NCBI GenBank assembly: GCA_964386385.1
Contig: CAYLRN010000001.1
Location: 172,706-236,705, forward strand
Source of the DNA: an uncultured Lentisphaeraceae bacterium
GTDB taxonomy: Bacteria; Verrucomicrobiota; Kiritimatiellia; RFP12; UBA1067
Length of the DNA stretch: 64,000 nucleotides
Reading direction: 5' to 3'
In this document: positions 1-64,000 of the stretch, in pieces
Layout of the letters: the number at the start of each line of letters is the position of its first letter
Numbering within the stretch: the stretch's first letter is position 1
Made by a program: the position numbers and the translations under genes
The notes under the pieces: model-generated
Database searches by the model: none
Seen by the model: the letters and a program-made list of their open reading frames with translations, nothing else
What the model was told of the DNA's origin: nothing

Positions 1-1000
1 TCTGGAGGGCCTGCCCCGCCTGCCCCTTCATCAGGTTGTCGATGATGGAGACGATGCGGAGCTTGCGGACGCGCGCGTCCACGGAAACGACGACGATGCA
101 GCGGTTCGTCCCGCGCACGCTCATCGTCCCCACGGCCGCCGTCGACGGGACCACACGGACGAACGGGCTGCCGGCGTAGTACTCGCGGTAGATCTCAAGC
201 GCCTCCTCCTCCGTGACGTCCCGCGTCAGGTCTCCGTAGAGCGTGGAGAGGATGCCGCGCGAAATCGGAAGCACCTGGGCGGTGAAAATCAGTTTCACGT
301 CCTCGCCGCCCTGAAGCGACAGTTCGCGCTCCACCTCGCACACGTGCTGATGCCCGGAAAGGCGGTACGCGTTCACCTGCTCCATGCGCTCCGGATAGTG
401 GAACTGCGCCTTGGGCTTCTTGCCGGCGCCGGAGACGCCGCTCTTGCAGTCGCAGACGATCGAGTGCGGCATGACGAGATGGCTCTTCATCGCGGGCGCC
501 AGGCCGAGGATGCAGCTTGTGGCGAAGCAGCCGGGATTGCCGACGAGACGCGCGTTCGCGATTTCGGCGCGATGCAGCTCCGGCATTCCGTAGACGTTCG
601 TGCCGAGAAGTTCGGGGGAGAGGTGCGACGGGTCGCGGCCGAGGCGCGTGGCGTAGTCCTCGTAGGCGGCGAGCGTCGTGAAGCGGAAGTCGCCGGAATA
701 GTCGATCACGCGCGCGCCCTTGTCGAGCTCGGCCCTAGCGTCGGCCATGCCGACGCGGTCCGGCGTCGAGAAGAACACCACGTCGAAAGCGCCCTGCGCC
801 GCAGGGTCGTCCGCCGCAAGAATCGGAAGGTCGCAGTATCCCGCAAGGTGCGGATACACGTCGGAAATCCTCTTGCCGGCGTCGTCCCGCGCCACCAGCG
901 CCCCGATTTCGGCGTTCGGATGGCGCAGCAGAAGGTCGATGATGCCGAGGCCGCCGTATCCGGTGGCGCCGACTACTTTAACTCTGATTTTCCTGTCCAT
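1..1000 (-). CDS. argC: N-acetyl-gamma-glutamyl-phosphate reductase ArgC. The 3' end is truncated by the window start.
   Basis: Minus-strand translation from ATG at 1000 gives MDRKIRVKVVGATGYGGLGIIDLLLRHP...GNPGCFATS...CKSGVSGAGK. These are typical ArgC NAD-binding and catalytic-Cys motifs. The ORF runs off the window edge. Confidence 0.85.
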   Translation of the reverse strand, partial: MDRKIRVKVVGATGYGGLGIIDLLLRHPNAEIGALVARDDAGKRISDVYPHLAGYCDLPILAADDPAAQGAFDVVFFSTPDRVGMADARAELDKGARVIDYSGDFRFTTLAAYEDYATRLGRDPSHLSPELLGTNVYGMPELHRAEIANARLVGNPGCFATSCILGLAPAMKSHLVMPHSIVCDCKSGVSGAGKKPKAQFHYPERMEQVNAYRLSGHQHVCEVERELSLQGGEDVKLIFTAQVLPISRGILSTLYGDLTRDVTEEEALEIYREYYAGSPFVRVVPSTAAVGTMSVRGTNRCIVVVSVDARVRKLRIVSIIDNLMKGQAGQALQ

Positions 1001-1022
1001 AGATTGGAGTATTCTAGCACAC
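1001..1022 (-). promoter_or_regulatory. Putative extended -10 promoter (TGcTAGAAT) about 10 nt upstream of the argC ATG. This implies a very short or absent leader.
   Basis: Minus-strand sequence reads gTGcTAGAATactccaatctATG. No separate RBS is present. Confidence 0.35.
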
Positions 1023-1084
1023 TTTGCGGCTTTAGTCTTTCCCATTGTGCGCCGGGATTCTGATGACGCCGTATGCGATTCTCC

Positions 1085-1200
1085 ATGGGAGGGACGCGCT
1101 CCTGCGCGTCCGCCAACGCGGCGGGGCGGGACGCCCCGCCCTACCATCGTGCCATTTCACCGGCAGAGGGCGGACGAGGATGTCCCCCCTCCCATGTGGG
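1085..1200. repeat. REP-like intergenic element, copy 1. It has a GGGAGGG box plus a GC hairpin GGACGCGC-TCCT-GCGCGTCC and a second GGGCGGG/CCCGCCC hairpin, flanked by CCATGGGAGGG...CCCTCCCATG inverted ends.
   Basis: Inverted repeats are read directly from the sequence. Related copies occur at 3626-3775, 25893-25972 and 27550-27665. Confidence 0.6.
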
Positions 1201-1270
1201 GCGTTCTTGTCCGCCATTCGCGAAATGTCAGTAGACCTCCCACAGCAGGGCAGACGCCAATTCCGCCTCC

Positions 1271-1828
1271 TCATGCGCGGAGACGCCGCTCTCGCCATTG
1301 CCCGGCGCACCTTTCGGACGGGATAGTCTCTTCATCGAGCCGTAGTAGCTGTATGGCGCACCGAAATACCGCTCCTTCTCCGCACCGCCGCACGGCCGCG
1401 TCTCGTTCGCGTCTTTTGCGGCAGAACGCCCATGTCGCCTCCATCTGCGCGTTCGCATTCGCGCCGTCCAGTTTGAACGCCAAAAGGCATTCCCTCGGCT
1501 CCTTGCGGTACTGCTTCAACTTGTCTTCCGCCGCAAGGCACTCCGTCATGTAGTGGCGGATCTGGTTGGACAGGATCACGTCGTATTCGGACGTTCCGTC
1601 TATCTTGAGCGAAGACAGTTCCGTGACTATAGAGACAATCAGGTCGTTGTACGACTTTTTCTTCTCGTGACCCTCGTCGCGCAGGGCCTTCACCGCGGCA
1701 AGCGCACACCATCCGAACGCATTGAGCGCCTTTTCGGAGTCAATGTTGAACAGCGCTTTCGCGAGGTAGTACGACGCGGTGAACTGCAATCGAAATGGCT
1801 CACCTCGCCGAAGATTTCTGCGATGCAC
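1271..1828 (-). CDS. Hypothetical protein of 185 aa with a GTG start. A possible frameshifted N-terminus exists (alternative ATG at 1854 with a strong RBS, in another frame).
   Basis: The translation is protein-like (YYLAKALFNIDSEKALNAFGWCALAAVKALRDEGHEKKKSYNDLIVSIVTELSSLKIDG...) and local GC is lower. AAAGGAGAGAGA-ATG at 1854 reads MRQFRTLPRCIAEIFGE and then goes out of frame. Confidence 0.45.
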   Translation of the reverse strand: MHRRNLRRGEPFRLQFTASYYLAKALFNIDSEKALNAFGWCALAAVKALRDEGHEKKKSYNDLIVSIVTELSSLKIDGTSEYDVILSNQIRHYMTECLAAEDKLKQYRKEPRECLLAFKLDGANANAQMEATWAFCRKRRERDAAVRRCGEGAVFRCAIQLLRLDEETIPSERCAGQWRERRLRA

Positions 1829-2315
1829 CTAGGCAGCGTTCTGAACTGTCTCATTCTCTCTCCTTTTCCCCATGTACGTTCTGCGCTCCGCCCCGCGCGT
1901 CCCCGCCGTCGGCGGCCGCCCTCTCCGCCGCCGCCCTGGCGGCAGCGCCGAACTCGGCGGCCTGTGTTCGTGACAATTCCCCCCTCTTCCCTGGTCGCGC
2001 CGTTGTGTCCGACGGCGCGACCGTCGACTATCTTCTCGCCGACCGGCGGCAAGTTGCCGGCAACTCAACCGCTTGACCGCTTAACCCAAAGGCCCACGGC
2101 CCATCCGTTCGCCCGGCCGGTCCAGCGCCTTGAGGACGAGGGCGCGGACGGCGGGCGCAAGCGCGTCCACCTTCGTGGCGGCGCACACGGCGGCGACCTC
2201 CGACTCCTTCAGCCGGACGTTCACCTGCCGCCATTCTTCTCCGCATGTGTCATTCGTGTCGTTGCTTTCCCTTTCGCTTCCCCTTATTCGCCTTGTTCGC
2301 TTTTCGGCGCATGCT

Positions 2316-2609
2316 TCAAATCGTCTCCGCCTTTACTGCGCCCCCTGCAACTGAACCGCGGACGGCGCGGGCGAAACCACCTCGTGTCCGAAAAAGATGG
2401 TTTCGTGCTTTTTCAATGTCCTCGGCAATTTTTCGATATTCGTCAGGCGTAAGCTGAACGTCCCGCGTTGCATGCCGAAGCGCAAGAATGTAAGCATCTT
2501 TGACGGTCATACTTTCATCTTGTCGAAAGCGCTTTGCCACTTTTGCATCGAGGTCGCGCTGAACACGAAGCGCCCTCTGAATGTTCCTAACGTCTGGCAT
2601 GTTGCTCAT
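2316..2609 (-). CDS. Hypothetical small protein of 97 aa in the low-GC islet. It is a possible toxin-antitoxin-associated or regulatory protein.
   Basis: The ORF sits in an approximately 50% GC segment and translates to MSNMPDVRNIQRALRVQRDLDAKVAKRFRQDESMTVKDAYILALRHATRDVQLTPDEYRKIAEDIEKARN. No family was recognised. Confidence 0.4.
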   Translation of the reverse strand: MSNMPDVRNIQRALRVQRDLDAKVAKRFRQDESMTVKDAYILALRHATRDVQLTPDEYRKIAEDIEKARNHLFRTRGGFARAVRGSVAGGAVKAETI

Positions 2610-2723
2610 CGCTCAATCTCCTTGCGGCGCGCGTTCCGCCGAGGCGCGGAAGGGCGCACTCGGTGGAAGAAGAAATGCCGCGCTTGTCTTTTCCGTTGGT
2701 TAGGCATCTACGTTCCTCACCGC

Positions 2724-3185
2724 TCACGCCATCGCCAATTCACGGCGAGTCCTGCGCCTTGTTGGAGCGGCGGCTTTCGGCACAGAGGCGGTCGCCTTGA
2801 GCCCAAGGGCAATGCCGTCCCAGATCGCGCTTCCGATCTGGTCGCCCCGCGCCCGTGCGACGACCGCGAGCGACTGTGCGACAAAGGCGGGGTTGCCGTC
2901 CTCAATGGCCGCGAGGATGAATTCCCCCTGCGCTTTCGGCGTTGTGAGGCTTTCCTCTGGCTTCCAGTCGTGGAGCTTCGGCCGCGCCGTGTCCTGCACG
3001 GCGAGTTCGGGATGCCGCGCAAGGTCACGCGCCGAGATGACATCAAGCGCATGGCGACCCGTCTTGCGGAAGTGGGCGCGGTCCGCCTCGACCTCCAGCC
3101 GTGCGCGGATGGAGCGCGCCGCGTCGATGTCGCATGCGTTCTCGGCCATGATGGCCTTCAGTGTTGGCAGTCTTGTCATGCTCAT
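2724..3185 (-). CDS. Putative addiction-module antidote protein (HigA-like, TIGR02684-like). Its HTH segment appears shortened.
   Basis: FILAAIEDGNPAFVAQSLAVVARARG and the C-terminal GIALGLKATASVP resemble the TIGR02684 family. It lies immediately downstream of the RelE/YafQ toxin gene, a HigBA-like order. Confidence 0.5.
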   Translation of the reverse strand: MSMTRLPTLKAIMAENACDIDAARSIRARLEVEADRAHFRKTGRHALDVISARDLARHPELAVQDTARPKLHDWKPEESLTTPKAQGEFILAAIEDGNPAFVAQSLAVVARARGDQIGSAIWDGIALGLKATASVPKAAAPTRRRTRRELAMA

Positions 3186-3188
3186 GTG

Positions 3189-3482
3189 TCAACCTCCGAT
3201 GTGCAACTTTGAGTGAGACCCCGTGCGAACGAGGACGAGTTCGAGCCTCCCCTCGTCCTTCGAGTAGACGAGCAGCCAGTCCGGCCCGACATGGCATTCG
3301 CGATAGCCGCGCCAGCTGCCCGTGAGCGCGTGGTCGCGGTTGCGGGGCGGGAGGGCGATGTCTCCGGCAAGCAGCCGCACCACGAGTTCGAGCTTCTCAA
3401 GGTCGAGGCCGCTTTTCGCCGCCGCCTTGCAGTCGCGCTTGTACTGCGTCGTCTTGATGATGTCGTATTTGAGCGTTTCCAT
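3189..3482 (-). CDS. Type II toxin, RelE/ParE superfamily, YafQ-like mRNA interferase.
   Basis: METLKYDIIKTTQYKRDCKAAAKSGLDLEKLELVVRLLAGDIALPPRNRDHALTGSWRGYRECHVGPDWLLVYSKDEGRLELVLVRTGSHSKL closely parallels E. coli YafQ (…YKDHPLQGSWKGYRDAHVEPDWILIY…RTGTHAALF). Confidence 0.8.
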   Translation of the reverse strand: METLKYDIIKTTQYKRDCKAAAKSGLDLEKLELVVRLLAGDIALPPRNRDHALTGSWRGYRECHVGPDWLLVYSKDEGRLELVLVRTGSHSKLHIGG

Positions 3483-3524
3483 CTGTCGTTCCCTTTCGCC
3501 GCCCCTTGGGGGCTTTGATGGTGC

Positions 3525-3590
3525 GTATTATAGCACAAGGTGGTTTCACCGCAACGGCCCAAACGTATTTTTACCGCGTTTTATTTTTCC
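3525..3590 (-). promoter_or_regulatory. Putative promoter of the toxin-antitoxin operon. It has TTGCGG-16 nt-TGcTATAAT and an upstream AT-rich UP-like tract.
   Basis: Minus strand reads ccgTTGCGGtgaaaccaccttgTGcTATAATacgc, followed by an approximately 44-nt leader with AAAGGGAACGACAG before the ATG at 3482. AAAAATAAAACGCGGTAAAAATACG lies upstream. Confidence 0.4.
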
Positions 3591-3625
3591 CTCTACGCCC
3601 TCATCGGCGGCGGTGGTATAATCGG

Positions 3626-3775
3626 CAGGGCGAAGCGTCCCGCCCCGCCGTGTCCGCCATCGGGAGGGCGCGTGTCCTCACGCGCCGTGGGCGGAGCGGG
3701 AGGGACGCGCTTCTGCGCGTCCGCCGTCACGCACGATTCCATGTTTCGGTCGCGCAGAAGCGCGCCCCTCCCAGG
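3626..3775. repeat. REP-like element cluster, copy 2. It contains three GGGAGGG + hairpin units (two direct, one inverted) plus a GGGCGAAGCGTCCCGCCCCGCC hairpin.
   Basis: The units are gggagggcgcgtgtcctcacgcgcc, gggagggacgcgcttctgcgcgtcc, and the inverted ggtcgcgcagaagcgcgcccctccca. Confidence 0.6.
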
Positions 3776-3796
3776 CATACGAGAATCTGCGAAGCG

Positions 3797-6700
3797 TCAG
3801 CGGAGGATCAGCAGCGTTCCGACGGCGGTGACGACGGAGATGCGGCCGTTCTCGAAGACGAGCGCGGAGTTCGGCGCAGCGCCAGAGACGGAACACGCAA
3901 GGTCCGCCGCGTCTGGCTCGTCGCCGGAGTACGCGAAGAGCGGGAATTTGGGCGGCAGCTTCACCGGACGGTCTGCCATCTGCACGACCGCGCCCTTCTC
4001 GGACTTGAACTTCGCAAGCGGGACGGGAGCGGACTGGCTGAAGCTCGCGCGCAGGACGCCGCCGCTCTGCAGCCACAGTTCGTCCAGCGCCTCCGGCGTC
4101 GCAGCCACCATGTCGAAGACGCCGCCGGCCGCGACGCCGAGCGTTCCGCGCACGGAACCGGCCACCGCCAGGCGCTGCCCGGCGGCCAGCGCGAAGGGCC
4201 GGTTCGTCGTCGTCGGCAGCACGAGGCTCGCGCCCGCCGCCACAGTGACGTTCGTCGCGGCGAGGCCGCACGCGCCCGAATCGCTCGCATGGGGGAACTG
4301 CGAGGGCGTCAGGATGCCGTACTTCGCAACCCAGGCGTCGGTCAGAGCCTTTACGGCCGCGTCGTCGATGAAGGAATCGTAGAGGCGCACCGCGGCGATC
4401 TCCCCCTTGTAGTTGAAGTCGCAGTTGCCGCTGCCGACAAGAACGCGCATTGCCTCGCGCGGCGTTCCGCCGGATCCGGCCGCCAAGAGGCGCATATGCG
4501 TGAAAACGCCGTCCACGACGATGCGCATGAGGCCGGTGTCAGTGTCGAAGGAGCAGACGGCGCAGTGAGGCTGGCCGTCGGCGAGGTCCCAGACGCGGCT
4601 GACAGTGGACTGGTCGCCGCGCGTAGACACGTTCTTTCCGCCGTAGCCGGCCATGACGCGGTTGCCCTCGCCCCAGAGACCCAGTCCCCAGTCCGCCCGG
4701 TTGCTGGTGGGAAGTTCCGCGCCGACCATAACTGACGACGCGAAGAAGTTGCGGTTCATGGTCACGGAATCAGGCATGTTTCCGTTCGTCGACGTGCGGA
4801 ATACGACCGCAGCCGTCCAGGCGACCTTGCCGGAGGCTGGCGAATCGCCGGCGGGGATGCCGAGGGAGGTGTTGTTTCCGTTGAAATAGACGGAGTTGTG
4901 TCCGTTGATCGCGCCCTTGCGCAGAACGGGTCCCTTCCAGGTGGAGGCGTAGGACGTGGCCGACAGGTCGCTTGTTCCCGTGATGCGCGTGACGTTCGCC
5001 TTGTTCGCCGTGCGCGTTCCATCCGTCGAAAGCCATTCCGTCACCTCCGCACCGTCGGCGACGTCGACGATCGAATCGGCGTCCCACGCGGCGGCGCCGT
5101 CGTCCGGAATTGCCGCGGGGACTTTCTCCCCCATCGGCGGAACGTCGCCCTGCGCCGAATCGTCATCCAGCTCTCCAACCGCGTAGACGCTCGCAGGCGC
5201 GCCGTACTTCCCGGCGAGTTCCACGCCGACGGCGGCCTTTTCGCTCCATGTCAGAGTCCTGCCGGGATAGAAGCGGATCTCGGCCAGCGCGCCCGTGAAC
5301 GCGAACTTGTACGGGGCGTCGGCGTCGGCAATGTTCTGGACGCCGAAGTAGATGTCCGCCGCGTTGCGCGGGCTGCGCGTCGTCTCGTCGAGGTCGACGG
5401 CCCTCTCGACGGTCTCGCCGTCGACGGAGAGCGTGAGCGTCCCGTCGCCGGCCATGGCGTAGATGGCAACGTGCGGCCGGCCGTCGGCGTAGCTGCGAGC
5501 CTTCGTGTAGACGCTGTAGTCCTTGTTGAGCTTGGCGACGCCGAAGCCGGCGCCGACATGTCCGTTCGCGCCGAAGACAAGCCCCCAGTCGTTCACGCAG
5601 CCCGGCTGTTCGCGTCCGAGAATGCCGGTCTCCATATACCACGAGTTGTCCCAGCCCAGGCCGGGCGTCGCAGTCTTGAAGACGACTGCCAGCGTCCAGT
5701 TGGTCTGCCCTGCGAGCGGATTTTCCTCCGCCACGACCTTGAGCGCGGAGTGGTCGAACACGACGCCCGGCCGGCCGTTGAACTCGTCGAGAGAGGCCTT
5801 GGGAACTGTCGTCGGATTCGACGAAAACGTCGGAACCACGGCAGTGCGCGAGGCAGTGGAGTCCGGCCATGCGACGACGTCGTCCCCGTCGGCAAGAGCC
5901 GCGACGGCGTCCTCCGCGCGCCAGGCTACGCATCCGGCGGCAGTCGCGGAAGAGGAGGAGGACATTGGCGCGCCCAGTATCTTGACCGTCCCCTCGTCGA
6001 CGGCGAGTTCGCCCGTGAACGCCGAGGCGTCCCCGAGGACGAGCGTGCCGGCCCCCTTCTTCGTGAGGACGCCGCATCCCTTGAGCGGGGCGCGCATGGC
6101 GAATCGGCGGTCCCGCGTGTCGACTGTCGCAGAGGCTCCGGAAGGGACGATCGTGTCGAGTTCGCTGAACGAGTCGGCCGTAGCCGCGAGCGTTCCGCCG
6201 CGCAGTTCGACGCGATACCAGGAGTCGGTCGTCGCGCCCGAGTTCCACCGCCCTTCAGTGGCCGAGAATCCGCGCGAACCGATTTCGAAGAGGCCGCCGG
6301 AGAGCGTGAACGTGCAGTAGCTGTTCGTGACGGGAATCTGGCGGTCGGCCCCGAACGTCGTCGCTCCGCCCAGCGCGACGCGCGGGACGCGCACGGCGCC
6401 GCCCGACTGGCGGTATGCGGCGGAGGGGGAGTTCACGACCGTTCCGTTGTCGCGCCTTGAGAACGCGAGGATCAGTCCGTCGTCGCCCGGCTGGCTGGAA
6501 GAGGTTTCGTCGACGGCAAGCGTTCCGCCCTTCACCGTGAAGTCGTGGGAGACGAGCTGGTGGCCGCCGCGGTCGCCCATCCAGAGCGTCCCCAGATTCG
6601 CCGTGCCGCCGTCCAGGACGAACTTCGGGTTGGCGTACCAGGTAGAAGAGCCGTTGCCCATGTAGAACGTCGTAGCGTCGAAGCGTCCGCCCGTCAGTTC

Positions 6701-7552
6701 GTAGAGCGAGTCGTACTTGCTGAAGCCGACCTGCGCCAGGACCGCCTTGACGTGTCCGCCGGACTGGCGGAACTCGCCGGAGTCGACGACGAAGACGCCG
6801 TTTGTGAAGACCGCGCCGTCGCCAAAGACCACCTTCGGCGCGCCCGGCTGCGTGAGAAGCAGATAGCTGCCTCCGCCACCCATGTTGACGACGACGCCGG
6901 GGAAGACGTCCTTCCAGTCCGCCTTGTCGGTGAACGTCAGTTCGAGCCGGGCGCTTCCGCTCCAGCGAAAGTCCTGCGCCCAGACGCCAGGTTTCGCCAG
7001 GCGCGCGACATTGTGTCCGCCGGACGCGAAGCGGTAGCCGAGCGTCCCCGCATAGGCCGGCGGCGCATTGTGGCAGGCCAGCACGGCGTTGGAGACTACG
7101 AGTTCGGAATTGCCGCCGATGGCGGCGTTGAAAAAGACCTTTGCCAGTCCGAAATCCCATGTCTGGTCCGCGGCCGTCGCCAGGCGGACGCTGAACGTGA
7201 GGTTGGAATCCGCCCCTGCGGCATGGCGGGCCGTCAGGCCGTCCGCGCCCAGGGCCAGCGTCGTCGTCGCGCCGGCCGCCGCGTTCGTGCCGACGACGAC
7301 GGCGCCGTTGGGGACGTTCGTGAGGACGAGGCCGCCTAACGCGAGGCTGGCGGAATTCGTCAGGGCAGCCATTCCCGGCCGCGCCGCGAAGTCGACCCAC
7401 GCGACGTCGTCCTCCCCCGGCAGGACACCGCCCGCCCAGTTCGCCGCGACGGCCATGTCCGCCGATTCCGCGCCGGAGAACCTTACGACCTCGCCCCGCG
7501 CCATCGCGAGAGCAAGCCCCATTGCGACTGCACAATACGCCGCCTTGACCAT
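3797..7552 (-). CDS. Giant secreted protein of about 1252 aa. It has multiple LamG/concanavalin-A-like lectin domains and an autotransporter-associated beta-strand (PATR) repeat.
   Basis: Start ATG at 7552 is preceded by AAGGAGG. Signal peptide is MVKAAYCAVAMGLALAMA. GTLVLGDASAFTGELAVDEGTVKILG matches the PATR repeat. LamG-like signatures include TLTLSVDGETVERAV and GEIAAVRLYDSFIDDAAV. The ORF-track start at 7945 is an upstream read-through. Confidence 0.75.
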   Translation of the reverse strand: MVKAAYCAVAMGLALAMARGEVVRFSGAESADMAVAANWAGGVLPGEDDVAWVDFAARPGMAALTNSASLALGGLVLTNVPNGAVVVGTNAAAGATTTLALGADGLTARHAAGADSNLTFSVRLATAADQTWDFGLAKVFFNAAIGGNSELVVSNAVLACHNAPPAYAGTLGYRFASGGHNVARLAKPGVWAQDFRWSGSARLELTFTDKADWKDVFPGVVVNMGGGGSYLLLTQPGAPKVVFGDGAVFTNGVFVVDSGEFRQSGGHVKAVLAQVGFSKYDSLYELTGGRFDATTFYMGNGSSTWYANPKFVLDGGTANLGTLWMGDRGGHQLVSHDFTVKGGTLAVDETSSSQPGDDGLILAFSRRDNGTVVNSPSAAYRQSGGAVRVPRVALGGATTFGADRQIPVTNSYCTFTLSGGLFEIGSRGFSATEGRWNSGATTDSWYRVELRGGTLAATADSFSELDTIVPSGASATVDTRDRRFAMRAPLKGCGVLTKKGAGTLVLGDASAFTGELAVDEGTVKILGAPMSSSSSATAAGCVAWRAEDAVAALADGDDVVAWPDSTASRTAVVPTFSSNPTTVPKASLDEFNGRPGVVFDHSALKVVAEENPLAGQTNWTLAVVFKTATPGLGWDNSWYMETGILGREQPGCVNDWGLVFGANGHVGAGFGVAKLNKDYSVYTKARSYADGRPHVAIYAMAGDGTLTLSVDGETVERAVDLDETTRSPRNAADIYFGVQNIADADAPYKFAFTGALAEIRFYPGRTLTWSEKAAVGVELAGKYGAPASVYAVGELDDDSAQGDVPPMGEKVPAAIPDDGAAAWDADSIVDVADGAEVTEWLSTDGTRTANKANVTRITGTSDLSATSYASTWKGPVLRKGAINGHNSVYFNGNNTSLGIPAGDSPASGKVAWTAAVVFRTSTNGNMPDSVTMNRNFFASSVMVGAELPTSNRADWGLGLWGEGNRVMAGYGGKNVSTRGDQSTVSRVWDLADGQPHCAVCSFDTDTGLMRIVVDGVFTHMRLLAAGSGGTPREAMRVLVGSGNCDFNYKGEIAAVRLYDSFIDDAAVKALTDAWVAKYGILTPSQFPHASDSGACGLAATNVTVAAGASLVLPTTTNRPFALAAGQRLAVAGSVRGTLGVAAGGVFDMVAATPEALDELWLQSGGVLRASFSQSAPVPLAKFKSEKGAVVQMADRPVKLPPKFPLFAYSGDEPDAADLACSVSGAAPNSALVFENGRISVVTAVGTLLILR

Positions 7553-7625
7553 TTCAAGCCTCCTTGCCAGAGAATGCCACCCGCCGCGCTTGGCGGAAAC
7601 TGCAGAGTCCGAATGCATATGAAGC

Positions 7626-7653
7626 ATTATATCCGTTTTTTTTTTCTCGTCAA
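7626..7653 (-). promoter_or_regulatory. Sigma70-like promoter TTGACG-16 nt-TATAAT for the giant LamG gene. The spacer consists mostly of a homopolymeric A10 (T10 on the plus strand) tract.
   Basis: Minus strand reads cgcaaTTGACGagaaaaaaaaaacggaTATAATgc. The promoter lies between the activase stop (7678) and the LamG gene start (7552). Confidence 0.5.
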
Positions 7654-7677
7654 TTGCGTTCGCCATAAATGGGCGAT

Positions 7678-8526
7678 TTATGGGAGTCGGACGGCGACTT
7701 TCTTCGGCGGCATGACGTCGGGGAGACCGAGGGCCAGGTACTTCGCCCGCGCGTAGTCGTTGTACTCCAGCTCCACGCGAGCGTCCTTTGCGATGCCCAT
7801 CCCGTCGAGGTCGCGATGGCGCGCGGCAAGGTCTGCGCCGTCCGTCAGATTGGGAACGACGAGCAGGCGGACTTCCATTTTCGCCTTCGCCGCGACGAGC
7901 CGGGCGAGATTGCGCAGAATGAGCTCGTTTGATACGCCTGTGCATCGGCGATGGAGATCAGCGCCGTGCGCCTTGTAGTCGGGAAGCCACATGTCCGTCA
8001 CTGGAAGCATCGCCTCGATTGCGGCTGGCGGCGCGTGAAGCGACGTGTCCAGGCAGGTCCGCAATCCCGCCGCGCGGAAGCGCGCGAAGAGCTCCGCCGC
8101 CCATTCCCAGAAGAAGAGCGGTTCGCCGCCGGAGAGAGTGACGCCGCCGCCCGTCCGCTCGTAGAACGGCCTGTCTTCAAGCGCCAGCTCGACGATGCGC
8201 TCCATTGTCATCGGCTTCCCGTAGAACTTCAGCGCACCGGTCGGACACGTCGCCTCGTCGTTCGTGCAGACCTTGTGTCGAACGCACTTGTGCCGGAAGC
8301 GCGCCAACTGCGGCTTCGGGTCGATCGACTCCGGGTTGTGGCACCACAGGCATTTCAGCGGACACCCCTTGACGAAGAACGTCGTCCTCATCCCCGGGCC
8401 GTCCCATATTGCCATCCGCTTCACGTCGAGAAGCAGCGGCGTACGCAGCGGACGGCCGGCAGCGAACGCCGGCGCCAGAGCACATGACGCAACGCCTGCC
8501 AGGAATCCCTTGCGAGTCGTCTTCAT
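7678..8526 (-). CDS. Glycyl-radical-enzyme activating protein (radical SAM, PflA-like), 283 aa. It has an N-terminal Tat/Sec-like hydrophobic extension.
   Basis: CPLKCLWCHNPESI (CX3CX2C), WDGPGMRTTFFVKGC, and a ferredoxin-like Cys cluster CVRHKVCTNDEATC. Start ATG at 8526 overlaps the upstream GRE stop (ATGA). The N-terminus reads MKTTRKGFLAGVASCALAPAFAAG. Confidence 0.8.
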   Translation of the reverse strand: MKTTRKGFLAGVASCALAPAFAAGRPLRTPLLLDVKRMAIWDGPGMRTTFFVKGCPLKCLWCHNPESIDPKPQLARFRHKCVRHKVCTNDEATCPTGALKFYGKPMTMERIVELALEDRPFYERTGGGVTLSGGEPLFFWEWAAELFARFRAAGLRTCLDTSLHAPPAAIEAMLPVTDMWLPDYKAHGADLHRRCTGVSNELILRNLARLVAAKAKMEVRLLVVPNLTDGADLAARHRDLDGMGIAKDARVELEYNDYARAKYLALGLPDVMPPKKVAVRLP

Positions 8527-11393
8527 TGCGCGATTCCCTCCGCGCGCCGGATGTAGGCCTCCTGCTCCTTTCGCGGCATGTCGTTCCAGCGGACGTTCCA
8601 GCCGCACACGCGCACCTGCAGGTTCTCGTATTTTTCGGGCCGCCGCTGGGCGTCGCGCAGCGTCTCCACGTCCACGACGTTGAAATGGATCGCGCATCCG
8701 CCGTTCGCGAAATACGTCTGCACCAGCGCCTTCATCGCGTCAAGCCCCTTATCGCCTCCCACGGCGTACGGGAGAAGCATGACGTCGAGCGGGAAGTCGC
8801 CCGGCAGGTCGCGGGCGTCGAGGTGGGCGACGGATAGCAGAAGCGCCGTAACGCCCTCCGTGTCGGCGCCCATCGTGGGGGAGACGTTCTTGCTCATCTC
8901 CTCGCCGGCGCGGCGTCCGTCCGGCGTCGCGCCCGTGGCGCGGCCAAGGTCGATGAACTGCTTCGCGCAGTGTCCGCTCGCCTCGAACGCGCCGTTGCGC
9001 GAATTCGGGACGCCGTTCAGGCATTTAGCGTAGGCCTTGACGATTTCGTCGGCGAGATGGTTCGCCTCCGCGTCGTTGTTTCCCCACTTGCGCTTCGAGC
9101 GCTGCATCCTGAGGCGGAGGTCTTCACGCCCTTCCCAGTTCTTCGCCATCAGCGCGCCGAGTTCGGCAAGCGACATCTCACGGCGCTCGTAGACGATTTC
9201 CTCCACGGCGAGCAGCGCGTCGACCGCGGTGCCGAGGCCGGTCTGGAGGACGGAGGAGAAGTTGCCGCGCCGAGTGCCGTCGACGAATGCGTCCTTCCCG
9301 GTCATGACGCTGTATTCCGTGGCAAGCGAGAAGAGAAGGGACGGGTTGACTTCGGCAAGAGTCCTCTCCCACTCGAACGCGAGATTGCGGCTCTCGACGG
9401 TCGTCTCCGCAAGCCGCGCCAGGTAGGCCCGCCTGAACGCCGCGAAATCGGCGGCGGCGAAAGTCCCGTCCTTCGCGCGATCGAGCAGTTCCTCGACGAC
9501 CTTCAGCAGATTGACGTGGGAGATGCCGGTGCCGTTGTAGCCGTCCCTGAGGCCGAACTCGTAGCAGCCGGCGACGACCATCGCGCGGCAGTCCTCGTCA
9601 GTGCAGTCGCGTATCTTGCCCTTCAGCACGCGCGCCATCGGCTCTTCGCCGCAGAAGACGAGCGAACGGTGTCGGCGCGCCATGTCGAGGGCCTTACGCC
9701 AGACCCAGTCGGGGGTGGAGGCCGCCATCTTGAGCTGGACTTTCGGCGTCGGCAGGGCGAGTTCGTCGTGCACTTCAAGGAGAATGCGCGAGACCTCGTT
9801 GTACGCGCTCGTGCCGTCGGCGTTCGTGCCGCCGAAATAGACGGGCTGCCCCCAGTAGTTGTCGATCGACCCCCACTGCCACCAGAAGTGGCGGAGCTGT
9901 TCGCGGAACTCCGCCTCGGTCGTCCGCCCCGCCGCGATGTCTGCGCGGTAGTAGGGCGTAAGGAGGCGGTCGAGGTTGCCGAGGGAGCGGACCTGGAAGC
10001 TGTCGAAGTTCTCGCTCATCACCCAGTCGAGATAGATGAAGAGCAGGACGTCATAGGCCGTCCGCGGCGCGCCCGCGCGCAGGCGGCGCAGGGAATCGCG
10101 CTCCTTCTCGAGGCGGGAGACGCGCCGCGCATGAACCGCGCCGGGCGGGTCCGCCGCCTCGCTCCGCAGGGCAGCCAGACGACGCTCCGACTGGACGACG
10201 AGGCGGTCCAGATGGCGAAGGACGGCGTCTGCGGCCATGAGACGGCTTTCGTAGTAGGCGTTTCCGTCCTTCCAGTTCGCCAGCAGACGTTCCCGGAGGC
10301 CGGGGAAGCCGAGCGGCAGAATAGCGTCCCAGTCGGGGACGGAATGGTCGTAGTCCTTCCACATGTTCCAGCGTCCGGCCTTGCGCCCGGCATGGATCTT
10401 CGCCGGCACGTCCGGACACGTCCGGGCGTCCACCTCCCCGCTGCGCTGTCCCATGATGGAATTGAGAGGATGCCCGAACCTGTGCTTCGTCCAAAGCGCG
10501 TAGGCGGGAAACCAGTCAAGGGGCGAGACGTCTATCGCCGCGCGGTCGCAGCAGAACGCGAAGAGCTTAGCCTTTACGACGCTCCACGGCATTCTGCCCT
10601 TGCTCTCCTCCGCAAGCCTTGAGAGCGCCCCGCGCATCTCCTCGCGCTCAAGGCCGGTGGCGGGGTCTGCGACAGGGGTCCGCCACTTGAAGCGAAGGTA
10701 GTCCGCCTCGTTCGCGAACGGCGCGATCGTCCGTTCCTCGTACGGGGTCAGGACGACGTTGCGCAGACGTATCGCCACCCGTCCCTGCGGATAGGGCTGC
10801 GTCTGGAAGCCGATGCGTCCCGCGCGCGGAACTGTCACGAAGCAGCGGCTCACCTCCACTCCGTCCCACGAACACGCGACATCTCCCTCGACGCTGCGGA
10901 CGGCGAGGCGATGCCAGGCGCCGGGCGTCCGTCGCGCCGCTACGGCGCGGGGGATGCGATGGTAGCCGACTCCCGACATCGGACCCGACTGCGGCGTGGC
11001 GCCGACCATCAGCCCCGGCCATCCCCACAGGTCGCCGATGTCCGTCGTCTTCAACTGGAATTCAAGACCCGACGCCTGGTCGCCGTCGCCGACAAGAACG
11101 GCCAGCCCTCCGTCGCCGAACGAATCGTCGGCGTACTGTATTTCGGCCGTGAGCTTGAAATCGCGCCAGCGTTCCCTCGTCGTCAGGACGAGCGGCCTGG
11201 CGCCGTTCATGGTCAGGACGCCGTCCGCCAGGCTGAACGTCTCCGCGACGTCGGCGGCGGACTTCGCCATCGGGCAGTCGAAGTCCGCCAGCGTCCGCCC
11301 GGCGAACAGATCCACCGGCGGAAGCGCGGTCGGCGCGGCAAGTCCCGTCCATGCGGCAAGGACCCCGGCGGCGATGGCCATTTCAAGTTTCAT
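8523..11393 (-). CDS. Fusion protein of 956 aa: signal peptide + DUF1080 (3-keto-disaccharide-hydrolase-like/LamG-like) module + glycyl-radical-enzyme (PFL-family) fold.
   Basis: RBS AAGGAGG precedes the ATG at 11393. N-terminus is MKLEMAIAAGVLAAWTGLAAP. DUF1080 signature ...DFKLTAEIQYADD...GRIGFQTQPYPQGRVAIRLRNVVL. C-terminus QVRVCGWNVRWNDMPRKEQEAYIRRAEGIAQ parallels the PFL glycine-radical motif RVSGYAVRFNSLTKEQQ. AGCYEFG is the candidate thiyl-Cys loop. Confidence 0.75.
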   Translation of the reverse strand: MKLEMAIAAGVLAAWTGLAAPTALPPVDLFAGRTLADFDCPMAKSAADVAETFSLADGVLTMNGARPLVLTTRERWRDFKLTAEIQYADDSFGDGGLAVLVGDGDQASGLEFQLKTTDIGDLWGWPGLMVGATPQSGPMSGVGYHRIPRAVAARRTPGAWHRLAVRSVEGDVACSWDGVEVSRCFVTVPRAGRIGFQTQPYPQGRVAIRLRNVVLTPYEERTIAPFANEADYLRFKWRTPVADPATGLEREEMRGALSRLAEESKGRMPWSVVKAKLFAFCCDRAAIDVSPLDWFPAYALWTKHRFGHPLNSIMGQRSGEVDARTCPDVPAKIHAGRKAGRWNMWKDYDHSVPDWDAILPLGFPGLRERLLANWKDGNAYYESRLMAADAVLRHLDRLVVQSERRLAALRSEAADPPGAVHARRVSRLEKERDSLRRLRAGAPRTAYDVLLFIYLDWVMSENFDSFQVRSLGNLDRLLTPYYRADIAAGRTTEAEFREQLRHFWWQWGSIDNYWGQPVYFGGTNADGTSAYNEVSRILLEVHDELALPTPKVQLKMAASTPDWVWRKALDMARRHRSLVFCGEEPMARVLKGKIRDCTDEDCRAMVVAGCYEFGLRDGYNGTGISHVNLLKVVEELLDRAKDGTFAAADFAAFRRAYLARLAETTVESRNLAFEWERTLAEVNPSLLFSLATEYSVMTGKDAFVDGTRRGNFSSVLQTGLGTAVDALLAVEEIVYERREMSLAELGALMAKNWEGREDLRLRMQRSKRKWGNNDAEANHLADEIVKAYAKCLNGVPNSRNGAFEASGHCAKQFIDLGRATGATPDGRRAGEEMSKNVSPTMGADTEGVTALLLSVAHLDARDLPGDFPLDVMLLPYAVGGDKGLDAMKALVQTYFANGGCAIHFNVVDVETLRDAQRRPEKYENLQVRVCGWNVRWNDMPRKEQEAYIRRAEGIAQ

Positions 11394-11435
11394 GATACCT
11401 CCTTGAGTTCAATTGCCCCTGTGAATGGCGTTTCG

Positions 11436-14400
11436 TCAGAAAAGGCGGTTGGAGAGGAAGCAGGAGGCGACGACGTGGCCCTTGACGATGAATGTCGAGA
11501 CGGGGATGCGCATTCCGGTGAACTGCTTGAACCCCTGCAGCCACTGCCCCTTCAGCTCCAGTTCGAGGTCGCCCGTCTCGGCGCGGAACGAGACGACGCA
11601 CAGTTCGCGCGGCGAATAGCGGATTCCGGTGCCCAGGGCCTTCGAGACGGCCTCCTTCGCGCACCAGAAGCGGATGATGGCGCTTGGGGTGTCGACGGCG
11701 TTCATCGCCAGATCCTGCTCCTCCGGAAGGAAGACGCCGCGCGCGAATTCGTCGGAAAGATACCGGTCGAAGGCCTCCACGTCCACGCCGACATGGGCGT
11801 TGACCGCGACGGCGGCCATGATGAAGCGGGCGGTGTGGGCGATGGAGAGGTCGAAGTCGACGTCGCTGCGCATGTGGTGCAGCCACGGGCCCGTGACACG
11901 GGGCTTTCCGCTGGGGTCGGAATAGACCTGCACGTCGGCGTCGCTCCAGCGCGCCTGGTAGTATCTGTCCAGAAAGCGGCGGACCGCCTCCTTGGCGGCG
12001 ACGCGGCCGAAGAGCCATTCCGTCCGGCGCGCCACGCTGCCCTTCTCCTCCATCTCCGCGAACTCGTGGCGTTCGGTGCGTCCGAGGACGATGTGCGAGA
12101 GGGTCTTGAGCCAGAGTTCCTCGTTGCGTTCGAACATGGGGTAGTCGACGTCGGTCAGGACGGCGGTGGCCATCGCAAGGCCGGTCGCGCCCATGCGCTC
12201 CTCCGGGAGGGTGTGCGTCAGGTAGGTGCGCGCCGGTTCGAGGAGCATCTTTCGGTATTCGTCCGGCACGCGCTCGGTGTATTCCTCGTAGCCGCGCAGT
12301 TCCATGACAAGGTTTCCGTTGCCGTCGGAGACGAATATGTCGGAGATGAGGGACGTGGGGGTGACGCCGGTGTTGCGCAGATAGCAGTGCAGGCGGCGTC
12401 CGACGGGATGGGCGAGCGAGTGGAGGGAGAGGCCGCGGATGCGGAACGCATATGAAATCGCCCCGTGGAAGCGCTCGTGGCTGCGCCAGAGCTGGAAGCC
12501 GTCCGTGATCGCGGCCATGAGCTGCGGGTTGAGCACCCAGACCGGGACGGTCGTGTGGGACACCGCCCTGTCCGATTCTGGCACCTCAACTTCGTAGTCG
12601 AGCCCCGCCTCGCTCCATCGGTCCGCGCGGCGGATGCACTGCAGAAGCGAACCGGAGAAGAGCATGTCGGGATAGATGTCGCTCGTCTCCCAGTGGACGT
12701 CCCTCGGCGTAGTGCCGTGCTCCGGCGGCGTGAACGCCTCCGGCGGAAGGGGACCTTCGGAAAGGAGGAACGTCCCCTCCATCGCAGGCCACGTCCAGGC
12801 GGAACCGGGCGTGTCCTCGCGCACCTGGACGCGCACGGCGACGCGCGCGGAGGCGGAAGCCGCGACGCGCTCGGCCCGGACGAAGAGGCGGAGGCGGCCG
12901 TTCCTGAATGCGGCCATGCGCCGGCGCTGCAGGTCGTTCACCGCGACGACGTGGAGGCCCGGCGCCAGCTGCTGGGCGAGCTCTGCCATGATCTCCGCCG
13001 CGCCGACGAGCGTCAGCGCCGTAAACCCGCGAAGCGGCTCAAGCCCGGAGTCGGCGTGGTCGGGATGCGAGAGCTGCGACGTCCCGAGGGCGAAGTCGGC
13101 GAGGATCGGCTCCGCCTTGAGGTCGAACGTCTTCACCATCTCGATCGATATGCCCTGCTGGTGGGAGACGACGTCCATGTCTGAAATTAGCGGACACACG
13201 GCGCCGAAGCCGAACTGCTGTTCGCGGCGCCGCGCCTGGGCGGCGATGACGGCCGCGCGCACCGCGGCCCGGCTGCGGCGGTCCGACGCGCCGCCCATGG
13301 AGGGCGCAAGCGCGGAGACGGCCTGCGGCGGCGGGACGTCCACCGTCAGGGCGAGGCAGGGGAACTCGCGCGAAAGCGGCATCTCCGCCTCCATCCTGAC
13401 GTTGAGCGAGAGGGGCGACGAGAAGTCCAGAAGCCGGCATCTGCGCTGGCGGAAGAGAAGCGAGGGGTCGACGGCGGCGCCAAGGGCGGCGAGCTGGCCT
13501 ACGACGTGCATCAGCTGGACGAGGCCCACGCGGTGGATGGAGTCCGCCGCCATCACGACGCGCTCCTCTCCGCGCAGGACCTCGTCGGCAAGGCCGCAGC
13601 ACGTCCCGCGCGGGCCGACCTCCAGGAAGACGCGATAGCCGTCGGCGTACATTCTGCGAATCGTGTCCGCGAACATGACGGGCCGCACCCATTCCTCCGC
13701 CGCCTCGTCGCGCGCCTTGCGGACGCGGGGGTGGAGCGGTTCGGCGCGGCCGCACGAATAGACGGGGAACTGCGGCTTTTCGTCTATCCAGTTGGACGCG
13801 AACTTGCGCAGGAGCGGAAGCACCCCACGGCAGCCCGGCGTGTTGAACGGCCTGTCCACGGAAAGGCGGCGGACGCGCGCCCCGGCGGCGGAAAGGCGCT
13901 TCACGACGTCGGCGGCGCATTCCGGCGCGGCGGCGATTGTCATGTGGCGCGGGGAGAGGCGATACGCCACGCCGACCTTGTCAGGCGGGAACTCGCCCAA
14001 CGCGCGTTCCGTTTCGCCGGGGCTTGCAGAGACGACGGAGGCGAGGACGCACTTCGGAAGCCCCGAATGCCCCACCGCCGTGTTCACCACCTTGTACGTC
14101 TCCTGCAGGAATTTGAGCCGGTGCTTGCGCTCGAACTTCCCGAACATCCCGCTTGCGGCGAGGGCGCTCAAATCGCCTCCGGAAAAGCCCGTCGCCCCTT
14201 CCGGCACGATTCCGAGCGCGCGGAAGAGGCGCGTCAGCGCCATGTTGGCGGAATACGTGGAGACGACGGCCTCGGCGTAGCCGCCGGCCGCGAAGACGTC
14301 CGCGTCCCCGCGGTAGTACGGCGCCGGCGGGAATACGAACGACGACGGCTGGAAGGGGCCTGCGCCCTTCAGCGCGGCCTCGAGCTCGTCGAAGGGAAGA

Positions 14401-14819
14401 CGGCACTCGCGGAAGCGCACGGTGACGTCGCGAAGCATGTCGGGATAGAACGACATTGCGCCGGGATAGATGAACGCCAGCTTCCCGTCCGCGCCCTCGC
14501 CGAGGACGTGCCTGGAGAAGAAGTACGTCCCCGACTTGTCGCGCAGACGCTCCGTCTTCGCGTCGGCGATCCGCGCCGCGGCGGAGACGAGGCGGCCGCG
14601 CAGTTCCGGGACGTCGGAGACGACGAGCGCCAGAACCGCGGCCTTCTCGCCGTCAGCGAACCGGCGGGCGCACGTGTACGCGACGTCGCGCAGCTCCACG
14701 CCCGTGATCTGGTCGATGAACGACACAAGGCCGTTCACCTCGGACACAAGCCCATCCCTGTCCGCCGCGCCGAGCAGGACAAGTTCGCTTCCAAACCATT
14801 CGCTCAGGTCCGCGCTCAT
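11436..14819 (-). CDS. Multidomain PKS/FAS-like protein of 1127 aa: KS-AT-type linker + acyltransferase + dehydratase (hot-dog) + Sfp-type 4'-phosphopantetheinyl transferase. No carrier-protein domain was seen.
   Basis: AT: LAFIYPGAMSFYPDM, GFSGGDLSALAASGMF, FLEVGPRGT. DH: LSHPDHADSGLEPL...GAAEIMAE. PPTase: SGKPRVTG...FDLSIAHT, GVDVE, FWCAKEAVSKALGTG. The start overlaps the KS-like stop (ATGA). Confidence 0.7.
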   Translation of the reverse strand: MSADLSEWFGSELVLLGAADRDGLVSEVNGLVSFIDQITGVELRDVAYTCARRFADGEKAAVLALVVSDVPELRGRLVSAAARIADAKTERLRDKSGTYFFSRHVLGEGADGKLAFIYPGAMSFYPDMLRDVTVRFRECRLPFDELEAALKGAGPFQPSSFVFPPAPYYRGDADVFAAGGYAEAVVSTYSANMALTRLFRALGIVPEGATGFSGGDLSALAASGMFGKFERKHRLKFLQETYKVVNTAVGHSGLPKCVLASVVSASPGETERALGEFPPDKVGVAYRLSPRHMTIAAAPECAADVVKRLSAAGARVRRLSVDRPFNTPGCRGVLPLLRKFASNWIDEKPQFPVYSCGRAEPLHPRVRKARDEAAEEWVRPVMFADTIRRMYADGYRVFLEVGPRGTCCGLADEVLRGEERVVMAADSIHRVGLVQLMHVVGQLAALGAAVDPSLLFRQRRCRLLDFSSPLSLNVRMEAEMPLSREFPCLALTVDVPPPQAVSALAPSMGGASDRRSRAAVRAAVIAAQARRREQQFGFGAVCPLISDMDVVSHQQGISIEMVKTFDLKAEPILADFALGTSQLSHPDHADSGLEPLRGFTALTLVGAAEIMAELAQQLAPGLHVVAVNDLQRRRMAAFRNGRLRLFVRAERVAASASARVAVRVQVREDTPGSAWTWPAMEGTFLLSEGPLPPEAFTPPEHGTTPRDVHWETSDIYPDMLFSGSLLQCIRRADRWSEAGLDYEVEVPESDRAVSHTTVPVWVLNPQLMAAITDGFQLWRSHERFHGAISYAFRIRGLSLHSLAHPVGRRLHCYLRNTGVTPTSLISDIFVSDGNGNLVMELRGYEEYTERVPDEYRKMLLEPARTYLTHTLPEERMGATGLAMATAVLTDVDYPMFERNEELWLKTLSHIVLGRTERHEFAEMEEKGSVARRTEWLFGRVAAKEAVRRFLDRYYQARWSDADVQVYSDPSGKPRVTGPWLHHMRSDVDFDLSIAHTARFIMAAVAVNAHVGVDVEAFDRYLSDEFARGVFLPEEQDLAMNAVDTPSAIIRFWCAKEAVSKALGTGIRYSPRELCVVSFRAETGDLELELKGQWLQGFKQFTGMRIPVSTFIVKGHVVASCFLSNRLF

Positions 14820-16270
14820 CGCCGTTCCTCGCCTTCTGGTTCCTCCTCAAGCACCACCGCCGCCTTTCGTCCGCCCAGGTCGGAGACAAGCACGACCGCG
14901 CGGCGCGGCGACGACGGGTCGCCCGTGATCCACGGCCGCGGCTCGTTCAGCAGGTACACCGACGAGTTCGCGCTGGAGAGCTGCGCAAGCGGCGTCGCCA
15001 CCGGCATCTGCGGCGGAAGGATACGCCGGCGCAGGGCGATCGCCGCCTTGAGCAGTCCCGCCGCCGCCTCGGCGCGGAAGCAGTGCCCCACGTTCCCTTT
15101 CACGGAGCCGATGCCGACGAGCGGCCCGCCGGGGCGGTGCTCGCCCCAGACGGACTGCACCGCCTCCACTTCCGCGGCGTCCATTTCGGGGATACCGCAC
15201 CCTTCCGCCTCGACGAGCCCGATCGAGTGGAGCGGCGCCGCCGCGCGCTCCGCCGCATCCGCCAGCACGTCGGCGGCGGAGAGCTCCCCGCAGGAGACAG
15301 ACCTGACGAGCGCGTATATGCGGTCGTTCGCGGCAAGCGCGTCCGACTCGCGCTTCAGGACGAAGAACGCGCCGCCCTCGCCGGGAATCGTGCCGTGGGC
15401 GGACCGGTCGAAGGGAGTCAGTTCGGAGTCCTTGGAGAAAAGAACTTCGCCGGAGACGCCCTGAAGGAAGGCTCTGCTGAGCGGCGGCGTCAGGGCCCCG
15501 GCCAGCGCGACGTCCGCCCGGCCGCTGCGAAGGTCGTCCATCGCGCCGCGCAGCGACGCGACGCCGCTGAGAAAGCCGCCGTCTATCGTCGTCGCCCCGC
15601 CGGAAAAGGAGCATTCGTGCGCTATCCACGAGGCTATCCTGTGCCCTGAACCGGAAAGGAAGCTGGCGGCGTTCGCCTCCGGGAGGGAGGAAAGCAGCTT
15701 CTGCCTTATGTTCTCGAACGATTCCTGCGGGGCGTTGCGGAAGAACCTGCCGATGATCTCCATCGTCTGGTCGATGAAGAACGTGTGGTCGAGCCAGTTG
15801 ACCGTGGAGGCGTTGAAAGGCGGCGCGTAGCCGAAGCGCACCGTGCCGCGGTGCAGTTCGCGCCCATGCGGACGCATCCCCGCATCGACAAGCGCGTCGA
15901 ACGCCAGCTGGACGGCGAAGTAGAGATCCTGGTTTTCGCCCTTGTTTATCTGGCGCGGGAAGTTCTGGTCGCCGGGGACGCAGGCGTAGAGCCGCCCGAG
16001 CGTCCCGCCGTGCGTCGGATACGGGCGGTTGAAGAGGTTCTTCGCGCCCGGCAGCAGCGCGGTGTCGAACCCAAGCGGCGCGATGCCGCTCTTCTGGTGC
16101 ATTATCTGCCGCCAGAAGACGCCCGGGTCCGCCGCCTGCGCGAAACGGCATGACACGCCCACGATTGCTATTGGAATGCTTTGCACGCCACCAGTATAGC
16201 AAAAACGACCGCCGTGTTGTAGACACCGGCAATGGACAACAGGCGGCACGTTGTTGTACAATAGCCGCAT
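14816..16270 (-). CDS. Beta-ketoacyl-synthase-like protein with the active-site Cys replaced by Phe (KS0/chain-length-factor-like). The likely true start is the GTG at 16186.
   Basis: IAIVGVSCRFAQAADPGVFW resembles a PKS KS N-terminus. TIDGGFLSGV aligns to the TVDTACSSSL consensus, so C becomes F. GHCFRAEAAAGL keeps the His motif. Minus strand has TGcTATACT 6 nt upstream of GTG 16186. Confidence 0.65.
   Translation of the reverse strand: MRLLYNNVPPVVHCRCLQHGGRFCYTGGVQSIPIAIVGVSCRFAQAADPGVFWRQIMHQKSGIAPLGFDTALLPGAKNLFNRPYPTHGGTLGRLYACVPGDQNFPRQINKGENQDLYFAVQLAFDALVDAGMRPHGRELHRGTVRFGYAPPFNASTVNWLDHTFFIDQTMEIIGRFFRNAPQESFENIRQKLLSSLPEANAASFLSGSGHRIASWIAHECSFSGGATTIDGGFLSGVASLRGAMDDLRSGRADVALAGALTPPLSRAFLQGVSGEVLFSKDSELTPFDRSAHGTIPGEGGAFFVLKRESDALAANDRIYALVRSVSCGELSAADVLADAAERAAAPLHSIGLVEAEGCGIPEMDAAEVEAVQSVWGEHRPGGPLVGIGSVKGNVGHCFRAEAAAGLLKAAIALRRRILPPQMPVATPLAQLSSANSSVYLLNEPRPWITGDPSSPRRAVVLVSDLGGRKAAVVLEEEPEGEERR
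16186..16205 (-). promoter_or_regulatory. Extended -10 (TGcTATACT) immediately upstream of GTG 16186. This is a leaderless-type start for the KS-like gene.
   Basis: Minus strand reads ttTGcTATACTggtggcGTGcaaagcattccaatagca, which translates VQSIPIAIVG. Confidence 0.35.
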
Positions 16271-16282
16271 TCAAGGAGAACC

Positions 16283-16897
16283 ATGGCAACTCTAAAACTC
16301 GGAATACTCGGTTCGGGCTCGGGCTCGAACATGCAGTCGATCGTAGACGCGATCGAGGCGAAGAGCCTCGACGCCGAAATCAGGCTCGTCCTCGCCGACG
16401 TCCCGGACGCGAAGATACTCGAACGCGGACGGAGGCACGGCATGCCGTCCATGTACCTCGACTGCGCCCCGTGGAAGACGAAACTCGAAGGCCAGGCGGA
16501 AGATCGCTGTATCGACCTCCTGAGGGGGCACGGCTGCGACACCGTCGTCCTCGCCGGATTCATGCGCATCGTCAAGCCGAAACTCCTGGCGGCGTTCCCC
16601 ATGCGCGTCCTTAACGTCCACCCCGCCCTTCTCCCCGCGTTCCCGGGCGTCCACAGCTGGACGCAGGCGCTCGACTACGGATGCAAGGTGGCGGGCGTAA
16701 CCGTCCATTTCGTCGACGCCGGCACCGACTCGGGCCCGATAATCGTGCAGAAGGCCGTGCCCGTCCTTGAAGACGACACGCCGGAGACGCTCCACGCGCG
16801 AATCCAGGAGCAGGAGCATCTCGCGTTCCCGGAGGCCCTGCGCCTTCTGGCGGCCGGCCGCCTTTCCGTGGAGGGGCGCCGCGTCCGGATCAAATAG
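16283..16897 (+). CDS. purN: Phosphoribosylglycinamide formyltransferase.
   Basis: MATLKLGILGSGSGSNMQSIVDAI...NVHPALLPAFPG...VHFVDAGTDSGPII. The RBS is caaggagaacc. Confidence 0.9.
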   Translation: MATLKLGILGSGSGSNMQSIVDAIEAKSLDAEIRLVLADVPDAKILERGRRHGMPSMYLDCAPWKTKLEGQAEDRCIDLLRGHGCDTVVLAGFMRIVKPKLLAAFPMRVLNVHPALLPAFPGVHSWTQALDYGCKVAGVTVHFVDAGTDSGPIIVQKAVPVLEDDTPETLHARIQEQEHLAFPEALRLLAAGRLSVEGRRVRIK

Positions 16898-16951
16898 CCG
16901 TCCGCGCATCCGTGTTCCACAAGACAGGAAACTGAAGAAGAAGGAAGAACC

Positions 16952-18733
16952 ATGAACGGTGCAACGCTGCTGCTCATCGCCACTGCGTGTTTTCTCGTCG
17001 GCTACTTCATCTACTCGAAATTCGTCGGGCGGCTGCTCGGCGTAGACCCGTCGCGGCCTACGCCCGCCGTCTCGATGAACGACGGGGTGGACTACGTGCC
17101 GGCGCATCCCACGGTGCTGTTCGGACACCACTTCGCGGCAATCGCCGGCGCTGGGCCGATCGTCGGCCCCGTCCTCGCCGCCGAGTTCGGCTGGGCGAGC
17201 GTCGCGCTGTGGGTCGTCCTGGGATGCATATTCATAGGCGCCGCGCACGACATGATCTCGCTCTTCCTCTCCGTCCGCCACAAGGGCGAGTCGATCGGCA
17301 GCGTGATCGGCGACATCCTCGGCCGCCCCGGCCGCATCCTGTTCCTCCTCTTCAGCTGGTCCGCGCTCGTCCTCGTCGTCGCCGAGTTCACGCGGCAGAT
17401 CTCCGTGACGTTCGTACAGGACCCGTCCATCGCCTCCGCCTCCCTTCTCTTCATCGGAGAGGCAGTCCTCTTCGGCGTATGCGTGTACCGCCTGAAGATG
17501 AACGTCCTCGTCGCCTCGCTGATATTCGTCCCGGTCATGTTCGGCTTCGTCTGGCTTGGCGGCGTGATCCCGATCGACCTCATGAAGTGCCATGGCTTCA
17601 CTGCGGCGGAGTACTGCAGAGCCCTCGCCTCCGGCACACCGGTCCCGGCCGCGATGGCCGCGGCCGCGCAGAGCGCGCAGACGATATGGACGCTCGTACT
17701 CCTCGCCTACTGCTTCCTCGCCTCCACCCTGCCGGTGTGGCTTCTCCTCCAGCCCCGCGACTACCTCAACGCGTATCTCCTCTACGCGATGATGATCCTC
17801 GGCTTCCTCGGCGTCTTCGTAGCCCACCCGACGCTGCAGACGGACGCCTTCACCGGCCTTTCAGCAATCGGACGCTCCGGCAACCTGGAATACCTCTTCC
17901 CGTTCCTGTTCGTGACAGTCGCCTGCGGCGCCTGCTCCGGCTTCCATGCGCTCGTCGCGAGCGGAACGAGCGCGAAGCAGCTGGACAGCGAAAGGAGCAT
18001 CCGCCCAGTCGCCTACGGCGGAATGCTGCTTGAGGGCGTCCTCGCCGTGATCGCGCTCGTGGGCGTGGCGGGGTCGTTCGCAAGCCAGGCGGAATACGTG
18101 AAAACCCTCCAGGTCACGGAGCCGGTGAACGTGTTCGCATCGACAATCGCCGGCTTCGTCCAGAAGATGGGCTTCCCGGCGGAGACGGCGCGGTCGTTCA
18201 TGCTGCTCTCCGTGTCCGCGTTCCTCATGACGAGCGTCGACGCCGGAACGCGCCTTGCGCGGTTCTCGTGGCAGGAGTTCATCGCCGCCGCGGCGCCGGC
18301 GGAGGAGCGCAAGGAAAAGCCGAGCATCCTCTACCGCGTCTGCCACAACATGTACTTCGGCACGGGCGTCGTCATCGCGCTCGTCTGCGCCCTGCTCCTC
18401 GGCAGCCCGAAGGCGGCGAAGTCGCTCTGGACGATCTTCGCCAGCGCAAACCAGCTGCTCGCGGCCCTGACGCTTCTCACGGCCACGCTCTGGTTCGTCC
18501 GCAGCAAGAAGCCGTGCTGGATCACGCTCGTTCCGACGTGCTTCATGATGACCGTCAGCACGTACGCGCTCATATCCCTCTTCCGCGCGTCCATTGCCGG
18601 CGGGAACTGGACTGTCGTGGGCGCGACGGGATTCCTGATTCTCGTGGCGATCGCGCTGATCCTCTTCTCGCTCTCGTACGTCTACACGCACTTCGCGCCC
18701 GCCGCGAAGAAAGACGCAAACGGCGTCCGGTGA
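16952..18733 (+). CDS. cstA: Carbon starvation protein A family peptide/pyruvate transporter.
   Basis: A 593-aa polytopic membrane protein with CstA N-terminal signature ...VPAHPTVLFGHHFAAIAGAGPIVGPVLAAEFGW... Confidence 0.9.
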   Translation: MNGATLLLIATACFLVGYFIYSKFVGRLLGVDPSRPTPAVSMNDGVDYVPAHPTVLFGHHFAAIAGAGPIVGPVLAAEFGWASVALWVVLGCIFIGAAHDMISLFLSVRHKGESIGSVIGDILGRPGRILFLLFSWSALVLVVAEFTRQISVTFVQDPSIASASLLFIGEAVLFGVCVYRLKMNVLVASLIFVPVMFGFVWLGGVIPIDLMKCHGFTAAEYCRALASGTPVPAAMAAAAQSAQTIWTLVLLAYCFLASTLPVWLLLQPRDYLNAYLLYAMMILGFLGVFVAHPTLQTDAFTGLSAIGRSGNLEYLFPFLFVTVACGACSGFHALVASGTSAKQLDSERSIRPVAYGGMLLEGVLAVIALVGVAGSFASQAEYVKTLQVTEPVNVFASTIAGFVQKMGFPAETARSFMLLSVSAFLMTSVDAGTRLARFSWQEFIAAAAPAEERKEKPSILYRVCHNMYFGTGVVIALVCALLLGSPKAAKSLWTIFASANQLLAALTLLTATLWFVRSKKPCWITLVPTCFMMTVSTYALISLFRASIAGGNWTVVGATGFLILVAIALILFSLSYVYTHFAPAAKKDANGVR

Positions 18734-18755
18734 AAGACGGAAAGGAGACGACGGC

Positions 18756-21700
18756 ATGAAGACGAAACTCCACAGCATCGGCGCGATCGCCGCGCTTGCG
18801 GCGTGTGCCGCCGCGACGGCGGCTGGCGAAAGGCCGCCGATAACGGGCGACGACGCGAAGCGTCCATACGAAATGGTGTGGGCGAACCGCGTGAAGGACC
18901 TGCACGAGCCGTTCGCGCCGCTCACTGACGCGGCGGGCTGGACGGTCGAGGCGAAGAACGCGGTCGCGACGTTCGAGCGTTCGCGCGACCTCCTTCTCTT
19001 CGGCGACGGCACGTGTCGCCTCACGTACCGCGCCACCGGAGAGCGCCCGGTCGTCACGCTCCGCCCGCCGCAGCCGATTCCGGTGAAGGGCCCGTTCGAC
19101 GTCGTGACGTGCTGGGGCTACGGCAACAACCACAACGGCTACGCGCCCGACCCGTCCACGCCGTCCGTGACCGTCACGGCCAATTTCAAGGACGCGGACG
19201 GCAGACCGTTCGCCGTCAAACTGCTCCACGTCAACTACAAGGAGTGGTTCCAGGGATGGACGCGCCTGTCGCCGGAACTCGCCGAACGGGCGAAGCGCGG
19301 CGCAGCGCTCGTCTCGCTCTCCGTGACCGGAGGCGCCAACAGGGAAGACCGCGCAATCCACCTCAACAGCCTCTGCGCGTTCGTCGAAGAGCTAAAGCCC
19401 CTCTCCTTCGCGCCGCGCGCGAAGCGTCCGAACCGCGTCTTCCCCGACGCCCCCGCCGGAAACAACGTCGGAACGGGACTTCTCCCCTTCCCGAACACGC
19501 CGCTCGGCGCGACGCCGAAGACGCGCCCCGCGCCAGAACTTGAAATCCGGCTTCCATCGCAGGCGTCCGACTGGTCGGGTCTCGCGTTCCGCTGGAAAGG
19601 CGGCGACTGGCGGCGAGTGGCGGACGGCGGCGGCCTATGGTTCGCCGATCTGCCCGCCGGACGCGAAAGGGCGAGGGGCAGGAGCCGTCGCCGCGTGGAG
19701 ACGGAGACGAGCGTCGTCACGAACCGCGCCGCGCCGCTGGACGTCACGCTGACCGGACGCCTGGCGCCCGGCGGCGACTTCGTGCGCGCCCGCTTCCACG
19801 TGGAAGGACGCTCGCTCGTCGTGGACGTCGCGACGGACGCGAAGGACGTCCGCGAAGTCCGCTTCGGCGCCTGGGCCGATCCGCCCGCCGACGCGCAGTA
19901 CGTCCGCCTCCCATACTACTCCTACGGCAACTGGGGCGCCGCCGAGCGCCCTGGCGTAATCGCCACGGAACGGAACGGCTGTCCCCTCTTCCACGCGGCG
20001 ACGATGGACTGGACGCAGTCGAACGCAAGCACTCCCGTCGGCGGCTCGCTACGCTGGGACGGCGCGCTGGCCGCCAACGGCGGAACGCTCTACGCCGAAA
20101 AGACAGACGGAACGCGGAACGTCTGCCGCGAACGATTCATCTACAGCTTCTCGGACACGTTCGCCGACGTCCTCCCCAACGTCCCCAACCCGCCCAGCCC
20201 CTGGCGCCATGTCACCGGCACTGGCGTCTGGCGCGCGCACGGCGCCGGCAACCGCGAACGCGACAAGGCGTACTGGCGCGGAGTCCGCGCGCGCGGCCTC
20301 AAGCACGTCATTGTCACCGACCACGAGACCTGCTGGCGCGACGGCGACGAGAGCTTCACGTTCAGGACCGACCCCGCGCCCAAAAAGGGCGGCGACAGGG
20401 GAATGCACGACTACGCCCGCGTGATGATCGACGAACTCGGATTCGTCTACGGCCCCTACAACAACTTCACCGACTTCGCGCCGGTCAACGCGAACTGGCA
20501 TCCCGACCGCGTGTCGCGGCGCGCCGACGGCTCATTCCAGACCGCCTGGGTGCGCTGCTACGCGCCAAAGCCCGCATACGCCGTCGAGGCGTGCGCCGAG
20601 TTCACGCCGATAAACCAGAGGAAGTTCGGCTTCAACACCGCGTACTGCGACGTCCACACCGCAGTGACGCCGTGGAGCCGGACGGACTTCGACGCGCGCG
20701 TCCCCGGCGCCGGCGCGTTCGCCTCCACGTTCTACGCGTTCGGCGAGATAATGCTGATCCAGCGGACGAACTGGCGCGGACCCGTCTACTCCGAGGGCGG
20801 CTTCCACTGGATGTACTGCGGCCTCACGGACGGCAACTACGCGCAGGACCAGAGCTACAACATATCCGCCAACCCCTGGCTCGTCGACTTCGACCTCCTT
20901 CGCCTCCACCCGCTCGCCTGCAACTTCGGCATGGGCGACGTCGGAATGTTCTATCCCGGCAAGTCCGCGCCGAAGGACGCCGACGAGAAGGTCGACCGCT
21001 TCCTCGCCGCGACTGTGGCGTTCGGCCACCCGGGCTTTCTCGTCCATTCCCAGAAAATGGAGGACCGCAGCTACTTCATGGTGCAGGCCCTCGCCGCCCG
21101 CTACACGCAGGCCGAGGCCGCCGAGATCCGCTACTTCGACGCGCACGGCGTCGCCCACGACACGTCGCGCGCCGTCCTGAACGGCGCGTTCAGGCGCTCG
21201 CAGGTGGCGGTGACGTACACGGACGGCACGTTCGTCGCGGCGAACGGGTCGCGGACAGAGCCGATGAAACTGCCATGCGGCGTCTGGCTGCCGCCGAACG
21301 GCTACTGCGGATGGACGGCGGACGGCGCCGTATTCGTCTTCAGCGGCCTCGTCGACGGCCACCGCGTCGACTGCTCCGTCTCGCCCGAATACGTCTACAT
21401 GGACGGCCGCGGCGTCGAGACGAAGCTGCCGTGCGGCACGTGCAAGGGCGCGATCGCGCGCCTGCGCGAAAAGGACGCCGGTCTCTGGCCCTCGCCCTCA
21501 ATCGCAGACTTCGCCGCGCGCAGCGCTCCGCCCGCCGGCGCATTCAAGCCGCCCGCCGCGGCGGCGGACGGCGCAATGGAGCTTCCGCCGCTCTTCTGCG
21601 TGGCGATGGAACGTCGCGGACAGGAGATGGAGGAGGTGCAGCCCGAATCCGGCGCATACGCCGGCAAGGGCGGCATGGCAAGCGGCGGCGCATGGAAGAC

Positions 21701-22055
21701 CGGCCTCACCATGCACCCGCCATACCGCGGCGGCGCCGGGCGCGTCTTCGCGCAGTACAGCCTGTCCATGCCGCAGCGCCCAATGGCGTTCACGGCGCTA
21801 GTGGGCAAGGGCGACGGCAGCGACCTCGGCGATGGAATATTCTACTCCGTCGAGGTACTGGACGCGGACGGAAAGACCACGACCGTCGCGTCCGTCCACA
21901 TCGCCAGGCACCAGTGGCTGCCGATCGCGGCAGACCTTTCGCCGTGGGCAGGCAGACGGGTGAGACTGCGCCTTGTCGCCGACTGCGGCCCCGCCGGCAA
22001 CACGGCGGGCGACTGGGCGGCGTGGGCGGACCTCGCCCTCGCGCCCGCGAAATGA
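18756..22055 (+). CDS. Large secreted hypothetical protein of 1099 aa.
   Basis: Signal peptide MKTKLHSIGAIAALAACAAATAAG. The translation is coherent. It is co-directional with cstA, GH2 and the ROK kinase. The C-terminal beta-sandwich-like region is GIFYSVEVLDADGKTTTVASVHIARHQW. Confidence 0.6.
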   Translation: MKTKLHSIGAIAALAACAAATAAGERPPITGDDAKRPYEMVWANRVKDLHEPFAPLTDAAGWTVEAKNAVATFERSRDLLLFGDGTCRLTYRATGERPVVTLRPPQPIPVKGPFDVVTCWGYGNNHNGYAPDPSTPSVTVTANFKDADGRPFAVKLLHVNYKEWFQGWTRLSPELAERAKRGAALVSLSVTGGANREDRAIHLNSLCAFVEELKPLSFAPRAKRPNRVFPDAPAGNNVGTGLLPFPNTPLGATPKTRPAPELEIRLPSQASDWSGLAFRWKGGDWRRVADGGGLWFADLPAGRERARGRSRRRVETETSVVTNRAAPLDVTLTGRLAPGGDFVRARFHVEGRSLVVDVATDAKDVREVRFGAWADPPADAQYVRLPYYSYGNWGAAERPGVIATERNGCPLFHAATMDWTQSNASTPVGGSLRWDGALAANGGTLYAEKTDGTRNVCRERFIYSFSDTFADVLPNVPNPPSPWRHVTGTGVWRAHGAGNRERDKAYWRGVRARGLKHVIVTDHETCWRDGDESFTFRTDPAPKKGGDRGMHDYARVMIDELGFVYGPYNNFTDFAPVNANWHPDRVSRRADGSFQTAWVRCYAPKPAYAVEACAEFTPINQRKFGFNTAYCDVHTAVTPWSRTDFDARVPGAGAFASTFYAFGEIMLIQRTNWRGPVYSEGGFHWMYCGLTDGNYAQDQSYNISANPWLVDFDLLRLHPLACNFGMGDVGMFYPGKSAPKDADEKVDRFLAATVAFGHPGFLVHSQKMEDRSYFMVQALAARYTQAEAAEIRYFDAHGVAHDTSRAVLNGAFRRSQVAVTYTDGTFVAANGSRTEPMKLPCGVWLPPNGYCGWTADGAVFVFSGLVDGHRVDCSVSPEYVYMDGRGVETKLPCGTCKGAIARLREKDAGLWPSPSIADFAARSAPPAGAFKPPAAAADGAMELPPLFCVAMERRGQEMEEVQPESGAYAGKGGMASGGAWKTGLTMHPPYRGGAGRVFAQYSLSMPQRPMAFTALVGKGDGSDLGDGIFYSVEVLDADGKTTTVASVHIARHQWLPIAADLSPWAGRRVRLRLVADCGPAGNTAGDWAAWADLALAPAK

Positions 22056-22109
22056 CGACGGCATTCAGAACGAACCGGTTTCACAGACAAACACACAGCG
22101 AGACTACTG

Positions 22110-24875
22110 ATGAAAAAGACAATGCTGGCATTCATGGCCATCTGCGCCACCGCCTTCGCGGGCGCCGCGACTGCGGACATCCCGCTGCCGGAGCACCCGC
22201 GTCCCGACTGGGAGCGCCCGCAGTGGATGAACCTCAACGGCACGTGGAAGTTCGCCTTCGACAAAAAGGACTGCGGCGTGAAGGACAAATGGTTCAACGC
22301 CGACGACAAGACGTTCGGCCAGACGATCTGCGTCCCCTTCCCCTGGGGCAGCAAGCTCTCCGGCGTCAAGGACGAGGCCGACATCGGCTGGTACCGCCGC
22401 GACGTCGTCGTCCCCGAATCGTGGAAGGGAAAACGCGTCTTCCTCGTCGTCGGCGCGTCCGACCACGACACCACCTGCTGGTTCGACGGCAGCCGCCTCG
22501 GCGAGCATTCCGGCGGCTACCTTCCCTTTGAATTCGAGCTGACCGACCACGTGAAGTGGGGAGAGGCGCAGAAGGTCACCCTCCGCGCATGGGACGCGCC
22601 CGGCGCGATGGCGCACCACGACTGGCGCCTCTTCGGAAAGCAGGGCTACGGCAACGCGCGCGGAGTGTGGCAGACCGTCTACCTGGAGGCGCGCGGCGCG
22701 GAGTTCATCGACTCGATCCGCTTCACGCCCGACGTCGCGAACGGCGCGGTGACGGCCGAGGTGAAACTCGCCGCCCCGGCGAAAAAACCGCTCCAGTTCG
22801 AGCTGCAGTTCAAGAAGGAGGACAGGCCAGAGCCGGCGAAGGCGTCGTTCGCGCCCGGCAAGATGGCGGCCACAATCAAGATTCCCCTTCCGGGCGCGAA
22901 GCTCTGGAACCTTGACAGCCCGTACCTCTACGAGGTGCACGCGGTGCTTTCAGGAGAGGGGACGCGAGACGAAGTCTCGGCGTACTTCGGAATGCGCGAA
23001 GTGTCCGTCGGCAAAACGCCCGGCCCCAACGGCCATCCGTACGTCACGCTCAACGGAAAGCCCATCTACCTCCAGCTTACCCTCGACCAGAGCTACCACC
23101 CGGACGGGTTCTACACGTTCCCGACCGACGAGTTCATGAAGAACGAGATCCTCATATCGAAGAACCTCGCCCTCTCCGGAAACCGCGTCCACATCAAGGT
23201 GGAAATCCCCCGCAAACTCTACTGGGCCGACAAGCTCGGACTCCTGATCATGGCCGACGTCCCGTGCGCGTGGGGTCCCGCCTCCGAGGCAATGTTCCGC
23301 GAACACTGGTTCTGCTTCGAGGACATGGTCAAGCGCGACTACAACCATCCCTCCATCTTCTCGTGGGTGCTCTTCAACGAGACGTGGGGGCTTTTCGCCG
23401 ACGGCGAGAACTGGGGCGGAAACCGCGCCAACCGCTACGCACCGTGGGTGCGCAGGAAAGTCGCGGAGGCCTACGCGAAGGCGAAGGCGCTTGACGCGAC
23501 ACGCCTTGTGGAGGACAACTCGCCCTGCAACCGCGACCACGTGGTGACCGACATCAACACCTGGCACAACTACCGCCCCGGATTCGACTGGGAGCGCACC
23601 GTCTCCTCCGTCTGCAACGAGACGTTCGCCGGCTCGAAGGCTAACTACATCGGCGGATTCGTCCAGGGCGCCGAGCCCATGTTCAACTCCGAATGCGGAA
23701 ACGTGTGGGGCTACCAGGGCTCTACGGGCGACGTCGACTGGAGCTGGGACTACCACATGATGATCAATGCCTTCCGCCGCCACCTGAAATGCGGTGGATG
23801 GCTCTACACGGAACACCACGACGTCATCAACGAATGGAACGGCTACGTCCGGTTCGACCGCACGGAGAAGTACACCGGCATCGAGGAGCTCTTCCCGGGA
23901 ATGTCGCTCAAGGACCTGCACGCGGACGCCTATCTTCCGCTTGACGTGGAACTCTGCCGCGAATTCAAGGCGGGCGAGACGTGGACGATGCCAGTGGACG
24001 TCTCGCTCACGACGGAGAAGTACGCCGGCCGCGCGCTTGACGTCCTCTGCCAGGTCCGCCACTGGAACGCCGCCGGAAAACTCGTCGAAGGGCCGGTCGC
24101 GAAGGTCAAGTCCTTCGTCGCCACGACATGGCAGAACGGCCGCGTCGCCGACGTGCCGGTGAAGCTCCCCGGTGAAACCGCCTGCGGAACGATCTGCTTC
24201 ACGCTCATGGACGGCGGCAAGCCAGTGGCGCGCAACTTCGCCTGCTTCGTGACGCGCGGCGAAAACGCCGGCGCGGTCTCCGTTCCGGCATCCGCATTCG
24301 CCAAGGCCGAATGGTCGCAGAAGCAGTGGAGCGCGATGGGCGGCGCGAAGGCGAACGGCGCCGGAAAGGGATTCTTCGAATACGAGTTCTCCGGCGTCCC
24401 GGCGGACAAGGCCGCCACTTTCCGCGCCGAAGTCGGCGCGAAGCGTCTGAACGGCAAGGACTCGAAGGACGTGGACAAGGGAGTCCGCGACCTCGACTGC
24501 ATGCTCGGCGGCGGCTTCGCCGACAGGTCGAAGAACCCGAACAGCTACCCAATGACGTGCACTGAAAAGTGGTCCTCCACCGTCAAGGTCTACGCAAACG
24601 GCGAACTCGTCAAGACGGTCGCCCTTCCGGACGACCCCGCCGACCACCGCGGCATTCTCTCCTGGTTCGCGCAGAAGCGTCCGTCCAAGGGCGCCGCCAC
24701 GCTCGACGAGGCGGGTTCGTACGGCTATCTCGTCGAGGCGGAAATCCCCGCCGCCATTGTCGCGAAGGGCGGCGGCAAGGTGACGATCCGGCTCGAGACG
24801 GAGAAGAACGGCATCGCCGTCTACGGCGCGAAGGCCGGACGCCTTCCGCTCGACCCGACAATCGCCGTCAAGTGA
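22110..24875 (+). CDS. Secreted glycoside hydrolase family 2-like protein (beta-galactosidase/beta-mannosidase-like), 921 aa.
   Basis: Signal peptide MKKTMLAFMAICATAFAGAATA. GH2 N-terminal sugar-binding-like region PEHPRPDWERPQWMNLNGTWKFAFD. Catalytic-region motif SWVLFNETWG. Confidence 0.7.
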   Translation: MKKTMLAFMAICATAFAGAATADIPLPEHPRPDWERPQWMNLNGTWKFAFDKKDCGVKDKWFNADDKTFGQTICVPFPWGSKLSGVKDEADIGWYRRDVVVPESWKGKRVFLVVGASDHDTTCWFDGSRLGEHSGGYLPFEFELTDHVKWGEAQKVTLRAWDAPGAMAHHDWRLFGKQGYGNARGVWQTVYLEARGAEFIDSIRFTPDVANGAVTAEVKLAAPAKKPLQFELQFKKEDRPEPAKASFAPGKMAATIKIPLPGAKLWNLDSPYLYEVHAVLSGEGTRDEVSAYFGMREVSVGKTPGPNGHPYVTLNGKPIYLQLTLDQSYHPDGFYTFPTDEFMKNEILISKNLALSGNRVHIKVEIPRKLYWADKLGLLIMADVPCAWGPASEAMFREHWFCFEDMVKRDYNHPSIFSWVLFNETWGLFADGENWGGNRANRYAPWVRRKVAEAYAKAKALDATRLVEDNSPCNRDHVVTDINTWHNYRPGFDWERTVSSVCNETFAGSKANYIGGFVQGAEPMFNSECGNVWGYQGSTGDVDWSWDYHMMINAFRRHLKCGGWLYTEHHDVINEWNGYVRFDRTEKYTGIEELFPGMSLKDLHADAYLPLDVELCREFKAGETWTMPVDVSLTTEKYAGRALDVLCQVRHWNAAGKLVEGPVAKVKSFVATTWQNGRVADVPVKLPGETACGTICFTLMDGGKPVARNFACFVTRGENAGAVSVPASAFAKAEWSQKQWSAMGGAKANGAGKGFFEYEFSGVPADKAATFRAEVGAKRLNGKDSKDVDKGVRDLDCMLGGGFADRSKNPNSYPMTCTEKWSSTVKVYANGELVKTVALPDDPADHRGILSWFAQKRPSKGAATLDEAGSYGYLVEAEIPAAIVAKGGGKVTIRLETEKNGIAVYGAKAGRLPLDPTIAVK

Positions 24876-24887
24876 GAAGGAGGCAAT

Positions 24888-25835
24888 ATGCAGTATTCCG
24901 TTGGCCTTGACATCGGCGGCACGAAATGCGCCGTCTGCCTTGGCTCGGTGGGCGAGTCCGGCGTGGACGTTAAGTTCCGCGTCGAATTCCCCACCGCCGG
25001 CAAGACGTGGCAGGAAGTGCTTGCGATCTACACGGACAAGATCCAGGAACTTTCCAACCAGTACGAAATCGCCAACATCGGCATCTCCTGCGGCGGGCCG
25101 CTGGATTCAAGACGCGGACTCATACAAAGCCCGCCGAACCTCCCCGGATGGGACGACGTGCCGATCGTCCAGTACTTCAAGGACCAGTTCGACGTCCCCG
25201 TCCACGTGCAGAACGACGCGAACGCCTGCGCCCTCGCCGAGGCGAAGTTCGGCGCCGGGCGCGGCGCGCGCAACGTCGTCTTCATGACGTTCGGCACGGG
25301 CCTGGGCGCCGGGCTTGTCCTTGACGGCAAACTGTACTCCGGCACGAACGACAACGCGGGCGAGATCGGACACGTCCGCCTCGCCCCGCGCGGGCCGAAG
25401 GGCTACAACAAGGACGGCAGCGCCGAGGGCTTCTGCTCCGGCGCCGGCATCGCCCGCCTCGCCGGCATCCGCGCGCGTGAACTGGAAATGGAGTTCGCCA
25501 ATTCCGAAAGCGCAAAGAAAGCCCGCGCCGACGAACTGACGACGAAGGACATCTTCGGCTACGTTCGCTCCGGCGACCCCTTCTGCACCCGCGTCTTCAA
25601 GGAGAGCGCGGAAAAGCTGGGGCAGATCCTCGCCTTCACGATCGACGTCCTGAATCCGGAGGTCATCGTCCTCGGCGGAGTGTTCATGCGCAACGCAGAC
25701 CTCTTCATGCGCGAGCTCGAGCCGATTCTCGAACGCGAGGCCCTGCCCGGAGCGCTGAAGGTCTGCCGCATCGTCCCCGCCGGCATCGGCGAGAACATCG
25801 GCGACTACGCCGCCCTCGCCGTCGCGAACATGTAG
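24888..25835 (+). CDS. ROK-family sugar kinase (glucokinase/N-acetylglucosamine kinase-like).
   Basis: MQYSVGLDIGGTKCAVCLG...GTGLGAGLVLDGKLYSGTNDNAGEIGHVRL... matches ROK signatures. Confidence 0.8.
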   Translation: MQYSVGLDIGGTKCAVCLGSVGESGVDVKFRVEFPTAGKTWQEVLAIYTDKIQELSNQYEIANIGISCGGPLDSRRGLIQSPPNLPGWDDVPIVQYFKDQFDVPVHVQNDANACALAEAKFGAGRGARNVVFMTFGTGLGAGLVLDGKLYSGTNDNAGEIGHVRLAPRGPKGYNKDGSAEGFCSGAGIARLAGIRARELEMEFANSESAKKARADELTTKDIFGYVRSGDPFCTRVFKESAEKLGQILAFTIDVLNPEVIVLGGVFMRNADLFMRELEPILEREALPGALKVCRIVPAGIGENIGDYAALAVANM

Positions 25836-25892
25836 TCGCGTAAAATCGCGCGTGACATTCAAGGGAATATGCCGGCATTCGCCCCATCCTAT

Positions 25893-26045
25893 TTGGGAGG
25901 GTCGCGCTCCTGCGCGACCGAGACACGAGCCTCCATGCGGCGGCGGACGCGCAGGAGCGCGTCCCTCCCGCTTTCGTCGCTGCCGCGACGCTCCCATCGT
26001 CCCGAACACCGTCCCGTCGGCGGGTTCTGCATTGCGCGACGGCCT
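25893..26045. repeat. REP-like element, copy 3. It has direct and inverted GGGAGGG-hairpin units plus a GCGCGACG-GCCT-CGTCGCGC hairpin at about 26024-26043.
   Basis: Direct unit tgggagggtcgcgctcctgcgcgaccgag and inverted unit ggacgcgcaggagcgcgtccctccc. Confidence 0.55.
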
Positions 26046-26116
26046 CGTCGCGCCAATCTCCGAATCGGACCTTTGGTAAAACTTAAAGTCAACGCGCAAA
26101 GGAAAGGACATCTGAC

Positions 26117-27445
26117 ATGACACGCATTAAAGAAATGGCGCGCGGTCTCTTCGCCGCCGCCGCAATCGCGGTTGCGGCGGCGGTCTGCGGAGCGCCGCCG
26201 ACGTTCAAGATCGCCGCAAACCGGCCCGACTGCCTCTACGCCTGCGGCGAAAAGACGACCTTCACCGTGACCGCCGTCGACTCGAACGGCGTCCCCGTCA
26301 CGGCAGGAACGGTGGACGCGGTGGTTGACAACTTCGGCCCCAGACGCATCGGCGGACGCACCGTCGACCTGGCGAAGGAGAACCCCTTCCAGATTGGCGG
26401 CACGCTGAAGGAGCCCGGCTTTCTCCGCCTCCGCCTTTCCGCAAAAGGCGGAAAGCCCACCGTCTTCGGAGTCGGCTACGAACCGGTGCGTATCGTGAAG
26501 GGATCTCCGTCGCCTGCGGACTTCGATGCGTTCTGGTCGAACGCCGTCGCGCGCCTCGATGCGGAAGTCCCCGCAGATCCGCGCCTCGTCCTCCTCCCAG
26601 AACGGTCGAAGGGCGCGTTCGACTTCTGGCGCATCAGCTTCGCCACCTGGGGCGGAACGCGCGTCTACGGCTATCTGTCCATCCCAAAGGACGCCTCCGC
26701 GACAAGAAAGTATCCCGTCCGCTTCCAAGTGCCGGCGGCCGGCGAGGGCGGCTGGACGAACAACATGAACGGCGCCCCCGACGCCATCTGCATGCTAATC
26801 ACCGTCCACTGGTTCGAGCCGCCGTTCGACCTTGGCGAGCTCAAGGCGAAGCACGAGGAGCTCAGGCGCGAACTCAAGGCGAAGTACGGCAACCCGTCGT
26901 ATTCCAGGGCCGGCATCGACAAAAGCCGCGAAGAGTACTACTTCTACCGCGCCATTGTCGGCATAAACCGGGCGGTGGAATGGCTGGCGGCGCGTCCGGA
27001 GGTCGACCTGACCGACTTCACCTACTCCGGCACGTCGCAGGGCGGCGGATTCGGTTTCTATCTGCTGGGGTTGAGCAGCCGTTTCACGAAGGGAGTGATG
27101 TACGTGCCGGCGATCACCGACACGATGGGCTACCTGAAGGGCCGCCAGAGCGGATGGCCGCAGATCGTCGAAGGACAGACCTCGCCGGAGGCCCGCGCCG
27201 CCGCGGAGGCCAACGCCCCGTACTTCGACGGCGCGAACTTCGCCTCGCGCATCACCTGCCCCGTCAGAATGGTGGTGGGCTTTGCGGACACCACATGCGC
27301 CCCTTGCGCGGTCTACGCCGCCTTCAACGCCCTCGCCTCCAGGGACAAGGACATCCGCCACGGAATTGGCATGGGACACAACTGCGACTGGAAGTTCTAC
27401 CAGGAGTTCAGCGCCTGGCAGAAGGAACGCAATCCCGAACCCTGA
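26117..27445 (+). CDS. Secreted carbohydrate esterase, acetyl-xylan-esterase/cephalosporin-C-deacetylase (CE7/AXE1)-like, with an N-terminal extra domain.
   Basis: Signal peptide MTRIKEMARGLFAAAAIAVAAAVCGA. The nucleophile elbow YSGTSQGGGFG (GxSQGG) is typical of AXE1/CE7. The protein is 442 aa. Confidence 0.65.
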   Translation: MTRIKEMARGLFAAAAIAVAAAVCGAPPTFKIAANRPDCLYACGEKTTFTVTAVDSNGVPVTAGTVDAVVDNFGPRRIGGRTVDLAKENPFQIGGTLKEPGFLRLRLSAKGGKPTVFGVGYEPVRIVKGSPSPADFDAFWSNAVARLDAEVPADPRLVLLPERSKGAFDFWRISFATWGGTRVYGYLSIPKDASATRKYPVRFQVPAAGEGGWTNNMNGAPDAICMLITVHWFEPPFDLGELKAKHEELRRELKAKYGNPSYSRAGIDKSREEYYFYRAIVGINRAVEWLAARPEVDLTDFTYSGTSQGGGFGFYLLGLSSRFTKGVMYVPAITDTMGYLKGRQSGWPQIVEGQTSPEARAAAEANAPYFDGANFASRITCPVRMVVGFADTTCAPCAVYAAFNALASRDKDIRHGIGMGHNCDWKFYQEFSAWQKERNPEP

Positions 27446-27723
27446 CGGCGCGACGAGACGTCGCGCCCTACCTAGCCGCTGGAACGGACGCCATCCGGCG
27501 CGACGAGACGTCGCGCCCTACCAGACCGGCCAAAGGATCGCATTCGGTAGGGCGGGGCGTCCCGCCCCGCCGCATTGCCCACCATGTCCTCGGCGGGCAA
27601 ATGGAAATCATGCCATTGCGGTCGCGCAGGAGCGCGACCCTCCCATGCCGTCTCAAGCGGCGCAGCCAGATTGGGTCAAGTGGCGCGTACCTAGATCGTC
27701 TCAAGCGGCGCAGGCAGATCGGT
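27446..27723. repeat. Repeat-rich convergent intergenic region. It has two copies of the hairpin-containing direct repeat GGCGCGACGAGACGTCGCGCCCTACC, the REP-like copy 4 (inverted orientation), and a second direct-repeat pair CGTCTCAAGCGGCGCAGnCAGAT.
   Basis: Direct repeats at about 27448-27473 and 27498-27523, and at about 27648-27672 and 27695-27720. ggtagggcggggcgtcccgccccgccgc and cgcgcaggagcgcgaccctccca match copy 1 in reverse orientation. Confidence 0.55.
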
Positions 27724-28335
27724 TCAGACGGCGCAACGGTGGATTATCGCGCGGCGGAGGGTAAGCGGGTCGGAGTAGGCTACGCCGGAATCTGCCGGGA
27801 GTCCGAACGCGAGTCGCGTAAGGCGGACCGGAGAAGCGGCGGACGGCCATTCGCGCAGGATTTCCGAAAGGAGGCCCGCGGTGGCGTCCCCTTCCATGTC
27901 GGTCGAAAGCGCAAGAAGGACTTCGCCAAACCCCTCCCTGGCGATGCGGTCCTTCAGTTCGGCGATGCGAAGCTTCTCGATGCCGGACCTGCGGGCGGGC
28001 GAGAGCTTGCCGCCGAGGACGTGGTAGCGGCCGTGGAAGACGCCGGCGGATTCGATCGTCACGATGTCCGCCGGGTCTTCCACTACGCAGACTGAATCGC
28101 CGTCCCGCGTCGCGTCCATGCAGAACGCGCACGGGTCGCGTCCGCGCACCGTGAACGCCCCGCAGCGGGAGCAGCAGACGACGTTCTCGCGGGCATCTGC
28201 AAGCGCGACAGCGAGCGGGTCCAGCAGACGCTCCGGCTCGCGCAGAAGCGCCAGTGCGGCGCGCCCTGCGCTCCTGCGACCGAGTCCCGGCAGACGCGCC
28301 AGGTTCTTCACGAGAATGTCGATTGGTTCGAGCAT
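27724..28335 (-). CDS. recR: Recombination protein RecR.
   Basis: MLEPIDILVKNLARLPGLGRRSAGRAALALL... plus a C4 zinc finger CSRCGAFTVRGRDPCAFC and a Toprim region. The internal Met at 28335 was taken as the start. Confidence 0.9.
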   Translation of the reverse strand: MLEPIDILVKNLARLPGLGRRSAGRAALALLREPERLLDPLAVALADARENVVCCSRCGAFTVRGRDPCAFCMDATRDGDSVCVVEDPADIVTIESAGVFHGRYHVLGGKLSPARRSGIEKLRIAELKDRIAREGFGEVLLALSTDMEGDATAGLLSEILREWPSAASPVRLTRLAFGLPADSGVAYSDPLTLRRAIIHRCAV

Positions 28336-28342
28336 CCTGCCG

Positions 28343-28702
28343 TCACTTGCCGCCGAGCAGATTGCCAAGCCCCGCAAGACCGGCCATGCCGCCGGACTGC
28401 ATCGCCTTCGCCATGTAGTCGGCCGCGTTCTTGCGGACGGTCTTGAGCGCGCCGTTGACGACATTGAAAAGCATCGTCTCGAAGCGGTCGGTCTTGCCGT
28501 TGACGACTTCCTTCCACGTCTCTTCGGAAATCTTGATGGAAACGATGGAAGAATCGCCGCGGGCGACGACTGTGATTCCGCCGTTCTCGTACGTCGCCTG
28601 CATCTGCTCGACTTCCGTCTGGAGGCGCTTGGCCTCGTTGCGCATCTGCATGACCTGTTTCATCTGGTCCTTGGCCTGTTTCATCTGGTCGAAAATGCCC
28701 AT
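28343..28702 (-). CDS. ybaB: Nucleoid-associated protein YbaB/EbfC family.
   Basis: MGIFDQMKQAKDQMKQVMQMRNEAKRLQTEVEQMQATYENGGITVVARGD... is the canonical YbaB. Confidence 0.9.
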   Translation of the reverse strand: MGIFDQMKQAKDQMKQVMQMRNEAKRLQTEVEQMQATYENGGITVVARGDSSIVSIKISEETWKEVVNGKTDRFETMLFNVVNGALKTVRKNAADYMAKAMQSGGMAGLAGLGNLLGGK

Positions 28703-28750
28703 GTCAACTACCTCTTTCTTTTTTGTCTTTCAAATCTCAAATCAGTCGTT

Positions 28751-29101
28751 TCAAATCAGCCCGTTCTTCCGCGCCTTGTACGCCACGATCCGGGGGGTGG
28801 TCTTGAGCGCCCTGGCCGTTGCGGCGACGTTTCCATTGCACGACGCCAGCGCCTGCGAGAGAACCGCCCGCTCGAATGCGGCGACGGATTCCGCCCAGCT
28901 CTCTCCGCGCCATGTCCATGGAGAATGCGCCGTTCGACGCCGGCTCCACCTCCTGACCGCAAGCGGAAGGTCGTCGCGCTCGACGCAAAGCCCGAACGCG
29001 ACGAGTTCCGTTTCAATTCGCGCCCGCGTCTTCTCATCCTCGGACGGCCATGGGTACGAATCGAAAAGCGCGGCGGCGTCTTCAGACCAGTTTTTTGCCA
29101 C
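28751..29101 (-). CDS. Small Fis-type HTH protein of 116 aa that resembles the C-terminal end of a sigma54-dependent activator. It is a possible remnant.
   Basis: AAALFDSYPWP (cf. the YPWPGNVREL motif, which is degenerate here) and HTH_8-like SVAAFERAVLSQALASCNGNVAATARALKTTPRIVAYKARKNG. It overlaps the purC 3' end by about 20 nt. Confidence 0.4.
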   Translation of the reverse strand: MAKNWSEDAAALFDSYPWPSEDEKTRARIETELVAFGLCVERDDLPLAVRRWSRRRTAHSPWTWRGESWAESVAAFERAVLSQALASCNGNVAATARALKTTPRIVAYKARKNGLI

Positions 29102-29984
29102 TCAAAGCCTCGTAGGCCTTAACGTAGATGTCGTGCGTCCTGGAGACGACGTCGTCGGGGAGTTCCGGTCCCGGCGGCTGGTGGTTGAATGAAATGGAGT
29201 CAAGCCAGTCGCGGACGAACTGCTTGTCTAGCGAAGGCGGATTCGCGCCGGGGGCGTAGGATTCCTGCGGCCAGAAGCGAGAACTGTCGGGCGTGAGAAC
29301 CTCGTCGGCGAGGATGAGCGAGCCGTCGGCATCGCGTCCGAACTCGAACTTCGTGTCAGCGATGATGATTCCGTGTTCGCGCGCGTAGTCGGCGGCCTTG
29401 GTGTAAAGTCCGATCGTGGCGTCCTTCAGGGCTTTCGCCATGTCGACGCCGACAAGCTCCTCCGTCTGGCGGTAGTCGATCGCCTCGTCGTGGTCGCCGA
29501 TGGCGGCCTTCGTGGTGGGGGTGAAGAGAACTTCGTCGAGCTTGGAGGCGTTCTGGTAGCCGGTGCGGAGGGGCTGTCCGTTGACCGTGCCGCTCTTCTG
29601 GTATTCCTTCCAGCCGCTGCCGGTGAGATATCCGCGGGCGATGCATTCGACCGGCAGCATGTCGACCTTCCTGACGAGCATGGAGCGGCCGCGAAGGTCT
29701 TCCTTGACACGCTGGAGGAAGACGGGGTATTCGTCGACGTCGGCGGTGACGAGATGGTTCTTCATGCCGAGGAAGTCCATCCAGAAAAGTGAAAGCTGGT
29801 TGAGGACCTTGCCCTTGCCGGGGACGCCGGAGGGAAGGATGACGTCGAAGGCGCTTATGCGGTCCGTCACGACCATGAGCAGTTTGTCGCCGAGGTCGAA
29901 GACGTCGCGCACCTTTCCGCTGGCCGGCGGGGGGATGCCGGGAATCAGCGTTTCGAGCAATGCATGGTTTTTGTCGTATTTCAT
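29082..29984 (-). CDS. purC: Phosphoribosylaminoimidazole-succinocarboxamide synthase (SAICAR synthetase).
   Basis: MKYDKNHALLETLIPGIPPPASGKVRDVFDLGDKLLMVVTDRISAFDVIL... An AGGAG RBS precedes the ATG at 29984. Confidence 0.9.
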   Translation of the reverse strand: MKYDKNHALLETLIPGIPPPASGKVRDVFDLGDKLLMVVTDRISAFDVILPSGVPGKGKVLNQLSLFWMDFLGMKNHLVTADVDEYPVFLQRVKEDLRGRSMLVRKVDMLPVECIARGYLTGSGWKEYQKSGTVNGQPLRTGYQNASKLDEVLFTPTTKAAIGDHDEAIDYRQTEELVGVDMAKALKDATIGLYTKAADYAREHGIIIADTKFEFGRDADGSLILADEVLTPDSSRFWPQESYAPGANPPSLDKQFVRDWLDSISFNHQPPGPELPDDVVSRTHDIYVKAYEALSGKKLV

Positions 29985-30766
29985 CTGTCTGCTCCTAATG
30001 GAAAACTTTCCGGTGCCCTGCGTCCCTGCGCCGCGGGTGAGACGCTTCCTTCGAGAAGGCGAATGTCCGGCTCCGCCAGGTCGCGCCACTCGCCGGGGCG
30101 CATTTCGCGCGGGAGGCGCAGCGCGCCGATGGCGACGCGCTTGAGGGCGAGGACTTTCAGCCCGGCGGCGCGACACATGTTCCTGATCTGCCGCTTGCGC
30201 CCTTCGCGAAGGCGGAACTCCAGCAGCTGGACGCCGTTGCTCCACTCGTCCAGCAGATCCACCCGCGCGGGGCGGATGCGATAGCCGTCGGGCATTTCGA
30301 CGGCGGAGCGCAGGACGCGAAGACGGTCGTCGCCCCACCGTCCGGCGGTGCGGACGAGATACGTCTTCTCGTGCTCGAACCTGGGATGCGTCAGGCGGAA
30401 CGCCAGGTCGCCGTCGTTCGACATGAGAAGAAGCCCCTCGGAGTCCTGGTCGAGGCGTCCGACGGGGACGAGGCGCTCCGGGATTCGCCCCCTCACGACG
30501 TCCGCGACGGTGCGTCCGCCGAACGGGTCGTGCATCGTGGAGAGGACGCCGACGGGCTTGTAGAGCATGATCGTGCGCTTTCGCTCCGCGGCGGCGATGG
30601 GGCGTCCGTCGACCGAGATTTGCACCTTTTCGGGGTCGAAGCGGAGGTACGGCTCTCGGACGACCACGCCGTCCACGCACACCCGCCCGGCGGCGACGAG
30701 TTCCGCCGCATGGCGGCGTGACGCGACTCCGGCGTGGCTTAGGATGTTCTGGATCCGCTCTTCCAT
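29981..30766 (-). CDS. Pseudouridine synthase, RsuA/RluB family (S4 domain + catalytic domain).
   Basis: MEERIQNILSHAGVASRRHAAELVAAGRVCVDG... (S4 domain) and GRLDQDSEGLLLMSNDGDLAFRLTHP (catalytic Asp motif). Confidence 0.8.
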   Translation of the reverse strand: MEERIQNILSHAGVASRRHAAELVAAGRVCVDGVVVREPYLRFDPEKVQISVDGRPIAAAERKRTIMLYKPVGVLSTMHDPFGGRTVADVVRGRIPERLVPVGRLDQDSEGLLLMSNDGDLAFRLTHPRFEHEKTYLVRTAGRWGDDRLRVLRSAVEMPDGYRIRPARVDLLDEWSNGVQLLEFRLREGRKRQIRNMCRAAGLKVLALKRVAIGALRLPREMRPGEWRDLAEPDIRLLEGSVSPAAQGRRAPESFPLGADR

Positions 30767-31347
30767 CACTCGACGGTCCGGTACTTCTTCACGGCCTCGG
30801 CAAAGGCGGGGGTGTCCACGAAGCCGCAGGACTTGAATTCCGGGCAGAATCCGCGGTACACGCATTCGGGGACGCAGCACGCGGCGAGTTCAGGCTCCTG
30901 GCGGGCAAGTTCGTCGACGACGAGCCGCCATGCGGCGCGCGTCTCCGGCGAGGCCTGTGCGCAGAGGCGGCGGCGGCTGATGAACATGACCTCTGCGGCG
31001 TTCGCGAAGCACTCGTGCTCCACCGGGGCGTCCTGACGGGCGCCGGCGCGGTCTGCGCCGGTGCGGTCCGTCCGCTGCGTCGAGACAAAATGCTCTACGC
31101 CGAACTTGTGGCGGACGAAATGGACACTGACCCAGTACGGAAGGTTCGACCACTTCCAGTTCACAAGCAGTTTGCGAATTGGCGAGTGTTCGGCGAGAAG
31201 GATGCGCTTCTTCCAGCGGGAAGAAGGCTCCTTCTGCCCTTCCGGCATGCGGATTGTCGTCCGGGCGGCGTCGGCGACTCCGCGCCAGTCGCCGACGACC
31301 CGAAGGAATTTCAGCGTCGTCGGCGCCATTGCGCGGGAATCGGTCAT
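30766..31347 (-). CDS. Hypothetical protein of 193 aa.
   Basis: A coherent ORF whose stop overlaps the start of the pseudouridine synthase gene. No family was recognised. Confidence 0.4.
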   Translation of the reverse strand: MTDSRAMAPTTLKFLRVVGDWRGVADAARTTIRMPEGQKEPSSRWKKRILLAEHSPIRKLLVNWKWSNLPYWVSVHFVRHKFGVEHFVSTQRTDRTGADRAGARQDAPVEHECFANAAEVMFISRRRLCAQASPETRAAWRLVVDELARQEPELAACCVPECVYRGFCPEFKSCGFVDTPAFAEAVKKYRTVE

Positions 31348-32156
31348 TTGCTGAAGTCGCCCATTGCGCGGAACTTGGCGTAGCGCCTGTCGACGAGCTC
31401 GTCGACGGGAATCTTCACGAGTTCGGCGATTGCGGCGAGGACGGCCTCCTTTACCGAAGCGGCGGCGGCGGCGTGGTCGGTCTGCGCACCGCCATCCGGC
31501 TCCTTCACGATTCCGTCGATTACGCCGAGCCTCTTCAGGTCGGGGGCGGTGATCTTCAGGGCCTCGGCGGCCTCCGGGGCCTTCGCGCCGTCGCGCCAGA
31601 GGATGCCGGCGCAGCCTTCGGGGGAGATGACGGAATAGACCGCGTTCTCCATCATGAGGATCCTGTCGCCGACGGCGATCGCGAGCGCGCCGCCGGAGCC
31701 GCCTTCGCCCGTGACGACGACGACGATCGGCGTCTTGAGGGCGGCGAAGAACTCAAGCGACTTGGCGATGGCCTCGGCCTGGCCGCGGGCCTCGGCGGTG
31801 TCGCCGGGGTATGCGCCAGGGGTGTCGACGAACGTCACGATCGGAAGGTGGAACTTCTCGGCGAGCTTCGCCAGGCGCATCGCCTTGCGGTAGCCGTCGG
31901 GGTTCGCCATTCCGAAGTTCGCCTCCAGGTTCTCCTCGACTGTGGCGCCCTTGTGGTGTCCCATGACGAGGCACTTGACGCCGTCGATCGTCGCGAGGCC
32001 GCATATGAGGCCGCGGTCGTCGTTCACGAGGCGGTCGCCATGCAGTTCCTCGAAGTCGGAGGCCATGTGGCTGATGAAGTCAAGCAGGTGCGGACGCTTC
32101 GGATCGCGGGCGAGCTTGACGTGGTCCATTGCGGTTTTCACAGCTTCAGCGGACAT
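31344..32156 (-). CDS. accA: Acetyl-CoA carboxylase carboxyltransferase subunit alpha (short N-terminus).
   Basis: ...LPIVTFVDTPGAYPGDTAEARGQAEAIAKSL...VTGEGGSGGALAIAVGDRILMMENAVYSVISPEGCAGILW closely parallels E. coli AccA. Confidence 0.85.
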   Translation of the reverse strand: MSAEAVKTAMDHVKLARDPKRPHLLDFISHMASDFEELHGDRLVNDDRGLICGLATIDGVKCLVMGHHKGATVEENLEANFGMANPDGYRKAMRLAKLAEKFHLPIVTFVDTPGAYPGDTAEARGQAEAIAKSLEFFAALKTPIVVVVTGEGGSGGALAIAVGDRILMMENAVYSVISPEGCAGILWRDGAKAPEAAEALKITAPDLKRLGVIDGIVKEPDGGAQTDHAAAAASVKEAVLAAIAELVKIPVDELVDRRYAKFRAMGDFSK

Positions 32157-32170
32157 TGCGGCAATCCTCC

Positions 32171-33001
32171 TTAGAATCCAAAGTAGTGCAGGACCTTCAC
32201 GATGAAGGGCTTGAGGTCCTTGCGCTCGACGATCTTGTCCACGAACCCGTGCGACAGCAGATACTCCGCCGTCTGGAAGTCGGGCGGAAGCTTCTGGTGG
32301 ATCGTGTTCTCGATCACGCGGCGGCCGGCGAAGCCGATCAGCGTCTTGGGTTCGGTTATGTTCACGTCGCCGAGCATCGCGAAGGACGCGGAGACGCCGC
32401 CGGTCGTCGGGTCGGTCATCACGCTGACGTAGGGAAGACCGGCGTCCTTGAGGCGGCCGATCGCGGCGGAGGTCTTCGCCATCTGCATGAGCGAAAGAAT
32501 GCCCTCGTGCATCCGGGCGCCGCCGGAGGCGGAGCAGATGACGAGCGGACGGCGTTCGGCGATCGCCTTCTCGCAGGCGCGAGCGATGCGCTCGCCGGTG
32601 CCGGTGCCGAGTGAGCCGCCCATGAACGCGAAGTCCATCACGCCGAGCATCACCGGGACGCCGCCCATTTCGGCCGTGCCCATGACGATCGACTCGGTCT
32701 CGCCGCTCTTGGCGATGACGCTCTCGACCTTCGCCTTGTAGGCGCCGGTGGCGTCGTGGAAGTCAAGATGGTCGGAATAGCTGACCTCGCGGAAGGTCTC
32801 CGCAAAGGACCCCTCATCGGCGAGCTGGGCGATTCGCGCCCGGGCGCCAAGACGTCCGTGGTAGTTGCACACGGGGCAGATGCAGTTGGCGCTCTTCCAC
32901 TCCGCCGTCGCGATGTAGCTTTTGCAGCGCGGACAGACCTGCCACAGCGCCTTTGTGGGCGGTATCTTCGCCGGTGTTTCGGCTTTTTCGAACCAGGCCA
33001 T
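32171..33001 (-). CDS. accD: Acetyl-CoA carboxylase carboxyltransferase subunit beta.
   Basis: MAWFEKAE...CPRCKSYIATAEWKSANCICPVCNYHGRL (Zn ribbon) ...GGSLGTGTGERIARACEKA...CSASGGARMHEGILSLMQMAK. Confidence 0.9.
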   Translation of the reverse strand: MAWFEKAETPAKIPPTKALWQVCPRCKSYIATAEWKSANCICPVCNYHGRLGARARIAQLADEGSFAETFREVSYSDHLDFHDATGAYKAKVESVIAKSGETESIVMGTAEMGGVPVMLGVMDFAFMGGSLGTGTGERIARACEKAIAERRPLVICSASGGARMHEGILSLMQMAKTSAAIGRLKDAGLPYVSVMTDPTTGGVSASFAMLGDVNITEPKTLIGFAGRRVIENTIHQKLPPDFQTAEYLLSHGFVDKIVERKDLKPFIVKVLHYFGF

Positions 33002-33017
33002 TCTACGTTCTCCTTTT

Positions 33018-33500
33018 CTAGGATTCAGATTTCTTGCGTTTCGCGTCGGCGAGGAAGCCGAACGCAATCAGAATCGCCGCCGCCAGGGTGATGAAGGAGT
33101 CGGCGACGTTGAAGACGGGGAAATGGTGGACGCCCCAGTGGAAGTCGAACATGTCCACCACGTGGCCGCGGAAGACTCGGTCCAGCAGATTGCCGACGAC
33201 CCCGGCGTAGAGCATCGTCTCCGCCGCCAGCCCCCAGCGTCCCGCCGGAAAGACGGCCCTGCGCTTCCATACGAGAACCGCCAGCACGGCGAACGCGAAA
33301 AGCGCAAGCGGCCAGACGTGTCCCTGAAGCATCCCCCACGCGCAGCCGCGGTTCTCGACGTAGGCGAGATTGAACAGTTCGGGAATCACGACGACTGGCT
33401 CCGCGCCCTTCAGGCAGACGACGGCGGCGGCCTTCGAGAGCTGGTCTGCGCAGACCAGCCCCAGCACGGCCGCGCCCATCGCCATGACGCCCCTGAGCAT
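33018..33500 (-). CDS. lspA: Lipoprotein signal peptidase II.
   Basis: ...VIPELFNLAYVENRGCAWGML...FPVFNVADSFITLAAAILIAFGF is the LspA signature. The start was chosen at Met 33500 (ORF-track start 33599 is GTG). Confidence 0.8.
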   Translation of the reverse strand: MLRGVMAMGAAVLGLVCADQLSKAAAVVCLKGAEPVVVIPELFNLAYVENRGCAWGMLQGHVWPLALFAFAVLAVLVWKRRAVFPAGRWGLAAETMLYAGVVGNLLDRVFRGHVVDMFDFHWGVHHFPVFNVADSFITLAAAILIAFGFLADAKRKKSES

Positions 33501-33505
33501 CGCGC

Positions 33506-34183
33506 CTACCGCCGCCCTTCCATCTGGTTCTGGCATTCCATGCACGTGTGGGCGAAGGGAAGGTTGAGAAGGCGCGGCTTGCGTATTAGCTGACCGCACA
33601 CCTCGCAGATCCCGTACGTGCCGTCGTCGATGCGGTGGAGGGCCTCGTCGATCTTCTGGACGATCTTGTTCTGGGAATCGACCTGGCTGAGGTTCTGGAG
33701 GCGCATGAACGAATCGCTTCCGTCCTCGTCCTCGCTGCCGCGCTCGTCCGACTGCTCCAGCGCGTTCGCGCGCAGCGCGGTGGACTGCCCGATCGCGTCC
33801 TGTCGCAGGACTATGAGGCGCTTGCGGAATTCCGCCAGGTCGTCGTCCGAGAACTGCATAGTGGCCTTGCCGCGGGCGCGCGTCGTGGGGCGGCGCGTCA
33901 GCGTGACGGTGGACGTGGACGCCTTGCGCTCCTCCTCCTGCTCCTTCTGGCGGCGTTTCATCTGCTCCGCGAAGGAAAAGGCCATGTCCTTGTGCTGGTT
34001 CTCGAACGCAATCGACTCCTCCGGCTTCTTGGAGGACGTCTTCTTCACGTTGCTCACGATCGTTATCGGCTTCGGCGCGCCTTCGGGTCGGACGACGCGG
34101 ACTCCCGCCGCGGTCATCGCCTCAACGGGGGCGCTCTTCTCGCCCTTCGCCGCCTTCACGCTCTTCTTGGACACTTCGCCCAT
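33506..34183 (-). CDS. DksA/TraR-family C4 zinc-finger protein with a long Lys/Glu-rich N-terminus (225 aa).
   Basis: The C-terminal GTYGICEVCGQLIRKPRLLNLPFAHTCMECQ is the DksA/TraR Zn finger. The coiled-coil-like region is ...DDDLAEFRKRLIVLRQDAIGQ. Confidence 0.75.
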   Translation of the reverse strand: MGEVSKKSVKAAKGEKSAPVEAMTAAGVRVVRPEGAPKPITIVSNVKKTSSKKPEESIAFENQHKDMAFSFAEQMKRRQKEQEEERKASTSTVTLTRRPTTRARGKATMQFSDDDLAEFRKRLIVLRQDAIGQSTALRANALEQSDERGSEDEDGSDSFMRLQNLSQVDSQNKIVQKIDEALHRIDDGTYGICEVCGQLIRKPRLLNLPFAHTCMECQNQMEGRR

Positions 34184-34229
34184 ATAGTCTGCATTCCTTT
34201 CGTGCCAATGTACAGCCAGGGGCCGCGGC

Positions 34230-36443
34230 TCAAACCGCCGGAGCCTTGATCCATTCCTTCATCTCGGCCGACAGCGGGGAGACCGACTTGACGACCGCCT
34301 TGGAAACCTTGCCTTCGGCGTCGGGAAGCTCGATCTCGTCGCCGGCCTTTCTGCCGACCATGTTCTGCGCAAGCCGCGTATTGCAGGAGATGACGCCGAG
34401 GTCGAGATAGTTGTCCCATTCGCCGAGGACGGTGTACGTCCTCTCCTCGCCGGAAGCGGTCACGATGACAACCGTCGTGCCGGGGCAGACGGTCTCGGAG
34501 ACGACGTCCGCGAAGTCGACGGCCTTGACCTCGTTGAGCTGCTTCTGGAGTTCGTCCTGCTTCTGGTGGAGGACGCGCTCCTCGTCCTTCGCGTACTGGT
34601 ATTCCGCGTTTTCGCTCAAGTCGCCGTAGCTCTTCGCGAACTGGATGCGCTTCGTGTTCTCCGGGATGTCCTTCGTGACGAGCTTTTCGTATTCCGCCTG
34701 GCGTTCGGCGTAGGAGCGGAGCGACGTGATGCGTTCGACCGTCTTCGCCGCGGTCTTCTTGATCTGGCGGGCCGCGAGTTCGGGGACGATCTTCGTCATG
34801 CGCACGACGATCATGTGGTGCGTGGACGGGTCCCACGCGATCGACGCCTGGAAGCGCTCGAAGAAGAGGGCCTGGTCGGCCGGCTTCAGGCGCTTGAACA
34901 TGTCCTCAAGCCACTTCTGGTCCGCGAAAAGGCGGCGGATCGTGTTCTGCATCCGCAGCGTCTCGCCCGTCTGCCTGCCCTCGCCAAGCGCGATGGCGTG
35001 GGTCAGGATGACGACGAGCGGCGGCAGGGACTCCCATTCCACGAAGTCGTTGTACCTGCCGATTACGTACGTCACGAGGGGGGCGGGGGCGTGCGGGGAC
35101 TTCAGGAGGTCGGCGGCGGCGTGCTCGCAGACGGAATCCTTCTTGAACGTGTCCAGGGTGGCGCAGAGCAGGGAATACGTCATCACCGCCAGATTGTCGA
35201 AGAGCTTCTGCTTGCGCCCGGCGCGCTCCTCCTCCGTGGAACCCATGGAGAGGAACGTCACGAAGCGCACCATGTCGCGGGCGGGCAGAACGCGCGCCGC
35301 GTCGAGATAGCGGTCTTCCGTCCACATGTAGTTGCGCGCCTTGGCGATGGTCTCCGGGTCGAAGCCAAGCCCGTCAAGGCAGAACGCGATGCGCAGATAG
35401 AGCGAATCGTCCACGCCGCGGACGCCCTTGAGCGCATAGCGGAGACGCTCGGCGATGCAGGCCTTCTGCTCGTCGCCGAGCTTAGCGAAATGCGCCTTGG
35501 CGGACTGGAGCTCGGCGACGGACGCGAAGATGGACTTGGGGTCGCACTCCTTCGCGAACGCCGAGAACCAGGTGTCGCCGTACGTCTCCTCCGAGGCCTT
35601 GAGCACGATCGGCTCGGCCCGGCGCGTGGGAATCGCGACGCACTTGTTCGTGCGCAGCTCGGCGCGCGCCTTCTCCCAGAAGGATTTCCACTTCGCCGCC
35701 TTGTCGCCCCGGTTCCTGCCGTTGTCCGGAAGGAGGCGGGCGAAGCCGTACTGGTTCACCAGCTCCTCGAGGCGCGAGACGGGCATGTTGCCGAAGCTCT
35801 CCAGCATGGCGACGACGAATTCGCCCGGCTTCTCCTTCATCTGCGCCTTGATGCGGTCGGGGTCGCCCTTCAGCATCAGGAGTATGTGGCCGTCGGGCGC
35901 GATGGAAAGCGTCTCGCAGGCGGCGTCGTACGTGAACTGGTGTCCGGGGCGGGTGGGGAAGTCCACGCTCACGCGACGGTAGAAGTCGTCGATCCTCCTG
36001 ACCTGGCCAAGCCCCCAGGCGCGGCTGAGGACGTAGGCCCCCGGGCGGAAGGAGACAAGACGCTCCAGGCGCTTGACAGGCTCGTTGAGGTCGGGCCGGA
36101 CGTCGAAGCCCACCGCGTCAATGAACGAAAGAAGCGTCCTGTCCTTCGTCGTGCGCTTCAGGGCGTCCCTGACCCCGGCGCCGCTCAGGCAGGAGTTAAG
36201 CAGCCTGCCGCAGCCGGACACGGCCTTGAACGCGCCGTCGAAGTCGCCGGCCTCCCCCATCGCCGCAAGCAGCGCGGCGGCGTTCGCCTCCCCCTTGCTG
36301 GGAGGCAGACTGGAAATCAACTTGACGACCTCATCCACCGGACACGGCGTGACCGAAAGCTTCGTGCCAATCTCGGCTTCAATCTCCTCAACGGACTTCT
36401 TATCCATAACTGCCTTTTTCTGGTTGAAAAACGTAAGGGGCAT
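34230..36443 (-). CDS. Large protein of about 737 aa with a C-terminal GreA/GreB-type transcript-cleavage-factor domain and a long uncharacterised N-terminal region. The start is ambiguous between 36443 and 36407.
   Basis: C-terminus ...FAKSYGDLSENAEYQYAKDEERVLHQKQDELQKQLNEVKAVDF...GTTVVIVTASGEERTYTVLGEWD... is GreA-like. The ORF-track start at 36632 is probably read-through. Confidence 0.65.
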   Translation of the reverse strand: MPLTFFNQKKAVMDKKSVEEIEAEIGTKLSVTPCPVDEVVKLISSLPPSKGEANAAALLAAMGEAGDFDGAFKAVSGCGRLLNSCLSGAGVRDALKRTTKDRTLLSFIDAVGFDVRPDLNEPVKRLERLVSFRPGAYVLSRAWGLGQVRRIDDFYRRVSVDFPTRPGHQFTYDAACETLSIAPDGHILLMLKGDPDRIKAQMKEKPGEFVVAMLESFGNMPVSRLEELVNQYGFARLLPDNGRNRGDKAAKWKSFWEKARAELRTNKCVAIPTRRAEPIVLKASEETYGDTWFSAFAKECDPKSIFASVAELQSAKAHFAKLGDEQKACIAERLRYALKGVRGVDDSLYLRIAFCLDGLGFDPETIAKARNYMWTEDRYLDAARVLPARDMVRFVTFLSMGSTEEERAGRKQKLFDNLAVMTYSLLCATLDTFKKDSVCEHAAADLLKSPHAPAPLVTYVIGRYNDFVEWESLPPLVVILTHAIALGEGRQTGETLRMQNTIRRLFADQKWLEDMFKRLKPADQALFFERFQASIAWDPSTHHMIVVRMTKIVPELAARQIKKTAAKTVERITSLRSYAERQAEYEKLVTKDIPENTKRIQFAKSYGDLSENAEYQYAKDEERVLHQKQDELQKQLNEVKAVDFADVVSETVCPGTTVVIVTASGEERTYTVLGEWDNYLDLGVISCNTRLAQNMVGRKAGDEIELPDAEGKVSKAVVKSVSPLSAEMKEWIKAPAV

Positions 36444-36615
36444 TTTATCAAATCCACTCCGCTTGTGCAACCTTGCAACGTCTTGGAGGCTTCCCGTTTT
36501 TTCACGGCCGGCAAGTCCATCTCGCGGCAACTCCCCGTTTCCGGCTTTCAGGGAGAGACAACCGCCCGCGGATTCAATGAAGCCCGTGGGTGATGGCGGC
36601 GCGGAAAATGAAGAG

Positions 36616-36660
36616 GGGCAGAACCACCGCATTTATATGAATGCGGTGGTTCTGCCGTTC
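36616..36660. terminator. Perfect 16-17 bp inverted repeat GGCAGAACCACCGCATT-tatatg-AATGCGGTGGTTCTGCC. It is a candidate terminator for the convergent/upstream LamG gene or a regulatory hairpin for the GreA-like gene.
   Basis: The palindrome is read directly from the sequence. It lies about 115 nt downstream of the LamG gene stop (36773) and about 170 nt upstream of the GreA-like start. TATGAATGCGG is directly repeated nearby. Confidence 0.35.
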
Positions 36661-36772
36661 GCTATGAATGCGGAGATTCGCCACTCAAGCCGTGCGGGAC
36701 GGCGAAAGGAAGTTCGCGTACTGAAGCCGCATGGTACGGCAAAAGCGCAGGAATGGCGACTGCGGATTCGCG

Positions 36773-39700
36773 TCACCTGAACTGGATGAGCGTTCCGAGA
36801 TGGAGCCAGCGCACCTCGTCGAGCACCGAGAAGCCGACGTCGCCGACGACCGAGAGGTCGTGCACGGCGTTCCCGTTCGCGACGCCATCGCGAAGGCCGT
36901 CCGAACCGGCGTCGAGCGGCCACCAGCCGAGCAGCCCAGACTCCGTGCCTTCCGGAGGACGTCCGCAGTGGCGGGCGACCTCGCCGGGCGTCAGCGCCCG
37001 GTCCCAGAGCGTGACCTGCGAGAGCGTTCCCTTGACCGAGAAGCCGCCTACGCAGTGTCCGCCGATGCGTAGGCTGTACCAGTCCGTGGCGGGATTGACG
37101 AAATTCTCCGCGCCGTCGGCGGAATCCACCAGCCGCCCGTCAAGGTAGAGCCGCGCCTCTGACCGGCCCAGGTCGTGCGTGAAGGCCAGCTGGTGCCAGC
37201 GGCCGGAATTGCGGACGGCGGAGGCGTCGAAGCCCAGCTCAAGCATGTTGTTGTCGAAGTCGCGCGTCTGGACACTGATCTTGAAGAACGAACTGTCCGT
37301 CCTGCTTGCGTTCGCGAAGCAGCAGAACCCCGGCGTCCTGTTGCCCAAGGCGCCCTTCGAGACGATTGCGCCGTAAAGTTCGTCGTCCAGCCCGCGCCCG
37401 CCGACGTCCAGGTCGCGAAACCACACGGTGAACGAGAAGTTCGTGAGCGACGGCCCCCACCCGGCGTTCAGGCAGGACGGCCCGTACGATCCCGTGAGAT
37501 GCGGAACGCCGGCCGAGCCGCCGGGGCCTGCAAGGAACGCCGCGCCCTCGGCGGAGGGATAAAACGCGCCGACGACGAGGTCGTACATCCCCGCCACGCC
37601 GTCGGCCTTGCGTTCGCATGGGATGAACTTGCGCGCGAGCGTCCCGTCCTGCCAGATCGCCGCGGCGTGGAGGCGTCCCCATCCAGACGCTTTCGGCCCA
37701 GCCTTCAGCAGGCTTATCTGCGCCGTGGACGTCCCCGTCATGGGATAGTCCAGCGCGGCAGACTTCGTTCCGTCCACGTAGAACGCGCCGCCCCTCGCGT
37801 CGAGCGTCAGGCGGGCCCGCGTGCCTGAAACGGCCACCACGGGCGACGACGGGGCGTTCCACCCCAGTGCGTCCTCAAGGCCGGCGTCCATGCAGCGGCT
37901 CACCCAGCGCATGTTGTTCAGCGACGTGAAGGCCTCGAAGAAAAACGCCCCGGCGGGAACGTCCGCCTCCGCGCAGTCGCGCGCGCCGACGACATGGCGG
38001 TTCAGGGTGGCGCTGACGTTGTACGGCGTGAAGTCGACCGTCGCCGTCGTCCCGGGCGTCGCGTACACGCACGTCGCTATGGACTGCGCGCCCGTGGCGA
38101 CGACGTAGTCGAGGGCCGCGTATCCGTCGGGAAGTTCCGAAACGTCGAGGTACGCGCCGCGCTCGAACGCATCCGAACCGGCGGCGTTCACGTGGAACGC
38201 GCCCGTGACGCGGTCGTACAGGCCCGCGGCGCCGTCCGTGATGCGCTCGAACGGCGCGAGGTCGCGCACAAGGACGTCTCCCTCGTAGATCTTCCAGCCG
38301 TAGACGCGAAGCCCGTAGTACGTGAACGGCGTGAGCAGTCCGTTCGCCGCGCACGACCCGCAGAGGGCAAGGGAGTTCACGGAGTGCGTAGTCGTCTTCA
38401 CGGCGGCATGCGTCGACTGGACGCCGAACGAGACCGCTCCGGAGGCGGCGTCCACCTCGAACGCGCCGCGGGACGTGCGGTTCTGGACGTCCCAGCTGTA
38501 GATGTCCGCCCCCGACGCATACGATCTGTCCATCCAGAGGAACAGCTGGTTGTCCTGAAAGTCGTAGCCGCCGAAGTTAACAGTCATGCAAACGACGCCG
38601 TCCGGCTCCGCGCAGCCGAAGAATGACGCGCCTTTGACGCCGTTGACAGGCTTGCGGTTTGCGGGGCTGCCGACGAACTGGATGTCGCCCGCAATGCGCG
38701 TGGAGGGATTGGGGCAGTAGCCCAGGTCGAAGCACTGCGTGCCGGTGGACGCGACGTACTCGACCGGGCGCAGCGCGCCGGCGGGCGTGACGGTGAACTC
38801 CTTCGTGACGGCCCATCCCGCGCGCTCGCCAAGGCCGGTCACGGTCACGGTGCCGGCACCAGGCGCGGCGTTGTCCGCATACGACAGTTCGTAGTCCGTC
38901 CCCTCCTCCAGCGGCAGTTCCGTGACGGGGTCGACTACGCGGGGCTTCGGACGGCACGGGTTCGCGCCGTCATACACCTGGTCCGGCACGGGGCGGACGA
39001 CGAACGAAGCGTTCTCTCCTAGGAAGCGGGCGCGGTCAAGCGTCGCGTTGCGGTCTCTCTCGTATGGCGTGAGGGCGCGGTCGTAGACCCGGATGGCGTG
39101 GACGCGGACGTCGGCGCGCGGGTTAGAGAAGAACGCGAACTTCGCCCCCCAGTCCTCGGAGTACGAATCCATCGCGAAGTCTGAGAGGGCGATGGCCTCG
39201 CCGTCGCAGAAGAAGGCGCTTGTAGCGGTGTTCGTGCCGTAGGTGAGGGAAAAGACGTGGACCTCCGCCGTCGTCATGTCCTCCGGCTGCCAGTGCCATA
39301 TCCGCCTCTTGGACGCGCTTTCGGGGAAGAAGGCGTAGAAGCCGTTGTCCTTGTCCCTGCGATAGCCGAAGCTTCCGCGCGGAGTGTCGGCAACCGTCTG
39401 CAGGTTGTAGTAGTTGTCGGAGAACTTCCAGGCGACGTTCTGCATGACGACCTCGACCGTGAACGCCCCGGCGTCGGGTCCTGTCGACAGACCCGCCAGG
39501 GCCGCCATCTCCGTCGTGTCCACGCCGGCCGTCTTGTCCGGCTTCGCGAGCGAGAGAAAGGCGTTCGCCTCGGCGGCGACAAGACTCGTGGCGGGAATGG
39601 CGAGGTCGTTGCCGTTCCCTGAAAGGTCTTTCCAGACCGTCGGCGAATCGGAGTGCGAGCGGACGCCGTCCACAATCGCGTTGTCTATGCCGTCCCAGTG

Positions 39701-39847
39701 CGCGACGAGGCCGTTCGTGACGTAGGCGTCCGACCCGAACTCGCCGGCGGAAGCCGCCGTCCCCAACGCAAGCGCCGCCATGAACGCCGCCACCGGACGC
39801 GCCATGCGCCCACTTCCCATCGACCTCGACCGATCTATCGATTTCAT
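36773..39847 (-). CDS. Secreted LamG/concanavalin-A-like lectin-domain protein of 1024 aa. It is a paralogue-class of the 3797-7552 protein.
   Basis: Signal peptide ...MARPVAAFMAALALGTAASAG. LSGNGNDLAI and C-terminal ARLYLDGRLVDSADGA...GTLSQVTLWDRALTPGEVARH are LamG_3-type signatures. AAAGGAGA RBS precedes the ATG at 39847. Confidence 0.75.
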   Translation of the reverse strand: MKSIDRSRSMGSGRMARPVAAFMAALALGTAASAGEFGSDAYVTNGLVAHWDGIDNAIVDGVRSHSDSPTVWKDLSGNGNDLAIPATSLVAAEANAFLSLAKPDKTAGVDTTEMAALAGLSTGPDAGAFTVEVVMQNVAWKFSDNYYNLQTVADTPRGSFGYRRDKDNGFYAFFPESASKRRIWHWQPEDMTTAEVHVFSLTYGTNTATSAFFCDGEAIALSDFAMDSYSEDWGAKFAFFSNPRADVRVHAIRVYDRALTPYERDRNATLDRARFLGENASFVVRPVPDQVYDGANPCRPKPRVVDPVTELPLEEGTDYELSYADNAAPGAGTVTVTGLGERAGWAVTKEFTVTPAGALRPVEYVASTGTQCFDLGYCPNPSTRIAGDIQFVGSPANRKPVNGVKGASFFGCAEPDGVVCMTVNFGGYDFQDNQLFLWMDRSYASGADIYSWDVQNRTSRGAFEVDAASGAVSFGVQSTHAAVKTTTHSVNSLALCGSCAANGLLTPFTYYGLRVYGWKIYEGDVLVRDLAPFERITDGAAGLYDRVTGAFHVNAAGSDAFERGAYLDVSELPDGYAALDYVVATGAQSIATCVYATPGTTATVDFTPYNVSATLNRHVVGARDCAEADVPAGAFFFEAFTSLNNMRWVSRCMDAGLEDALGWNAPSSPVVAVSGTRARLTLDARGGAFYVDGTKSAALDYPMTGTSTAQISLLKAGPKASGWGRLHAAAIWQDGTLARKFIPCERKADGVAGMYDLVVGAFYPSAEGAAFLAGPGGSAGVPHLTGSYGPSCLNAGWGPSLTNFSFTVWFRDLDVGGRGLDDELYGAIVSKGALGNRTPGFCCFANASRTDSSFFKISVQTRDFDNNMLELGFDASAVRNSGRWHQLAFTHDLGRSEARLYLDGRLVDSADGAENFVNPATDWYSLRIGGHCVGGFSVKGTLSQVTLWDRALTPGEVARHCGRPPEGTESGLLGWWPLDAGSDGLRDGVANGNAVHDLSVVGDVGFSVLDEVRWLHLGTLIQFR

Positions 39848-39932
39848 CCGCGTCTCCTTTCAGCGTGGAGGTGAAAGCGCCCGCCGCGCGCGGCGCAGCG
39901 CAACCAAAGACAACATTCGATTATTGCGGTGA

Positions 39933-39958
39933 ATTATATGCTTTTTTTTTCCTGTCAA
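39933..39958 (-). promoter_or_regulatory. Sigma70-like promoter TTGACA-14 nt-TATAAT for the LamG gene. The spacer is dominated by an A9 (T9 on the plus strand) homopolymer.
   Basis: Minus strand reads cgccaTTGACAggaaaaaaaaagcaTATAATtcacc. It has the same architecture as the 7626-7653 promoter. Confidence 0.5.
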
Positions 39959-40039
39959 TGGCGCTGGCCGCTTTTATTTCGTCCGCCGGCGAAATAGGCA
40001 GCGGATTTCCGCGCCCATGTTGACGCGGGGAAAACGGCG

Positions 40040-40058
40040 TGGTAGAATGGTCTGCATG
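40040..40058 (+). promoter_or_regulatory. Extended -10 TGgTAGAAT located 7 nt upstream of the ATG at 40056 (leaderless-type start).
   Basis: Sequence reads cgTGgTAGAATggtctgcATGaatcgg. No RBS is present. Confidence 0.4.
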
Positions 40059-42080
40059 AATCGGCGACTGAAAATACCGTACGGCATAAAGGACTTCAAG
40101 CGGATACGCGAAGAAGGCTACTACTACGTCGACAAGACGGCGTACGTCCGGCGGATGGAGGAGCGCGACAGCTTCGTCTTCTTCGCGCGCCCCAGGCGCA
40201 TGGGCAAGTCCCTCTTCGTCGAGACGCTCCGCCGCTACTACGACGTCAACGAAAAGGGCAACTTCAGGAAGCTGTTCGGGGGGCTTGACATCGGCGAGAA
40301 CCCCACCGAGAACGCGAACAGGTACCAGGTGCTCGCGCTCGACTTTTCGCTGGTCGCCGCCAGTTCCGAGCGGACCCTCGAGCAGGCGTTCGACGCATAC
40401 ATGGACGTCTGCCTCGACCGATTCTTCGTCCGCTATCCGAACTGCTATCCGCCGGAGGACAGGCCGGCGTTCGCCGCGCTCACCCCGGAGGCGAAGTTCG
40501 CCTACCTCTCGCAGACCGCGAATGAGCGCGGAGCGCAGATCTATCTTGTCATCGACGAATACGACAACTTCACGAACACGATGCTGCGCAGCGAGGCGAA
40601 CAGGGACTACCGCGCCGTCACGCACGGCGCCGGGTTCTACCGCGGCTGGTTCAAGAAGTTCAAGGAGGCCTGCTCGCGCATATTCATGACAGGCGTCTCG
40701 CCCGTGACGATGGACGACCTCACGAGCGGCTTCAACATCGCCGCCAACCTCACCCAGCTCCCCGCGTTCAACGCGATGGCGGGCTTCTCCGAGGCCGAGG
40801 TCGTGAAGATGTACTCCGACTTCAAGGGCGTCGGCGAGTTCACGGACGGCGACCCCGCCGAAATCGTGAAGTCCATCAAGCCGTGGTACGACGGCTACTG
40901 CTTCTCGACGGCGAAGATAGGGAAGGAATGCGTGTTCAACAGCGACATGGCCCTCTACTACCTGAAGTCGCTCGTGGACGACGGACGGCCGCCGGAGAAC
41001 ATGGTGGACGCCAACGTCAGGACCGACTACGAGAAGCTGAAGATCATCGCCGAGATTCAAAGGCAGCACAGGTACTGCGCAGGGACAGGCTCCTGTGCGG
41101 TGCAGGACTCTGATGTCCAAGACGGCGCAATGGCTTCCGCGCCCGCTTCCGCAGCCGCAGGGCAGGCCACTGCGCCGGCAGCCGCACAGGCGCTTGCATC
41201 AGGGTTCCGCACCGCATCTGGCGCTGCGGTGGCGGATGCTTTCCATGTGCCTCCGCTGGCGCCTGCGGCGGCAGATGAGCCGGCCATTGCACCGTCTTTG
41301 CCATCAGAGTTCCGTACCACATCAGATGCCGCAGAAAACGCCGCGCTCGACAGCGTGGACGTGCTGCCGGTCACGGAGCGGCTGGCGGCGACCGGCGAAA
41401 TCTCCTTCGACCTCGTGGAGAGCTTCCCCGCGGACAGGATATCCGACCTCGCGAACTTCCACTCGCTCTTCCACTACTACGGCATCGTGTCGATGCAGGG
41501 AAGGCGCAGGGGGAGCACCGTGTTCCGCATCCCCAACGTCTGCGTCCGCCGCCAGCTCTTCGACTACCTCCGCGACACCTACCACAGGACGCGGGCTCCG
41601 GACTGGATCGAGTGGTCGCATCTCGCATCGGCTTTCGCCTACGACGGCGACTGGAAGCCGTTCCTCAGGCGCCTTGCGCGGGACTACGCGGAGACCACGC
41701 CCGTTCGCGGCGGCCTCCAGGGCGAGATCCGCGTACAGGGCTACATGCAGGCGGAGTTCGGACACCTCAAGTTCTATCTCCTCGCGCCGGAGATGGAGCT
41801 TTCCCGCGGCTTCTGCGACTTCTGCCTCTTCCCGGAGAGGGTCCACTACGGCGACGCCTCGCACAGCTATCTCATCGAACTGAAGTACGCGAAGGCTGAG
41901 GCCTCGGACGAGGACATGGCCGGTCTGGTCGCGGAGGCGAAGGCGCAGCTTGCGAAGTACCGCGCCGACCGCTCCGTCCCGTCCCTCGCGCGCGGCACGA
42001 CCCTGCACCAGATCGTCTACGTCTTCCGCGGGACGGTTCTGCATACTCTGGAGCAATTCAGTTGCGAACAAATGGCTTAA
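40056..42080 (+). CDS. AAA-ATPase-like domain protein (PF09820-type N-terminus) with a C-terminal PD-(D/E)XK nuclease-like domain (PDDEXK_9-type). It contains an Ala/Pro-rich low-complexity insertion.
   Basis: KIPYGIKDFKRIREEGYYYVDKTAYV, FFARPRRMGKSL, and C-terminal SYLIELKYAKAE. A paralogue lies at 57183-58943 with about 60% identity outside the insertion. Confidence 0.8.
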   Translation: MNRRLKIPYGIKDFKRIREEGYYYVDKTAYVRRMEERDSFVFFARPRRMGKSLFVETLRRYYDVNEKGNFRKLFGGLDIGENPTENANRYQVLALDFSLVAASSERTLEQAFDAYMDVCLDRFFVRYPNCYPPEDRPAFAALTPEAKFAYLSQTANERGAQIYLVIDEYDNFTNTMLRSEANRDYRAVTHGAGFYRGWFKKFKEACSRIFMTGVSPVTMDDLTSGFNIAANLTQLPAFNAMAGFSEAEVVKMYSDFKGVGEFTDGDPAEIVKSIKPWYDGYCFSTAKIGKECVFNSDMALYYLKSLVDDGRPPENMVDANVRTDYEKLKIIAEIQRQHRYCAGTGSCAVQDSDVQDGAMASAPASAAAGQATAPAAAQALASGFRTASGAAVADAFHVPPLAPAAADEPAIAPSLPSEFRTTSDAAENAALDSVDVLPVTERLAATGEISFDLVESFPADRISDLANFHSLFHYYGIVSMQGRRRGSTVFRIPNVCVRRQLFDYLRDTYHRTRAPDWIEWSHLASAFAYDGDWKPFLRRLARDYAETTPVRGGLQGEIRVQGYMQAEFGHLKFYLLAPEMELSRGFCDFCLFPERVHYGDASHSYLIELKYAKAEASDEDMAGLVAEAKAQLAKYRADRSVPSLARGTTLHQIVYVFRGTVLHTLEQFSCEQMA

Positions 42081-42179
42081 GTGTTTAAGCGTTCAAGTGG
42101 TTAAGTTTTTCCTGCGCTCCATGGCAGAACCTGGCACTCGCAAACTTGACCACTTGACGCTTGACCGCTAAATCTTGAT
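42077..42179 (+). promoter_or_regulatory. Direct-repeat arrays between the AAA-ATPase gene and purM. There are four TTAAG/TCAAG pentamers at 8-nt phasing, then three TTGACn heptamers plus a TTGAT.
   Basis: gcTTAAGtgtTTAAGcgtTCAAGtggTTAAGttt and cTTGACcacTTGACgcTTGACcgctaaatcTTGATcg. Downstream are TTGcTAAAAT (-10-like) and the palindrome CCCCATATTGGGG in the purM leader. Confidence 0.35.
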
Positions 42180-42286
42180 CGACGCGCCCCATGTCAAAGA
42201 TAGGGGGTTGTCTTTTGCCGTTCTTTTTGCTAAAATGTCCGCAATTCCCCCATATTGGGGATTGAATGAACCAAGGAGAATGAACC

Positions 42287-43351
42287 GTGAACAGTTCCGC
42301 ATCCGCTTCGAAGTCCGCCTACGCGGCCGCCGGCGTGAACATCGACAGCAAAATGGAGGCTCTCAAGGCGATTAAGACCATGGTTGGGACGACGAAGACG
42401 CCCAACGTCGTCGGGGGGATAGGGTCGTTTGGGGGGCTTTGCAAGCTGCCGTCCGGAAGCGGCAAGGACACGCTTCTGGTGGCCTCGTCCGACGGAGTTG
42501 GAACGAAGCTGAAGGTGGCCGTGATGATGAAGAAGCACGACACCGTGGGACAGGACATCGTGAACCACTGCGTGAACGACATTCTCGTGCAGGGCGCAAG
42601 GCCTCTCTTCTTCATGGACTACGTCGGCACGTCGAAGTTCGACGGGCCTGTCTTCAAGCAGATCGTCGCCGGCCTCTGCAAGGCCTGCAGAGAGAACAAC
42701 ATGGCGCTTCTCGGCGGCGAGACCGCCGAACTTCCGGGTCTCTACCCCGCGGGCGAATACGACCTCACGGGCACAATCGTCGGCACGGTCTCGAAGAAGG
42801 AAGTCATAACGGGCAAGTCCATCCGCGCCGGGGACGTCGTGATCGGACTTCCCTCCGGCGGCCTTCAGACGAACGGCTACTCCCTCGCCCGCCGCGTGTT
42901 CTTCGACATCTGCCAGATGTCGCCGCAGGACAAGCTTCCCGGCACGAACCAGACGGTCGGCAGCGCCCTTCTCGCCGTCCACAAGAGCTTCCTCAAGCCC
43001 GTCGCCAAGCTGCTCGACTCCAAGGTCAAGGTCAACGGCATGGCGCACATCACGGGCGGCGGCTTCCAGGACAACATTCCGCGCGTCCTCCCCGAATCGG
43101 TCGTCTGCGAGATCGACCGCACTTCCTGGACTGTCCCGACCGTCTTCAACTTCATCGAACGCCAGGGCAAGGTCGACCACGACGAGATGTACCGCGTCTT
43201 CAACATGGGCGTCGGCTTCGTAATCGTCCTGCCGGAAGACCAGCTGCCACGCGTCAAGACGCTCTTCCGCAACATGCGCCAGACGTGGAAGCTGATCGGC
43301 GCCATCCGCAAGCGCAAGGGCGACGAGCCGCAGGTCGCGTTCTCGAAGTAA
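42287..43351 (+). CDS. purM: Phosphoribosylformylglycinamidine cyclo-ligase (AIR synthetase).
   Basis: GTG start preceded by AAGGAG. ...GIGSFGGLCKL...DGVGTKLKVA...NHCVNDILVQGARPLFFMDY...GGETAELPG. Confidence 0.9.
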   Translation: MNSSASASKSAYAAAGVNIDSKMEALKAIKTMVGTTKTPNVVGGIGSFGGLCKLPSGSGKDTLLVASSDGVGTKLKVAVMMKKHDTVGQDIVNHCVNDILVQGARPLFFMDYVGTSKFDGPVFKQIVAGLCKACRENNMALLGGETAELPGLYPAGEYDLTGTIVGTVSKKEVITGKSIRAGDVVIGLPSGGLQTNGYSLARRVFFDICQMSPQDKLPGTNQTVGSALLAVHKSFLKPVAKLLDSKVKVNGMAHITGGGFQDNIPRVLPESVVCEIDRTSWTVPTVFNFIERQGKVDHDEMYRVFNMGVGFVIVLPEDQLPRVKTLFRNMRQTWKLIGAIRKRKGDEPQVAFSK

Positions 43352-43406
43352 AGGCCAGCCGCCTTGCGAACCCGCCTTGGCGCGGGCAGGTTGAAAATCC
43401 CTCTCT

Positions 43407-44525
43407 TCAGTCGCCCGGCTGGAGGGAGGGATTCACGTCTATGGCAAGCGCGGCGTCTCCGCAGACGTTCTGCCGGTAGAACGCAAGGCCGGCGATCATC
43501 GCGGCGTTGTCGCCGCAGTTCTTCGGAGCGGCGAGAAGAAGCGGAACGCGGGCGCTTTTGGCGACCTCCGCGAGGCGCGCGCGGAGGCGTCCGTTCAGGG
43601 AGACGCCGCCGCCGACGACGAGCGCCTTGCAGTCCCGACGGGCGAGCGCGGCCGCCGTCCTGTCCGCCAGCGTCCCGACAATCGCCTCCTGGTACGCCGC
43701 CACAAGCGCGGCCTTTTCCGCGTCGTTCGCGGGGGGAGTCTTCTTCACGTGGTAGAGAAGCGACGTCTTGAGGCCGGAGAACGAGACGCACAGGTCCGCG
43801 TCAAGGCCGGCGAGCGCGGCCGTGCCGGGGCGCGGACGCCCCTTCGGGAAGCGCGGCATTCCGTCGCGCAGGCGGATTCTTTCGGGATAGCGCAGGGCGG
43901 AAAGGGCCGCGGCGTCCGAATAGTCCGAAACGCCGTTCCAGAACCCCTTGGCCCAGCGGTCCACGACGGGGCCGCCCGGATAGCCCATACCAAGCAGTTT
44001 CGCGGCCTTGTCGAAAGCCTCTCCCGCCGCGTCGTCGAGGGTCTGGCCGATGACCACATAGCGTCCGTATTCGGGGACGTCGATCCAGGTGGTGTGTCCG
44101 CCGCTGACGACAAGCCCGAGTGCGGGCACGGTCTCCTCCGGCGCGATCCCGGGCGTCGCGCCCGAATCGTACAGGAAAGGCGTGTGGAGATGCGCCTCAA
44201 GGTGGTTTACGCCAATCAGGGGAACGCCCATGGACATTGCAAGTCCCTTCGCGGCGTTAAGGCCGACAAGCAGGGAACTGGCAAGTCCGGGGCCGTAAGT
44301 CACTGCGACGGCGTCTATGCCCCCCTTCCAGGCGGCCATCGCCTCGGAGACGACTTCGCCGATCTTCTCTATGTGCGCACGGCTCGCCACCTCCGGCACT
44401 ACGCCGCCGTACGGGCGGTGGAGGGGAATCTGCGTGTAGACCACGCTGCTGAGGACCTCGCGTCCGTCGCGCACGATGGCGCAGGCGGTCTCGTCGCAAC
44501 TGCTCTCTATTCCAAGAATCGTCAT
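43407..44525 (-). CDS. tsaD: tRNA N6-adenosine threonylcarbamoyltransferase TsaD (Kae1/Gcp family).
   Basis: MTILGIESSCDETACAIVRDGREVLSSVVYTQIPLHRPYGGVVPEVASRAH... Confidence 0.9.
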   Translation of the reverse strand: MTILGIESSCDETACAIVRDGREVLSSVVYTQIPLHRPYGGVVPEVASRAHIEKIGEVVSEAMAAWKGGIDAVAVTYGPGLASSLLVGLNAAKGLAMSMGVPLIGVNHLEAHLHTPFLYDSGATPGIAPEETVPALGLVVSGGHTTWIDVPEYGRYVVIGQTLDDAAGEAFDKAAKLLGMGYPGGPVVDRWAKGFWNGVSDYSDAAALSALRYPERIRLRDGMPRFPKGRPRPGTAALAGLDADLCVSFSGLKTSLLYHVKKTPPANDAEKAALVAAYQEAIVGTLADRTAAALARRDCKALVVGGGVSLNGRLRARLAEVAKSARVPLLLAAPKNCGDNAAMIAGLAFYRQNVCGDAALAIDVNPSLQPGD

Positions 44526-44544
44526 TTCCGCTTCCTACGCTCCG

Positions 44545-45381
44545 CTACCAGAACTTCCACCACGCCTTGCGCACAGGCTCCACCCCGCCGGCCTCCTGGT
44601 ACAACTCCTTCGCCCGCTCCGCGCCCGCCATGTCCGGATCCACCAGCTGCTCGTGCTCGTGGAACTCGAACGCGGCGGGAATGCTCCAGAAGACCGTGCG
44701 CACGAACGCGCGCTGCGTCAGGCGGTGCAGCACGACGACCTCTCCGGACGGAAGTATGGAAATCTTCGGCCTCGTTATCCGCAGAAACGGGCCGAGGTCG
44801 GTCGTCTGCCAGCTGCGCGACGACGAACCCGCGTCGCGCGCCTTGAGAAACAGATGCTCCACGCGGCCGCGTCCCCAGTGGCAGAGCTCGAACTCCCGCT
44901 TAAGTCCGTCATGCCCCTCGAACATCTGCAATGCCCCGCCGAGGCGAAGGCCGGGGACGACGGTGAACGACTTGAGGGAGCTCTCGTAGCGCATTCCGGC
45001 GTGGACGAGGACGGCGCGCGCAAGGTAGCGCGTCGTCTCGCCAAGCGGGAAATGGTCGGCGAAGAAGGTCTCCAGCTTCTGCCCTTCGCCGGACAGAAGC
45101 GCGAACGGCGCCACGAAGGTCCTGTCGCCGCTTTCATAGCGATGGCGGTCGTGCGCGCGCCAGAGTTCAAGCACGACCCTGTCGGGAGAATCGGGCCTGC
45201 GCGCGTCTATGACGTCGGCCGACGCGTTCGCGACGTCCACGATGGCGCGGATGCGTTCGCCGACGACGAACTCCTGCTCGTCGAACTTAAGCTGCACGGT
45301 GATTTCCGTCAGCGGCGGCGCGGCGAAGCAGCGCACGGCCATTGCGGCCAGCGTGAAAAGTGCAAGTGCATTCATCTTCAT
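44545..45381 (-). CDS. Secreted hypothetical protein of 278 aa.
   Basis: Signal peptide MKMNALALFTLAAMAVRCFAAP. Translation is coherent. No family was recognised. Confidence 0.5.
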   Translation of the reverse strand: MKMNALALFTLAAMAVRCFAAPPLTEITVQLKFDEQEFVVGERIRAIVDVANASADVIDARRPDSPDRVVLELWRAHDRHRYESGDRTFVAPFALLSGEGQKLETFFADHFPLGETTRYLARAVLVHAGMRYESSLKSFTVVPGLRLGGALQMFEGHDGLKREFELCHWGRGRVEHLFLKARDAGSSSRSWQTTDLGPFLRITRPKISILPSGEVVVLHRLTQRAFVRTVFWSIPAAFEFHEHEQLVDPDMAGAERAKELYQEAGGVEPVRKAWWKFW

Positions 45382-46184
45382 GACTGCGTTCCTTTCTGCG
45401 CATTTCCAAGGCGAATCTCAAGGCCGTCGTATGCCAGTCTCACGTGCCTTGGCAGTTTCTTCGAGAACTCCGCATGGACGACGTCGTGGCACATGTGCGT
45501 CAGGTACGTCCTGCGCGGCTTCAGCTGCGCGATTTCCTCCAGCGCCCGTTCAAGGTTCATGTGGGTGGGATGCTCGCGTTCGCGAAGGCAGTCCAGAACG
45601 AGAACGTCGAGGTCGCGCATCTTCGTCTTCGTGGAGGGCGGAATCTCCGCGCAGTCCGGCATGTAGACAAGACGGCTGCCGGATTCCTCTATCAGGTATC
45701 CGTTCGTCCTGGGGCCGTGGACGACGGGAAGCGGAGTGAGAACCGCAGAGCCGATCTGGAATCTGCCGGAGACCGGTGTGAAGCGTATCATAGGACGATA
45801 CAGCCCAAGCGGATTCGGCTTGTCCGTTATGTACGGGAATATGCGGCGAACGTCCATGAGCGTCTCGTCCGCCGCATAGCACGGCATGACGGCATGGCCG
45901 TTCAGGGTGTTGAAGCGGCGGACGTCGTCGAACCCGGCGAGATGGTCCATGTGGGCGTGCGTCAGGACTACGGCGTCCACCTTCCTCACGCCGCACTCGA
46001 TGCAGGCGATGCGGAACTCCGGCGGCGTGTCGATGACGAACGCCGCAGAGCCGGCGCGGACGTAGACGCCGGAACGGCGGCGTCTGTCACGCGGGTCCTG
46101 CGACGCGCACGCGGGGCAGCGGCAGCCGATCTGCGGGATTCCGACCGACGTGCCGGTGCCAAGGAATTTCAATCGAAGAGACAA
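45378..46184 (-). CDS. MBL-fold metallo-hydrolase (PhnP/YcbL-like).
   Basis: LKFLGTGTSVGIPQIGCRCPAC and the His motif VVLTHAHMDHLAG. A TTG start is inferred. Confidence 0.7.
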   Translation of the reverse strand: MSLRLKFLGTGTSVGIPQIGCRCPACASQDPRDRRRRSGVYVRAGSAAFVIDTPPEFRIACIECGVRKVDAVVLTHAHMDHLAGFDDVRRFNTLNGHAVMPCYAADETLMDVRRIFPYITDKPNPLGLYRPMIRFTPVSGRFQIGSAVLTPLPVVHGPRTNGYLIEESGSRLVYMPDCAEIPPSTKTKMRDLDVLVLDCLREREHPTHMNLERALEEIAQLKPRRTYLTHMCHDVVHAEFSKKLPRHVRLAYDGLEIRLGNAQKGTQS

Positions 46185-46215
46185 CTCAAGTCCAATCGTC
46201 CCCTTCAGGGCGGCT

Positions 46216-47085
46216 TTACAAGTCCTTGTAGAGCGTGAATGCGTCCTTCGCCGTCATGTTCTCGTGGACGACGGCGGAAATCGCCTTCATCATCGCAAGG
46301 GGCTTCTCGCTCTGGAACACGTTGCGCCCCATGTCCACGCCAGCGGCGCCGGCCTGAATTGCACGGTAGGCGAGTTCAAGGGCCTGCTCTTCGGGGAGCT
46401 TCTTTCCGCCGGCGATCACGATCGGCACGGGGCACTGCGCGACGACGGTCTCGAAGCCCTCCTCCGTGTAGTACGTCTTGACGAAAGCCGCGCCGTTCTC
46501 GGCGCAGACGCGCGTGGCGAGGCGGAAGTAGCGCGCGTCGCGCGCCATGTCCTTGCCGACGGCAGTCACGCCGAGGACGGGGATGCCGTACTTTTCGCCG
46601 ACGTCCACGGCATGGACGAGATTCTGCGTGGTGACCTGCTCGCTTGCCTTGTCGCCGCAGGCGACCATGACGGCCATCGCGCTTGCGTTGAGGCGGACGA
46701 CGTCCTCCGGGTCGTAGACGCGGTTGAGGTTGAGCTCGGTGAGAATCGTCGTGCCGCCGTCGGCGCGGAGGCAGATCGGCTTGCTCGTCGCGGCGGGGAC
46801 GACCGAGCGGAGCATTCCGCGGGTGCACATCAGGCAGTCGGCGTACTCGATGAGGGGGTTTATCGTCAGGTCCACGCGCTCAAGCCCGCTCGTGGGGCCC
46901 ATGATGAATCCGTGGTCGCACGCCAGCATGACCGTGCGCCCCGTCTTCGGGTTGAAGATGCGGGCGAGGCGGTTCTTCACGCCCCAGCCGCGGTTCTCCG
47001 CGCCCTTCAGGAAAAACAGCTCGTTCGTCTGCGGCCTGTCGAAACCATACGCCGCCGCTTCCTTGAAACCTTCCATGTCAGCCAT
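46216..47085 (-). CDS. Class I aldolase of the DeoC/LacD/LsrF (PF01791) family.
   Basis: ...TVMLACDHGFIMGP...PICLRADGGTTI...YGIPVLGVTAVGKD... (Lys Schiff-base region) is typical of LsrF/FbaB-like aldolases. Confidence 0.7.
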   Translation of the reverse strand: MADMEGFKEAAAYGFDRPQTNELFFLKGAENRGWGVKNRLARIFNPKTGRTVMLACDHGFIMGPTSGLERVDLTINPLIEYADCLMCTRGMLRSVVPAATSKPICLRADGGTTILTELNLNRVYDPEDVVRLNASAMAVMVACGDKASEQVTTQNLVHAVDVGEKYGIPVLGVTAVGKDMARDARYFRLATRVCAENGAAFVKTYYTEEGFETVVAQCPVPIVIAGGKKLPEEQALELAYRAIQAGAAGVDMGRNVFQSEKPLAMMKAISAVVHENMTAKDAFTLYKDL

Positions 47086-47127
47086 TTCAACGCTCCTTGC
47101 TTCTTGTCAAATCTCCTGCCGGACCGC

Positions 47128-47736
47128 TCACCAGCACTTGGCAAAGCACTCCCACATGTCGGCGTGGGACGCGGCGCCGGCGTCGATCGTGCCGATGGAA
47201 CGCTCGCCTAGGTTCTTCGCGCGTCCGAACTTGGCCCGCATCTGCGCCGTCGCCTCGCATCCCGCCCTGGCGGCCTTGGCGGCCGCGTTGACCATGGACG
47301 AGATTCCGAGCCTGGCATTGGCCTTCAGCGCCTCGACCGCGGGGATGAGCGCGTCCATGAAGGTCTTGTCGCCGACTCTCGCGTCCGTCGCAAGGTAGAG
47401 CTCCTCAAGTCCGGCGGCAAAGACGTCCGCAAGCCCCTGGGAGTTCAGGTCCGTGACGCCAGAGGCGGTAAAATCGCGCATGCCCTCGAAGAACGCGGCG
47501 TAGAGCGAACTCGTCGACCCGCTCACGTTCTTCTCAAGGAGGACCGCAATGTCGAGGAAGAGATACTTGAACTCCGGGTTGGAGGCGGATGCAATCGTCT
47601 TCAGGGCGGCGACGATGGCCTCGCCATGGTCGCCGTCGCCGCCGGCCGCCGCGTCAAGCGCGGAATACTCCTTTTCGCGGGCGGCAAGCGTTTCCGCCGC
47701 CAGCTTCCAGGCCTGCATGAATCTCTCGGTTGTCAT
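47128..47736 (-). CDS. dhaL: Dihydroxyacetone kinase subunit L (DAK2 domain). It is orphan, with no dhaK/dhaM nearby.
   Basis: ...ALDAAAGGDGDHGEAIVAAL... is the DhaL ADP-binding motif. The protein is 202 aa. Confidence 0.75.
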   Translation of the reverse strand: MTTERFMQAWKLAAETLAAREKEYSALDAAAGGDGDHGEAIVAALKTIASASNPEFKYLFLDIAVLLEKNVSGSTSSLYAAFFEGMRDFTASGVTDLNSQGLADVFAAGLEELYLATDARVGDKTFMDALIPAVEALKANARLGISSMVNAAAKAARAGCEATAQMRAKFGRAKNLGERSIGTIDAGAASHADMWECFAKCW

Positions 47737-47833
47737 TTTGCGCTCCTTGCGTCAAACTCGTTGAAGATGGACGTGATTGTAGCACAGACGGCGGCCGACG
47801 TCCAGCGGCCGCGCCCGCAGCAGCCCGGCTCGA

Positions 47834-48787
47834 TCAGGTGAAGAAGACCTCTTCGCCGTGGAACATGAAGTTCCCGCCGACGACGTACTCCATCGCCGTC
47901 GGGGAGAACCGGTCCTGAACGGTGATGTGGAGGTGTCCGGCGAGGATTGCCTTGAGCAGCGGCTGCTTCCTGAGCGCGGCGATGAAGTCGCGCGTGACGG
48001 GGTCGTCGTGCTGCTTCTTGCAGTCGCCGCGGAAATCCGGGAGCGGGCCGCCGGCGAACTTCCTGTCGGACTTCCAGAACTTGTCGTTCGCGCGCCAGAT
48101 GGAGTCCGTGTAGAACGGCACATGCTGGCAGAGGACGATTGGCAGCCCCTTCTTCACCTCGCCGTTGAACAGTTCGACCTGGGTCGGCGTGACGTAGCCG
48201 TAGACGGAATCCATGGAGACGAAGTTGACGCCGTTGACGACCTGGGACGCGAAGTGGATGCCGAACGGATACGCCTTCTGGATGCGCTCGGCGGTTGCGG
48301 CCTTGTTGGCCTCCGTGGGCGTCTCCTTGTCAAGCCACATCGACTGCGAGTACTCGTGGTTGCCCATCGAGCCGAACATCGCCCCGCCGAAGTACTTCTT
48401 CACGAGGTCGAAGTTCTTCTCGCTCTGCCAGTCGATCATGTCGCCGGTATGGATGACGTAGTCGACGTTCTTCTTCGCCCATTCGAGCGAATCGCGAAGA
48501 GCCTCCTCCTGGCGGCCGCCGAACGTCTTCGTGCGGATTTCCTTCAGCTTCTGCTTCTTCCCGCCCTCGTTTGGATAGGCGTCGGTGAGATGCGTGTCGG
48601 AGATGTGGAGGACGGAAAAGGGCTTCTTCAGTCCGACGTGGACGTGGTTGTAGGCGAGGACGAGGCGCTCGAAGCGTCCGCGGGCCGGGAAGACAGCAGG
48701 GTTGTCGGCGAACGACGGAAGGGCCGCCGCAGCGGCAAGTCCGCCGAGGGAGGCGAGGAAAGTTCTTCTGTCTACGTTTGCGCTCAT
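47834..48787 (-). CDS. Tat-exported calcineurin-like metallophosphoesterase.
   Basis: Twin-arginine signal MSANVDRRTFLASLGGLAAAAALPSFA. Phosphoesterase motifs are LHISDTHL, HTGDMID and GNHE. Confidence 0.7.
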   Translation of the reverse strand: MSANVDRRTFLASLGGLAAAAALPSFADNPAVFPARGRFERLVLAYNHVHVGLKKPFSVLHISDTHLTDAYPNEGGKKQKLKEIRTKTFGGRQEEALRDSLEWAKKNVDYVIHTGDMIDWQSEKNFDLVKKYFGGAMFGSMGNHEYSQSMWLDKETPTEANKAATAERIQKAYPFGIHFASQVVNGVNFVSMDSVYGYVTPTQVELFNGEVKKGLPIVLCQHVPFYTDSIWRANDKFWKSDRKFAGGPLPDFRGDCKKQHDDPVTRDFIAALRKQPLLKAILAGHLHITVQDRFSPTAMEYVVGGNFMFHGEEVFFT

Positions 48788-48871
48788 GATGGTTTCTCCT
48801 TCTTCTGTTGAATCATCTGACGGCGTTTCCGCCGAGATTGCCTCCGTTGGCGGCGTCCGCCTCCGAGCGGG

Positions 48872-49738
48872 CTATGCGCCGCCGCATTCGCCTGAAAGCG
48901 TCGCGATCGTCCACGTGCGCCCGCACATGTGGCACGTGACGTCGAGCGTCTGCGGAAGCCGGTCCCGCTCTTCCGGCGGGAGGGCCGCGATGACGTCCTT
49001 GGCGCGTTCCGGGCTGCAGCGGCAGGCGAACGAAAGCGGCGTCGTTTCGCGAACCTCCGCGCGCGGGAGGCCGATCTTCTTCAGGATTGTCCTGACGGAC
49101 GCCGATGCGCCCGCGATCGCCTTCTGCGCCTCGCCTGACGCGAAGAGCTCCGCCACGCGGGCGAACGCCGCAGCGTCTCCGTCTGGAGGGCACTCCGCCT
49201 GGACGCCGCGCGCGAAGACGGGCGCGCCGTCGTCGCCCGCCACGCCGGCCACGGCGTTGACGACGCGCCGCTGCATGGAATTGGCGTAGTACTCGTCCAG
49301 TCCATGCGCCACGGCGCCGGTCTTTCCGATGGCGGTGGCAACGGTGCCGGAGGAAAGGAGTTCGCCCGGCACGGAACGGATGACCTGGAACGTCGCGGAC
49401 TCGCCGAAGATGGCGGAATCGGCGAAACGGCCCAGTCCGTCGAAGTCGTCAAGGACCTTCCTGTTGGTGTACCCGCGCAGCGTGCCGGAATTCGTGGCCT
49501 CAACGAGAAAGCCGCCGATGGGGCCTGGGCATGACATCTTCAGCGTGACCGTCTCGTCCGCGCGCGAGCATTCCGCGCCGAGGAGCGAGACGGCGGCAAG
49601 CGCCCGGGCCAGGCACGTGGAGGCCGCAGGGCCGGAAAGGTGTCCGCGCGCAAGCGCGACGGCGGCCGAAGTGCAGTCGACCGCGACGACCGCGATTCGC
49701 GACGCGGGGTCGTAGATTCTGATTGTCTCGTCCATCAT
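48872..49738 (-). CDS. hslO: Redox-regulated chaperone Hsp33.
   Basis: The C-terminal Zn centre is CRCSPERAKDVIAALP...CHMCGRTW. Overall length is 288 aa. Confidence 0.85.
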   Translation of the reverse strand: MMDETIRIYDPASRIAVVAVDCTSAAVALARGHLSGPAASTCLARALAAVSLLGAECSRADETVTLKMSCPGPIGGFLVEATNSGTLRGYTNRKVLDDFDGLGRFADSAIFGESATFQVIRSVPGELLSSGTVATAIGKTGAVAHGLDEYYANSMQRRVVNAVAGVAGDDGAPVFARGVQAECPPDGDAAAFARVAELFASGEAQKAIAGASASVRTILKKIGLPRAEVRETTPLSFACRCSPERAKDVIAALPPEERDRLPQTLDVTCHMCGRTWTIATLSGECGGA

Positions 49739-51945
49739 TCTCCTTCACCCTCCTCTTCGATGAAGCGCACGGTGGCGTCCTCAAGCGCGCTCATCACGTT
49801 CGCCGCGTTCTCGTCCTCCAGTTCGCGGATGTCGTCGAAGCGGAACCCGCCGTCCGGATGCAGGACGAAGCCCATGAACGCCTGCCGGAACGAATCGAGG
49901 CGCCTGGCCTGGCGTTCAAGCGCCCAGAGGGCGAAGCGCCACTTCGGCAGGAATCCGAAGCGCGTGGGAAGGCCGGGGTCGAACGACTCGAAGCTGTCGC
50001 GCCGCACGGTGAACTGCCATTCCATCGCGCGCGTCCGGAAGGCGAAGCCGGCGAAGAAGCGCTCGGCGAGTTCCACGACCGGGACGCACGGATGGGCCGC
50101 CGCGTATTCCGCGAGATGGCGCGCGTACGTGCCGACGTAGAAGTCGCGTATCGCGGAGAGGTTGCGCTCGGTCAGCGAGACGTCAGGCCATCCGAGCGTT
50201 CCGCGTATGGAGCAGCAGGCGACGCCCTGCGGCATGGGGCGGCCCGCGTTCACGTCGTAGTCGAAGCGGTATATCTCCTTGCCGACGCCGTAGATGGGGG
50301 TCTTCGTGGCGGCGTCGAACTTCTTCATCGCCATGTTCTGCGCGGCCGCGTCGCCCATCACGAACGCCAGGGCGAGGACGACCTGCGGGTCCTCGCCCGC
50401 GTCGGCGCCGCCGAACTCGCCGGCCACCTGGAAGTACGTCGCAGGGAGGTCGACGAGCGGCTCTCCCTCGCAGCGCGTCCGGACGATGTAGTCGTACATT
50501 CGTCTGGCGCCGTTTTCGCGGCGGCGCAGGAGACGGTATTCAGGCAGCGAGACGCCGAGCGCCTTGAACGCCTGGGCGCGGGAGACGACGTAGCTTCCGT
50601 AGCCGGTGCCGGTGTGGGAGAGGCGCTTCTCGACCATTGACGCGACGAGCGGTCGCTGGTTCGTCTTGTAGACAATCTCCCGCGTCTTGCCCATGCCGAT
50701 CCGGCGCGTCTCGTCCTCTGCGTCCGCGTCGTCCGTGCGCAGCTCGTAGACGTTGGCGTACTCCACCTGCTCGTCCTCGCTCATTAGGCCGCGTATGTTG
50801 GCGAGAAGCGTCTCCGTCCGCGCGTCCGCGCCGGGGTGGAACGCCGGACGCCCGTCAGAAAAGGTCGCGCCCGGCAGGGCCGTCCGGCGGTCGTCGAACG
50901 CGGGAGTTGCGCCTTCGCCCATGCCGGAGTAGATCTCGCCGGTGAGGTGCATGTAGAGGATTTCGACGAAGTCCTTCGATGCGTCATCGGCCAGTTCCGC
51001 CCGCGTGAGGAGAGACTTGCAAAGGGCGTCAAGCTCGTCTATCTTGGCGGCGGCCTCGTCCTGCGATATCCGCCCAAGCGCGATTCGCGCCATGAGCGTC
51101 TCCAGTTCCGGGATCAGACGCTCGTGGGCCGCGCCGCGCAGCATTCCGAAGAACTCGACCTCGTGGTGTCCGAAGCACTTCGGCTGGCGCAGGAAGGAAG
51201 TGGAATGACCCTCGAAGACGGCGGTGAGCTCATGGAGCGCGGCGCAGAACGCGGAGTAGTCCGAACGCGCCCATCCGGCGAAGTCGTGGAAGTCGGGATA
51301 GGAGAGGAAATGGACGCCACGCGCGGCATGGTAGTACAGGAGGCGGGTTGAAATGCGCTTCCGGCTTGCGGCGATGGCGACGGACATTTCGCGCGCGGTC
51401 CAGACGAGCGGCTTGACGCGCCACTCCTGGCCCAGGGCGCGGTAATGCTCGAGCGTCTGCACGTTGCGGTCCGCCATCAGCACGTTCTCCATCGAGAAGC
51501 GGAGAGTCTGGACGAGCCAGGCGTCGAGCCGCACAAGGCGGCGGCAGGGGACCTCCCGCTGGGAGATCTCCAGCTTCCCGTCGACGACGTTGGCGCAGAG
51601 GACGTCGTACGTCATCACGTCGCCGCGCTTTTGCGGCGAAAGGCGGCAGAGGTCCCAGAAGTGTCCCTGCAGAAGCGGCAGCGCGGCGACGGAGTGGTTG
51701 CCGGTGGTGACGGTCATTACGTGTCCGCGAGCGCCGTGGACGAGCTTCGCCTTCTCGACGAGCAGGACGGACGCATGGGCGTCGAGGTCCGTCCAAACGC
51801 CGTTTTCGAAGACGAACGTGTCGTCGCCGAGGTCGTATCCGGTGAAACGCCTCGTCCGCCCCATCGCGCGCGTGACGACGCATGTGGCGCGTCGTTCGGC
51901 ATCGCGGCGGATGCGGGAGAGGAGGTGTTTCACGGACGACTTCAC
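49735..51945 (-). CDS. Hypothetical protein of 736 aa. It is translationally coupled with hslO and the murU-amgK gene.
   Basis: A long coherent ORF with 4-nt overlaps to both neighbours. No family was recognised from the sequence. Confidence 0.55.
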   Translation of the reverse strand: MKSSVKHLLSRIRRDAERRATCVVTRAMGRTRRFTGYDLGDDTFVFENGVWTDLDAHASVLLVEKAKLVHGARGHVMTVTTGNHSVAALPLLQGHFWDLCRLSPQKRGDVMTYDVLCANVVDGKLEISQREVPCRRLVRLDAWLVQTLRFSMENVLMADRNVQTLEHYRALGQEWRVKPLVWTAREMSVAIAASRKRISTRLLYYHAARGVHFLSYPDFHDFAGWARSDYSAFCAALHELTAVFEGHSTSFLRQPKCFGHHEVEFFGMLRGAAHERLIPELETLMARIALGRISQDEAAAKIDELDALCKSLLTRAELADDASKDFVEILYMHLTGEIYSGMGEGATPAFDDRRTALPGATFSDGRPAFHPGADARTETLLANIRGLMSEDEQVEYANVYELRTDDADAEDETRRIGMGKTREIVYKTNQRPLVASMVEKRLSHTGTGYGSYVVSRAQAFKALGVSLPEYRLLRRRENGARRMYDYIVRTRCEGEPLVDLPATYFQVAGEFGGADAGEDPQVVLALAFVMGDAAAQNMAMKKFDAATKTPIYGVGKEIYRFDYDVNAGRPMPQGVACCSIRGTLGWPDVSLTERNLSAIRDFYVGTYARHLAEYAAAHPCVPVVELAERFFAGFAFRTRAMEWQFTVRRDSFESFDPGLPTRFGFLPKWRFALWALERQARRLDSFRQAFMGFVLHPDGGFRFDDIRELEDENAANVMSALEDATVRFIEEEGEGE

Positions 51946-51949
51946 GGAA

Positions 51950-53788
51950 TCACTCCTCGTGGCCGCGGCAATGCCCGCCGTGGACGGTGAAATGCCCGTG
52001 GCGGATCTCCTCGCGGGCGATCAGGTCTTCGGCGAAAGCGCCGACGGCGTCAAGGTCAGCCTCGTCCGCCGCCTCAAGGAGGTTCGAGAGCGCGCGCGGG
52101 ACATGGCGTTCGAACTGCGTCTGCCCGACGGAGGCGAGGCGGCCGAACGCGCCGAGCGCCTGGACGAGGCGCTGCACGGCGGCGAGATGAAGATGCTCGA
52201 CCGGCAGCAGGCGCGCCAGCGCCTTTCGCTCCTTCTCGCCGAGCGGGACGTACGGGTCGTAGAGAAGCGAGGCGAGGTCGTACGCGGCGGGCCCTAGCCT
52301 CATTCCCTGGAAGTCGATGAACGCCATCGTGCCGTCCGCGCGGAAGAGGACGTTGGAACTCTGGAAGTCGCGGTGGACGAGAACCGGGCGCGCGCGGGAA
52401 AGGGTTTCCGCAACCTGCTCCAGCTCGGCGCGGACGGCGTCCGGCATCGCGTCGTAGGCGAAGCGCTCCTTCACGCAGTGCGCCTCGAAGAGGTCGCGCT
52501 CCCACTTGTACAAGTCCGGCCCGAACGGCGGCTCAAGCGCGGCCTCCGCCGCAAGCACGGCCTCCGTGCCGCGCTCCTGCATTGCAGCAAGAGCCTTCAC
52601 GACGGGGCGGTAGAGCTCCACAAGCTTCGCTCCCTTCTTCGTGGCGCGCTCCTCAAGCGACCCGCCGGAGACGTCCTCAAGCGCAAGCGCCTTCGCGTCC
52701 GGCAGGTCGGCCAGCACGTTCGGCACGGGGACGCCGGCGGACGCCAGAAGCCGCGCGTGCGAGGCGTAGCGCGCGTTCTCCTGACGCTTCGCGTCGTCGT
52801 ACTCGACGGCGACCGCGCGCTCGTCGCCGTGGACGAACCGCCAGAACGTCCGGTCGCTGCCGCGCTCGCCGATGAACTCCGCGGCGACGTCCCCCGGCTT
52901 CCATCCAAGCGCCTGCGCCAGGGCGGACAGCCTGGAGTCCCCCGTCTGGTCCACGCCGACAAGCGCGGCGCGCTCGAACGCGCCGCCTATCATCCCGCCA
53001 GTGACGACGCATCCGGCGAGGTCGGCGGAATCAAGCAGCTTGACGCCGTCGAAAAGCACGTTGGGATTCTCCTCGAACCTGTCGGGGTCGAACGCGGCGT
53101 GGATTTCAAGGTAGCGCTCAAGCGTGCCGGCGTCGCCCCAGTACGAATCGTCCTGAACGCTTCCGACGACGAAGCGTCCCTTCATCGCGGCCTTCTCGTA
53201 GGCGGAGACGATCGTCGAAAAGCCGCTCGGCGGAAGCTCGTCCATCACCGACGGCGAGAGAAGCGCACAGCCGCAGTACGTGTACGTGCCGTGGTCGCCG
53301 GGGACGTCGCTCCTCCAGTTGCAGACACGCCCTTCCGGGTCGGCCTCGACCGTGCGCGGGCCCAGGACGTCTGAAAGCCAGCAGCCGGCGAAGCGTCCGC
53401 TGCGCTCGAAAGCGTCCGCAATCGGCTGGGGATCAAGCCCGTGCGCCACTATGTCGCCGTTCACGAGCCAGAAGTCGTCGCCGCCGATCCATTCGCGGAG
53501 CGGGTTCAGGACGCCGCCAGTCCCGAGGATCTCCTCTTCGGACGACACGCGGACCTTCGCCGCGCCCTTGCGGCTTCCGGCGAACTCGCGTATCTTCTCC
53601 GCCTGCCAGTGCGCGTTGACGGCGACCTCCTCCACGCCCCACGATTCGAGCATCGCGATGATGCGCTCGAGCATCGGAACGCCCCAGACCGGCAGGAGCG
53701 GCTTCGGGGCGACGAGCGTGAGCGGACGCAGGCGCGTCCCCAGTCCCGCCGCCAGGACGACGGCCTTTTTCACTTCGGACGCCTTCAT
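51950..53788 (-). CDS. Bifunctional MurNAc/GlcNAc-1-phosphate nucleotidyltransferase (MurU-like, N-terminal) and anomeric sugar kinase (AmgK-like APH-fold, C-terminal).
   Basis: MKASEVKKAVVLAAGLGTRLRPLT is the nucleotidyltransferase motif. LVHRDFQSSNVLFRADGTMAFIDFQGMRLGPAAYDLASLL is the APH/AmgK-type kinase motif. The internal Met at 53788 was taken as the start. Confidence 0.75.
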   Translation of the reverse strand: MKASEVKKAVVLAAGLGTRLRPLTLVAPKPLLPVWGVPMLERIIAMLESWGVEEVAVNAHWQAEKIREFAGSRKGAAKVRVSSEEEILGTGGVLNPLREWIGGDDFWLVNGDIVAHGLDPQPIADAFERSGRFAGCWLSDVLGPRTVEADPEGRVCNWRSDVPGDHGTYTYCGCALLSPSVMDELPPSGFSTIVSAYEKAAMKGRFVVGSVQDDSYWGDAGTLERYLEIHAAFDPDRFEENPNVLFDGVKLLDSADLAGCVVTGGMIGGAFERAALVGVDQTGDSRLSALAQALGWKPGDVAAEFIGERGSDRTFWRFVHGDERAVAVEYDDAKRQENARYASHARLLASAGVPVPNVLADLPDAKALALEDVSGGSLEERATKKGAKLVELYRPVVKALAAMQERGTEAVLAAEAALEPPFGPDLYKWERDLFEAHCVKERFAYDAMPDAVRAELEQVAETLSRARPVLVHRDFQSSNVLFRADGTMAFIDFQGMRLGPAAYDLASLLYDPYVPLGEKERKALARLLPVEHLHLAAVQRLVQALGAFGRLASVGQTQFERHVPRALSNLLEAADEADLDAVGAFAEDLIAREEIRHGHFTVHGGHCRGHEE

Positions 53789-54135
53789 GCGGTCCTCGCA
53801 ATCCTGACTTCGGCGCTCTGGACGCCGGGGACTCCGCCGAACTTCTTCACGGAGACGGTGACGCCCTCCACGCGCGGATAGGCCAGGCACATGTCCGCCA
53901 CGACGTCCGCCGCGCGCTCCAGAAGCCTGCACTTCGCGCGCTCCAGGGCCTCGCGGATGTCGTTGGACAGCGCCGCGTAGTCGACGGTGTCCTCAAGCGA
54001 ATCGGACATCGCCGCGTCGCTGAGGTCCGCCGAGAGCGCGACGTCCACCAGCACGCGCTGCGGACGGACCCGCTCGTCCGAACGCTCGCCCAGGATGCAG
54101 ACCACTTCGATTCCGTTGATGCGTATCGCGTCCAT
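53785..54135 (-). CDS. folB: Dihydroneopterin aldolase.
   Basis: MDAIRINGIEVVCILGERSDERVRPQRVLVDVAL... is the FolB signature. The protein is 117 aa. Confidence 0.8.
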   Translation of the reverse strand: MDAIRINGIEVVCILGERSDERVRPQRVLVDVALSADLSDAAMSDSLEDTVDYAALSNDIREALERAKCRLLERAADVVADMCLAYPRVEGVTVSVKKFGGVPGVQSAEVRIARTA

Positions 54136-54143
54136 GCGCCGCC

Positions 54144-54951
54144 TCACTTCCACTGCATCCGCTGGCGCGGCATGTGCCGCTTCGGCTCCTCCAGCTGGAG
54201 CGCGTACCACTGCTCGCCGATTCCGGAGTTGTTGAAATGCGCCACGCGGTTGTTCGCAAGCACGTCGCGGTTCGCCTTGAGATACTGGTTGTCGCTCTTC
54301 TCAAGCGCGCGGACGAGCGCCCGGTGCGCCTCGTCTATCTCGTTGCGCTTGACGAGGACCCACGAATACGCCGCGGCGAGAAGGACGTTCTGGTTGTAGC
54401 GGAGACGCGCCGCCGCCCTGTCATAGACCTTCTTTATCGCGGCTGACGGCTCGTTGCGCATATACATCCGCGCGATCTTCATCGCCGCCATCGTCGGATC
54501 CATGAAAATCGCCTTTGGCATGAGTTCGTCGACCTTCTCGAAGTCCGGGATCATCCAGTAGAGCTGGAACTGCATCGTGGCGATCTGCCGGCCCATCATC
54601 GGAATCCAGCGGCGGAATGGATCGAGGGCCGCGGTCTTCTCAAGCGCGGCCTTCACCGCCGCCTTGCGGTCGCGCGCAAGCTCGGCCTCGGCTGTCTGGA
54701 CAGAACTCGGCGGACGTATCCGCCACATGGCGAGCTTCGCCTGCATCTGCTTCTGCCCCTCCGCCATCGCGTTCTGCACGTCCGCCATCACGGCGCCCAT
54801 GCGCTTCTTCATCCTGAGACCAATCGCGACGTTCACCGCGATGAACGCGAGAACTCCGAAGAAGACGCTCCATCCCGGCCCGAAGACGCCTGGAAGACCC
54901 AGCCCAAGACCGACGACAAGACCGGCAAAGACGGCAATGAAAACAGAGTAC
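54144..54951 (-). CDS. Hypothetical membrane protein with an N-terminal TM helix (269 aa).
   Basis: MYSVFIAVFAGLVVGLGLGLPGVFGPGWSVFFGVLAFIAVNVAIGL, then a soluble helical region. The start was inferred at an internal Met. Confidence 0.5.
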
Positions 54952-55012
54952 ATATTTTCCTTTTCCTGATTGAAATCCCTGAATGAAAACACGGCGCGGG
55001 ACGAGACGGCGG

Positions 55013-55696
55013 CTAGCCCCTGCCGCCGAACGAGGCGGGCCCGGCGGCCATTGCGGCCGGGTCGAGCTCCGACAGACTGGAGACGACCATCTCGCATCCG
55101 GCGAAGTCCGTCTCCACAAGATCGTTGCCGCGGACGCCCACGACGCGCATCCCGGCGGCGACGCCCGCCTTCACGCCGTCCGTGGAGTCCTCCACGACGA
55201 CGCACTCCCCCGGCGCGACGCCAAGGCGTGAGGCGGCCAGCAGATAGCCCTCCGGATCGGGCTTGCCGCGCGAACAGTCCTCGCATCCGACGACGAAGCG
55301 AACGTCGCCCGCCCCGCCGCATATGCGCACCATCTTCTCGATCTCGGATACGGGCGAACCCGACACGATGGCGCATGGGGCGATGCCGGCGGCCGCGTGG
55401 AGGAACTTCCAAGCGGCCGGGATGGCCATCGCCGACGGGTCGGGGACAAGCCGCGCGAAATGGCGGCGCACGGCCGCGACGTCCTCTTCCAGCGTGGTGG
55501 GCGGCAGTGACGGGAACGCATTGCGCAGCGAGACGCGAATGTCGAGCCAGCTGTGGCCGGAGACGATCGGGGCCAGGAACTCGAACGACGTCTTCTGCCC
55601 GCGGTCCGCCAGCCAGTCCACCATCGCCAACGCCCAGAAGCGCTCCGAATCGATCAGAGTGCCGTCAAGGTCGAAGAGGAATGCCGCCGGCCTCAT
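55013..55696 (-). CDS. HAD-superfamily hydrolase (beta-phosphoglucomutase/phosphatase-like).
   Basis: FLFDLDGTLIDSE (motif I) and ...GKPDPEGY...VVEDSTDGVKAGVAAG (motifs III/IV). Confidence 0.75.
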   Translation of the reverse strand: MRPAAFLFDLDGTLIDSERFWALAMVDWLADRGQKTSFEFLAPIVSGHSWLDIRVSLRNAFPSLPPTTLEEDVAAVRRHFARLVPDPSAMAIPAAWKFLHAAAGIAPCAIVSGSPVSEIEKMVRICGGAGDVRFVVGCEDCSRGKPDPEGYLLAASRLGVAPGECVVVEDSTDGVKAGVAAGMRVVGVRGNDLVETDFAGCEMVVSSLSELDPAAMAAGPASFGGRG

Positions 55697-56232
55697 CACT
55701 TCTTTCCGTGGTACTTGGCGCAGTCGCACTTCTTGAACTTCCTGCCGCTTCCGCACGGGCAGGGGTCGTTGCGGCCGATCTTCGGCTCCTCGCGGCGGAC
55801 GGACGCGACGGGGGCCGGTTGCTCGATCTCGCCGTCGATGAAACGCCATTCGCCGTCGATTTTCTTGAAGACGGCCGTCTCGTGATGGTCGCACGCCTTG
55901 CCGTTCGTGGTGTAGTGGGCGACGAACTCCACGACGCCTTCCGCGTCGGCGGCGCCGCCCTTCTCCGTGCGGACGACGTCGATGCCGCCCCACTCCGCCT
56001 GCCGCGACCACTCGCGCGCGCTGTTCGCGTCGAACTCGGCGCGAACCTCCGGGCCGGAGGACTTGTAGAGATACTGCACGTCGCCAACCGCATACGCGGT
56101 ATAGCGCGCCCGCATCAGTTCCTCGGCCGTGGCGGCCTGACGCCCTCCGGAGAGGACGACGCCGCAGCATTCACCGTAAATCTTGCCCGACCTGCAGGGG
56201 CAAAGGTCTCCATTGTTTTTCATGGGCTGCAT
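55696..56232 (-). CDS. YchJ-family (UPF0225) protein with SEC-C metal-binding motifs.
   Basis: N-terminal [14 protein letters not shown] and C-terminal [22 protein letters not shown] motifs. Confidence 0.7.
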
Positions 56233-56276
56233 TCTACCAAAAAGAGGGCGAGTAGTGAACTGGTGAATTGCCGGCC

Positions 56277-57074
56277 TCAGCGGCCGGACAGGGCGGACGA
56301 CGCGGGCAGAATCCGCGTCGTGTAGCGCGTCTTTTCCCAAGGCGTCCCCTTAGGCGTGATACATTTGATGGCGGCCTTCCACATGCGGCCGTCAAGCTGG
56401 AGGACGCCGACGGCGGTGTCCTCCTTCACGTTCTCGACGGACGACAGGTCGGCGGGAGCGACGAGCGTGAGCGACGGCACGGACTTCCCGTTCGTGGAGT
56501 TCCTGCCGGCGTAGCAGCCGAAGTAGAAGCGCCCGTTCGCGTAGTCCGCGGTCTGAATCCCCAGATTCGTCCAGCCGCTGCGCAGCACGTGGCGGTCGAC
56601 GAAGCGGAAATCGGGCGTGTACTCGTAGACGTAGTTCACGTCGTGCGTAGGCGGAAGGCCGCCGACCACGAAGAAATGCCCGTCCTTGTACGTCATGCCG
56701 CCCGCGCCGTGGCGCAGTTCCGGGACCTTCCAGCGCCTGACGAAGGAGAGGTCGTCCGCATTGTAGGCGTAGACCCAGCTGTCCGCCTTGTCCTCCGTGT
56801 TGAACTGCCCATGGTTGACGGCGACGTACACCTTGCCGTCGACGACGCAGAGGTCGCCGTGGTGGGTCTTGAGCCCTTTGGCGACGGCGAGCAGCTTTCC
56901 GTTCAGGTCGGTCCGCGCAAGTTCGACCGTATGCGACCACCAGACGTTCGTGCCGTCGGTGCAGACGCCCTGGAGATGGGGCGGCCATTCGCCTTCGCTC
57001 AGGATTTCGTTCTGCGGCGCCGCGCCGAACGCCAGTCCGCGGATGAGGGCGATTGCCAGCAGCGATTTCTTCAT
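56277..57074 (-). CDS. Secreted hypothetical protein of 265 aa.
   Basis: Signal peptide [20 protein letters not shown]. It is rich in beta-strands and aromatic residues. No family was recognised. Confidence 0.55.
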
Positions 57075-57165
57075 GTCGGTCCTTTCATGTGCGATGTCGA
57101 TTCATATGCGATGCAGATGTGCCGCACATTCTACCACGTTTCGGCGCGGCATAGAATCCGCCGAA

Positions 57166-57185
57166 TGTGCTATAATGGCGCCATG
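57166..57185 (+). promoter_or_regulatory. Extended -10 TGcTATAAT located 6 nt upstream of the ATG at 57183 (leaderless-type start).
   Basis: Sequence reads gaaTGTGcTATAATggcgccATGagacag. The same layout occurs at the paralogue (40040-40058). Confidence 0.4.
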
Positions 57186-58943
57186 AGACAGGAGCAGATA
57201 CCATACGGCGTCAAGGACTTCAGGCGGATTCGCATGGAGGGTCGCTACTACGTGGACAAGACTGCGTACATTCGGGAACTGGAGAGGCGCGCGGACTTCC
57301 TCTTCTTCGTACGCCCGCGCCGCTTCGGCAAATCCCTCCTCTGCGAGACGCTGCGCTGCTACTACGACGTCGCGGAGAAGGAGAATTTCGAAAGGCTCTT
57401 CGGCGGACTGGACATAGGCCGGAATCCGACCGACCAGCGGAATCGCTACTTCGTCCTGTCGCTCGACTTCTCCCGCGTCAACGCCTGCATAGGCGCGACG
57501 TGGGCGGACAAGTTCGAGTCGTACATGGACACGGCGGTCTGGAACGCCATAGAAAACCACAGGTCGCAGCTCTCCGCCATCACCGACGTCGACGGACTCC
57601 TGCGGACGCCGGGAGCGGAGACGAAGTACAGCCGCCTCGTGGAATTCGTCCATCGCCTCGGCCTCGGCGTCTACGTGATTGTGGACGAGTACGACAACTT
57701 CACGAACGAGATCGTCTCCACCGTGGGGAAGGACCCCTACAAGGAGATGACGCACGGGTCCGGTTTCTACCGCGGGTGGTTCAAGCAGTTCAAGGCGACG
57801 TGCGACCGCATCTTCATGACCGGCGTCTCGCCCGTGACGATGGACGACCTCACGAGCGGGTTCAACATCGCGACGAACATCTCGCAGGAGCCCGAGTTCA
57901 ACGCGATGGTCGGGTTCACGGCGGACGAGACGCGCCGCCTCTTCGAGGACTTCCAGGGGACGAGACTTTTCACCGACGCGGCGGGGACGCACCTCGCGAC
58001 GGTCAAGGCCTGGTACGACAGCTACTGCTTCTCGAAGCCACTGGCGGGACGCGAGACGCTGTACAACTGCGACATGGCGCTCTACTACCTGTCCAAGCTC
58101 GTCGCCACCGGCGCCGCGCCGGAGAACCTCGTCGACGCGAACATCCGGAGCGACTGGAAGAAGCTCTCGGCGATCCTCGCCGCGCAGCGCCACGCGGAGA
58201 CGTTCGACGGCGTCCTGCCGCTCACGGAGGAGCTGGCCGACAGGGGCGAGGTCTCCTTCGCGCTCGTGGACAGCTTCCCGATAGAGGGGATTCTCAAGGA
58301 GGAGAACTTCAAGTCGCTCTACTACTACTACGGAATCGTCACCATGTCGCGCTTCGTGCGCGGCGACCTCCAGTTCCGCGTCCCGAACGAGTGCGTCCGG
58401 CGGCAGATCTTCGACTACATGCGCGACGAGTACGCGAAGCGCCCCAACGCCGTCGACACATCCGAGTTCACGGAGCGCTTCGACGCCTTCGCGTGGGACG
58501 GCAAATGGCGGGAGTTCCTGACGTACCTCGCGGAGAAGTACCGCGACAACGGCTCGCCCCGCGACGGCATATGCGGCGAGGCGCGGATCAACGGCTACCT
58601 CCGCGCGTACCTCACGATGAAGAGCGTCTACGTGGTGAAGCCCGAGCTGTCGCATCCGTGCGGCTACTCCGACTACGCGCTCTTTCCTAACAGGTCGCTG
58701 CCGGATGGAAGCGTTCCGGAGCAGAGCTACCTCATCGAGATGAAGCACTCGAAGGCGGACGCACCCGACTCGGAGATTGCGACGAAGCACGAGGAGGCAC
58801 TGGCGCAGCTGCGCGCGTATGCGGCAGACCCGGCGGTGGCCGCCCTCGCCGGCGGCACCCCCGTCCACTTCATCTGCTACGAGTTCCGCGGACGCGAGCT
58901 TGTGCGCCTCGAGGAAATCCCCGTCTCCGAACTGATGGCGTAG
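57183..58943 (+). CDS. AAA-ATPase-like domain protein (PF09820-type) with a C-terminal PD-(D/E)XK nuclease-like domain. It is a paralogue of 40056-42080.
   Basis: MRQEQIPYGVKDFRRIRMEGRYYVDKTAYI, FFVRPRRFGKSL, C-terminal SYLIEMKHSKAD. Confidence 0.8.
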   Translation: MRQEQIPYGVKDFRRIRMEGRYYVDKTAYIRELERRADFLFFVRPRRFGKSLLCETLRCYYDVAEKENFERLFGGLDIGRNPTDQRNRYFVLSLDFSRVNACIGATWADKFESYMDTAVWNAIENHRSQLSAITDVDGLLRTPGAETKYSRLVEFVHRLGLGVYVIVDEYDNFTNEIVSTVGKDPYKEMTHGSGFYRGWFKQFKATCDRIFMTGVSPVTMDDLTSGFNIATNISQEPEFNAMVGFTADETRRLFEDFQGTRLFTDAAGTHLATVKAWYDSYCFSKPLAGRETLYNCDMALYYLSKLVATGAAPENLVDANIRSDWKKLSAILAAQRHAETFDGVLPLTEELADRGEVSFALVDSFPIEGILKEENFKSLYYYYGIVTMSRFVRGDLQFRVPNECVRRQIFDYMRDEYAKRPNAVDTSEFTERFDAFAWDGKWREFLTYLAEKYRDNGSPRDGICGEARINGYLRAYLTMKSVYVVKPELSHPCGYSDYALFPNRSLPDGSVPEQSYLIEMKHSKADAPDSEIATKHEEALAQLRAYAADPAVAALAGGTPVHFICYEFRGRELVRLEEIPVSELMA

Positions 58944-58958
58944 CCGCGCGGGAAAACG

Positions 58959-61900
58959 TCAGGAGCGCGTCGTCGTCTTGACGATCCTGTCCGCGCAGCC
59001 GACTTCCTTCATGACGGACTTGAATAGTTCGCTGTCGTCATGGCTTCTGGAGGACGGCATCTGCGGAACGTGCCGCGCGAACGCAAGCCGGAGAAGTTCC
59101 TCAAGCCTGCGGCGGGCGTCGTCCGCCTCCAGCGGCAGATACAGCTGCAGCGGAGACTTCTTGCCGCACATCATCACGGAGACAAAGCGCTTTCCTGATG
59201 CGTGGCCGACGACATGGCGGACCCATGTCTCCATTTTCACGCTGTCGTATATCTCGTCGCCCGGCGAAAAGGCGAATGCGTAGGAACGCATGCCGTTCCT
59301 GGTCTCCGCATCGACGAAACGCATCCTGCCGTCGATTCTGACGGCGTGTCCGTCGAGCGGAATTTCCACGACCACGCCCTCGTCCGGCGCCGCCTCGCAC
59401 TGCGCACAAAGCGAGAGCACGGTATCGCCGGGAACGCCGTATTCGTCCTGGAGCGACTGCTCTTTCTTTGGGAAGGCGATTTTCAGACTGCGGTATTTCT
59501 CGGCGTCCACGTCCGACGCGCATTCGAGAATCGCGTTTGCGACTTCGCCGGCGTTCGGGCCGCGCCCCTTTTCCACGATGCGCATCGACATTTCACCGAG
59601 TTCGACGGACGACGGTTCGCCCGCGAACAGAAGCCGCCTCTTTTCCGCGTTGGAGATCTTCACGTTGAAAGGCTCGTCGTCTTCAAGAACGTCGTACGCC
59701 GGATTGTCCATGCGCGCATGAAGGCGTCTTGTCCAGAGAAAGTATGACGGATTGGCGAAAAAGGCCGCCAGGTCGTCAAGCCCGACCGCCGTCGGCGCGG
59801 ATTCGGCGCATTCAAACGCCGCGACGCCGTCTTTCGCCTCGCCGTTCTCTCCGCCGGCGAACAGCGCCGCCGCAATCTCGTAGTCGGCGGGAGAATACGA
59901 CGGCGGCAGCGCGGCGGCCTTGCCATCGTCCGCCGTGAAACGGCAAATGCTGTACGACTGGAGAGGATGCACGAACTCGACCATGCCGCCCTTCCCGCAT
60001 TCACGCCGCTCGTATGCAAACCAGTCCCGCAAATCCGAAAACGGGACGGCCGGCGGAATCTCGGCATTGGAGCGGACGTCGCGTCCGACGTAGCTGAACG
60101 CCAGACGCCCCCTTGCGCCGAGCGCGGCCTTCAGAAGCGCAAAGGCGTCGCGCTCGCGCGGCGACACGTCGAAAAGCGTGGGGCGGCGACCGATGACGTC
60201 GAATGACGGACGATACTCCTTCCGCGGGAACGAGCCGTCGTTCAGCCCGCAGATCCAGACGAAGCGGGCCGGAACGGCGGAGGCGTTCTTGAGCGGCGCG
60301 AACTTGACGGAATCGCAGCGCGTCCAGCCGCGCCTCTGCGGCACGACGATGGCGTCGAGGACGGCCTTGCAGACCACGTCGCCCGGCAGCCTCCACTTGC
60401 CGCCCTCTCCGCATATCGCCTCCGCGCGTTCCGCAGACGACAGTGAGGAATCTATCGCCTTGCGCAGCGCGGCCGTTTCGCGCATCGTCTCCTCGCCGTC
60501 GGCGTAGATTTCGTCGACGACGCGAAGCAGGCGTTCGCGCCACTCGGAAATGGAACGCCCTTCGCGCAGAAGACGGCGAACGCCCTTCAGCGTCCGGATG
60601 AAACGCCAAAGGCGGTACGCAAGCGCGGCGCGGTCGTCCTCGACGTGTCCGCAGGGAAGCAGCCTTCCGATTCCCGGCACTGAGACCGTCGCGTCCTCGT
60701 CCTCGCGCGGGCCGATAAGCGCGTCCAGCGCAAGCCTGTCCAGACCGCGCCGCCACGTGAAAGGCAGCGCCTCGACGGACTTCTCGCCGCCGATTGCGTC
60801 ATGCACGTCATCGTCGTCAAGCCCCCAGTGCACGTTGGCGCGGGCGGCCATGTCGCGCAGGACGTCCACCCCTTCCGCGTCGACGTCGAACCTGGCCCTG
60901 ACGGACGGGACGCCGAGGAGGGAGAAGACGGCGTTGACGGTCAGGCGCCCGTCCCGCAGCGCAAGCAGTTCGGAAAAGGAATGGACGATCGGGGAATCGG
61001 ATTCAAGCCCGCCGTCGAGGGAGACCGGAATCGCGGAATCGCCGCCCTCGCCGAAAACCGATTCGACGAGAGGAGCATACGAATTCCAGTCGGCGCAGAG
61101 GATCCGGACGTCATGCGGGCGCGCATCGGGGTTCTCGCGCATGAACCGGTGAATGCCGTCGCGAATCGCCTCCAGTTCCCGCCTTGGAGAATGGCAGACG
61201 TGCGTTTCGGCGGGAGCGGAGAGTTCGCGAAGCGCGGAAAAGTCCGCCTCCGGCCCGCCATCGTCGCCGATCCATTCGGGCTCGTTTATCGGAAAGTCCA
61301 GCTCTGCCGAAAGAACGCCGCGCGCCCCGGTGGCGAGCGCGCCGAGCAGCCGGTCGTCCGCCGTGTCGAACATCGCATCGGGAGAGGAGTCCGGCAGCTC
61401 TGCGCCGCTAGCGAGACAGGACTTCATCCTTTGCGCCAGTTCCCTGACGGCAGTGCGTTTAGTGTGATTGTCAAGCCAGTATTCACGCGACGGATTGAAC
61501 GACCAGAACCTGACGGGGACGACGCGCGAAATCTGCACGAGCATCTGGAGATACGGCAGCGGGGCCGCCGCAATGTCGAACACGTGCACGGACTCGTACC
61601 TGCGGAATCCGTTTTCGAACGCCAGTGAAAGGTCTGCATCGTCCGACAGCGCGTCCGCGTAGTCGGCCGCATACGTGTCGCCCGACTGCTCCACGAGCAT
61701 CCGATAGAGAAGAGACTGCCAGCCCGGCGCCTCGTTCCCGCAAATGCCGCGCTCCCATCTGCAGAGCATCTGATGGCGGCTTGCGAGATAGTCGTCGAAG
61801 AGCGCGGCAATGCGGCAGGAGAGGGCGAAGCGACGGCGGGCGACGCCTCCCCTGTCGGCCTCGACGTACGACGTCAGTTCGGAGAACGCCGGATCGCCGG

Positions 61901-62240
61901 CGTTCCTCTCCAGAAGCGCGAAGATGCGCCACGCCATGACGTCGCGGGCGTACGGATGGTCCGCCGCCCTGCGCAGTCCGCGCGCCCGGCCGCACTGCGC
62001 GGCAAGCCAGTCGTTCACGAATTCGGCGATTGGAATGAAATCGACGTTGGCAAGGACGCCGCATCCGCCCGCCCCCGTGACGAAAAACGACTGCAGATAG
62101 TCACGCGAGGCCGGGTCGCCGACGACGACGCACGTCCTGGCGAACGGGTCGCCCGACCTGCCGCGCGATGCGAACAGCCTCTCCGCAAGCGCCTCGATTC
62201 TGTCGCTCCAGTAGACCCGCAGGTCGAATTCCGCTTCCAT
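58959..62240 (-). CDS. recC: RecC-like protein (exodeoxyribonuclease V gamma-subunit family), about 1093 aa.
   Basis: The N-terminus FDLRVYWSDRIEALAERL...CVVVGDPASRDYLQSFF...GVLANVDFIPIAEFVNDWL parallels E. coli RecC (LRVYHSNRLDVL...ILVQSTGMAQWLQMTL...ANIDFPLPASFIW), and the size is consistent. No recB/recD is adjacent. Confidence 0.65.
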   Translation of the reverse strand: MEAEFDLRVYWSDRIEALAERLFASRGRSGDPFARTCVVVGDPASRDYLQSFFVTGAGGCGVLANVDFIPIAEFVNDWLAAQCGRARGLRRAADHPYARDVMAWRIFALLERNAGDPAFSELTSYVEADRGGVARRRFALSCRIAALFDDYLASRHQMLCRWERGICGNEAPGWQSLLYRMLVEQSGDTYAADYADALSDDADLSLAFENGFRRYESVHVFDIAAAPLPYLQMLVQISRVVPVRFWSFNPSREYWLDNHTKRTAVRELAQRMKSCLASGAELPDSSPDAMFDTADDRLLGALATGARGVLSAELDFPINEPEWIGDDGGPEADFSALRELSAPAETHVCHSPRRELEAIRDGIHRFMRENPDARPHDVRILCADWNSYAPLVESVFGEGGDSAIPVSLDGGLESDSPIVHSFSELLALRDGRLTVNAVFSLLGVPSVRARFDVDAEGVDVLRDMAARANVHWGLDDDDVHDAIGGEKSVEALPFTWRRGLDRLALDALIGPREDEDATVSVPGIGRLLPCGHVEDDRAALAYRLWRFIRTLKGVRRLLREGRSISEWRERLLRVVDEIYADGEETMRETAALRKAIDSSLSSAERAEAICGEGGKWRLPGDVVCKAVLDAIVVPQRRGWTRCDSVKFAPLKNASAVPARFVWICGLNDGSFPRKEYRPSFDVIGRRPTLFDVSPRERDAFALLKAALGARGRLAFSYVGRDVRSNAEIPPAVPFSDLRDWFAYERRECGKGGMVEFVHPLQSYSICRFTADDGKAAALPPSYSPADYEIAAALFAGGENGEAKDGVAAFECAESAPTAVGLDDLAAFFANPSYFLWTRRLHARMDNPAYDVLEDDEPFNVKISNAEKRRLLFAGEPSSVELGEMSMRIVEKGRGPNAGEVANAILECASDVDAEKYRSLKIAFPKKEQSLQDEYGVPGDTVLSLCAQCEAAPDEGVVVEIPLDGHAVRIDGRMRFVDAETRNGMRSYAFAFSPGDEIYDSVKMETWVRHVVGHASGKRFVSVMMCGKKSPLQLYLPLEADDARRRLEELLRLAFARHVPQMPSSRSHDDSELFKSVMKEVGCADRIVKTTTRS

Positions 62241-62254
62241 CCGCTTCCCCTTCC

Positions 62255-62749
62255 CTATGCCGCGTCCCCGAAGAGCGCCGTCGCGCCGCGAACGAACCAG
62301 CATGCGTCAAGGGCGAGGACTGCCATCTTGGCCAGCGTCCCGAAAAGGAATCCGAGAAATCCACCAACTCCCCCGCGAAAGGCCTGCGACACTCCGCGCC
62401 CTGCGACCAGTTCCCCAAGCATCGCGCCAAGGAACGGCCCCAGCAATATTCCGAGCGGAAAGAAGAACGCGCCGACAAGCGTTCCGACGAAACACCCTAC
62501 AGTTCCCCAGCGCGAGCAGTTGAACTTCTTCGCGGCCATGGACGGAAGCGCGTAGTCGAGCGCGAACGCGACGGCGGCGGCCGCGCCGGCAATAGTCAGC
62601 TGCGAAGTTGAAAGCGCGGCCGATGTCGGACAAAGGCAGAGCAGCGCGGCGAAGCCCGCGACGACGCCCGGCAGAACGGGAACGACGCATCCGACGAACC
62701 CCACCAGAAGCAGGACCGCTCCAAGAACTGTCAGCGCGACGTCGGTCAT
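62255..62749 (-). CDS. DUF456-family small membrane protein.
   Basis: MTDVALTVLGAVLLLVGFVGCVVPVLPGVVAGFAALL... has four predicted TM helices. The start overlaps the upstream stop (ATGA). Confidence 0.6.
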   Translation of the reverse strand: MTDVALTVLGAVLLLVGFVGCVVPVLPGVVAGFAALLCLCPTSAALSTSQLTIAGAAAAVAFALDYALPSMAAKKFNCSRWGTVGCFVGTLVGAFFFPLGILLGPFLGAMLGELVAGRGVSQAFRGGVGGFLGFLFGTLAKMAVLALDACWFVRGATALFGDAA

Positions 62750-63957
62750 GGATTCGCGCCGTAGAGCATCAGCCCGCCATACGTCCAGTTCGGATTCGGC
62801 ATTCCCGGAAAGTTCGCCCGGTCCATCGTCAGCATCACGTACTTGAACGGAAATCCGTCCGGCAGCTCCGCGATGCAGGGCCAGACCCGGCCGTTGCGGC
62901 AGACGTCGTCCCACGGCGGGAAGTCCATCTCAAGCGTCCCCCTCAACTTCAGGTGCGGATATTCGTAGACGTGTATCGCGCGGTCGGCGCTGCCGCTGAA
63001 GCAGTGGCGGACGCCGTCGATCCACGCGATCGTCGTCCCGGTGGAGTCGCGCTCGACGGGGCCGGCGACGTTCACGAACACGCCGTCCCACTCGCGCGAT
63101 TCAAGCATCGAGGCGCGAATGCCCTTTGGGGTGAACTCCGAGACGAAAAGACGCCAGCGCTTAGCCGCCTCGTCCCAGGTGGCGCACGGGTCTTCGTTCA
63201 TGCCCTTCAGGCCGAGCGATTTCGCCCGCATCACGGAAAGCCCGTGAAGAGGGGACTTCTCGCTCCACGCGACGTTGAGGCCGCCCTCGGCGCGACGGTT
63301 GAGTCCGTCCGTCCCCGTCGAGAAGTTGCTTGCGTAGCATTTCCAGAAGCCGTCCTTCTCGTCGAAGAAGATATGGCTCGCCAGGTCGTTGCGCAGTTTC
63401 CCATCATCGTAGTCGAAGAGAATCGCCCCTTCAAGGCGAACGTCGAAGAGCGACGGGTCGAAACTGGCTACGGCCTGGAACGCGCCATATGCGCGAGCGC
63501 TGAACGTGAAGAATACGCGGTCGTTCTCCATGTAGACGTGGTTCTGGCGGTCGCGGCAGACGAAGCGGACGTCCGCCTGCCCGATTCCGGCCGTGAGCGA
63601 AGCGGATGCGTCGACGACGTTCGTCGAGACGCAGAACTTCAGCCTCCCCATGTTCGAGCGCAGGGACGGGTCGAAGCCCTTGTCCAGCTCGGCAATGCGC
63701 AGAAGAGACGTCTTGCCGTCCTTCGTCGCGAACACCGCCGAACGCATCCGGCACGTCATGAGCACGGAAAGGTCGAACGGCGGAGGCGGAAGCCCCTTCG
63801 TCTTCCCGTCCACTCCGAAGCGCATGGCGACGTCGCCGTCCTTCGCCGCGAACGCGATCTCGGCCGGAAGCGAATCGACGCGGGCGCGGTAGTGCGCGGC
63901 AGGCCAGTATCCGCCGACGACGCGCAGGCCGGCGTTCGTAAGTACCGGATGCATCAC
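62746..63957 (-). CDS. Hypothetical protein (403 aa or more). Its start is uncertain and the true N-terminus may lie beyond the window end.
   Basis: Coherent ORF reaching within 43 nt of the window end. No family was recognised. Confidence 0.45.
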   Translation of the reverse strand: MMHPVLTNAGLRVVGGYWPAAHYRARVDSLPAEIAFAAKDGDVAMRFGVDGKTKGLPPPPFDLSVLMTCRMRSAVFATKDGKTSLLRIAELDKGFDPSLRSNMGRLKFCVSTNVVDASASLTAGIGQADVRFVCRDRQNHVYMENDRVFFTFSARAYGAFQAVASFDPSLFDVRLEGAILFDYDDGKLRNDLASHIFFDEKDGFWKCYASNFSTGTDGLNRRAEGGLNVAWSEKSPLHGLSVMRAKSLGLKGMNEDPCATWDEAAKRWRLFVSEFTPKGIRASMLESREWDGVFVNVAGPVERDSTGTTIAWIDGVRHCFSGSADRAIHVYEYPHLKLRGTLEMDFPPWDDVCRNGRVWPCIAELPDGFPFKYVMLTMDRANFPGMPNPNWTYGGLMLYGANP

Positions 63958-64000
63958 CGACGCGGCTACGGCGGTGTCCGGCCTGTACTCGCACAGCGTC

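Follow-up and report, generated by a model that had tools for sequence, protein, structure and literature searches.

In Neisseria meningitidis, a homopolymer lying between the -10 and -35 elements drives phase variation of porA, fetA and opc, as described in PMC2791445 and its references 10, 11, 14 and 15, and the same paper cites van Ham (1993) for hifA and hifB of Haemophilus influenzae, where the number of TA repeats sets the distance from -35 to -10. The vlp promoters of Mycoplasma hyorhinis carry a poly-A tract that likewise drives phase variation (Citti and Wise 1995, as cited in PMC10502178). In Bordetella pertussis, the poly-C tracts of the fim2, fim3 and fimX promoters are polymorphic among isolates, and a difference of one base changes the fimX transcript 3.8-fold (PMC1891110). 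The locus presented here, from a window of 64,000 nucleotides (by which we mean the whole stretch of DNA that was analysed), invites comparison with all of these, as ten consecutive A residues form most of the spacer of a strong candidate promoter. Homopolymers in promoter spacers are a textbook mechanism of phase variation, but to our knowledge nearly all documented cases come from pathogens adapted to a host (such as Neisseria, Haemophilus, Bordetella, Mycoplasma and Helicobacter), and full-text literature searches combining Kiritimatiellae or Kiritimatiellota with phase variation found no paper. We hold, with moderate confidence, that the A10 spacer ahead of the gene we call gene 1 would serve as a slipped-strand contingency locus, or as a rheostat, that tunes expression of a predicted exported protein.

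The promoter lies on the minus strand at 7653-7626 and reads TTGACG-AGAAAAAAAAAACGGA-TATAAT, an 11/12 match to the sigma-70 consensus, which bears out the original prediction of a TTGACG and a TATAAT hexamer held apart by a 16-nt spacer with ten A/T bases. A promoter scan places the -35 hexamer at 7648..7653; the -10 hexamer occupies 7626..7631, and the spacer between them (7632..7647) is composed of AG, A10 and CGGA. The A10 homopolymer itself, which is T10 on the plus strand, runs over 7636..7645, is the longest homopolymer of the window and is the candidate slippage-prone element. Across 7000-9000 the scan returned the gene-1 promoter as the sole such site, and shuffled sequences give 0.2 per 2 kb. 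The core is situated 67-101 nt upstream of the 1251-aa gene on the same strand, and transcription, if it starts about 7 nt past the -10, would yield a 5' UTR of ~67 nt (7553..7619, minus strand) that contains a strong ribosome-binding site, AAGGAGG at 7565-7559, 6 nt ahead of the ATG at 7552.

The predicted 5' UTR also contains a small GC hairpin, CCGCC..GGCGG. Folding of this 5' UTR is no better than that of shuffled sequence (z = 0.68), and an Rfam search with the 5' regions of gene 1 and gene 2 returned nothing credible; a riboswitch or leader RNA was dropped, since shuffled sequence folds as well as the 5' UTRs do and Rfam offers no match. We likewise set aside a sigma-54 promoter at TGGCAT-N5-GGCA in the 5' UTR, the GC being out of register by eye and the motif absent in three of the orthologous loci (L001-L003). 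The 3' half of the 5' UTR (7566-7590, minus strand) reads GGCGGGTGGCATTCTCTG(G/A)CAAGGAGG and is near-invariant in four species, while its 5' half varies; this segment may act in translational control, or form a structure in which the ribosome-binding site is hidden, a fold for which there is no statistical support. In the 65%-identity orthologue (L004, 455-485, with equivalents in L032 and L033), a hairpin of the form GCGCATTCC-CTCGT-GGAATGCGC followed by T6 stands directly past the -10 of gene 1. This strong terminator-like hairpin could be a transcription attenuator in that species, and none comparable is found in the gene-1 5' UTR of the window.

Upstream of gene 1, a radical-SAM activase gene on the same strand (7678-8697) stops 24 nt before the -35, and a terminator scan of the interval between the two genes found none; read-through from the activase gene could therefore blunt an ON/OFF effect whatever the length of the tract. 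An inverted repeat, CCATAAAT-CGCCC-ATTTATGG, at 7663-7683 (minus strand) overlaps the activase stop codon, with 10 nt between the repeat and the -35 downstream. As it is absent from L001-L004, it falls outside the conserved promoter; it could act as an operator or as a weak terminator. The activase gene and a glycyl-radical enzyme gene (8523-11393) are positioned in the window between an acyltransferase/PPTase gene and gene 1, and the glycyl-radical enzyme is an unusual combination in its own right, with an N-terminal 3-keto-disaccharide-hydrolase-like domain (PF06439) fused to PFL-like and Gly_radical domains.

Promoters of this kind stand out against the composition of the window. GC content is ~65%, A/T runs of at least 6 number only six in 64 kb, and two alone reach at least 8: the A10 at 7645-7636 and an A9 at 39942-39950. 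Counted as overlapping matches, A8 was observed 5 times against 0.36 expected, with 0/100 shuffles reaching five; in the window the tract is longer than composition predicts, as is looked for in repeat-type phase variation. A scan of the window for TTGACA/TATAAT pairs with spacers of 13-19 nt found only four pairs at 10/12 or better, of which the best two, at 11/12 and 12/12, coincide with the poly-A tracts. For pairs of at least 11/12, these 2 observations compare with a simulated mean of 0.05, and 0/200 first-order Markov simulations reach 2. The coincidence of poly-A tract and promoter exceeds chance.

We judge it highly improbable that the gene-1 tract has no part in a promoter and is either AT-rich intergenic sequence that matches by coincidence or the T-run of a terminator on the plus strand. 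The plus strand does read T10, as a terminator tail might, but no GC-rich stem abuts the run, the terminator scan finds nothing there and no plus-strand gene ends at it, and we rejected a plus-strand terminator for want of both stem and gene end. Coincidence would also have to accommodate two promoters of at least 11/12, where chance would supply 0.05, and hexamers that are conserved across species. Two pattern scans looked beyond the window. A generic search for TTGACR...A9...TATAAT was discarded as a gauge of prevalence, as it gave at least 100 matches, on AT-rich viral contigs (median GC 33%), and a scan of metagenome contigs with the gene-1 promoter pattern gave a single match, on an unrelated contig of 40% GC.

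Gene 1 (3797..7552, minus strand) encodes 1251 aa plus a stop, rather than the 1252 aa initially counted; the protein has an N-terminus resembling a signal peptide, contains a PATR repeat and ends in GTLLILR. It was first described as a giant LamG gene. Pfam finds only PATR, an autotransporter-type beta-strand repeat (with an NCBIfam-type match to TIGR02601), and a Pfam search for LamG at E values up to 5 gave no match, whereas a LamG-like region emerges by profile comparison alone, residues 987-1067 aligning with the LamG region of gene 2 over 80 columns (probability 84%, E 7e-6). The LamG label is only weakly justified for gene 1, since only PATR and TIGR02601 were matched; two gene-1 homologues have precomputed PF13385 matches. 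A sequence-based search for a solved structure of gene 1 found none. The window probably derives from a Kiritimatiellia genome; homologues are named as Kiritimatiellae or Kiritimatiellia MAGs.

The second poly-A promoter of the window belongs to gene 2 (36773..39847, minus strand), which encodes 1024 aa and was characterised by Pfam and tail searches as a Laminin_G_3 protein ending in GTLIQFR. This promoter, at 39933..39958 on the minus strand, reads TTGACA-GGAAAAAAAAAGCA-TATAAT and matches 12/12 hexamer positions, with its -35 at 39958-39953, its A9 tract at 39942-39950 and its -10 at 39938-39933. Gene 2 had been presented as a paralogue of gene 1 with the same design and a T9 tract. A poly-A9 does lie between consensus hexamers, but the spacer (GG-A9-GCA) is 14 nt long, not 16, and the genes are not paralogues. 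BLASTP of gene 1 against gene 2 gives E 0.86, no detectable paralogy, and the resemblance of the products is limited to the 80-column domain-level profile match and a 7-residue C-terminal tail. Their upstream DNA is alike only over a core of 39 nt, at 79% identity, and over a GC hairpin segment of 16 nt in collinear position. With upstream similarity so confined, a mobile element or repeated cassette was rejected, and the two loci therefore have a common design rather than a repeated element.

Among the window's ORFs of at least 150 aa, only gene 1 and gene 2 finish with G-T-L-[LI]-x-[LF]-R. A broader tail, G-T/x-[LMI]-[LI]-x-[LFVM]-[RK]-COOH, is found in both genes (3797-3820 and 36773-36796) and in all their orthologues, having been checked in L001-L005, L017, L019, L020, L006 and L016, with examples such as AVGTLLILR, HLGTLIQFR, HLGTLIQFK and AGLMILVR. 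No Pfam or NCBIfam model covers this GTLxxxR tail, which may act as a sorting signal that has yet to be characterised, or form a terminal beta-strand. Signal-peptide-like N-termini in both genes, PATR in gene 1, Laminin_G_3 in gene 2 and the common tail are the indicators of a putative surface or secreted location.

Gene-2 orthologues at 82% and 80% identity retain the design with other spacers. One (L016) has GGGGAG-A10-GTA, 19 nt; the other (L006) has GGAGAG-A10-GTA before TACAAT, also 19 nt, and contigs of the same set (L006-L015) range over 19-21 nt. The gene-2 spacers sampled are thus 14, 19 and 19-21 nt, with none at 16-18 nt, and the -35 and -10 of gene 2 may not cooperate at all. A search of genome contigs with the gene-2 family alignment found only orthologues of ~45% identity, in Kiritimatiellia MAGs and lacking the poly-A design, and the genome of the window was not among its matches. 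These ~45% orthologues carry another conserved upstream block, TTTGTTTTCGCAATCAAC(A/T)TGTGAGAAAACGCAATAG, with the repeated half-site CGCAAT (L017 1375-1440; L018 3775-3840; L019 3800-3865; L021 3830-3895), followed by a T-rich stretch (T4-T7) and GATACT; the block may be a regulator site that takes the place of the poly-A design. Directly downstream of gene 2 is a gene (34230-36632, minus strand) for a GreA-family fusion of unusual length, an 800-aa protein with the N- and C-terminal domains of GreA/GreB at its end. The gene order is kept in L016 (from 3505), where the product also has an HTH_GRAD match.

A further promoter, TTGACG-17-TGgTAGAAT at 40020-40048 on the plus strand, with a canonical extended -10, stands back to back with that of gene 2 and 7 nt before an ATG at 40056. 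That ATG is probably the true leaderless start of an AAA-ATPase_like/PDDEXK_9 gene, the listed ORF of which starts at 40017. This divergent promoter does not include the A9 tract.

Conservation of the gene-1 promoter was followed through orthologues in Logan assemblies, at 81, 81, 78, 65 and 45% identity (L001 to L005). The two at 81% read TTGACG-AG-A10-CGGA-TATAAT (L001) and TTGACG-AG-A10-TGGA-TATAAT (L002), the one at 78% (L003) repeats the latter, and the one at 65% (L004) reads TTGACA-GCGAG-A7-TGGC-TATAAT, all four with a spacer of 16 nt; the orthologue at 45% (L005) has TTGACA and TAAACT separated by 18 nt that include no long tract. Among the five tract-carrying gene-1 species (65-100% protein identity, the window included), 21/28 columns of the core are invariant against 17/101 of the remaining intergenic sequence. 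All five preserve the -35, the A tract and the -10, with TTGAC and the whole of TATAAT unchanged. In L001-L003 (1-2890) gene 1 comes directly after the 1127-aa acyltransferase/PPTase gene, and the core persists despite this different upstream neighbour. The spacers of the 40020-40048 promoter and of the L005 promoter are both GC-rich, and a poly-A spacer is therefore not general among promoters of the clade, which appears to use ordinary -35/-10 spacing.

The main rival to slippage is a static A-tract spacer, rigid, narrow-grooved and AT-rich, that strengthens the promoter or forms a binding site for a DNA-binding or nucleoid-associated protein. The gene would then be constitutive or classically regulated, and length variants would be incidental and mildly harmful. 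We consider this possible but rather doubtful. It would account well for a usual spacer of exactly 16 nt in every one of the five species despite ~20-35% protein divergence, an identity of length that fits direct selection on one fixed, active configuration, and for conservation of the tract that equals that of the hexamers. A stable mixed sequence would serve a static spacer just as well, however, and what has been kept across species, unexpectedly, is an uninterrupted, mutable run of 9-10 nt in a window otherwise without any. Moreover, other promoters of the clade have GC-rich spacers, and a gene of the same class but unrelated, gene 2, repeats the design. There the -35, the tract and the -10 all persist even though the spacers (14, 19 and 19-21 nt) lie beyond the usual active range.

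Slippage predicts that tract length should differ between natural samples. Heterogeneity across isolates had been proposed as the check on the original prediction, and the outcome is positive in three sister species, in which contigs with identical proteins differ at this position. For the species of the window itself, look-ups by exact protein (gene 1, the activase upstream of it and P0001) turned up no second sample. Tract lengths were called on automated short-read metagenome contigs (Logan), in which homopolymer consensus errors are possible; the source runs are SRR33013272, SRR33013276-78, SRR33013291, SRR33036515, SRR33036519, SRR33036521, SRR33036526, SRR33036527, SRR33036530, SRR33036531, SRR33036540, SRR25400506, SRR25404690, SRR17244092, SRR17244097 and SRR17704083.

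The largest set is for the gene-2 orthologue, where the matches listed include ten contigs from ten sequencing runs (L006-L015) that encode an identical 1023-aa protein. Their tracts are A10 in eight, A11 in one (L015) and A12 in one (L011), and in L010, itself an A10 contig, a further AG unit adjoins the tract. Over 3.5 kb these contigs differ at 3 SNP columns and 4 indel columns, the latter all in the promoter tract, the AG repeat or the two T9 runs of an upstream terminator. For gene 1, one sister species has an identical 1248-aa protein with A10 (L030) or A9 (L031), and another an identical 1236-aa protein with A7 (L033) or A9 (L032), alleles that include spacers of 15 nt and 18 nt. The alignments of the two gene-1 contig sets, 3.9-4.9 kb long and with 7-13 SNP columns, show no internal indel outside the tract. 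Length polymorphism amid constant flanks, a hallmark of contingency loci, is thus apparent in three sister species. Among the gene-2 orthologue contigs, a single SNP haplotype (C-C-A) is found with tracts of A10, A10, A11 and A12, and length therefore changes fast relative to substitutions, which suggests that such changes are both fast and recurrent. The L006-L016 contigs end at near-identical points, ~230-260 nt upstream and ~244 nt downstream of gene 2, and these shared break points suggest variable or repeated flanks.

Could these differences be sequencing or assembly artefacts at homopolymers, the real tract being invariant? We think this quite unlikely. All of the variation does come from automated short-read assemblies, and every homopolymer of at least 9 nt in L006-L015 varies somewhat. 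Two-base steps (A7 against A9, A10 against A12) and the gain of a whole AG unit are, on the other hand, unlikely as consensus errors, no variation is seen in T6 runs or 5-mers, the coding sequences agree fully over more than 3 kb, and the same alleles recur in independent samples.

Variability is not peculiar to the promoter. The intrinsic terminator of the sister species, CGTCCACG...CGTGGACG, lies upstream of the gene-2 promoter (about 75-136 in L006-L015, about 60-100 in L016) and is followed by two T9 runs split by CGA, each T run being T9 or T10 by sample. In the ten contigs these runs vary about as often as the promoter tract, in 1/10 and 3/10 respectively; instability is therefore generic to long homopolymers, and the promoter tract is not specially unstable. 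This also favours the static spacer, in that variability alone does not imply function, as does the status of the variants as minority alleles (1/3, 1/3 and 3/10 contigs among the matches listed).

The anatomy of the tract, its non-randomness, its conservation and its natural length polymorphism are observed, and we infer from the sequence that the promoter is used, that length would affect its transcription, that changes would be reversible and that they may have adaptive value. Under the slippage that we favour, the A10 would form the bulk of the spacer of a near-consensus sigma-70-type promoter driving a giant, predicted-exported, PATR/LamG-like protein. Slipped-strand mispairing at replication would add bases to the tract or remove them, and each change would shift the distance and the rotational phase between -35 and -10, and hence promoter strength. 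Promoters recognised by sigma-70 in E. coli depend on a spacer of 17 +/- 1 nt. The 16-nt spacer given by A10, the usual state in every sampled species, should be active; the 15-nt spacer given by A9 should be weak; and the 17-18 nt given by A11 or A12 should equal or exceed the strength of A10. Expression variants would result, inherited and presumably reversible, that could be ON/OFF or graded. Since one-base changes would give 15 nt (weaker) or 17 nt (equal or stronger), a graded rheostat is as likely as an ON/OFF switch. Gene 2, at 14, 19 or 19-21 nt, all of them predicted to be weak, would usually be silent, and slippage could turn it on; alternatively, its -35 and -10 would not cooperate. 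At the level of sequence, both loci appear to have a repeat tract between -35 and -10.

A wider reading, which we put forward tentatively and think rather unlikely to hold in full, would make the two loci samples of a phase-variable gene set specific to their clade within Kiritimatiellia, with a common cassette, giant exported proteins with the tail GT[LMI][LI]x[LFVM][RK]-COOH, and independent switching. The cassette would comprise the -35, the poly-A spacer and the -10, followed by the GC hairpin of the 5' UTR. The result would be combinatorial variation of the cell surface; in the sampled populations gene 1 would be kept ON, and gene 2 would for the most part be OFF. Such a set, if it exists, would give the PVC superphylum its first described contingency-locus system, which would also be the first in a lineage that is non-pathogenic and GC-rich and uses poly-A. 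More generally, if the tracts do tune transcription, then uncultured GC-rich PVC bacteria would also diversify giant surface proteins by mutation, with a possible bearing on evasion of phages or hosts and on substrate binding in their communities. A poly-A tract between TTGAC and TATAAT, combined with the C-terminal tail, would then provide a signature with which to search metagenome-assembled genomes.

How, then, does this locus compare with the known systems? The hifA/hifB promoters resemble it in that repeat number sets the -35/-10 spacing; unlike it, they have a dinucleotide repeat in two overlapping divergent promoters, whereas here a mononucleotide tract serves one promoter each. Like the fim promoters of Bordetella, it has a promoter homopolymer that is polymorphic in natural samples, and the graded effect at fimX corresponds to the rheostat behaviour proposed here. 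The fim tract, however, spaces the site of an activator (BvgA) from the -10, whereas the present tract abuts a true -35, with no activator site evident. porA, opc and fetA share with it an unstable homopolymer in the -10/-35 spacer, which in those genes sets the spacer by its length and gives high, medium or low expression of outer-membrane proteins; theirs are poly-G or poly-C tracts, in a pathogen whose phase-variable genes are well characterised and whose switching rates have been measured, and ours are poly-A tracts in an uncultured organism. With the vlp system, the likeness is to a sense-strand A homopolymer inside the promoter and to several unrelated or divergent genes per genome with the same design. 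The vlp tracts are longer, about 17 A, and their host is an AT-rich, wall-less pathogen with lipoprotein products, whereas here A7-A12 tracts precede giant PATR/LamG-like proteins in a diderm of 65% GC from the PVC group. In the vlp system, tract indels accompany ON/OFF transcription of variable surface proteins, and it is beside this, and beside the measured switching of Neisseria, that the present tracts, known from sequence alone, can now be placed.

Follow-up and report, generated by a model that had tools for sequence, protein, structure and literature searches.

To our knowledge, glycyl radical enzymes (GREs) have so far been described only in the cytoplasm or in microcompartments. The window analysed here, a stretch of 64,000 nucleotides from an uncultured Lentisphaeraceae bacterium, a gut or rumen member of the Kiritimatiellae, contains a GRE gene with a predicted signal peptide and a DUF1080 module at its N-terminus, and thereby raises the question of whether such an enzyme may work outside the cytoplasm. 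A previous sequence-only reading had proposed either an exported or anchored GRE-like protein or a lectin-targeted GRE; the evidence presented here favours the exported GRE, while the lectin label is not supported. We estimate at roughly 0.6 the probability that this gene and the one overlapping it encode glycyl-radical machinery that works outside the cytoplasm in the anaerobic processing of carbohydrates.

Table 1. Features of the GRE and activase genes, in window coordinates
Feature	Position	Strand	Basis
GRE precursor gene, 956 aa: signal + DUF1080 + glycyl radical enzyme	8523..11393	minus	ORF, translation, Pfam
Shine-Dalgarno sequence AAGGAGG, 4 nt 5' of the GRE ATG	11398..11404	minus	direct sequence reading
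Predicted Sec-type signal peptide of GRE, ~aa 1-21, MKLEMAIAAGVLAAWTGLAAP	11331..11393	minus	heuristic, orthologue comparison
DUF1080 / 3-keto-disaccharide hydrolase family module, aa 27-200	10794..11315	minus	PF06439
Family-specific N-terminal region of mature GRE, aa 226-343, YLRFKWR...DVSPLDWFPAYA...	10365..10718	minus	profile, database search
PFL-like barrel, aa 344-806	8976..10364	minus	PF02901, E 4e-56
Cys loop G609-C610-Y611-E612 (GCxE: thiyl Cys and general-base Glu of GRE eliminases)	9558..9569	minus	alignment
Glycyl radical domain, aa 834-937	8583..8894	minus	PF01228, E 4e-22
Radical glycine G931	8601-8603	minus	PF01228 domain, alignment
GRE-activating enzyme (radical SAM), 282 aa	7678..8526	minus	tblastn, TIGR02494, Pfam
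Radical-SAM cluster motif C55-x3-C59-x2-C62 (CPLKCLWC) of activase	8341..8364	minus	translation
Twin-arginine-type signal peptide of activase, MKTTRKGFLAGVASCALAPAFA, including TRKGFL	8461..8526	minus	motif, family comparison

A GRE fused to a carbohydrate-active module

The GRE gene is one uninterrupted frame beginning with an ATG at 11393-11391 behind a strong ribosome-binding site (Table 1), as had been described; the minus strand on which it lies had not been stated. Its product is 100% identical to the database protein P0001 and contains all of the strings quoted previously (GRIGFQTQPYPQGRVAIRLRNVVL, AGCYEFG and QVRVCGWNVRWNDMPRKEQEAYIRRA). The N-terminus comprises a ~16-residue uncharged hydrophobic stretch from which a twin arginine is absent, and the N-termini of the three orthologous clusters P0002-P0004 (82-59% identical) are divergent in sequence and equally hydrophobic. 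On this heuristic and by family comparison it is called Sec-like.

The following module scores 36.8 bits with PF06439 (3keto-disac_hyd, formerly DUF1080) against a gathering cut-off of 26.8 (E 5.3e-9), which confirms the earlier domain call, and PF06439 matches are also precomputed for P0002-P0004. In the AF2 model, most of the PFL-like barrel reaches a pLDDT above 90; the DUF1080 module is modelled poorly and with no confidence, because only 4 sequences cover it. Characterised DUF1080 members are periplasmic 3-keto-glucoside 1,2-lyases and hydratases, and the module is better regarded as an enzyme than as a lectin. A search for the same fusion elsewhere recovered the signal-DUF1080-GRE architecture in P0002 (82% identity), P0003 (62%), P0004 (59%), L003 and L046. 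The assemblies behind these sequences are independent and their sources differ. In P0008, what is left of the C-terminal DUF1080 strand follows immediately on the signal, and most GRE relatives (~740-780 aa) have no DUF1080 part. Other signal-bearing GREs are fused to CE7/AXE1 (P0243, P0266), GH2 (P0272), GH43 (P0253) or SASA (P0057) modules, several of these fusions being found on independent contigs. In this family, DUF1080 is one of several carbohydrate-active fusion partners.

The GRE core

The family-specific region of the mature GRE stands in place of the first ~150 positions of the PFL-like profile. When this region and the next ~57 residues were used as a query (aa 226-400, window 10194-10718), only 170 representatives were matched among 1.84 billion. 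The PFL-like and glycyl-radical parts recognised in the sequence-only reading both passed their Pfam checks, the latter at the C-terminus. The best Foldseek matches of the barrel are GDH, PflD, PD, PFL2 and HypD (target-normalised TM 0.77-0.83); characterised GREs share no more than ~20-23% identity with the protein, and every NCBIfam equivalog model for GREs falls far short of its cut-off (e.g. 236 bits versus 678 for TIGR01774). The motif AGCYEFG had been rightly placed at the thiyl-Cys site: its GCYE loop aligns with the GCVE of GDH, HypD and PflD and is invariant across 32 diverse family members, as are R928, G931 and W932. The Gly loop RVCGW had been called non-canonical, a claim that fails because RVCGW conforms to the published glycyl-radical fingerprint RVxG[FWY]; Archaeoglobus fulgidus PFL2 has RVAGW. 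At the sequence level, the window protein is shown to be a complete GRE with an eliminase-type GCxE loop and a radical glycine.

A coupled activase with a predicted Tat signal

The next gene downstream encodes a dedicated GRE-activating enzyme. The sequence-only reading had included neither this adjoining Tat-signal gene nor the family-wide signals and other fused carbohydrate-active modules. The ATG of the activase overlaps the GRE stop codon (ATGA), and the two genes are translationally coupled. The activase is 71% identical to that of locus L005 (tblastn), scores 214.5 bits with TIGR02494 (glycyl-radical enzyme activating protein; cut-off 174) and has Radical_SAM and Fer4_12 domains. Its CX3CX2C motif is intact and invariant in alignments A2 and A3, and the alignments display a single reduced CxxCxxCx6C motif.

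Of the 120 closest activase clusters, which are independently called genes, 119 have a motif [ST]R[RK]xF[LIV] followed by a hydrophobic region. The first Arg is invariant, and RR and RK alternate at one aligned position (79 RK, 40 RR, one RG), the window activase being an RK variant. Among 52 ingroup activases chosen blind to the extension, either from GRE-anchored loci or via conserved core motifs, 37 have the Tat-type extension, compared with none of 61 outgroup activases from other organisms. The Pfam TAT_signal model matches only 7 of 60 activases (best E 0.0019), and TIGR01409 gave 13.5 bits on one RR activase, under its cut-off of 16.7. The source genome does make use of Tat: a Metallophos protein bears a textbook Tat signal.

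Signals across the family and genomic context

The signal is a property of the whole GRE family, beyond the DUF1080 fusion alone. By heuristic calls and family comparison, on which all signal classes given here are based, 120 database proteins divide into 58 Sec, 39 Tat and 23 without signal, and the loci set into 45, 23 and 12; a Sec or Tat signal is thus found in ~80% of the family and none in about 15-20%. Cytoplasmic relatives from other organisms (38-45% identity) begin exactly at the mature N-terminus of the exported GREs.

The signals of adjacent genes are paired. Sec GREs adjoin Tat activases in 19 distinct pairs (the window pair, whose signal types were scored by hand, is included, and the duplicate L037 = L096 is counted once) and signal-less activases in none. 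Tat GREs adjoin signal-less activases in 6 pairs, to which L166 and L168 add 3, and Tat activases in 2 (L028, L093), i.e. 6/8 at first count and 9/11 after the three later additions. Two signal-less GREs adjoin Tat activases (L007, L023). Fisher's test on the first table gives p ~1e-4 with the kinship of pairs ignored; by 60%-identity clusters, only 4 show Sec GREs with Tat activases and only 3 show Tat GREs with signal-less activases. Both pair types are present inside the window's own 60%-identity GRE cluster, and the activase NJ tree has at least 9 switches in activase signal state.

Related GRE loci are rich in GH2, GH20, GH28, GH29, GH43, sialidase, esterases, GFO_IDH_MocA and AP_endonuc_2; family members sit in glycan-degradation loci. 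The named source genomes are all Kiritimatiellae or other PVC-labelled gut or rumen MAGs, and every source is an anoxic habitat, gut or rumen. BMC shell families were absent from 11 annotated related loci, and no conserved third gene able to supply SAM or reductant was found in the related loci.

Discussion

In the system that we propose, the GRE would cross the membrane unfolded via Sec and fold outside the cytoplasm, whereas the activase would take up one or more [4Fe-4S] clusters while still in the cytoplasm and leave it folded via Tat. The exported activase would abstract the H atom of G931 and the radical would move to C610, with E612 as the base; the C610 radical could then bring about 1,2-elimination or C-O cleavage at a hydroxyl-bearing carbon of a sugar, yielding a keto(-deoxy) sugar. 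The fused DUF1080 module may take the adjacent step by making or consuming a keto-glycoside. In sister lineages the order would be reversed, a Tat-signal GRE being activated by a signal-less cytoplasmic activase and then exported folded. A point against this proposal is that we know of no availability of SAM and a low-potential reductant in the periplasm. As a guess, the activase might be exported pre-loaded and each copy spent on roughly one GRE, in keeping with the two genes being coupled 1:1.

It is also conceivable, although unlikely, that export is real and activation always cytoplasmic: the activase would bind and activate the folded GRE there, both together or the activated GRE alone would then cross via Tat on the activase signal, and the Sec-type N-terminus of the GRE would not be used for Sec. 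Such a route would not need SAM or reductant in the periplasm, and is consistent with the signal-less GREs adjoining Tat-signal activases and with the pairs of Tat-signal GREs and signal-less activases; from these latter pairs it follows that cytoplasmic activation and subsequent Tat export are used in the family. Moreover, in many family activases the mature core still begins with a Met, so that a cytoplasmic isoform could be made, but in the window activase this internal Met is replaced by Leu. The Sec-type GREs also show ordinary n/h/c signal features and often have modules typical of Sec-exported enzymes between signal and GRE. Their signal would be dispensable on such a route, but 4 separate 60%-identity clusters have retained it.

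We consider it improbable that the protein is exported and performs no radical chemistry, its barrel having been recruited to bind or hydrolyse carbohydrates without a radical and the activase serving other, cytoplasmic GREs. The low equivalog scores and low identity to characterised GREs would agree with this, as would the hostility of an extracytoplasmic environment to a glycyl radical; however, the sources are all strictly anoxic habitats, G931, R928, C610 and E612 are invariant in the 32 diverse members, the entire glycyl radical domain is kept, and the activase is coupled to the GRE and has an export signal that co-varies with that of the GRE.

Similarly improbable is the assumption that the N-terminal segments are cytoplasmic-face membrane anchors, microcompartment-targeting peptides or mis-called starts. 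In its favour, the signal calls are heuristic and the Tat HMMs back them weakly; GRE microcompartments are common, with encapsulation peptides that are likewise N-terminal, and spurious long 5' extensions arise in high-GC genomes. Nevertheless, the positive charges precede the hydrophobic stretch, and therefore even a signal-anchor would put the enzyme outside. The hydrophobic regions span just ~12-16 residues and are followed by AxA-like sites, and the extension with its invariant Arg is present in 120 independently called activase genes. The lack of shell families in related loci, the start of signal-less relatives exactly at the mature N-terminus, and the esterase, glycoside-hydrolase and characterised-periplasmic DUF1080 modules between signal and GRE also argue against such assignments. 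Lastly, the absence of DUF1080 from most relatives might hint at an assembly or frameshift artefact joining two genes, but the continuous architecture in five other proteins or loci from different assemblies and sources, and the strand remnant in P0008, make its probability negligible.

Among the best sequence and structure matches are PflD/YbiW, the 1,5-anhydromannitol- and 1,5-anhydroglucitol-6-phosphate C-O lyases or "GRE isomerases" (8yjo, E 2e-49; 8id0, target-normalised TM 0.81, rmsd 3.4 Å). These radical enzymes cleave a sugar C-O bond and, like the window GRE, have a Cys loop of the GCxE type and an RVxG[FWY] Gly loop. In contrast to the window GRE, they are cytoplasmic, act on phosphorylated monosaccharide derivatives and have neither signal peptide nor fused module; identity is only ~21-23%, their first ~150-200 residues are replaced by the family-specific region, and their Cys loop has Val instead of Tyr in the middle position. 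The GRE 1,2-eliminases (B12-independent glycerol and 1,2-propanediol dehydratases, HypD) have the same fold (Foldseek places 1r8w on top, then 5i2g and 6vxc), an aligned catalytic Cys and Glu and a dedicated PFL-AE-type activase. However, the window GRE lies far under their equivalog cut-offs, and they are cytoplasmic or inside microcompartments with signal-less activases. Their activases usually carry two auxiliary clusters, compared with the single reduced CxxCxxCx6C motif of the activase here. The best PDB sequence match is A. fulgidus PFL2 (2f3o, E 1.3e-50), whose Gly loop is of the same type; this archaeal protein, solved as a 776-residue chain without signal or fused module, aligns solely to the GRE part, and its function being unknown, it is no guide to the substrate.

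GRE microcompartments (GRMs) also hold a GRE and its activase together, away from cytoplasmic reductases, and pose the same question of electron supply. They differ in being shell-bound and targeted by amphipathic encapsulation helices, whereas predicted signal peptides would lead to the periplasm or cell exterior via Sec and Tat, and shell genes are lacking in the 11 annotated related loci. Tat-exported Fe-S enzymes such as hydrogenase small subunits and DmsAB acquire their cluster in the cytoplasm and have a twin-arginine signal on which signal-less partners ride along; the window activase likewise combines an Fe-S protein with a twin-arginine-type signal. In the literature searched, no description was found of a radical-SAM activase as a Tat substrate, nor, by full text, of an exported or periplasmic GRE or activase, and none of the papers returned for GREs with secretion, polysaccharides and Verrucomicrobia was on the subject by title or abstract. 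A June 2026 GRE review discusses microcompartments as the sole GRE compartments. The fusion is as unusual as had been supposed, and so is an extracytoplasmic radical carbohydrate-active system, of which no prior description was found, that review included.

The periplasmic 3-keto-glycoside pathway of gut Bacteroidota (AL/BT cluster) comprises a GFO oxidoreductase, which has a predicted Tat signal and is thought to hold NAD(H) tightly, a sugar-isomerase-like lyase and a DUF1080 lyase/hydratase. It shares with the window system a DUF1080 enzyme, acting on keto-sugars in the periplasm in the AL/BT case, and GFO_IDH_MocA and AP_endonuc_2 genes recur next to the GREs. The source of the keto group would differ, an NAD-dependent dehydrogenase in the AL/BT cluster as opposed to a DUF1080-fused radical eliminase here, and the latter might yield a keto-deoxy sugar with no need for a redox cofactor. 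The predicted GRE secretion signal, the sugar-processing domain and the activase's own predicted export signal point to radical carbohydrate chemistry outside the cytoplasm.

Architecture of the GRE fusion

The sequence-only reading had proposed a single 956-residue reading frame joining a Sec signal, a DUF1080 module and a glycyl radical enzyme (GRE), and this much is borne out: the frame lies on the minus strand (see the table of features), every peptide string cited from it was found in the translation, and Pfam matches PF06439, the former DUF1080, in the N-terminal part (profile positions 3-176 of 187) and PF01228 at the C-terminus. Nor is the fusion a join of two genes; orthologues show an unbroken DUF1080-GRE reading frame, and this continuous architecture in independent assemblies (the orthologous clusters P0002-P0004, which have precomputed PF06439 matches, and the related loci L003 and L046) rules out a joining artefact. 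Our own heuristic, from which all Sec, Tat and signal-less assignments here are taken, also finds a Sec-like signal: a short n-region, an uncharged hydrophobic run of about 16 residues (h-region MAIAAGVLAAWTGLAA) and small residues near a possible cleavage site at G17-L-A19 or A20. The N-termini of the three orthologous clusters (82-59% identity) are hydrophobic and vary in sequence, in the manner of signal peptides. Applied to the outgroup, the Sec heuristic flags 1 of 61 activases and, among the GREs of other organisms, a single one (locus L139).

Features of the window and of related loci discussed in the text
Feature	Position	Strand	Remarks
GRE precursor ORF	8523-11393	minus	956 aa; ATG four bases after AAGGAGG
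PF06439 (3keto-disac_hyd, ex-DUF1080)	aa 27-200		Pfam E 5.3e-9, 36.8 bits vs gathering score 26.8
PFL-like, PF02901	aa 344-806		Pfam E 4e-56, above gathering score
Gly_radical, PF01228	aa 834-937		Pfam E 4e-22, above gathering score
Activase	7678-8526	minus	ATG overlaps GRE stop codon (ATGA)
Activase auxiliary-cluster region	8226-8286 (activase aa 81-100)	minus	Cut to one CxxCxxCx6CP motif, as in activase alignments A2/A3; second Cys is His, giving C81-x5-C87-x6-C94
ORF opposite the activase	7951-8487	plus	Spurious; the activase gene occupies the region
Ketosynthase and 1127-aa protein	11436-16270	minus	Directly upstream of GRE, 43 nt from its start; ketosynthase 484 aa
PATR-repeat giant	3797-7945	minus	Signal-like MVKAAYCAVAMGLALAMA; 5' end over-long, true start likely near 7549
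DksA/TraR zinc-finger protein	33506-34183	minus	225 aa; adjoins the GreA/GreB protein
GreA/GreB protein	34230-36632	minus	800 aa; GreA/GreB domains confined to last ~160 residues, ~630-aa unexplained N-terminal extension
AAA-ATPase_like + PD-(D/E)XK (PDDEXK_9) protein	40017-42080	plus	Paralogue of the next
AAA-ATPase_like + PD-(D/E)XK (PDDEXK_9) protein	56268-58943	plus	~310-aa N-terminal extension
L004, first tandem GRE	7827-9965		712 aa, ~32% identical to query
L004, second tandem GRE	10001-12238		745 aa
L166, first GRE	10001-12247		Tat signal; esterase follows
L166, second GRE	13211-15493		Tat signal; then signal-less activase, PfkB kinase, sugar transporter
L038, first activase	6544-7281	plus	One of a Tat-signal and signal-less set
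L038, second activase	8400-9140	minus	One of a Tat-signal and signal-less set
L098, activase	2396-3133		With ~200 nt upstream; N-terminus MAGISRRGFVRLAALSTTSAGPFAVFAKHDADTISWNPY...

The PF02901 match marks a PFL-like 10-stranded beta/alpha barrel. In an AF2 model for which 32 family members were used, residues 230-956 are placed confidently (pLDDT mostly >90); residues 1-225, where the concanavalin-like beta-sandwich of the DUF1080 module would lie, have pLDDT values of 26-68 (10-residue blocks), as no more than 4 sequences extend over them. The top 50 matches listed by Foldseek for this model are all GREs (target-normalised TM 0.70-0.83), and superposition on GRE eliminases and PflD/YbiW gave target-normalised TM values of 0.77-0.83 at about 20-23% identity. 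By sequence, the best PDB matches are A. fulgidus PFL2, PflD, HypD and glycerol dehydratase. G609-C610-Y611-E612 is invariant in the family alignment, as are R928, G931 and W932. The loop AGCYEFG aligns pairwise with the GCVE loop of GDH, HypD and PflD, on which stand the Cys that forms the thiyl radical and the Glu that acts as general base; C610 also aligns with the GCVE cysteine of PFL2, and E612, two residues past the catalytic Cys, supplies the feature of the GCxE class of 1,2-eliminases and dehydratases. The glycine loop had been called non-canonical, a description that does not hold: RVCGW aligns with RVAG[YW] and agrees with the published GRE fingerprint RVxG[FWY]x6-8[FL]x4Qx2[IV]x2R, so that the loop is canonical rather than atypical, and the longer stretch RVCGW-NVRWND-M-PRKE-Q-EA-Y-IR-R fits as well, save for M at [FL] (L in relatives) and Y at [IV].

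The focal protein belongs to the GRE superfamily by its fold, its Gly domain and its Cys loop, and also by having a dedicated activase. The nearest NCBIfam model is that of the PFL2/glycerol-dehydratase subfamily (TIGR01774, 236 bits vs a cut-off of 678), and no named equivalog of that collection (HypD, CutC, HpsG/HpfG, PFL) was matched, all scoring at most 210 bits vs cut-offs of about 1000; the enzyme is placed in the GCxE eliminase-like group, outside every named equivalog. The closest characterised GREs are PflD and YbiW, both of which break a sugar C-O bond.

The activase and its N-terminal extension

A tblastn search with the activase adjoining a homologue matched the window at 8433-7699 (71% identity). 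The gene encodes a radical-SAM protein with the CX3CX2C motif CPLKCLWC, which scores 214.5 bits against TIGR02494 (cut-off 174), and its ATGA overlap with the GRE gene suggests that the two are translationally coupled. PFL2-type activases usually hold two full ferredoxin motifs, unlike the reduced auxiliary-cluster region of this one.

Before the conserved activase core (…PLLLDVKRM…) stand 30 extra residues, MKTTRKGFLAGVASCALAPAFAAGRPLRT, with a twin-arginine-type n-region (T-R-K-x-F-L; Tat consensus [ST]-R-R-x-F-L-K), then an h-region of mild hydrophobicity and an AFA site that matches an AxA-like c-region, the protein beginning MKT-T-R-K-G-F-L-AGVASCALAPAFA-AG. When the database was searched with the window activase, this extension was found in all 120 closest clusters (68-80% identity) and a twin-arginine motif in 119 of them; the aligned position reads RK in 79, RR in 40 and RG in 1, the first Arg being invariant and the Phe at least 90% conserved. 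Of 52 ingroup activases sampled regardless of the extension, 37 carry it and the other 15 begin straight at MKTPLMLD; it occurs in 0 of 61 activases of other organisms (identity <=43%). The curated Tat-signal profiles lend weak support: PF10518 matches seven activases out of 60 (best E 0.0019), the window activase not being one of the seven, and TIGR01409 (cut-off 16.7) gives 13.5 bits on activase P0123 and 18.0 bits on P0005, a Tat-type GRE. Some natural Tat substrates function with RK or KR in place of the twin arginine. The window also encodes a Metallophos protein with a textbook Tat signal, which indicates that the genome uses Tat. Judged from its motif, the assignment of the activase N-terminus to Tat is well supported but not proven.

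The activase signal (MKTTRKGFLAG) resembles GRE signals such as MKTTRKTFLGG. At locus L098 the activase N-terminus copies the Tat signal of a GRE subfamily together with the first mature residues, which looks like a recombination that shifted the signal from a GRE gene to an activase gene. Locus L038 holds both a Tat-signal and a signal-less activase, so that one genome may maintain two activases, one periplasmic and the other cytoplasmic.

Distribution of the family and its signal-less relatives

The 120 best GRE homologues, which share 54-100% identity in the GRE part and are mostly 740-780 aa long, fall by the heuristic into 58 Sec-like, 39 Tat-like (e.g. TRRGFL, SRRSFL, TRKRFL) and 23 signal-less proteins, several of the last with visibly truncated starts. 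A scan for relatives with one genome per species gave 116 relatives, of which 79 loci were kept, all from rumen or gut MAGs and labelled among others as Kiritimatiellae/-ia (45), Verrucomicrobia (10) and Lentisphaer- (3). The family-specific N-terminal region (residues 226-400) has 170 representatives among 1.84 billion. The labelled source genomes are Kiritimatiellae and other PVC-labelled animal-gut MAGs only, and the family has multiplied within them, with five or more GRE paralogues in several genomes. L004 and L166 each have two GREs in tandem or near-tandem.

Relatives at 38-45% identity in other organisms are signal-less, start exactly at the mature N-terminus of the exported proteins, and have signal-less activases as partners, together with AraC regulators. 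Signal-less sister GREs of about 735 aa that share the family N-region occur at L105-L129 (e.g. L114, L118, L110, L121), in other organisms of gut and environmental origin, and every one of them has an adjacent signal-less activase; L105 and L121, the two loci scanned for neighbours, also have an AraC regulator next to the pair. Genes around the cytoplasmic outgroup, which encode AraC regulators, a MatE transporter and a sugar-isomerase-like TIM barrel, pointed to no substrate.

Pairing of GRE and activase signals

We compared signal classes in adjacent pairs, defined as a GRE and an activase less than 900 nt apart (the Sec/Tat count includes the window, and the duplicate loci L037 and L096 are counted once). 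Nineteen distinct pairs combine a Sec GRE with a Tat activase, and none a Sec GRE with a signal-less one. Tat GREs are paired with signal-less activases in 6 cases and with Tat activases in 2, while signal-less GREs have a Tat activase in 2 pairs and a signal-less one in 1. L166 and L168 add three more pairs of a Tat GRE with a signal-less activase. For the Sec/Tat by Tat/none table Fisher's p is ~1e-4, a value uncorrected for phylogeny and taken over related pairs. When GREs are clustered at 60% identity, the Sec/Tat pairing is found in 4 clusters and the Tat/none pairing in 3; both types occur inside the cluster of the window GRE itself, and a rough NJ tree of the activases requires at least nine changes of signal state, observations that count against pure inheritance of the pairing. 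P0005 and P0006, the closest Tat-type relatives, have no adjacent activase on their short contigs.

A Sec substrate crosses the membrane unfolded and could be activated only outside, so that its Fe-S activase must be exported folded, whereas a Tat substrate crosses folded and may be activated beforehand. The pairing is thus the pattern expected if the predicted signals are functional.

Links to carbohydrates

Several family GREs are fused, behind a Sec-like signal, to modules of carbohydrate metabolism: a CE7 acetyl-xylan esterase (P0243, P0266), an ~830-aa GH2 beta-mannosidase-like module (P0272), GH43 (P0253) and a SASA sialate O-acetylesterase (P0057). P0249 carries in the same position an unassigned 830-aa module with no PDB match by sequence; the architectures of P0272 and P0249 were seen again on several contigs. 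The loci around family GREs contain GH2, GH20, GH28, GH29, GH43, BNR sialidase, BD-FAE esterases and DUF4838, together with GFO_IDH_MocA, sugar-isomerase-like TIM barrels, a sugar kinase, a transporter and AraC regulators. The fusions, that with DUF1080 included, and these glycan-degradation loci suggest a radical attack on carbohydrates, possibly aimed at linkages or modifications beyond the reach of hydrolases.

The neighbours in the window differ, with a ketosynthase and an acyltransferase/dehydratase/phosphopantetheinyl transferase protein upstream of the GRE and a PATR-repeat giant downstream, and the local context is therefore silent on the substrate. The 1127-aa upstream protein has acyltransferase, PKS-dehydratase and 4'-phosphopantetheinyl transferase domains and forms with the ketosynthase a compact PKS- or PUFA-synthase-like pair. 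PATR (autotransporter passenger-associated) giants flank GREs in L166, L168 and L169 too and have no detectable similarity to one another; in general, the large proteins neighbouring GRE-activase pairs show no mutual similarity. No conserved third gene (reductant or transporter) was found beside these pairs.

Proposed mechanism and alternatives

In textbooks, GREs and the radical-SAM enzymes that activate them are oxygen-sensitive and either cytoplasmic or enclosed in microcompartments. To our knowledge, all described GREs reside in one of these two places, which is a customary rather than a defining property, and by our heuristic it does not extend to this family, in which signals are present on the GRE, on the activase and throughout the members.

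At a probability that we put slightly under one half (about 0.45), the Kiritimatiellae of gut and rumen would perform extracytoplasmic glycyl-radical chemistry, a new carbohydrate-active class with two interchangeable maturation routes. In the first, a Sec-exported GRE and a Tat-exported radical-SAM activase would work together in the periplasm; in the second, the GRE would be activated in the cytoplasm and then exported through Tat. In the mechanism proposed for the window, the GRE would be exported through Sec and the cluster-loaded activase through Tat, after which the glycyl radical would be placed on G931 outside the cytoplasm. The thiyl of C610 would take an H atom from a sugar carbinol carbon, and E612 would help to eliminate the neighbouring substituent (OH or OR), yielding a keto-deoxy sugar. 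The DUF1080 module might carry out an adjacent lyase or hydratase step; within PF06439, AL2/BT2 are the only members with known 3-keto-glycoside lyase/hydratase activity.

On the first route, a radical-SAM enzyme would have to function in the periplasm, with SAM and a low-potential electron at hand there. Both could be brought along by an activase that is pre-loaded and spent on roughly one GRE, a use in keeping with the ATGA coupling. Alternatively, activation may take place in the cytoplasm and be followed by co-export of GRE and activase, an idea prompted by the signal-less GREs that adjoin Tat activases in L007 and L023, or a periplasmic donor may supply SAM and the electron. Microcompartment targeting is rejected, since the called genes of 11 annotated related loci, small ones included, contain no BMC shell gene (PF00936 / PF03319), and a scan of the larger ORFs in the window (about 125 aa or more) found none either.

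Novelty and significance

The evidence is sequence throughout, the majority of it metagenomic. Searches for exported or periplasmic GREs, for Tat together with GREs, for Kiritimatiellae together with GREs and for Tat together with radical-SAM activases returned no relevant description in the literature searched, and a wider search on GREs, at the level of titles or abstracts, yielded nothing relevant. In a review of GREs from June 2026, the section on cellular compartments deals with microcompartments alone, and the text is silent on periplasm, secretion and signal peptides. The novelty of this GRE system lies in its predicted location and in the logic of its maturation.

If the proposal of extracytoplasmic glycyl-radical chemistry is true, GREs with Sec or Tat signals and complementary activase signals would carry radical enzymology to the periplasm or the cell exterior. 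This raises the question of how SAM and a low-potential electron would be delivered outside, or whether the activase serves as a pre-loaded single-use reagent. Strict anaerobes would thereby gain a radical, cofactor-light attack on carbohydrates, and extracytoplasmic GREs would be an anaerobic counterpart of oxidative enzymes, among them the LPMOs. Being small, confined and multiplied within genomes, the family may therefore be a signature adaptation of the poorly studied fibre and mucin degraders among the Kiritimatiellae and other PVC bacteria.

Follow-up and report, generated by a model that had tools for sequence, protein, structure and literature searches.

A conserved N-terminal presequence with features of a Tat signal on a glycyl radical enzyme activase of gut and rumen Kiritimatiellae

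Activases of glycyl radical enzymes and their closest counterparts

Glycyl radical enzymes (GREs) and the radical SAM activases that serve them are regarded in textbooks as cytoplasmic; they depend on SAM, on an electron donor of low potential and on strictly anoxic conditions. To our knowledge, no extracytoplasmic radical SAM enzyme has been described, and none appeared in the literature searched; nor is the periplasm known to be supplied with SAM or with a reductant of low potential. Typical activases of the TIGR02494/PFL-AE type carry two ferredoxin-like motifs. Among radical SAM maturases of other clients, anSME acts in the cytoplasm, on a client that has yet to be exported.

The window studied here, that is, the whole stretch of 64,000 nucleotides that was analysed, comes from an uncultured Lentisphaeraceae bacterium and encodes on the minus strand (7678..8526) a GRE-activating radical SAM enzyme of 282 aa including its presequence (MKTTRKGFLAGVASCALAPAFAAGRPLRTPLLLDVKRMAIWDGPG...CPLKCLWCHNPESI). 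The protein scored 214.5 bits against the NCBIfam model TIGR02494 (GRE activating protein; cut-off 174.35) and contained the Pfam domains Radical_SAM and Fer4_12. Its AF2 model had a mean pLDDT of 92.3, and Foldseek returned PFL-AE (3cb8_A) as the best match with an E-value of 6.1e-19 and a target-normalised TM score of 0.79, predicting a PFL-AE-like partial TIM-barrel fold. The radical SAM cluster motif C55-x3-C59-x2-C62 (CPLKCLWC; 8341..8364, minus strand) occupied invariant columns of alignment A2 (67 sequences), in which DGPG (D42-G45), GGE (G133-E135) and the three cysteines were invariant or nearly so. The consensus of the same alignment and the translation revealed a short auxiliary-cluster motif, C81-x2-H-x2-C87-x6-C94-P (8242..8286, minus strand), for which the clade consensus is C-x2-C-x2-C-x6-C-P, the window protein having His for one Cys. 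These results show that the protein is a genuine GRE activase with a complete core and intact catalytic motifs, while glycyl-radical generation itself is inferred. An initial sequence-only reading, made without database searches, had proposed this identity together with an extra Cys cluster, and its observation of an activase held.

The core thus shares CX3CX2C, DGPG, GGE and the fold with the TIGR02494/PFL-AE activases (PflA, CutD, glycerol dehydratase activase and HypD activase), and, as in PFL-AE-type systems, its gene directly follows the GRE gene, here with a 4-nt overlap. The insert after the SAM cluster holds a single short Cys motif. Unlike the PFL-AE-type activases, the window protein carries a Tat-like presequence of about 24 residues. 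In this respect it resembles Tat-exported Fe-S proteins, such as hydrogenase small subunits and NapG/NrfC-type ferredoxins, with a predicted signal of the S/T-R-R-x-F-L type, a weak h-region and a basic end, and it shares with them the logic of inserting the cofactor before export. However, those proteins only transfer electrons, whereas an activase needs consumable SAM and a protein substrate across the membrane, and the commonest motif in the activase clade is R-K, unlike theirs. A further likeness is to anSME/AtsB, a radical SAM enzyme that matures a periplasm-bound enzyme in organisms rich in exported glycan-degrading enzymes; unlike anSME, the window maturase itself bears the predicted export signal. 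We found no paper on exported GREs, Tat-signal activases or Kiritimatiellae GREs in the literature searched (PMC5606693, PMC9324843 and 10.1101/2023.11.02.564894 were unrelated to exported GREs or Tat-signal activases), and thus no earlier report of a GRE activase with a Tat signal.

A conserved presequence joined at the core boundary

The activase ATG (8526..8524) shares bases with the GRE stop codon TGA (8525..8523), forming a 4-nt ATGA overlap. A Shine-Dalgarno sequence, GGAGGG (8536..8541, minus strand), lies within the 3' end of the GRE gene, 10 nt 5' of this ATG, and both the NCBI and the Logan gene calls gave the identical 282-aa product starting at 8526. Extension of the ORF to an in-frame ATG further upstream, at 8697, was rejected, as the ORF would then overlap the GRE gene by about 170 nt, the added peptide is the Arg/Gly/Ala-rich, out-of-frame translation of the GRE 3' end, and the gene calls use 8526. 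The same 4-nt overlap was present in 21 of 49 distinct GRE-activase junctions, including those of outgroups without signals. Because it recurs in signal-less outgroups, the overlap is a general habit of GRE-activase pairs rather than a mark of the signal, which corrects the earlier use of ATGA coupling as an argument for the upstream start.

The N-terminal extension, 24-28 residues long, lies outside all curated activase profiles. Residues 1-24 (MKTTRKGFLAGVASCALAPAFAAG; 8455..8526, minus strand) were predicted to be a signal peptide on the basis of their conservation, their position outside the profiles and their low pLDDT. In the AF2 model, residues 1-30 were of low confidence (extension pLDDT 60-74, compared with more than 95 in the core), with a helix at residues 5-16, and the core began at E32. 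The Tat-like motif T4-R5-K6-G7-F8-L9 (8500..8517, minus strand) corresponds to the consensus S/T-R-R-x-F-L, the window version, T-R-K-G-F-L-A, having R-K and not R-R. It leads into a moderately hydrophobic h-region with a Pro near its end (residues 8-21, FLAGVASCALAPAF; 8464..8505, minus strand). The c-region is loosely AxA-like (FAAG, LSAAG and FAADG in the family); cleavage cannot be called from sequence, and the likely site is around A23/G24. The first description of this N-terminus, as an ATG overlapping the GRE stop codon followed by RK-G-F-L, a hydrophobic stretch and FAAG, was exact.

The core starts immediately after the extension. Residues 29-37 (TPLLLDVKR; 8416..8442, minus strand) were nearly invariant across orthologues and matched the opening positions (1-7) of all curated activase models. 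As for where homology to known activases begins, the curated models start at activase residue 30-34, and the first core beta-strand of the AF2 model spans E32-39. Signal-less homologues begin at this same place (M-KTPLMLDTKR).

To judge whether the extension is conserved, we turned to its relatives. All 120 best homologues (68-80% identity) kept it, about 170 relatives among gut and rumen Kiritimatiellae carry it, and 176 distinct orthologous presequences were compared. These share T-R-[R/K]-x-F-[I/L/V], which leads into roughly 17 residues without charge; a Pro, an end resembling AxA and 2-3 basic residues follow. The dibasic pair was RK in 99, RR in 66 and KR in 4 of the presequences; the first Arg was almost invariant in the clade, and R5 was invariant in alignment A1. 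The residue before the pair was mostly T (T119/S13/N13/D5), and F stood at +2 in 141 of 167, followed by I, L or V. The uncharged stretch averaged 16.7 residues and was rich in Ala, Gly and Ser, with the Pro 5-6 residues before its end, and 169 of the 176 presequences had 2-3 basic residues between the h-region and the mature domain. The best 10-residue Kyte-Doolittle (KD) mean was 2.09+-0.18 for the activase signals, compared with 2.59+-0.36 for Sec-type GRE signals (p 1e-18), and RR-type signals on other GREs of the family resembled the activase signals (KD 1.97).

The extension is confined to this clade in our sampling. Among 150 activase representatives (the library-wide 50%-identity clusters scoring best against the window activase), only three had a hydrophobic extension, and all three belonged to the clade. 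Signal-less activases appeared in at least eight separate places within the signal-bearing clade in a neighbour-joining (NJ) tree, and these members start exactly at M-KTPLMLD, indicating clean loss of the signal on many occasions, each time precisely where the core begins. Taken together, the extension is real, conserved far beyond chance and joined exactly at the core N-terminus.

At the level of the family, the extension also shows the sequence features of a Tat signal. The window activase itself did not match the Tat models of Pfam (PF10518) or TIGRFAM (TIGR01409) even at E <= 10; when the models were run on 30 orthologues, PF10518 (TAT_signal) matched five (best E 6.8e-4) and TIGR01409 three. 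Because the R-K motif of the window misses the Tat models, the assignment rests on the family and not on the window protein alone. Tat export persists when the second Arg is replaced by Lys, Asn or Gln and is blocked when the first Arg is lost (PMC1182353), and the clade pattern of R followed by R or K agrees with this mutagenesis. Tat signals follow the consensus (S/T)RRxFLK, with an h-region of lower hydrophobicity than that of Sec signals; the residue preceding the pair serves as a helix cap, and the F occupies a pocket of TatC (PMC13323110). The passenger, with its radical SAM [4Fe-4S] motif and auxiliary Cys motif, fits the need for cofactor insertion in the cytoplasm, although the loading of clusters is inferred.

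Support for the use of Tat in these organisms was found in two places. The window encodes a canonical Tat substrate, a Metallophos protein (47834..48787; PF10518 E 2.4e-4, narrowly missing the Pfam cut-off), and in one related lineage (L038) tatA/B and tatC lie just 3' of the activase gene, an arrangement confined to this lineage. No tat genes were found among the ORFs scanned across the window, a scan that covered the window only and not the whole genome. That these organisms use Tat is therefore an inference.

Partner GREs and the pairing of export signals

The partner GRE of 956 aa (8523..11393, minus strand) is encoded directly upstream of the activase. It has a predicted Sec-type signal at residues 1-~22 (11328..11393, minus strand), a DUF1080/PF06439 domain at residues 27-200 (10794..11315, minus strand; Pfam), a PFL-like domain at residues 344-806 and a Gly_radical domain at residues 834-937 (both Pfam). 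The Cys loop AGCYE (9558..9572) and the glycyl motif RVCGW (8598..8612) are encoded on the same strand. An activase next to a GRE with RVxG and the catalytic Cys was likewise found in loci L001-L005 and many others. The window GRE aligned over its catalytic half with dehydratase-type GREs (PflD, HypD and the B12-independent glycerol dehydratase), with which it shares the Cys loop G-C-x-E and RVxG (8yjo, E 1.6e-42; 6vxc; 1r8w). It differs from these known enzymes in scoring far under every equivalog cut-off and in adding an N-terminal signal peptide and DUF1080. The partner GREs in general are dehydratase-type, some being fused to DUF1080, GH16, GH78 or SASA, which are typically exported carbohydrate-active domains, and the substrate of the window GRE is likely to be carbohydrate-derived. 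The family comprises 576 uncharacterised proteins at E <= 1e-50. N-terminal signals were present on about 94 of 120 GRE cluster representatives, about 64 Sec-like and about 30 Tat-like, and the N-terminus of one subgroup (..LSTGVEIPDGG..) was hydrophobic and lacked a basic n-region.

The signal type of the GRE covaried with the presence of a signal on the activase (Fisher p = 2e-5, uncorrected for phylogeny). Several GRE start codons were uncertain, and automatic start choice based on Shine-Dalgarno scores was noisy; the pairing table was curated by eye. A Sec-type GRE was paired with a Tat-signal activase at 26 loci and with a signal-less activase at none, while a Tat-type GRE was paired with a signal-less activase at eight loci and with a Tat-signal activase at five. 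Thus, wherever a signal-less activase stood beside a signal-bearing GRE, the partner was of the Tat type (8/8). A rule by which signal-less GREs go with signal-less activases was not upheld, being contradicted by L007 (L007/L048), where an activase with a strong RR signal stands beside a signal-less GRE with a well-defined start; this counterexample led us to look for the better-supported rule, which distinguishes Sec-type from Tat-type GREs. The pairing is still not strictly complementary, given the five loci with Tat signals on both proteins and L007 with a signal on the activase only. All-against-all clustering of the flanking ORFs of 169 loci gave no recurrent neighbours beyond the GRE and the activase, and these ORFs included no conserved gene that might encode an electron donor or a SAM carrier.

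Putative export of the activase and rival explanations

On computational evidence only, we lean, with limited assurance, towards the reading that the extension is a functional Tat signal, that the activase is exported and that it acts on a periplasmic GRE. In this view, cytoplasmic loading would supply the activase with its [4Fe-4S] cluster(s) and perhaps with SAM; directed by its first ~24 residues, it would then leave in folded form via TatABC. The partner GRE would cross the membrane unfolded by means of its Sec signal and therefore could not be activated before export, and its glycyl radical would be installed on the periplasmic side by the exported activase. How SAM and electrons are provided might be answered if the activase were exported SAM-loaded on a reduced cluster and fired once. 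Glucose-fructose oxidoreductase of Zymomonas mobilis, which is exported by Tat with NADP bound in the cytoplasm, offers a model for such a loaded enzyme; however, it regenerates NADP in each cycle, whereas the activase consumes SAM. Actual export, cleavage, periplasmic activation and the supply of SAM and electrons are all inferred from sequence alone. Against the model stand the lack of any known periplasmic SAM or reductant, the loci that are not complementary and the blindness of the covariation test to phylogeny. Of the possibilities first raised for this N-terminus, an export signal matching that of the GRE partner is the best supported.

One alternative is co-export, in which binding and activation of the GRE by the activase would take place before export, in the cytoplasm; Tat would then translocate the pair as a complex, or the activase carrying its activated GRE. 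This needs no radical SAM chemistry outside the cell, and Tat is known to carry signal-less partner proteins (10.1101/2023.11.02.564894). It could account for L007/L048, where an RR-signal activase accompanies a GRE lacking any signal, and the pairing of signal-less activases with Tat-type GREs suggests that the family probably employs activation in the cytoplasm and then export in the folded state. However, Sec-like signals whose h-regions are strongly hydrophobic are present on the window GRE itself and on 25 other partners of Tat-signal activases, which argues for separate, unfolded export, and GRE-activase complexes are transient in known systems. We therefore consider co-export unlikely.

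A second alternative is that the activase, translocated via Tat or by another route, keeps its signal uncleaved and is held by it on the outer side of the cytoplasmic membrane. N-terminal anchors inserted by Tat exist, for example in Rieske proteins, and the c-region is only loosely AxA-like, with no cleavage site callable. On the other hand, an Ala-, Gly- and Ser-rich stretch averaging 16.7 residues is on the short side for a stable TM helix and only weakly hydrophobic by that standard, and the layout is that of a cleavable signal. An anchor, which the sequence-only reading had also raised, is thus improbable but cannot be excluded by sequence, and it is left standing.

Much weaker is the idea that the extension does not export at all, being a remnant or re-purposed Tat-like peptide for chaperone binding, proofreading of cluster insertion or membrane association, comparable to the vestigial motif of NarG. 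It avoids the problem of periplasmic SAM and reductant, and the commonest motif is RK, not RR. We regard it as very unlikely, as the full n/h/c architecture is under constraint in 176 sequences, losses are clean and repeated at the core boundary, signal-less activases stand beside signal-bearing GREs only when these are of the Tat type, and the partners have export signals together with domains typical of exported proteins.

A mis-called start is all but excluded. Translation could in principle begin at the in-frame GTG of V35 (8424..8422) or ATG of M38 (8415..8413), leaving the upstream peptide unmade. However, residues 29-37, which are near-invariant, contribute to the first core strand and match positions 1-7 of the models, would be lost with a start at M38 or V35, so the suggestion that this downstream Met would give a conventional activase failed: it truncates the conserved core. 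The upstream peptide is under protein-level constraint (an invariant Arg and a conserved Phe, 176 sequences), and the GGAGGG box lies 10 nt before the ATG at 8526. Orthologues starting at MAIWDG without an extension, which would have refuted the upstream start, were looked for and not found among the orthologues; they keep the extension, and the signal-less homologues begin at M-KTPLMLD. Encapsulation in a bacterial microcompartment can likewise be set aside almost entirely: some GREs do act in microcompartments, with cargo bearing short N-terminal helices, but this peptide is not amphipathic (its n-region is basic, its h-region carries no charge and its end is AxA-like), and no shell-protein domains were found in Pfam scans of the likely genes of the window or the called genes of L001-L008.

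Beyond the export of the activase itself lies a bolder reading, for and against which we see the balance as roughly level: that gut Kiritimatiellae run extracytoplasmic GRE chemistry, in which a Tat-exported activase would generate the radical on Sec-exported GREs and these GREs, many of them fused to glycoside hydrolase, esterase or DUF1080 domains, would directly attack glycans or the products of their degradation. If true, this would be the first extracytoplasmic radical SAM/GRE system, and it would imply either a single-shot activase that is SAM-loaded and pre-reduced or an unidentified periplasmic supply of SAM and low-potential electrons. Radical chemistry would then take place in the periplasm of glycan degraders that are abundant in gut and rumen, raising the questions of how SAM and electrons reach an exported enzyme, whether activation is stoichiometric or catalytic, and which glycan-derived substrates undergo radical C-O cleavage outside the cell. 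The several hundred uncharacterised GREs, some fused to GH16, GH78, SASA or DUF1080, form a target for enzyme discovery, and the covariation of GRE export route with the activase signal offers a natural experiment in how cofactor-dependent maturation adapts to Sec versus Tat.

The activase and its N-terminal extension

The gene of the partner glycyl radical enzyme (GRE; 956 aa; 8523..11393, minus strand) directly precedes an ORF of 282 aa (7678..8526, minus strand), whose ATG (8526..8524) shares bases with the TGA that ends the GRE gene (8525..8523) and has a GGAGGG box 10 nt upstream on the same strand. The product of this ORF is identified as a GRE activase by its score against NCBIfam TIGR02494 (214.5 bits, above the curated cut-off of 174.35), its Pfam domains (Radical_SAM and Fer4_12), its CX3CX2C, DGPG and GGE motifs, all of which are present, and its AlphaFold model (mean pLDDT 92.3), to which pyruvate formate-lyase activating enzyme (3cb8) is the closest structure (E 6e-19); the activity itself is inferred. 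The ORF, the overlap and the N-terminal extension noted in a sequence-only reading therefore held. The insert past the radical SAM cluster (8242..8286, minus strand) contains only a single short Cys motif. The auxiliary motif reads C-x2-H-x2-C-x6-C-P in the window versus C-x2-C-x2-C-x6-C-P in the consensus of its clade (close relatives, mainly from gut and rumen Kiritimatiellae), with His replacing the second Cys.

The extension is genuine and lies outside the activase core. All curated activase models align with the window protein only from residue 30-34 onwards, and in the AlphaFold model the first core strand is E32-39, the sole structure within residues 1-30 (pLDDT 60-74) being a short helix at 5-16. 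When the window activase was compared with the 150 best-scoring 50%-identity cluster representatives from a library of 1.84 billion proteins, DGPG lay 10-29 residues from the N-terminus in about 125 of them, and a hydrophobic N-terminal extension was found in only three, all from its own clade. The sequence-only reading had also allowed for a mis-called start, with M38 giving a conventional activase. This part failed and the mis-called start was rejected, as starting at V35 (GTG) or M38 would cut off the near-invariant TPLLLDVKR segment.

The presequence was kept in each of the 120 top homologues, which were 274-291 aa long and 68-80% identical. Together with loci from a one-genome-per-species scan and a metagenome scan, these homologues gave 176 distinct presequences, in which the dibasic pair was RK (99), RR (66) or KR (4), with three exceptions and four truncated starts, and was preceded by T, S, N or D. 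Phe stood two positions past the pair in 141 of 167 presequences, followed by I, L or V. The uncharged stretch averaged 16.7 residues, with Pro about six residues before the AxA-like end, and two or three basic residues lay between this stretch and the conserved KTPLMLD. These sequence features match the published description of Tat signals, from which export is inferred. Tat signals have the consensus (S/T)RRxFLK and an h-region less hydrophobic than that of Sec signals; export tolerates Lys, Asn or Gln in place of the second Arg and is blocked when the first is lost (PMC1182353). In a recent TatBC-substrate structure, a helix-capping residue precedes the pair and the Phe is buried in a TatC pocket (PMC13323110). 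The h-region hydropathy of the activases was 2.09, compared to 2.59 for the partner GRE family's Sec-type signals (p 1e-18), and was like that of RR-type signals on other GREs of this family (1.97).

The R-K presequence of the window reached no match with Pfam or TIGRFAM Tat models, and PF10518 matched only 5 of 30 tested activase orthologues. An internal comparison is provided by a 317-aa calcineurin-like phosphoesterase (47834..48787, minus strand) with the canonical twin-arginine signal MSANVDRRTFLASLGGLAAAAALPSFA (PF10518, E 2.4e-4). The dibasic pair was lost (S-K or R-G), with the rest of the signal kept, at locus L111 (activase MKTTSKEFIAAS..) and in two T-R-G-E presequences; such rare forms might be decaying signals or tolerated variants.

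Signal-less close relatives occur in the same organisms and start exactly M-KTPLMLDTKRM. Among 118 distinct clade activases from the loci, 84 had the signal and 34 did not, and a neighbour-joining tree placed those without it at the base of a few lineages and in at least eight scattered positions within the signal-bearing clade. Although the tree is rough, this scatter and the exact start argue for repeated loss or gain of the signal at one precise boundary.

Partner GREs and genomic setting

The window GRE begins with a Sec-like signal and continues with DUF1080/3-keto-disaccharide-hydrolase (PF06439), PFL-like and glycine-radical domains; its G-C-x-E cysteine loop and RVxG motif align with those of PflD, HypD and glycerol dehydratase, which are GREs of the dehydratase type. 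At E <= 1e-50, 576 proteins belong to the family. Of its 120 best cluster representatives, about 64 carried Sec-like signals (often ..AFGRGESW, then a proline-rich linker), about 30 carried Tat-like signals (for example VTRRGFL.., TSRRQFL.. and LRRREFLKG..), and about 26 were called without a signal, several of these being truncated or missed Tat signals. Domain searches identified N-terminal fusions to DUF1080 (10794..11315, minus strand, in the window, and three other GREs), to GH16 with a Sec signal (L010:2829-5960; L numbers denote GRE/activase loci from related genomes or metagenomes), to GH78 alpha-L-rhamnosidase (L119:100-3996) and to SASA sialate O-acetylesterase (library protein P0177). 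These domains are of kinds typical of exported carbohydrate-active enzymes and point to glycan-derived GRE substrates. Judging from signal types and fused domains, the partner GREs are likely also built for export, which remains an inference.

Two or three tandem GRE paralogues were present at L006:1-6139, L015, L021 and L028. The order in L021 was Sec-type GRE, Tat-type GRE and Tat-signal activase; in L006, three GREs had no activase gene immediately after them, so several GREs may share a single activase. One GRE subgroup (L001, L004, L015, L028, L031, L106, L111 and L142) had a short hydrophobic N-terminus that lacked a basic n-region and led into the conserved motif LSTGVEIPDGGVP..HQYT.R.EKRP; its start codons are uncertain, and the N-terminus may not be an ordinary Sec signal.

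Nearly all loci came from Kiritimatiellae metagenome-assembled genomes of human, ruminant and horse guts, and more distant, signal-less versions occurred in Victivallales and Clostridia. In one gut Kiritimatiellae lineage, Tat genes beside the activase indicate that such organisms possess the machinery: at L038:6972-8963, the Tat-signal activase is directly followed by genes for an OmpA-like protein, TatA/B (PF02416) and TatC (PF00902). L123, L128, L129 and L131 share this arrangement, which probably amounts to one independent observation.

The window is chromosomal, with housekeeping genes throughout and 65% G+C. GRE-locus neighbours are variable and often glycoside hydrolases. The stretch directly upstream of the window GRE (11436..16270, minus strand) encodes a 484-aa ketosynthase and an 1127-aa acyltransferase/dehydratase-like/phosphopantetheinyl-transferase fusion, which by analogy look like a portion of a polyketide or polyunsaturated-fatty-acid synthase; they were absent from orthologous GRE loci and had no evident GRE link. 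Downstream of the activase, 3797..7552 (minus strand) encodes a protein of 1251 aa that carries a signal peptide and just one PATR (autotransporter passenger-associated) repeat. Its mechanical ORF extends to 7945, but translation likely starts at 7552, where an ATG follows AAGGAGG.

Covariation of GRE and activase signals

The most informative result was the covariation of the two signals across complete GRE-activase pairs curated by eye. Sec-type GREs were paired with Tat-signal activases at 26 loci, including the window, and with signal-less activases at none. Tat-type GREs were paired with signal-less activases at eight loci (drawn from two GRE subgroups and placed at three separate points in the tree plus one basal group) and with Tat-signal activases at five. 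A signal-less GRE accompanied a Tat-signal activase at one locus, and both partners were signal-less at two Kiritimatiellae loci and in all outgroups. For Sec or Tat GREs against activases with or without a signal, Fisher's exact p was 2e-5, a significance that is overstated because shared ancestry was uncorrected. A simple rationale fits this pattern. A folded, Tat-exported GRE can be activated in the cytoplasm beforehand; a Sec GRE is threaded unfolded and cannot be activated before export, so the activase would have to follow it outside, limited to the Tat route by its iron-sulfur clusters.

Proposed route and alternatives

We propose that the activase would gain its cluster(s) in the cytoplasm, be recognised by TatBC through T-R-K-G-F-L and exported folded, probably lose its signal near A23/G24, and in the periplasm abstract a hydrogen at Gly931 of its partner, the DUF1080-fused GRE exported by Sec. 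All four steps are inferred from sequence alone and none was observed. The weak point of this periplasmic reading is that the source of SAM and reducing electrons outside the cytoplasm is unexplained, and the flanking genes of GRE-activase loci included no conserved candidate for an electron donor or SAM carrier. We speculate that the activase may be exported SAM-loaded and reduced, and fire once. NADP-loaded glucose-fructose oxidoreductase is a precedent for cofactor-loaded export.

Alternatively, the GRE might be activated in the cytoplasm and then exported with the activase. The Tat-signal activase beside a signal-less GRE at L007 supports such co-export, but it fits poorly with GREs bearing their own Sec signals and seems unlikely. 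An uncleaved membrane anchor, like export itself among the proposals of the sequence-only reading, is also improbable, as the h-region, with its short length and weak hydrophobicity, is poorly suited to form a stable membrane helix, but sequence cannot exclude it. A non-export role, as for the NarG remnant, would avoid the SAM problem but does not account for the complete signal layout, its repeated clean loss or the covariation, and is very unlikely. Microcompartment targeting was rejected, since the peptide is not amphipathic and Pfam scans of the likely genes of the window and of the called genes of L001-L008 returned no shell domains.

The literature searched in full text, which does not cover all journals, contained no description of exported GREs, Tat-signal radical SAM activases or Kiritimatiellae GREs. 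The enzyme families themselves are familiar; under the periplasmic reading, and on comparative sequence evidence only, the novelty lies in their predicted location and in a maturase whose export would be coupled to the export route of its client.
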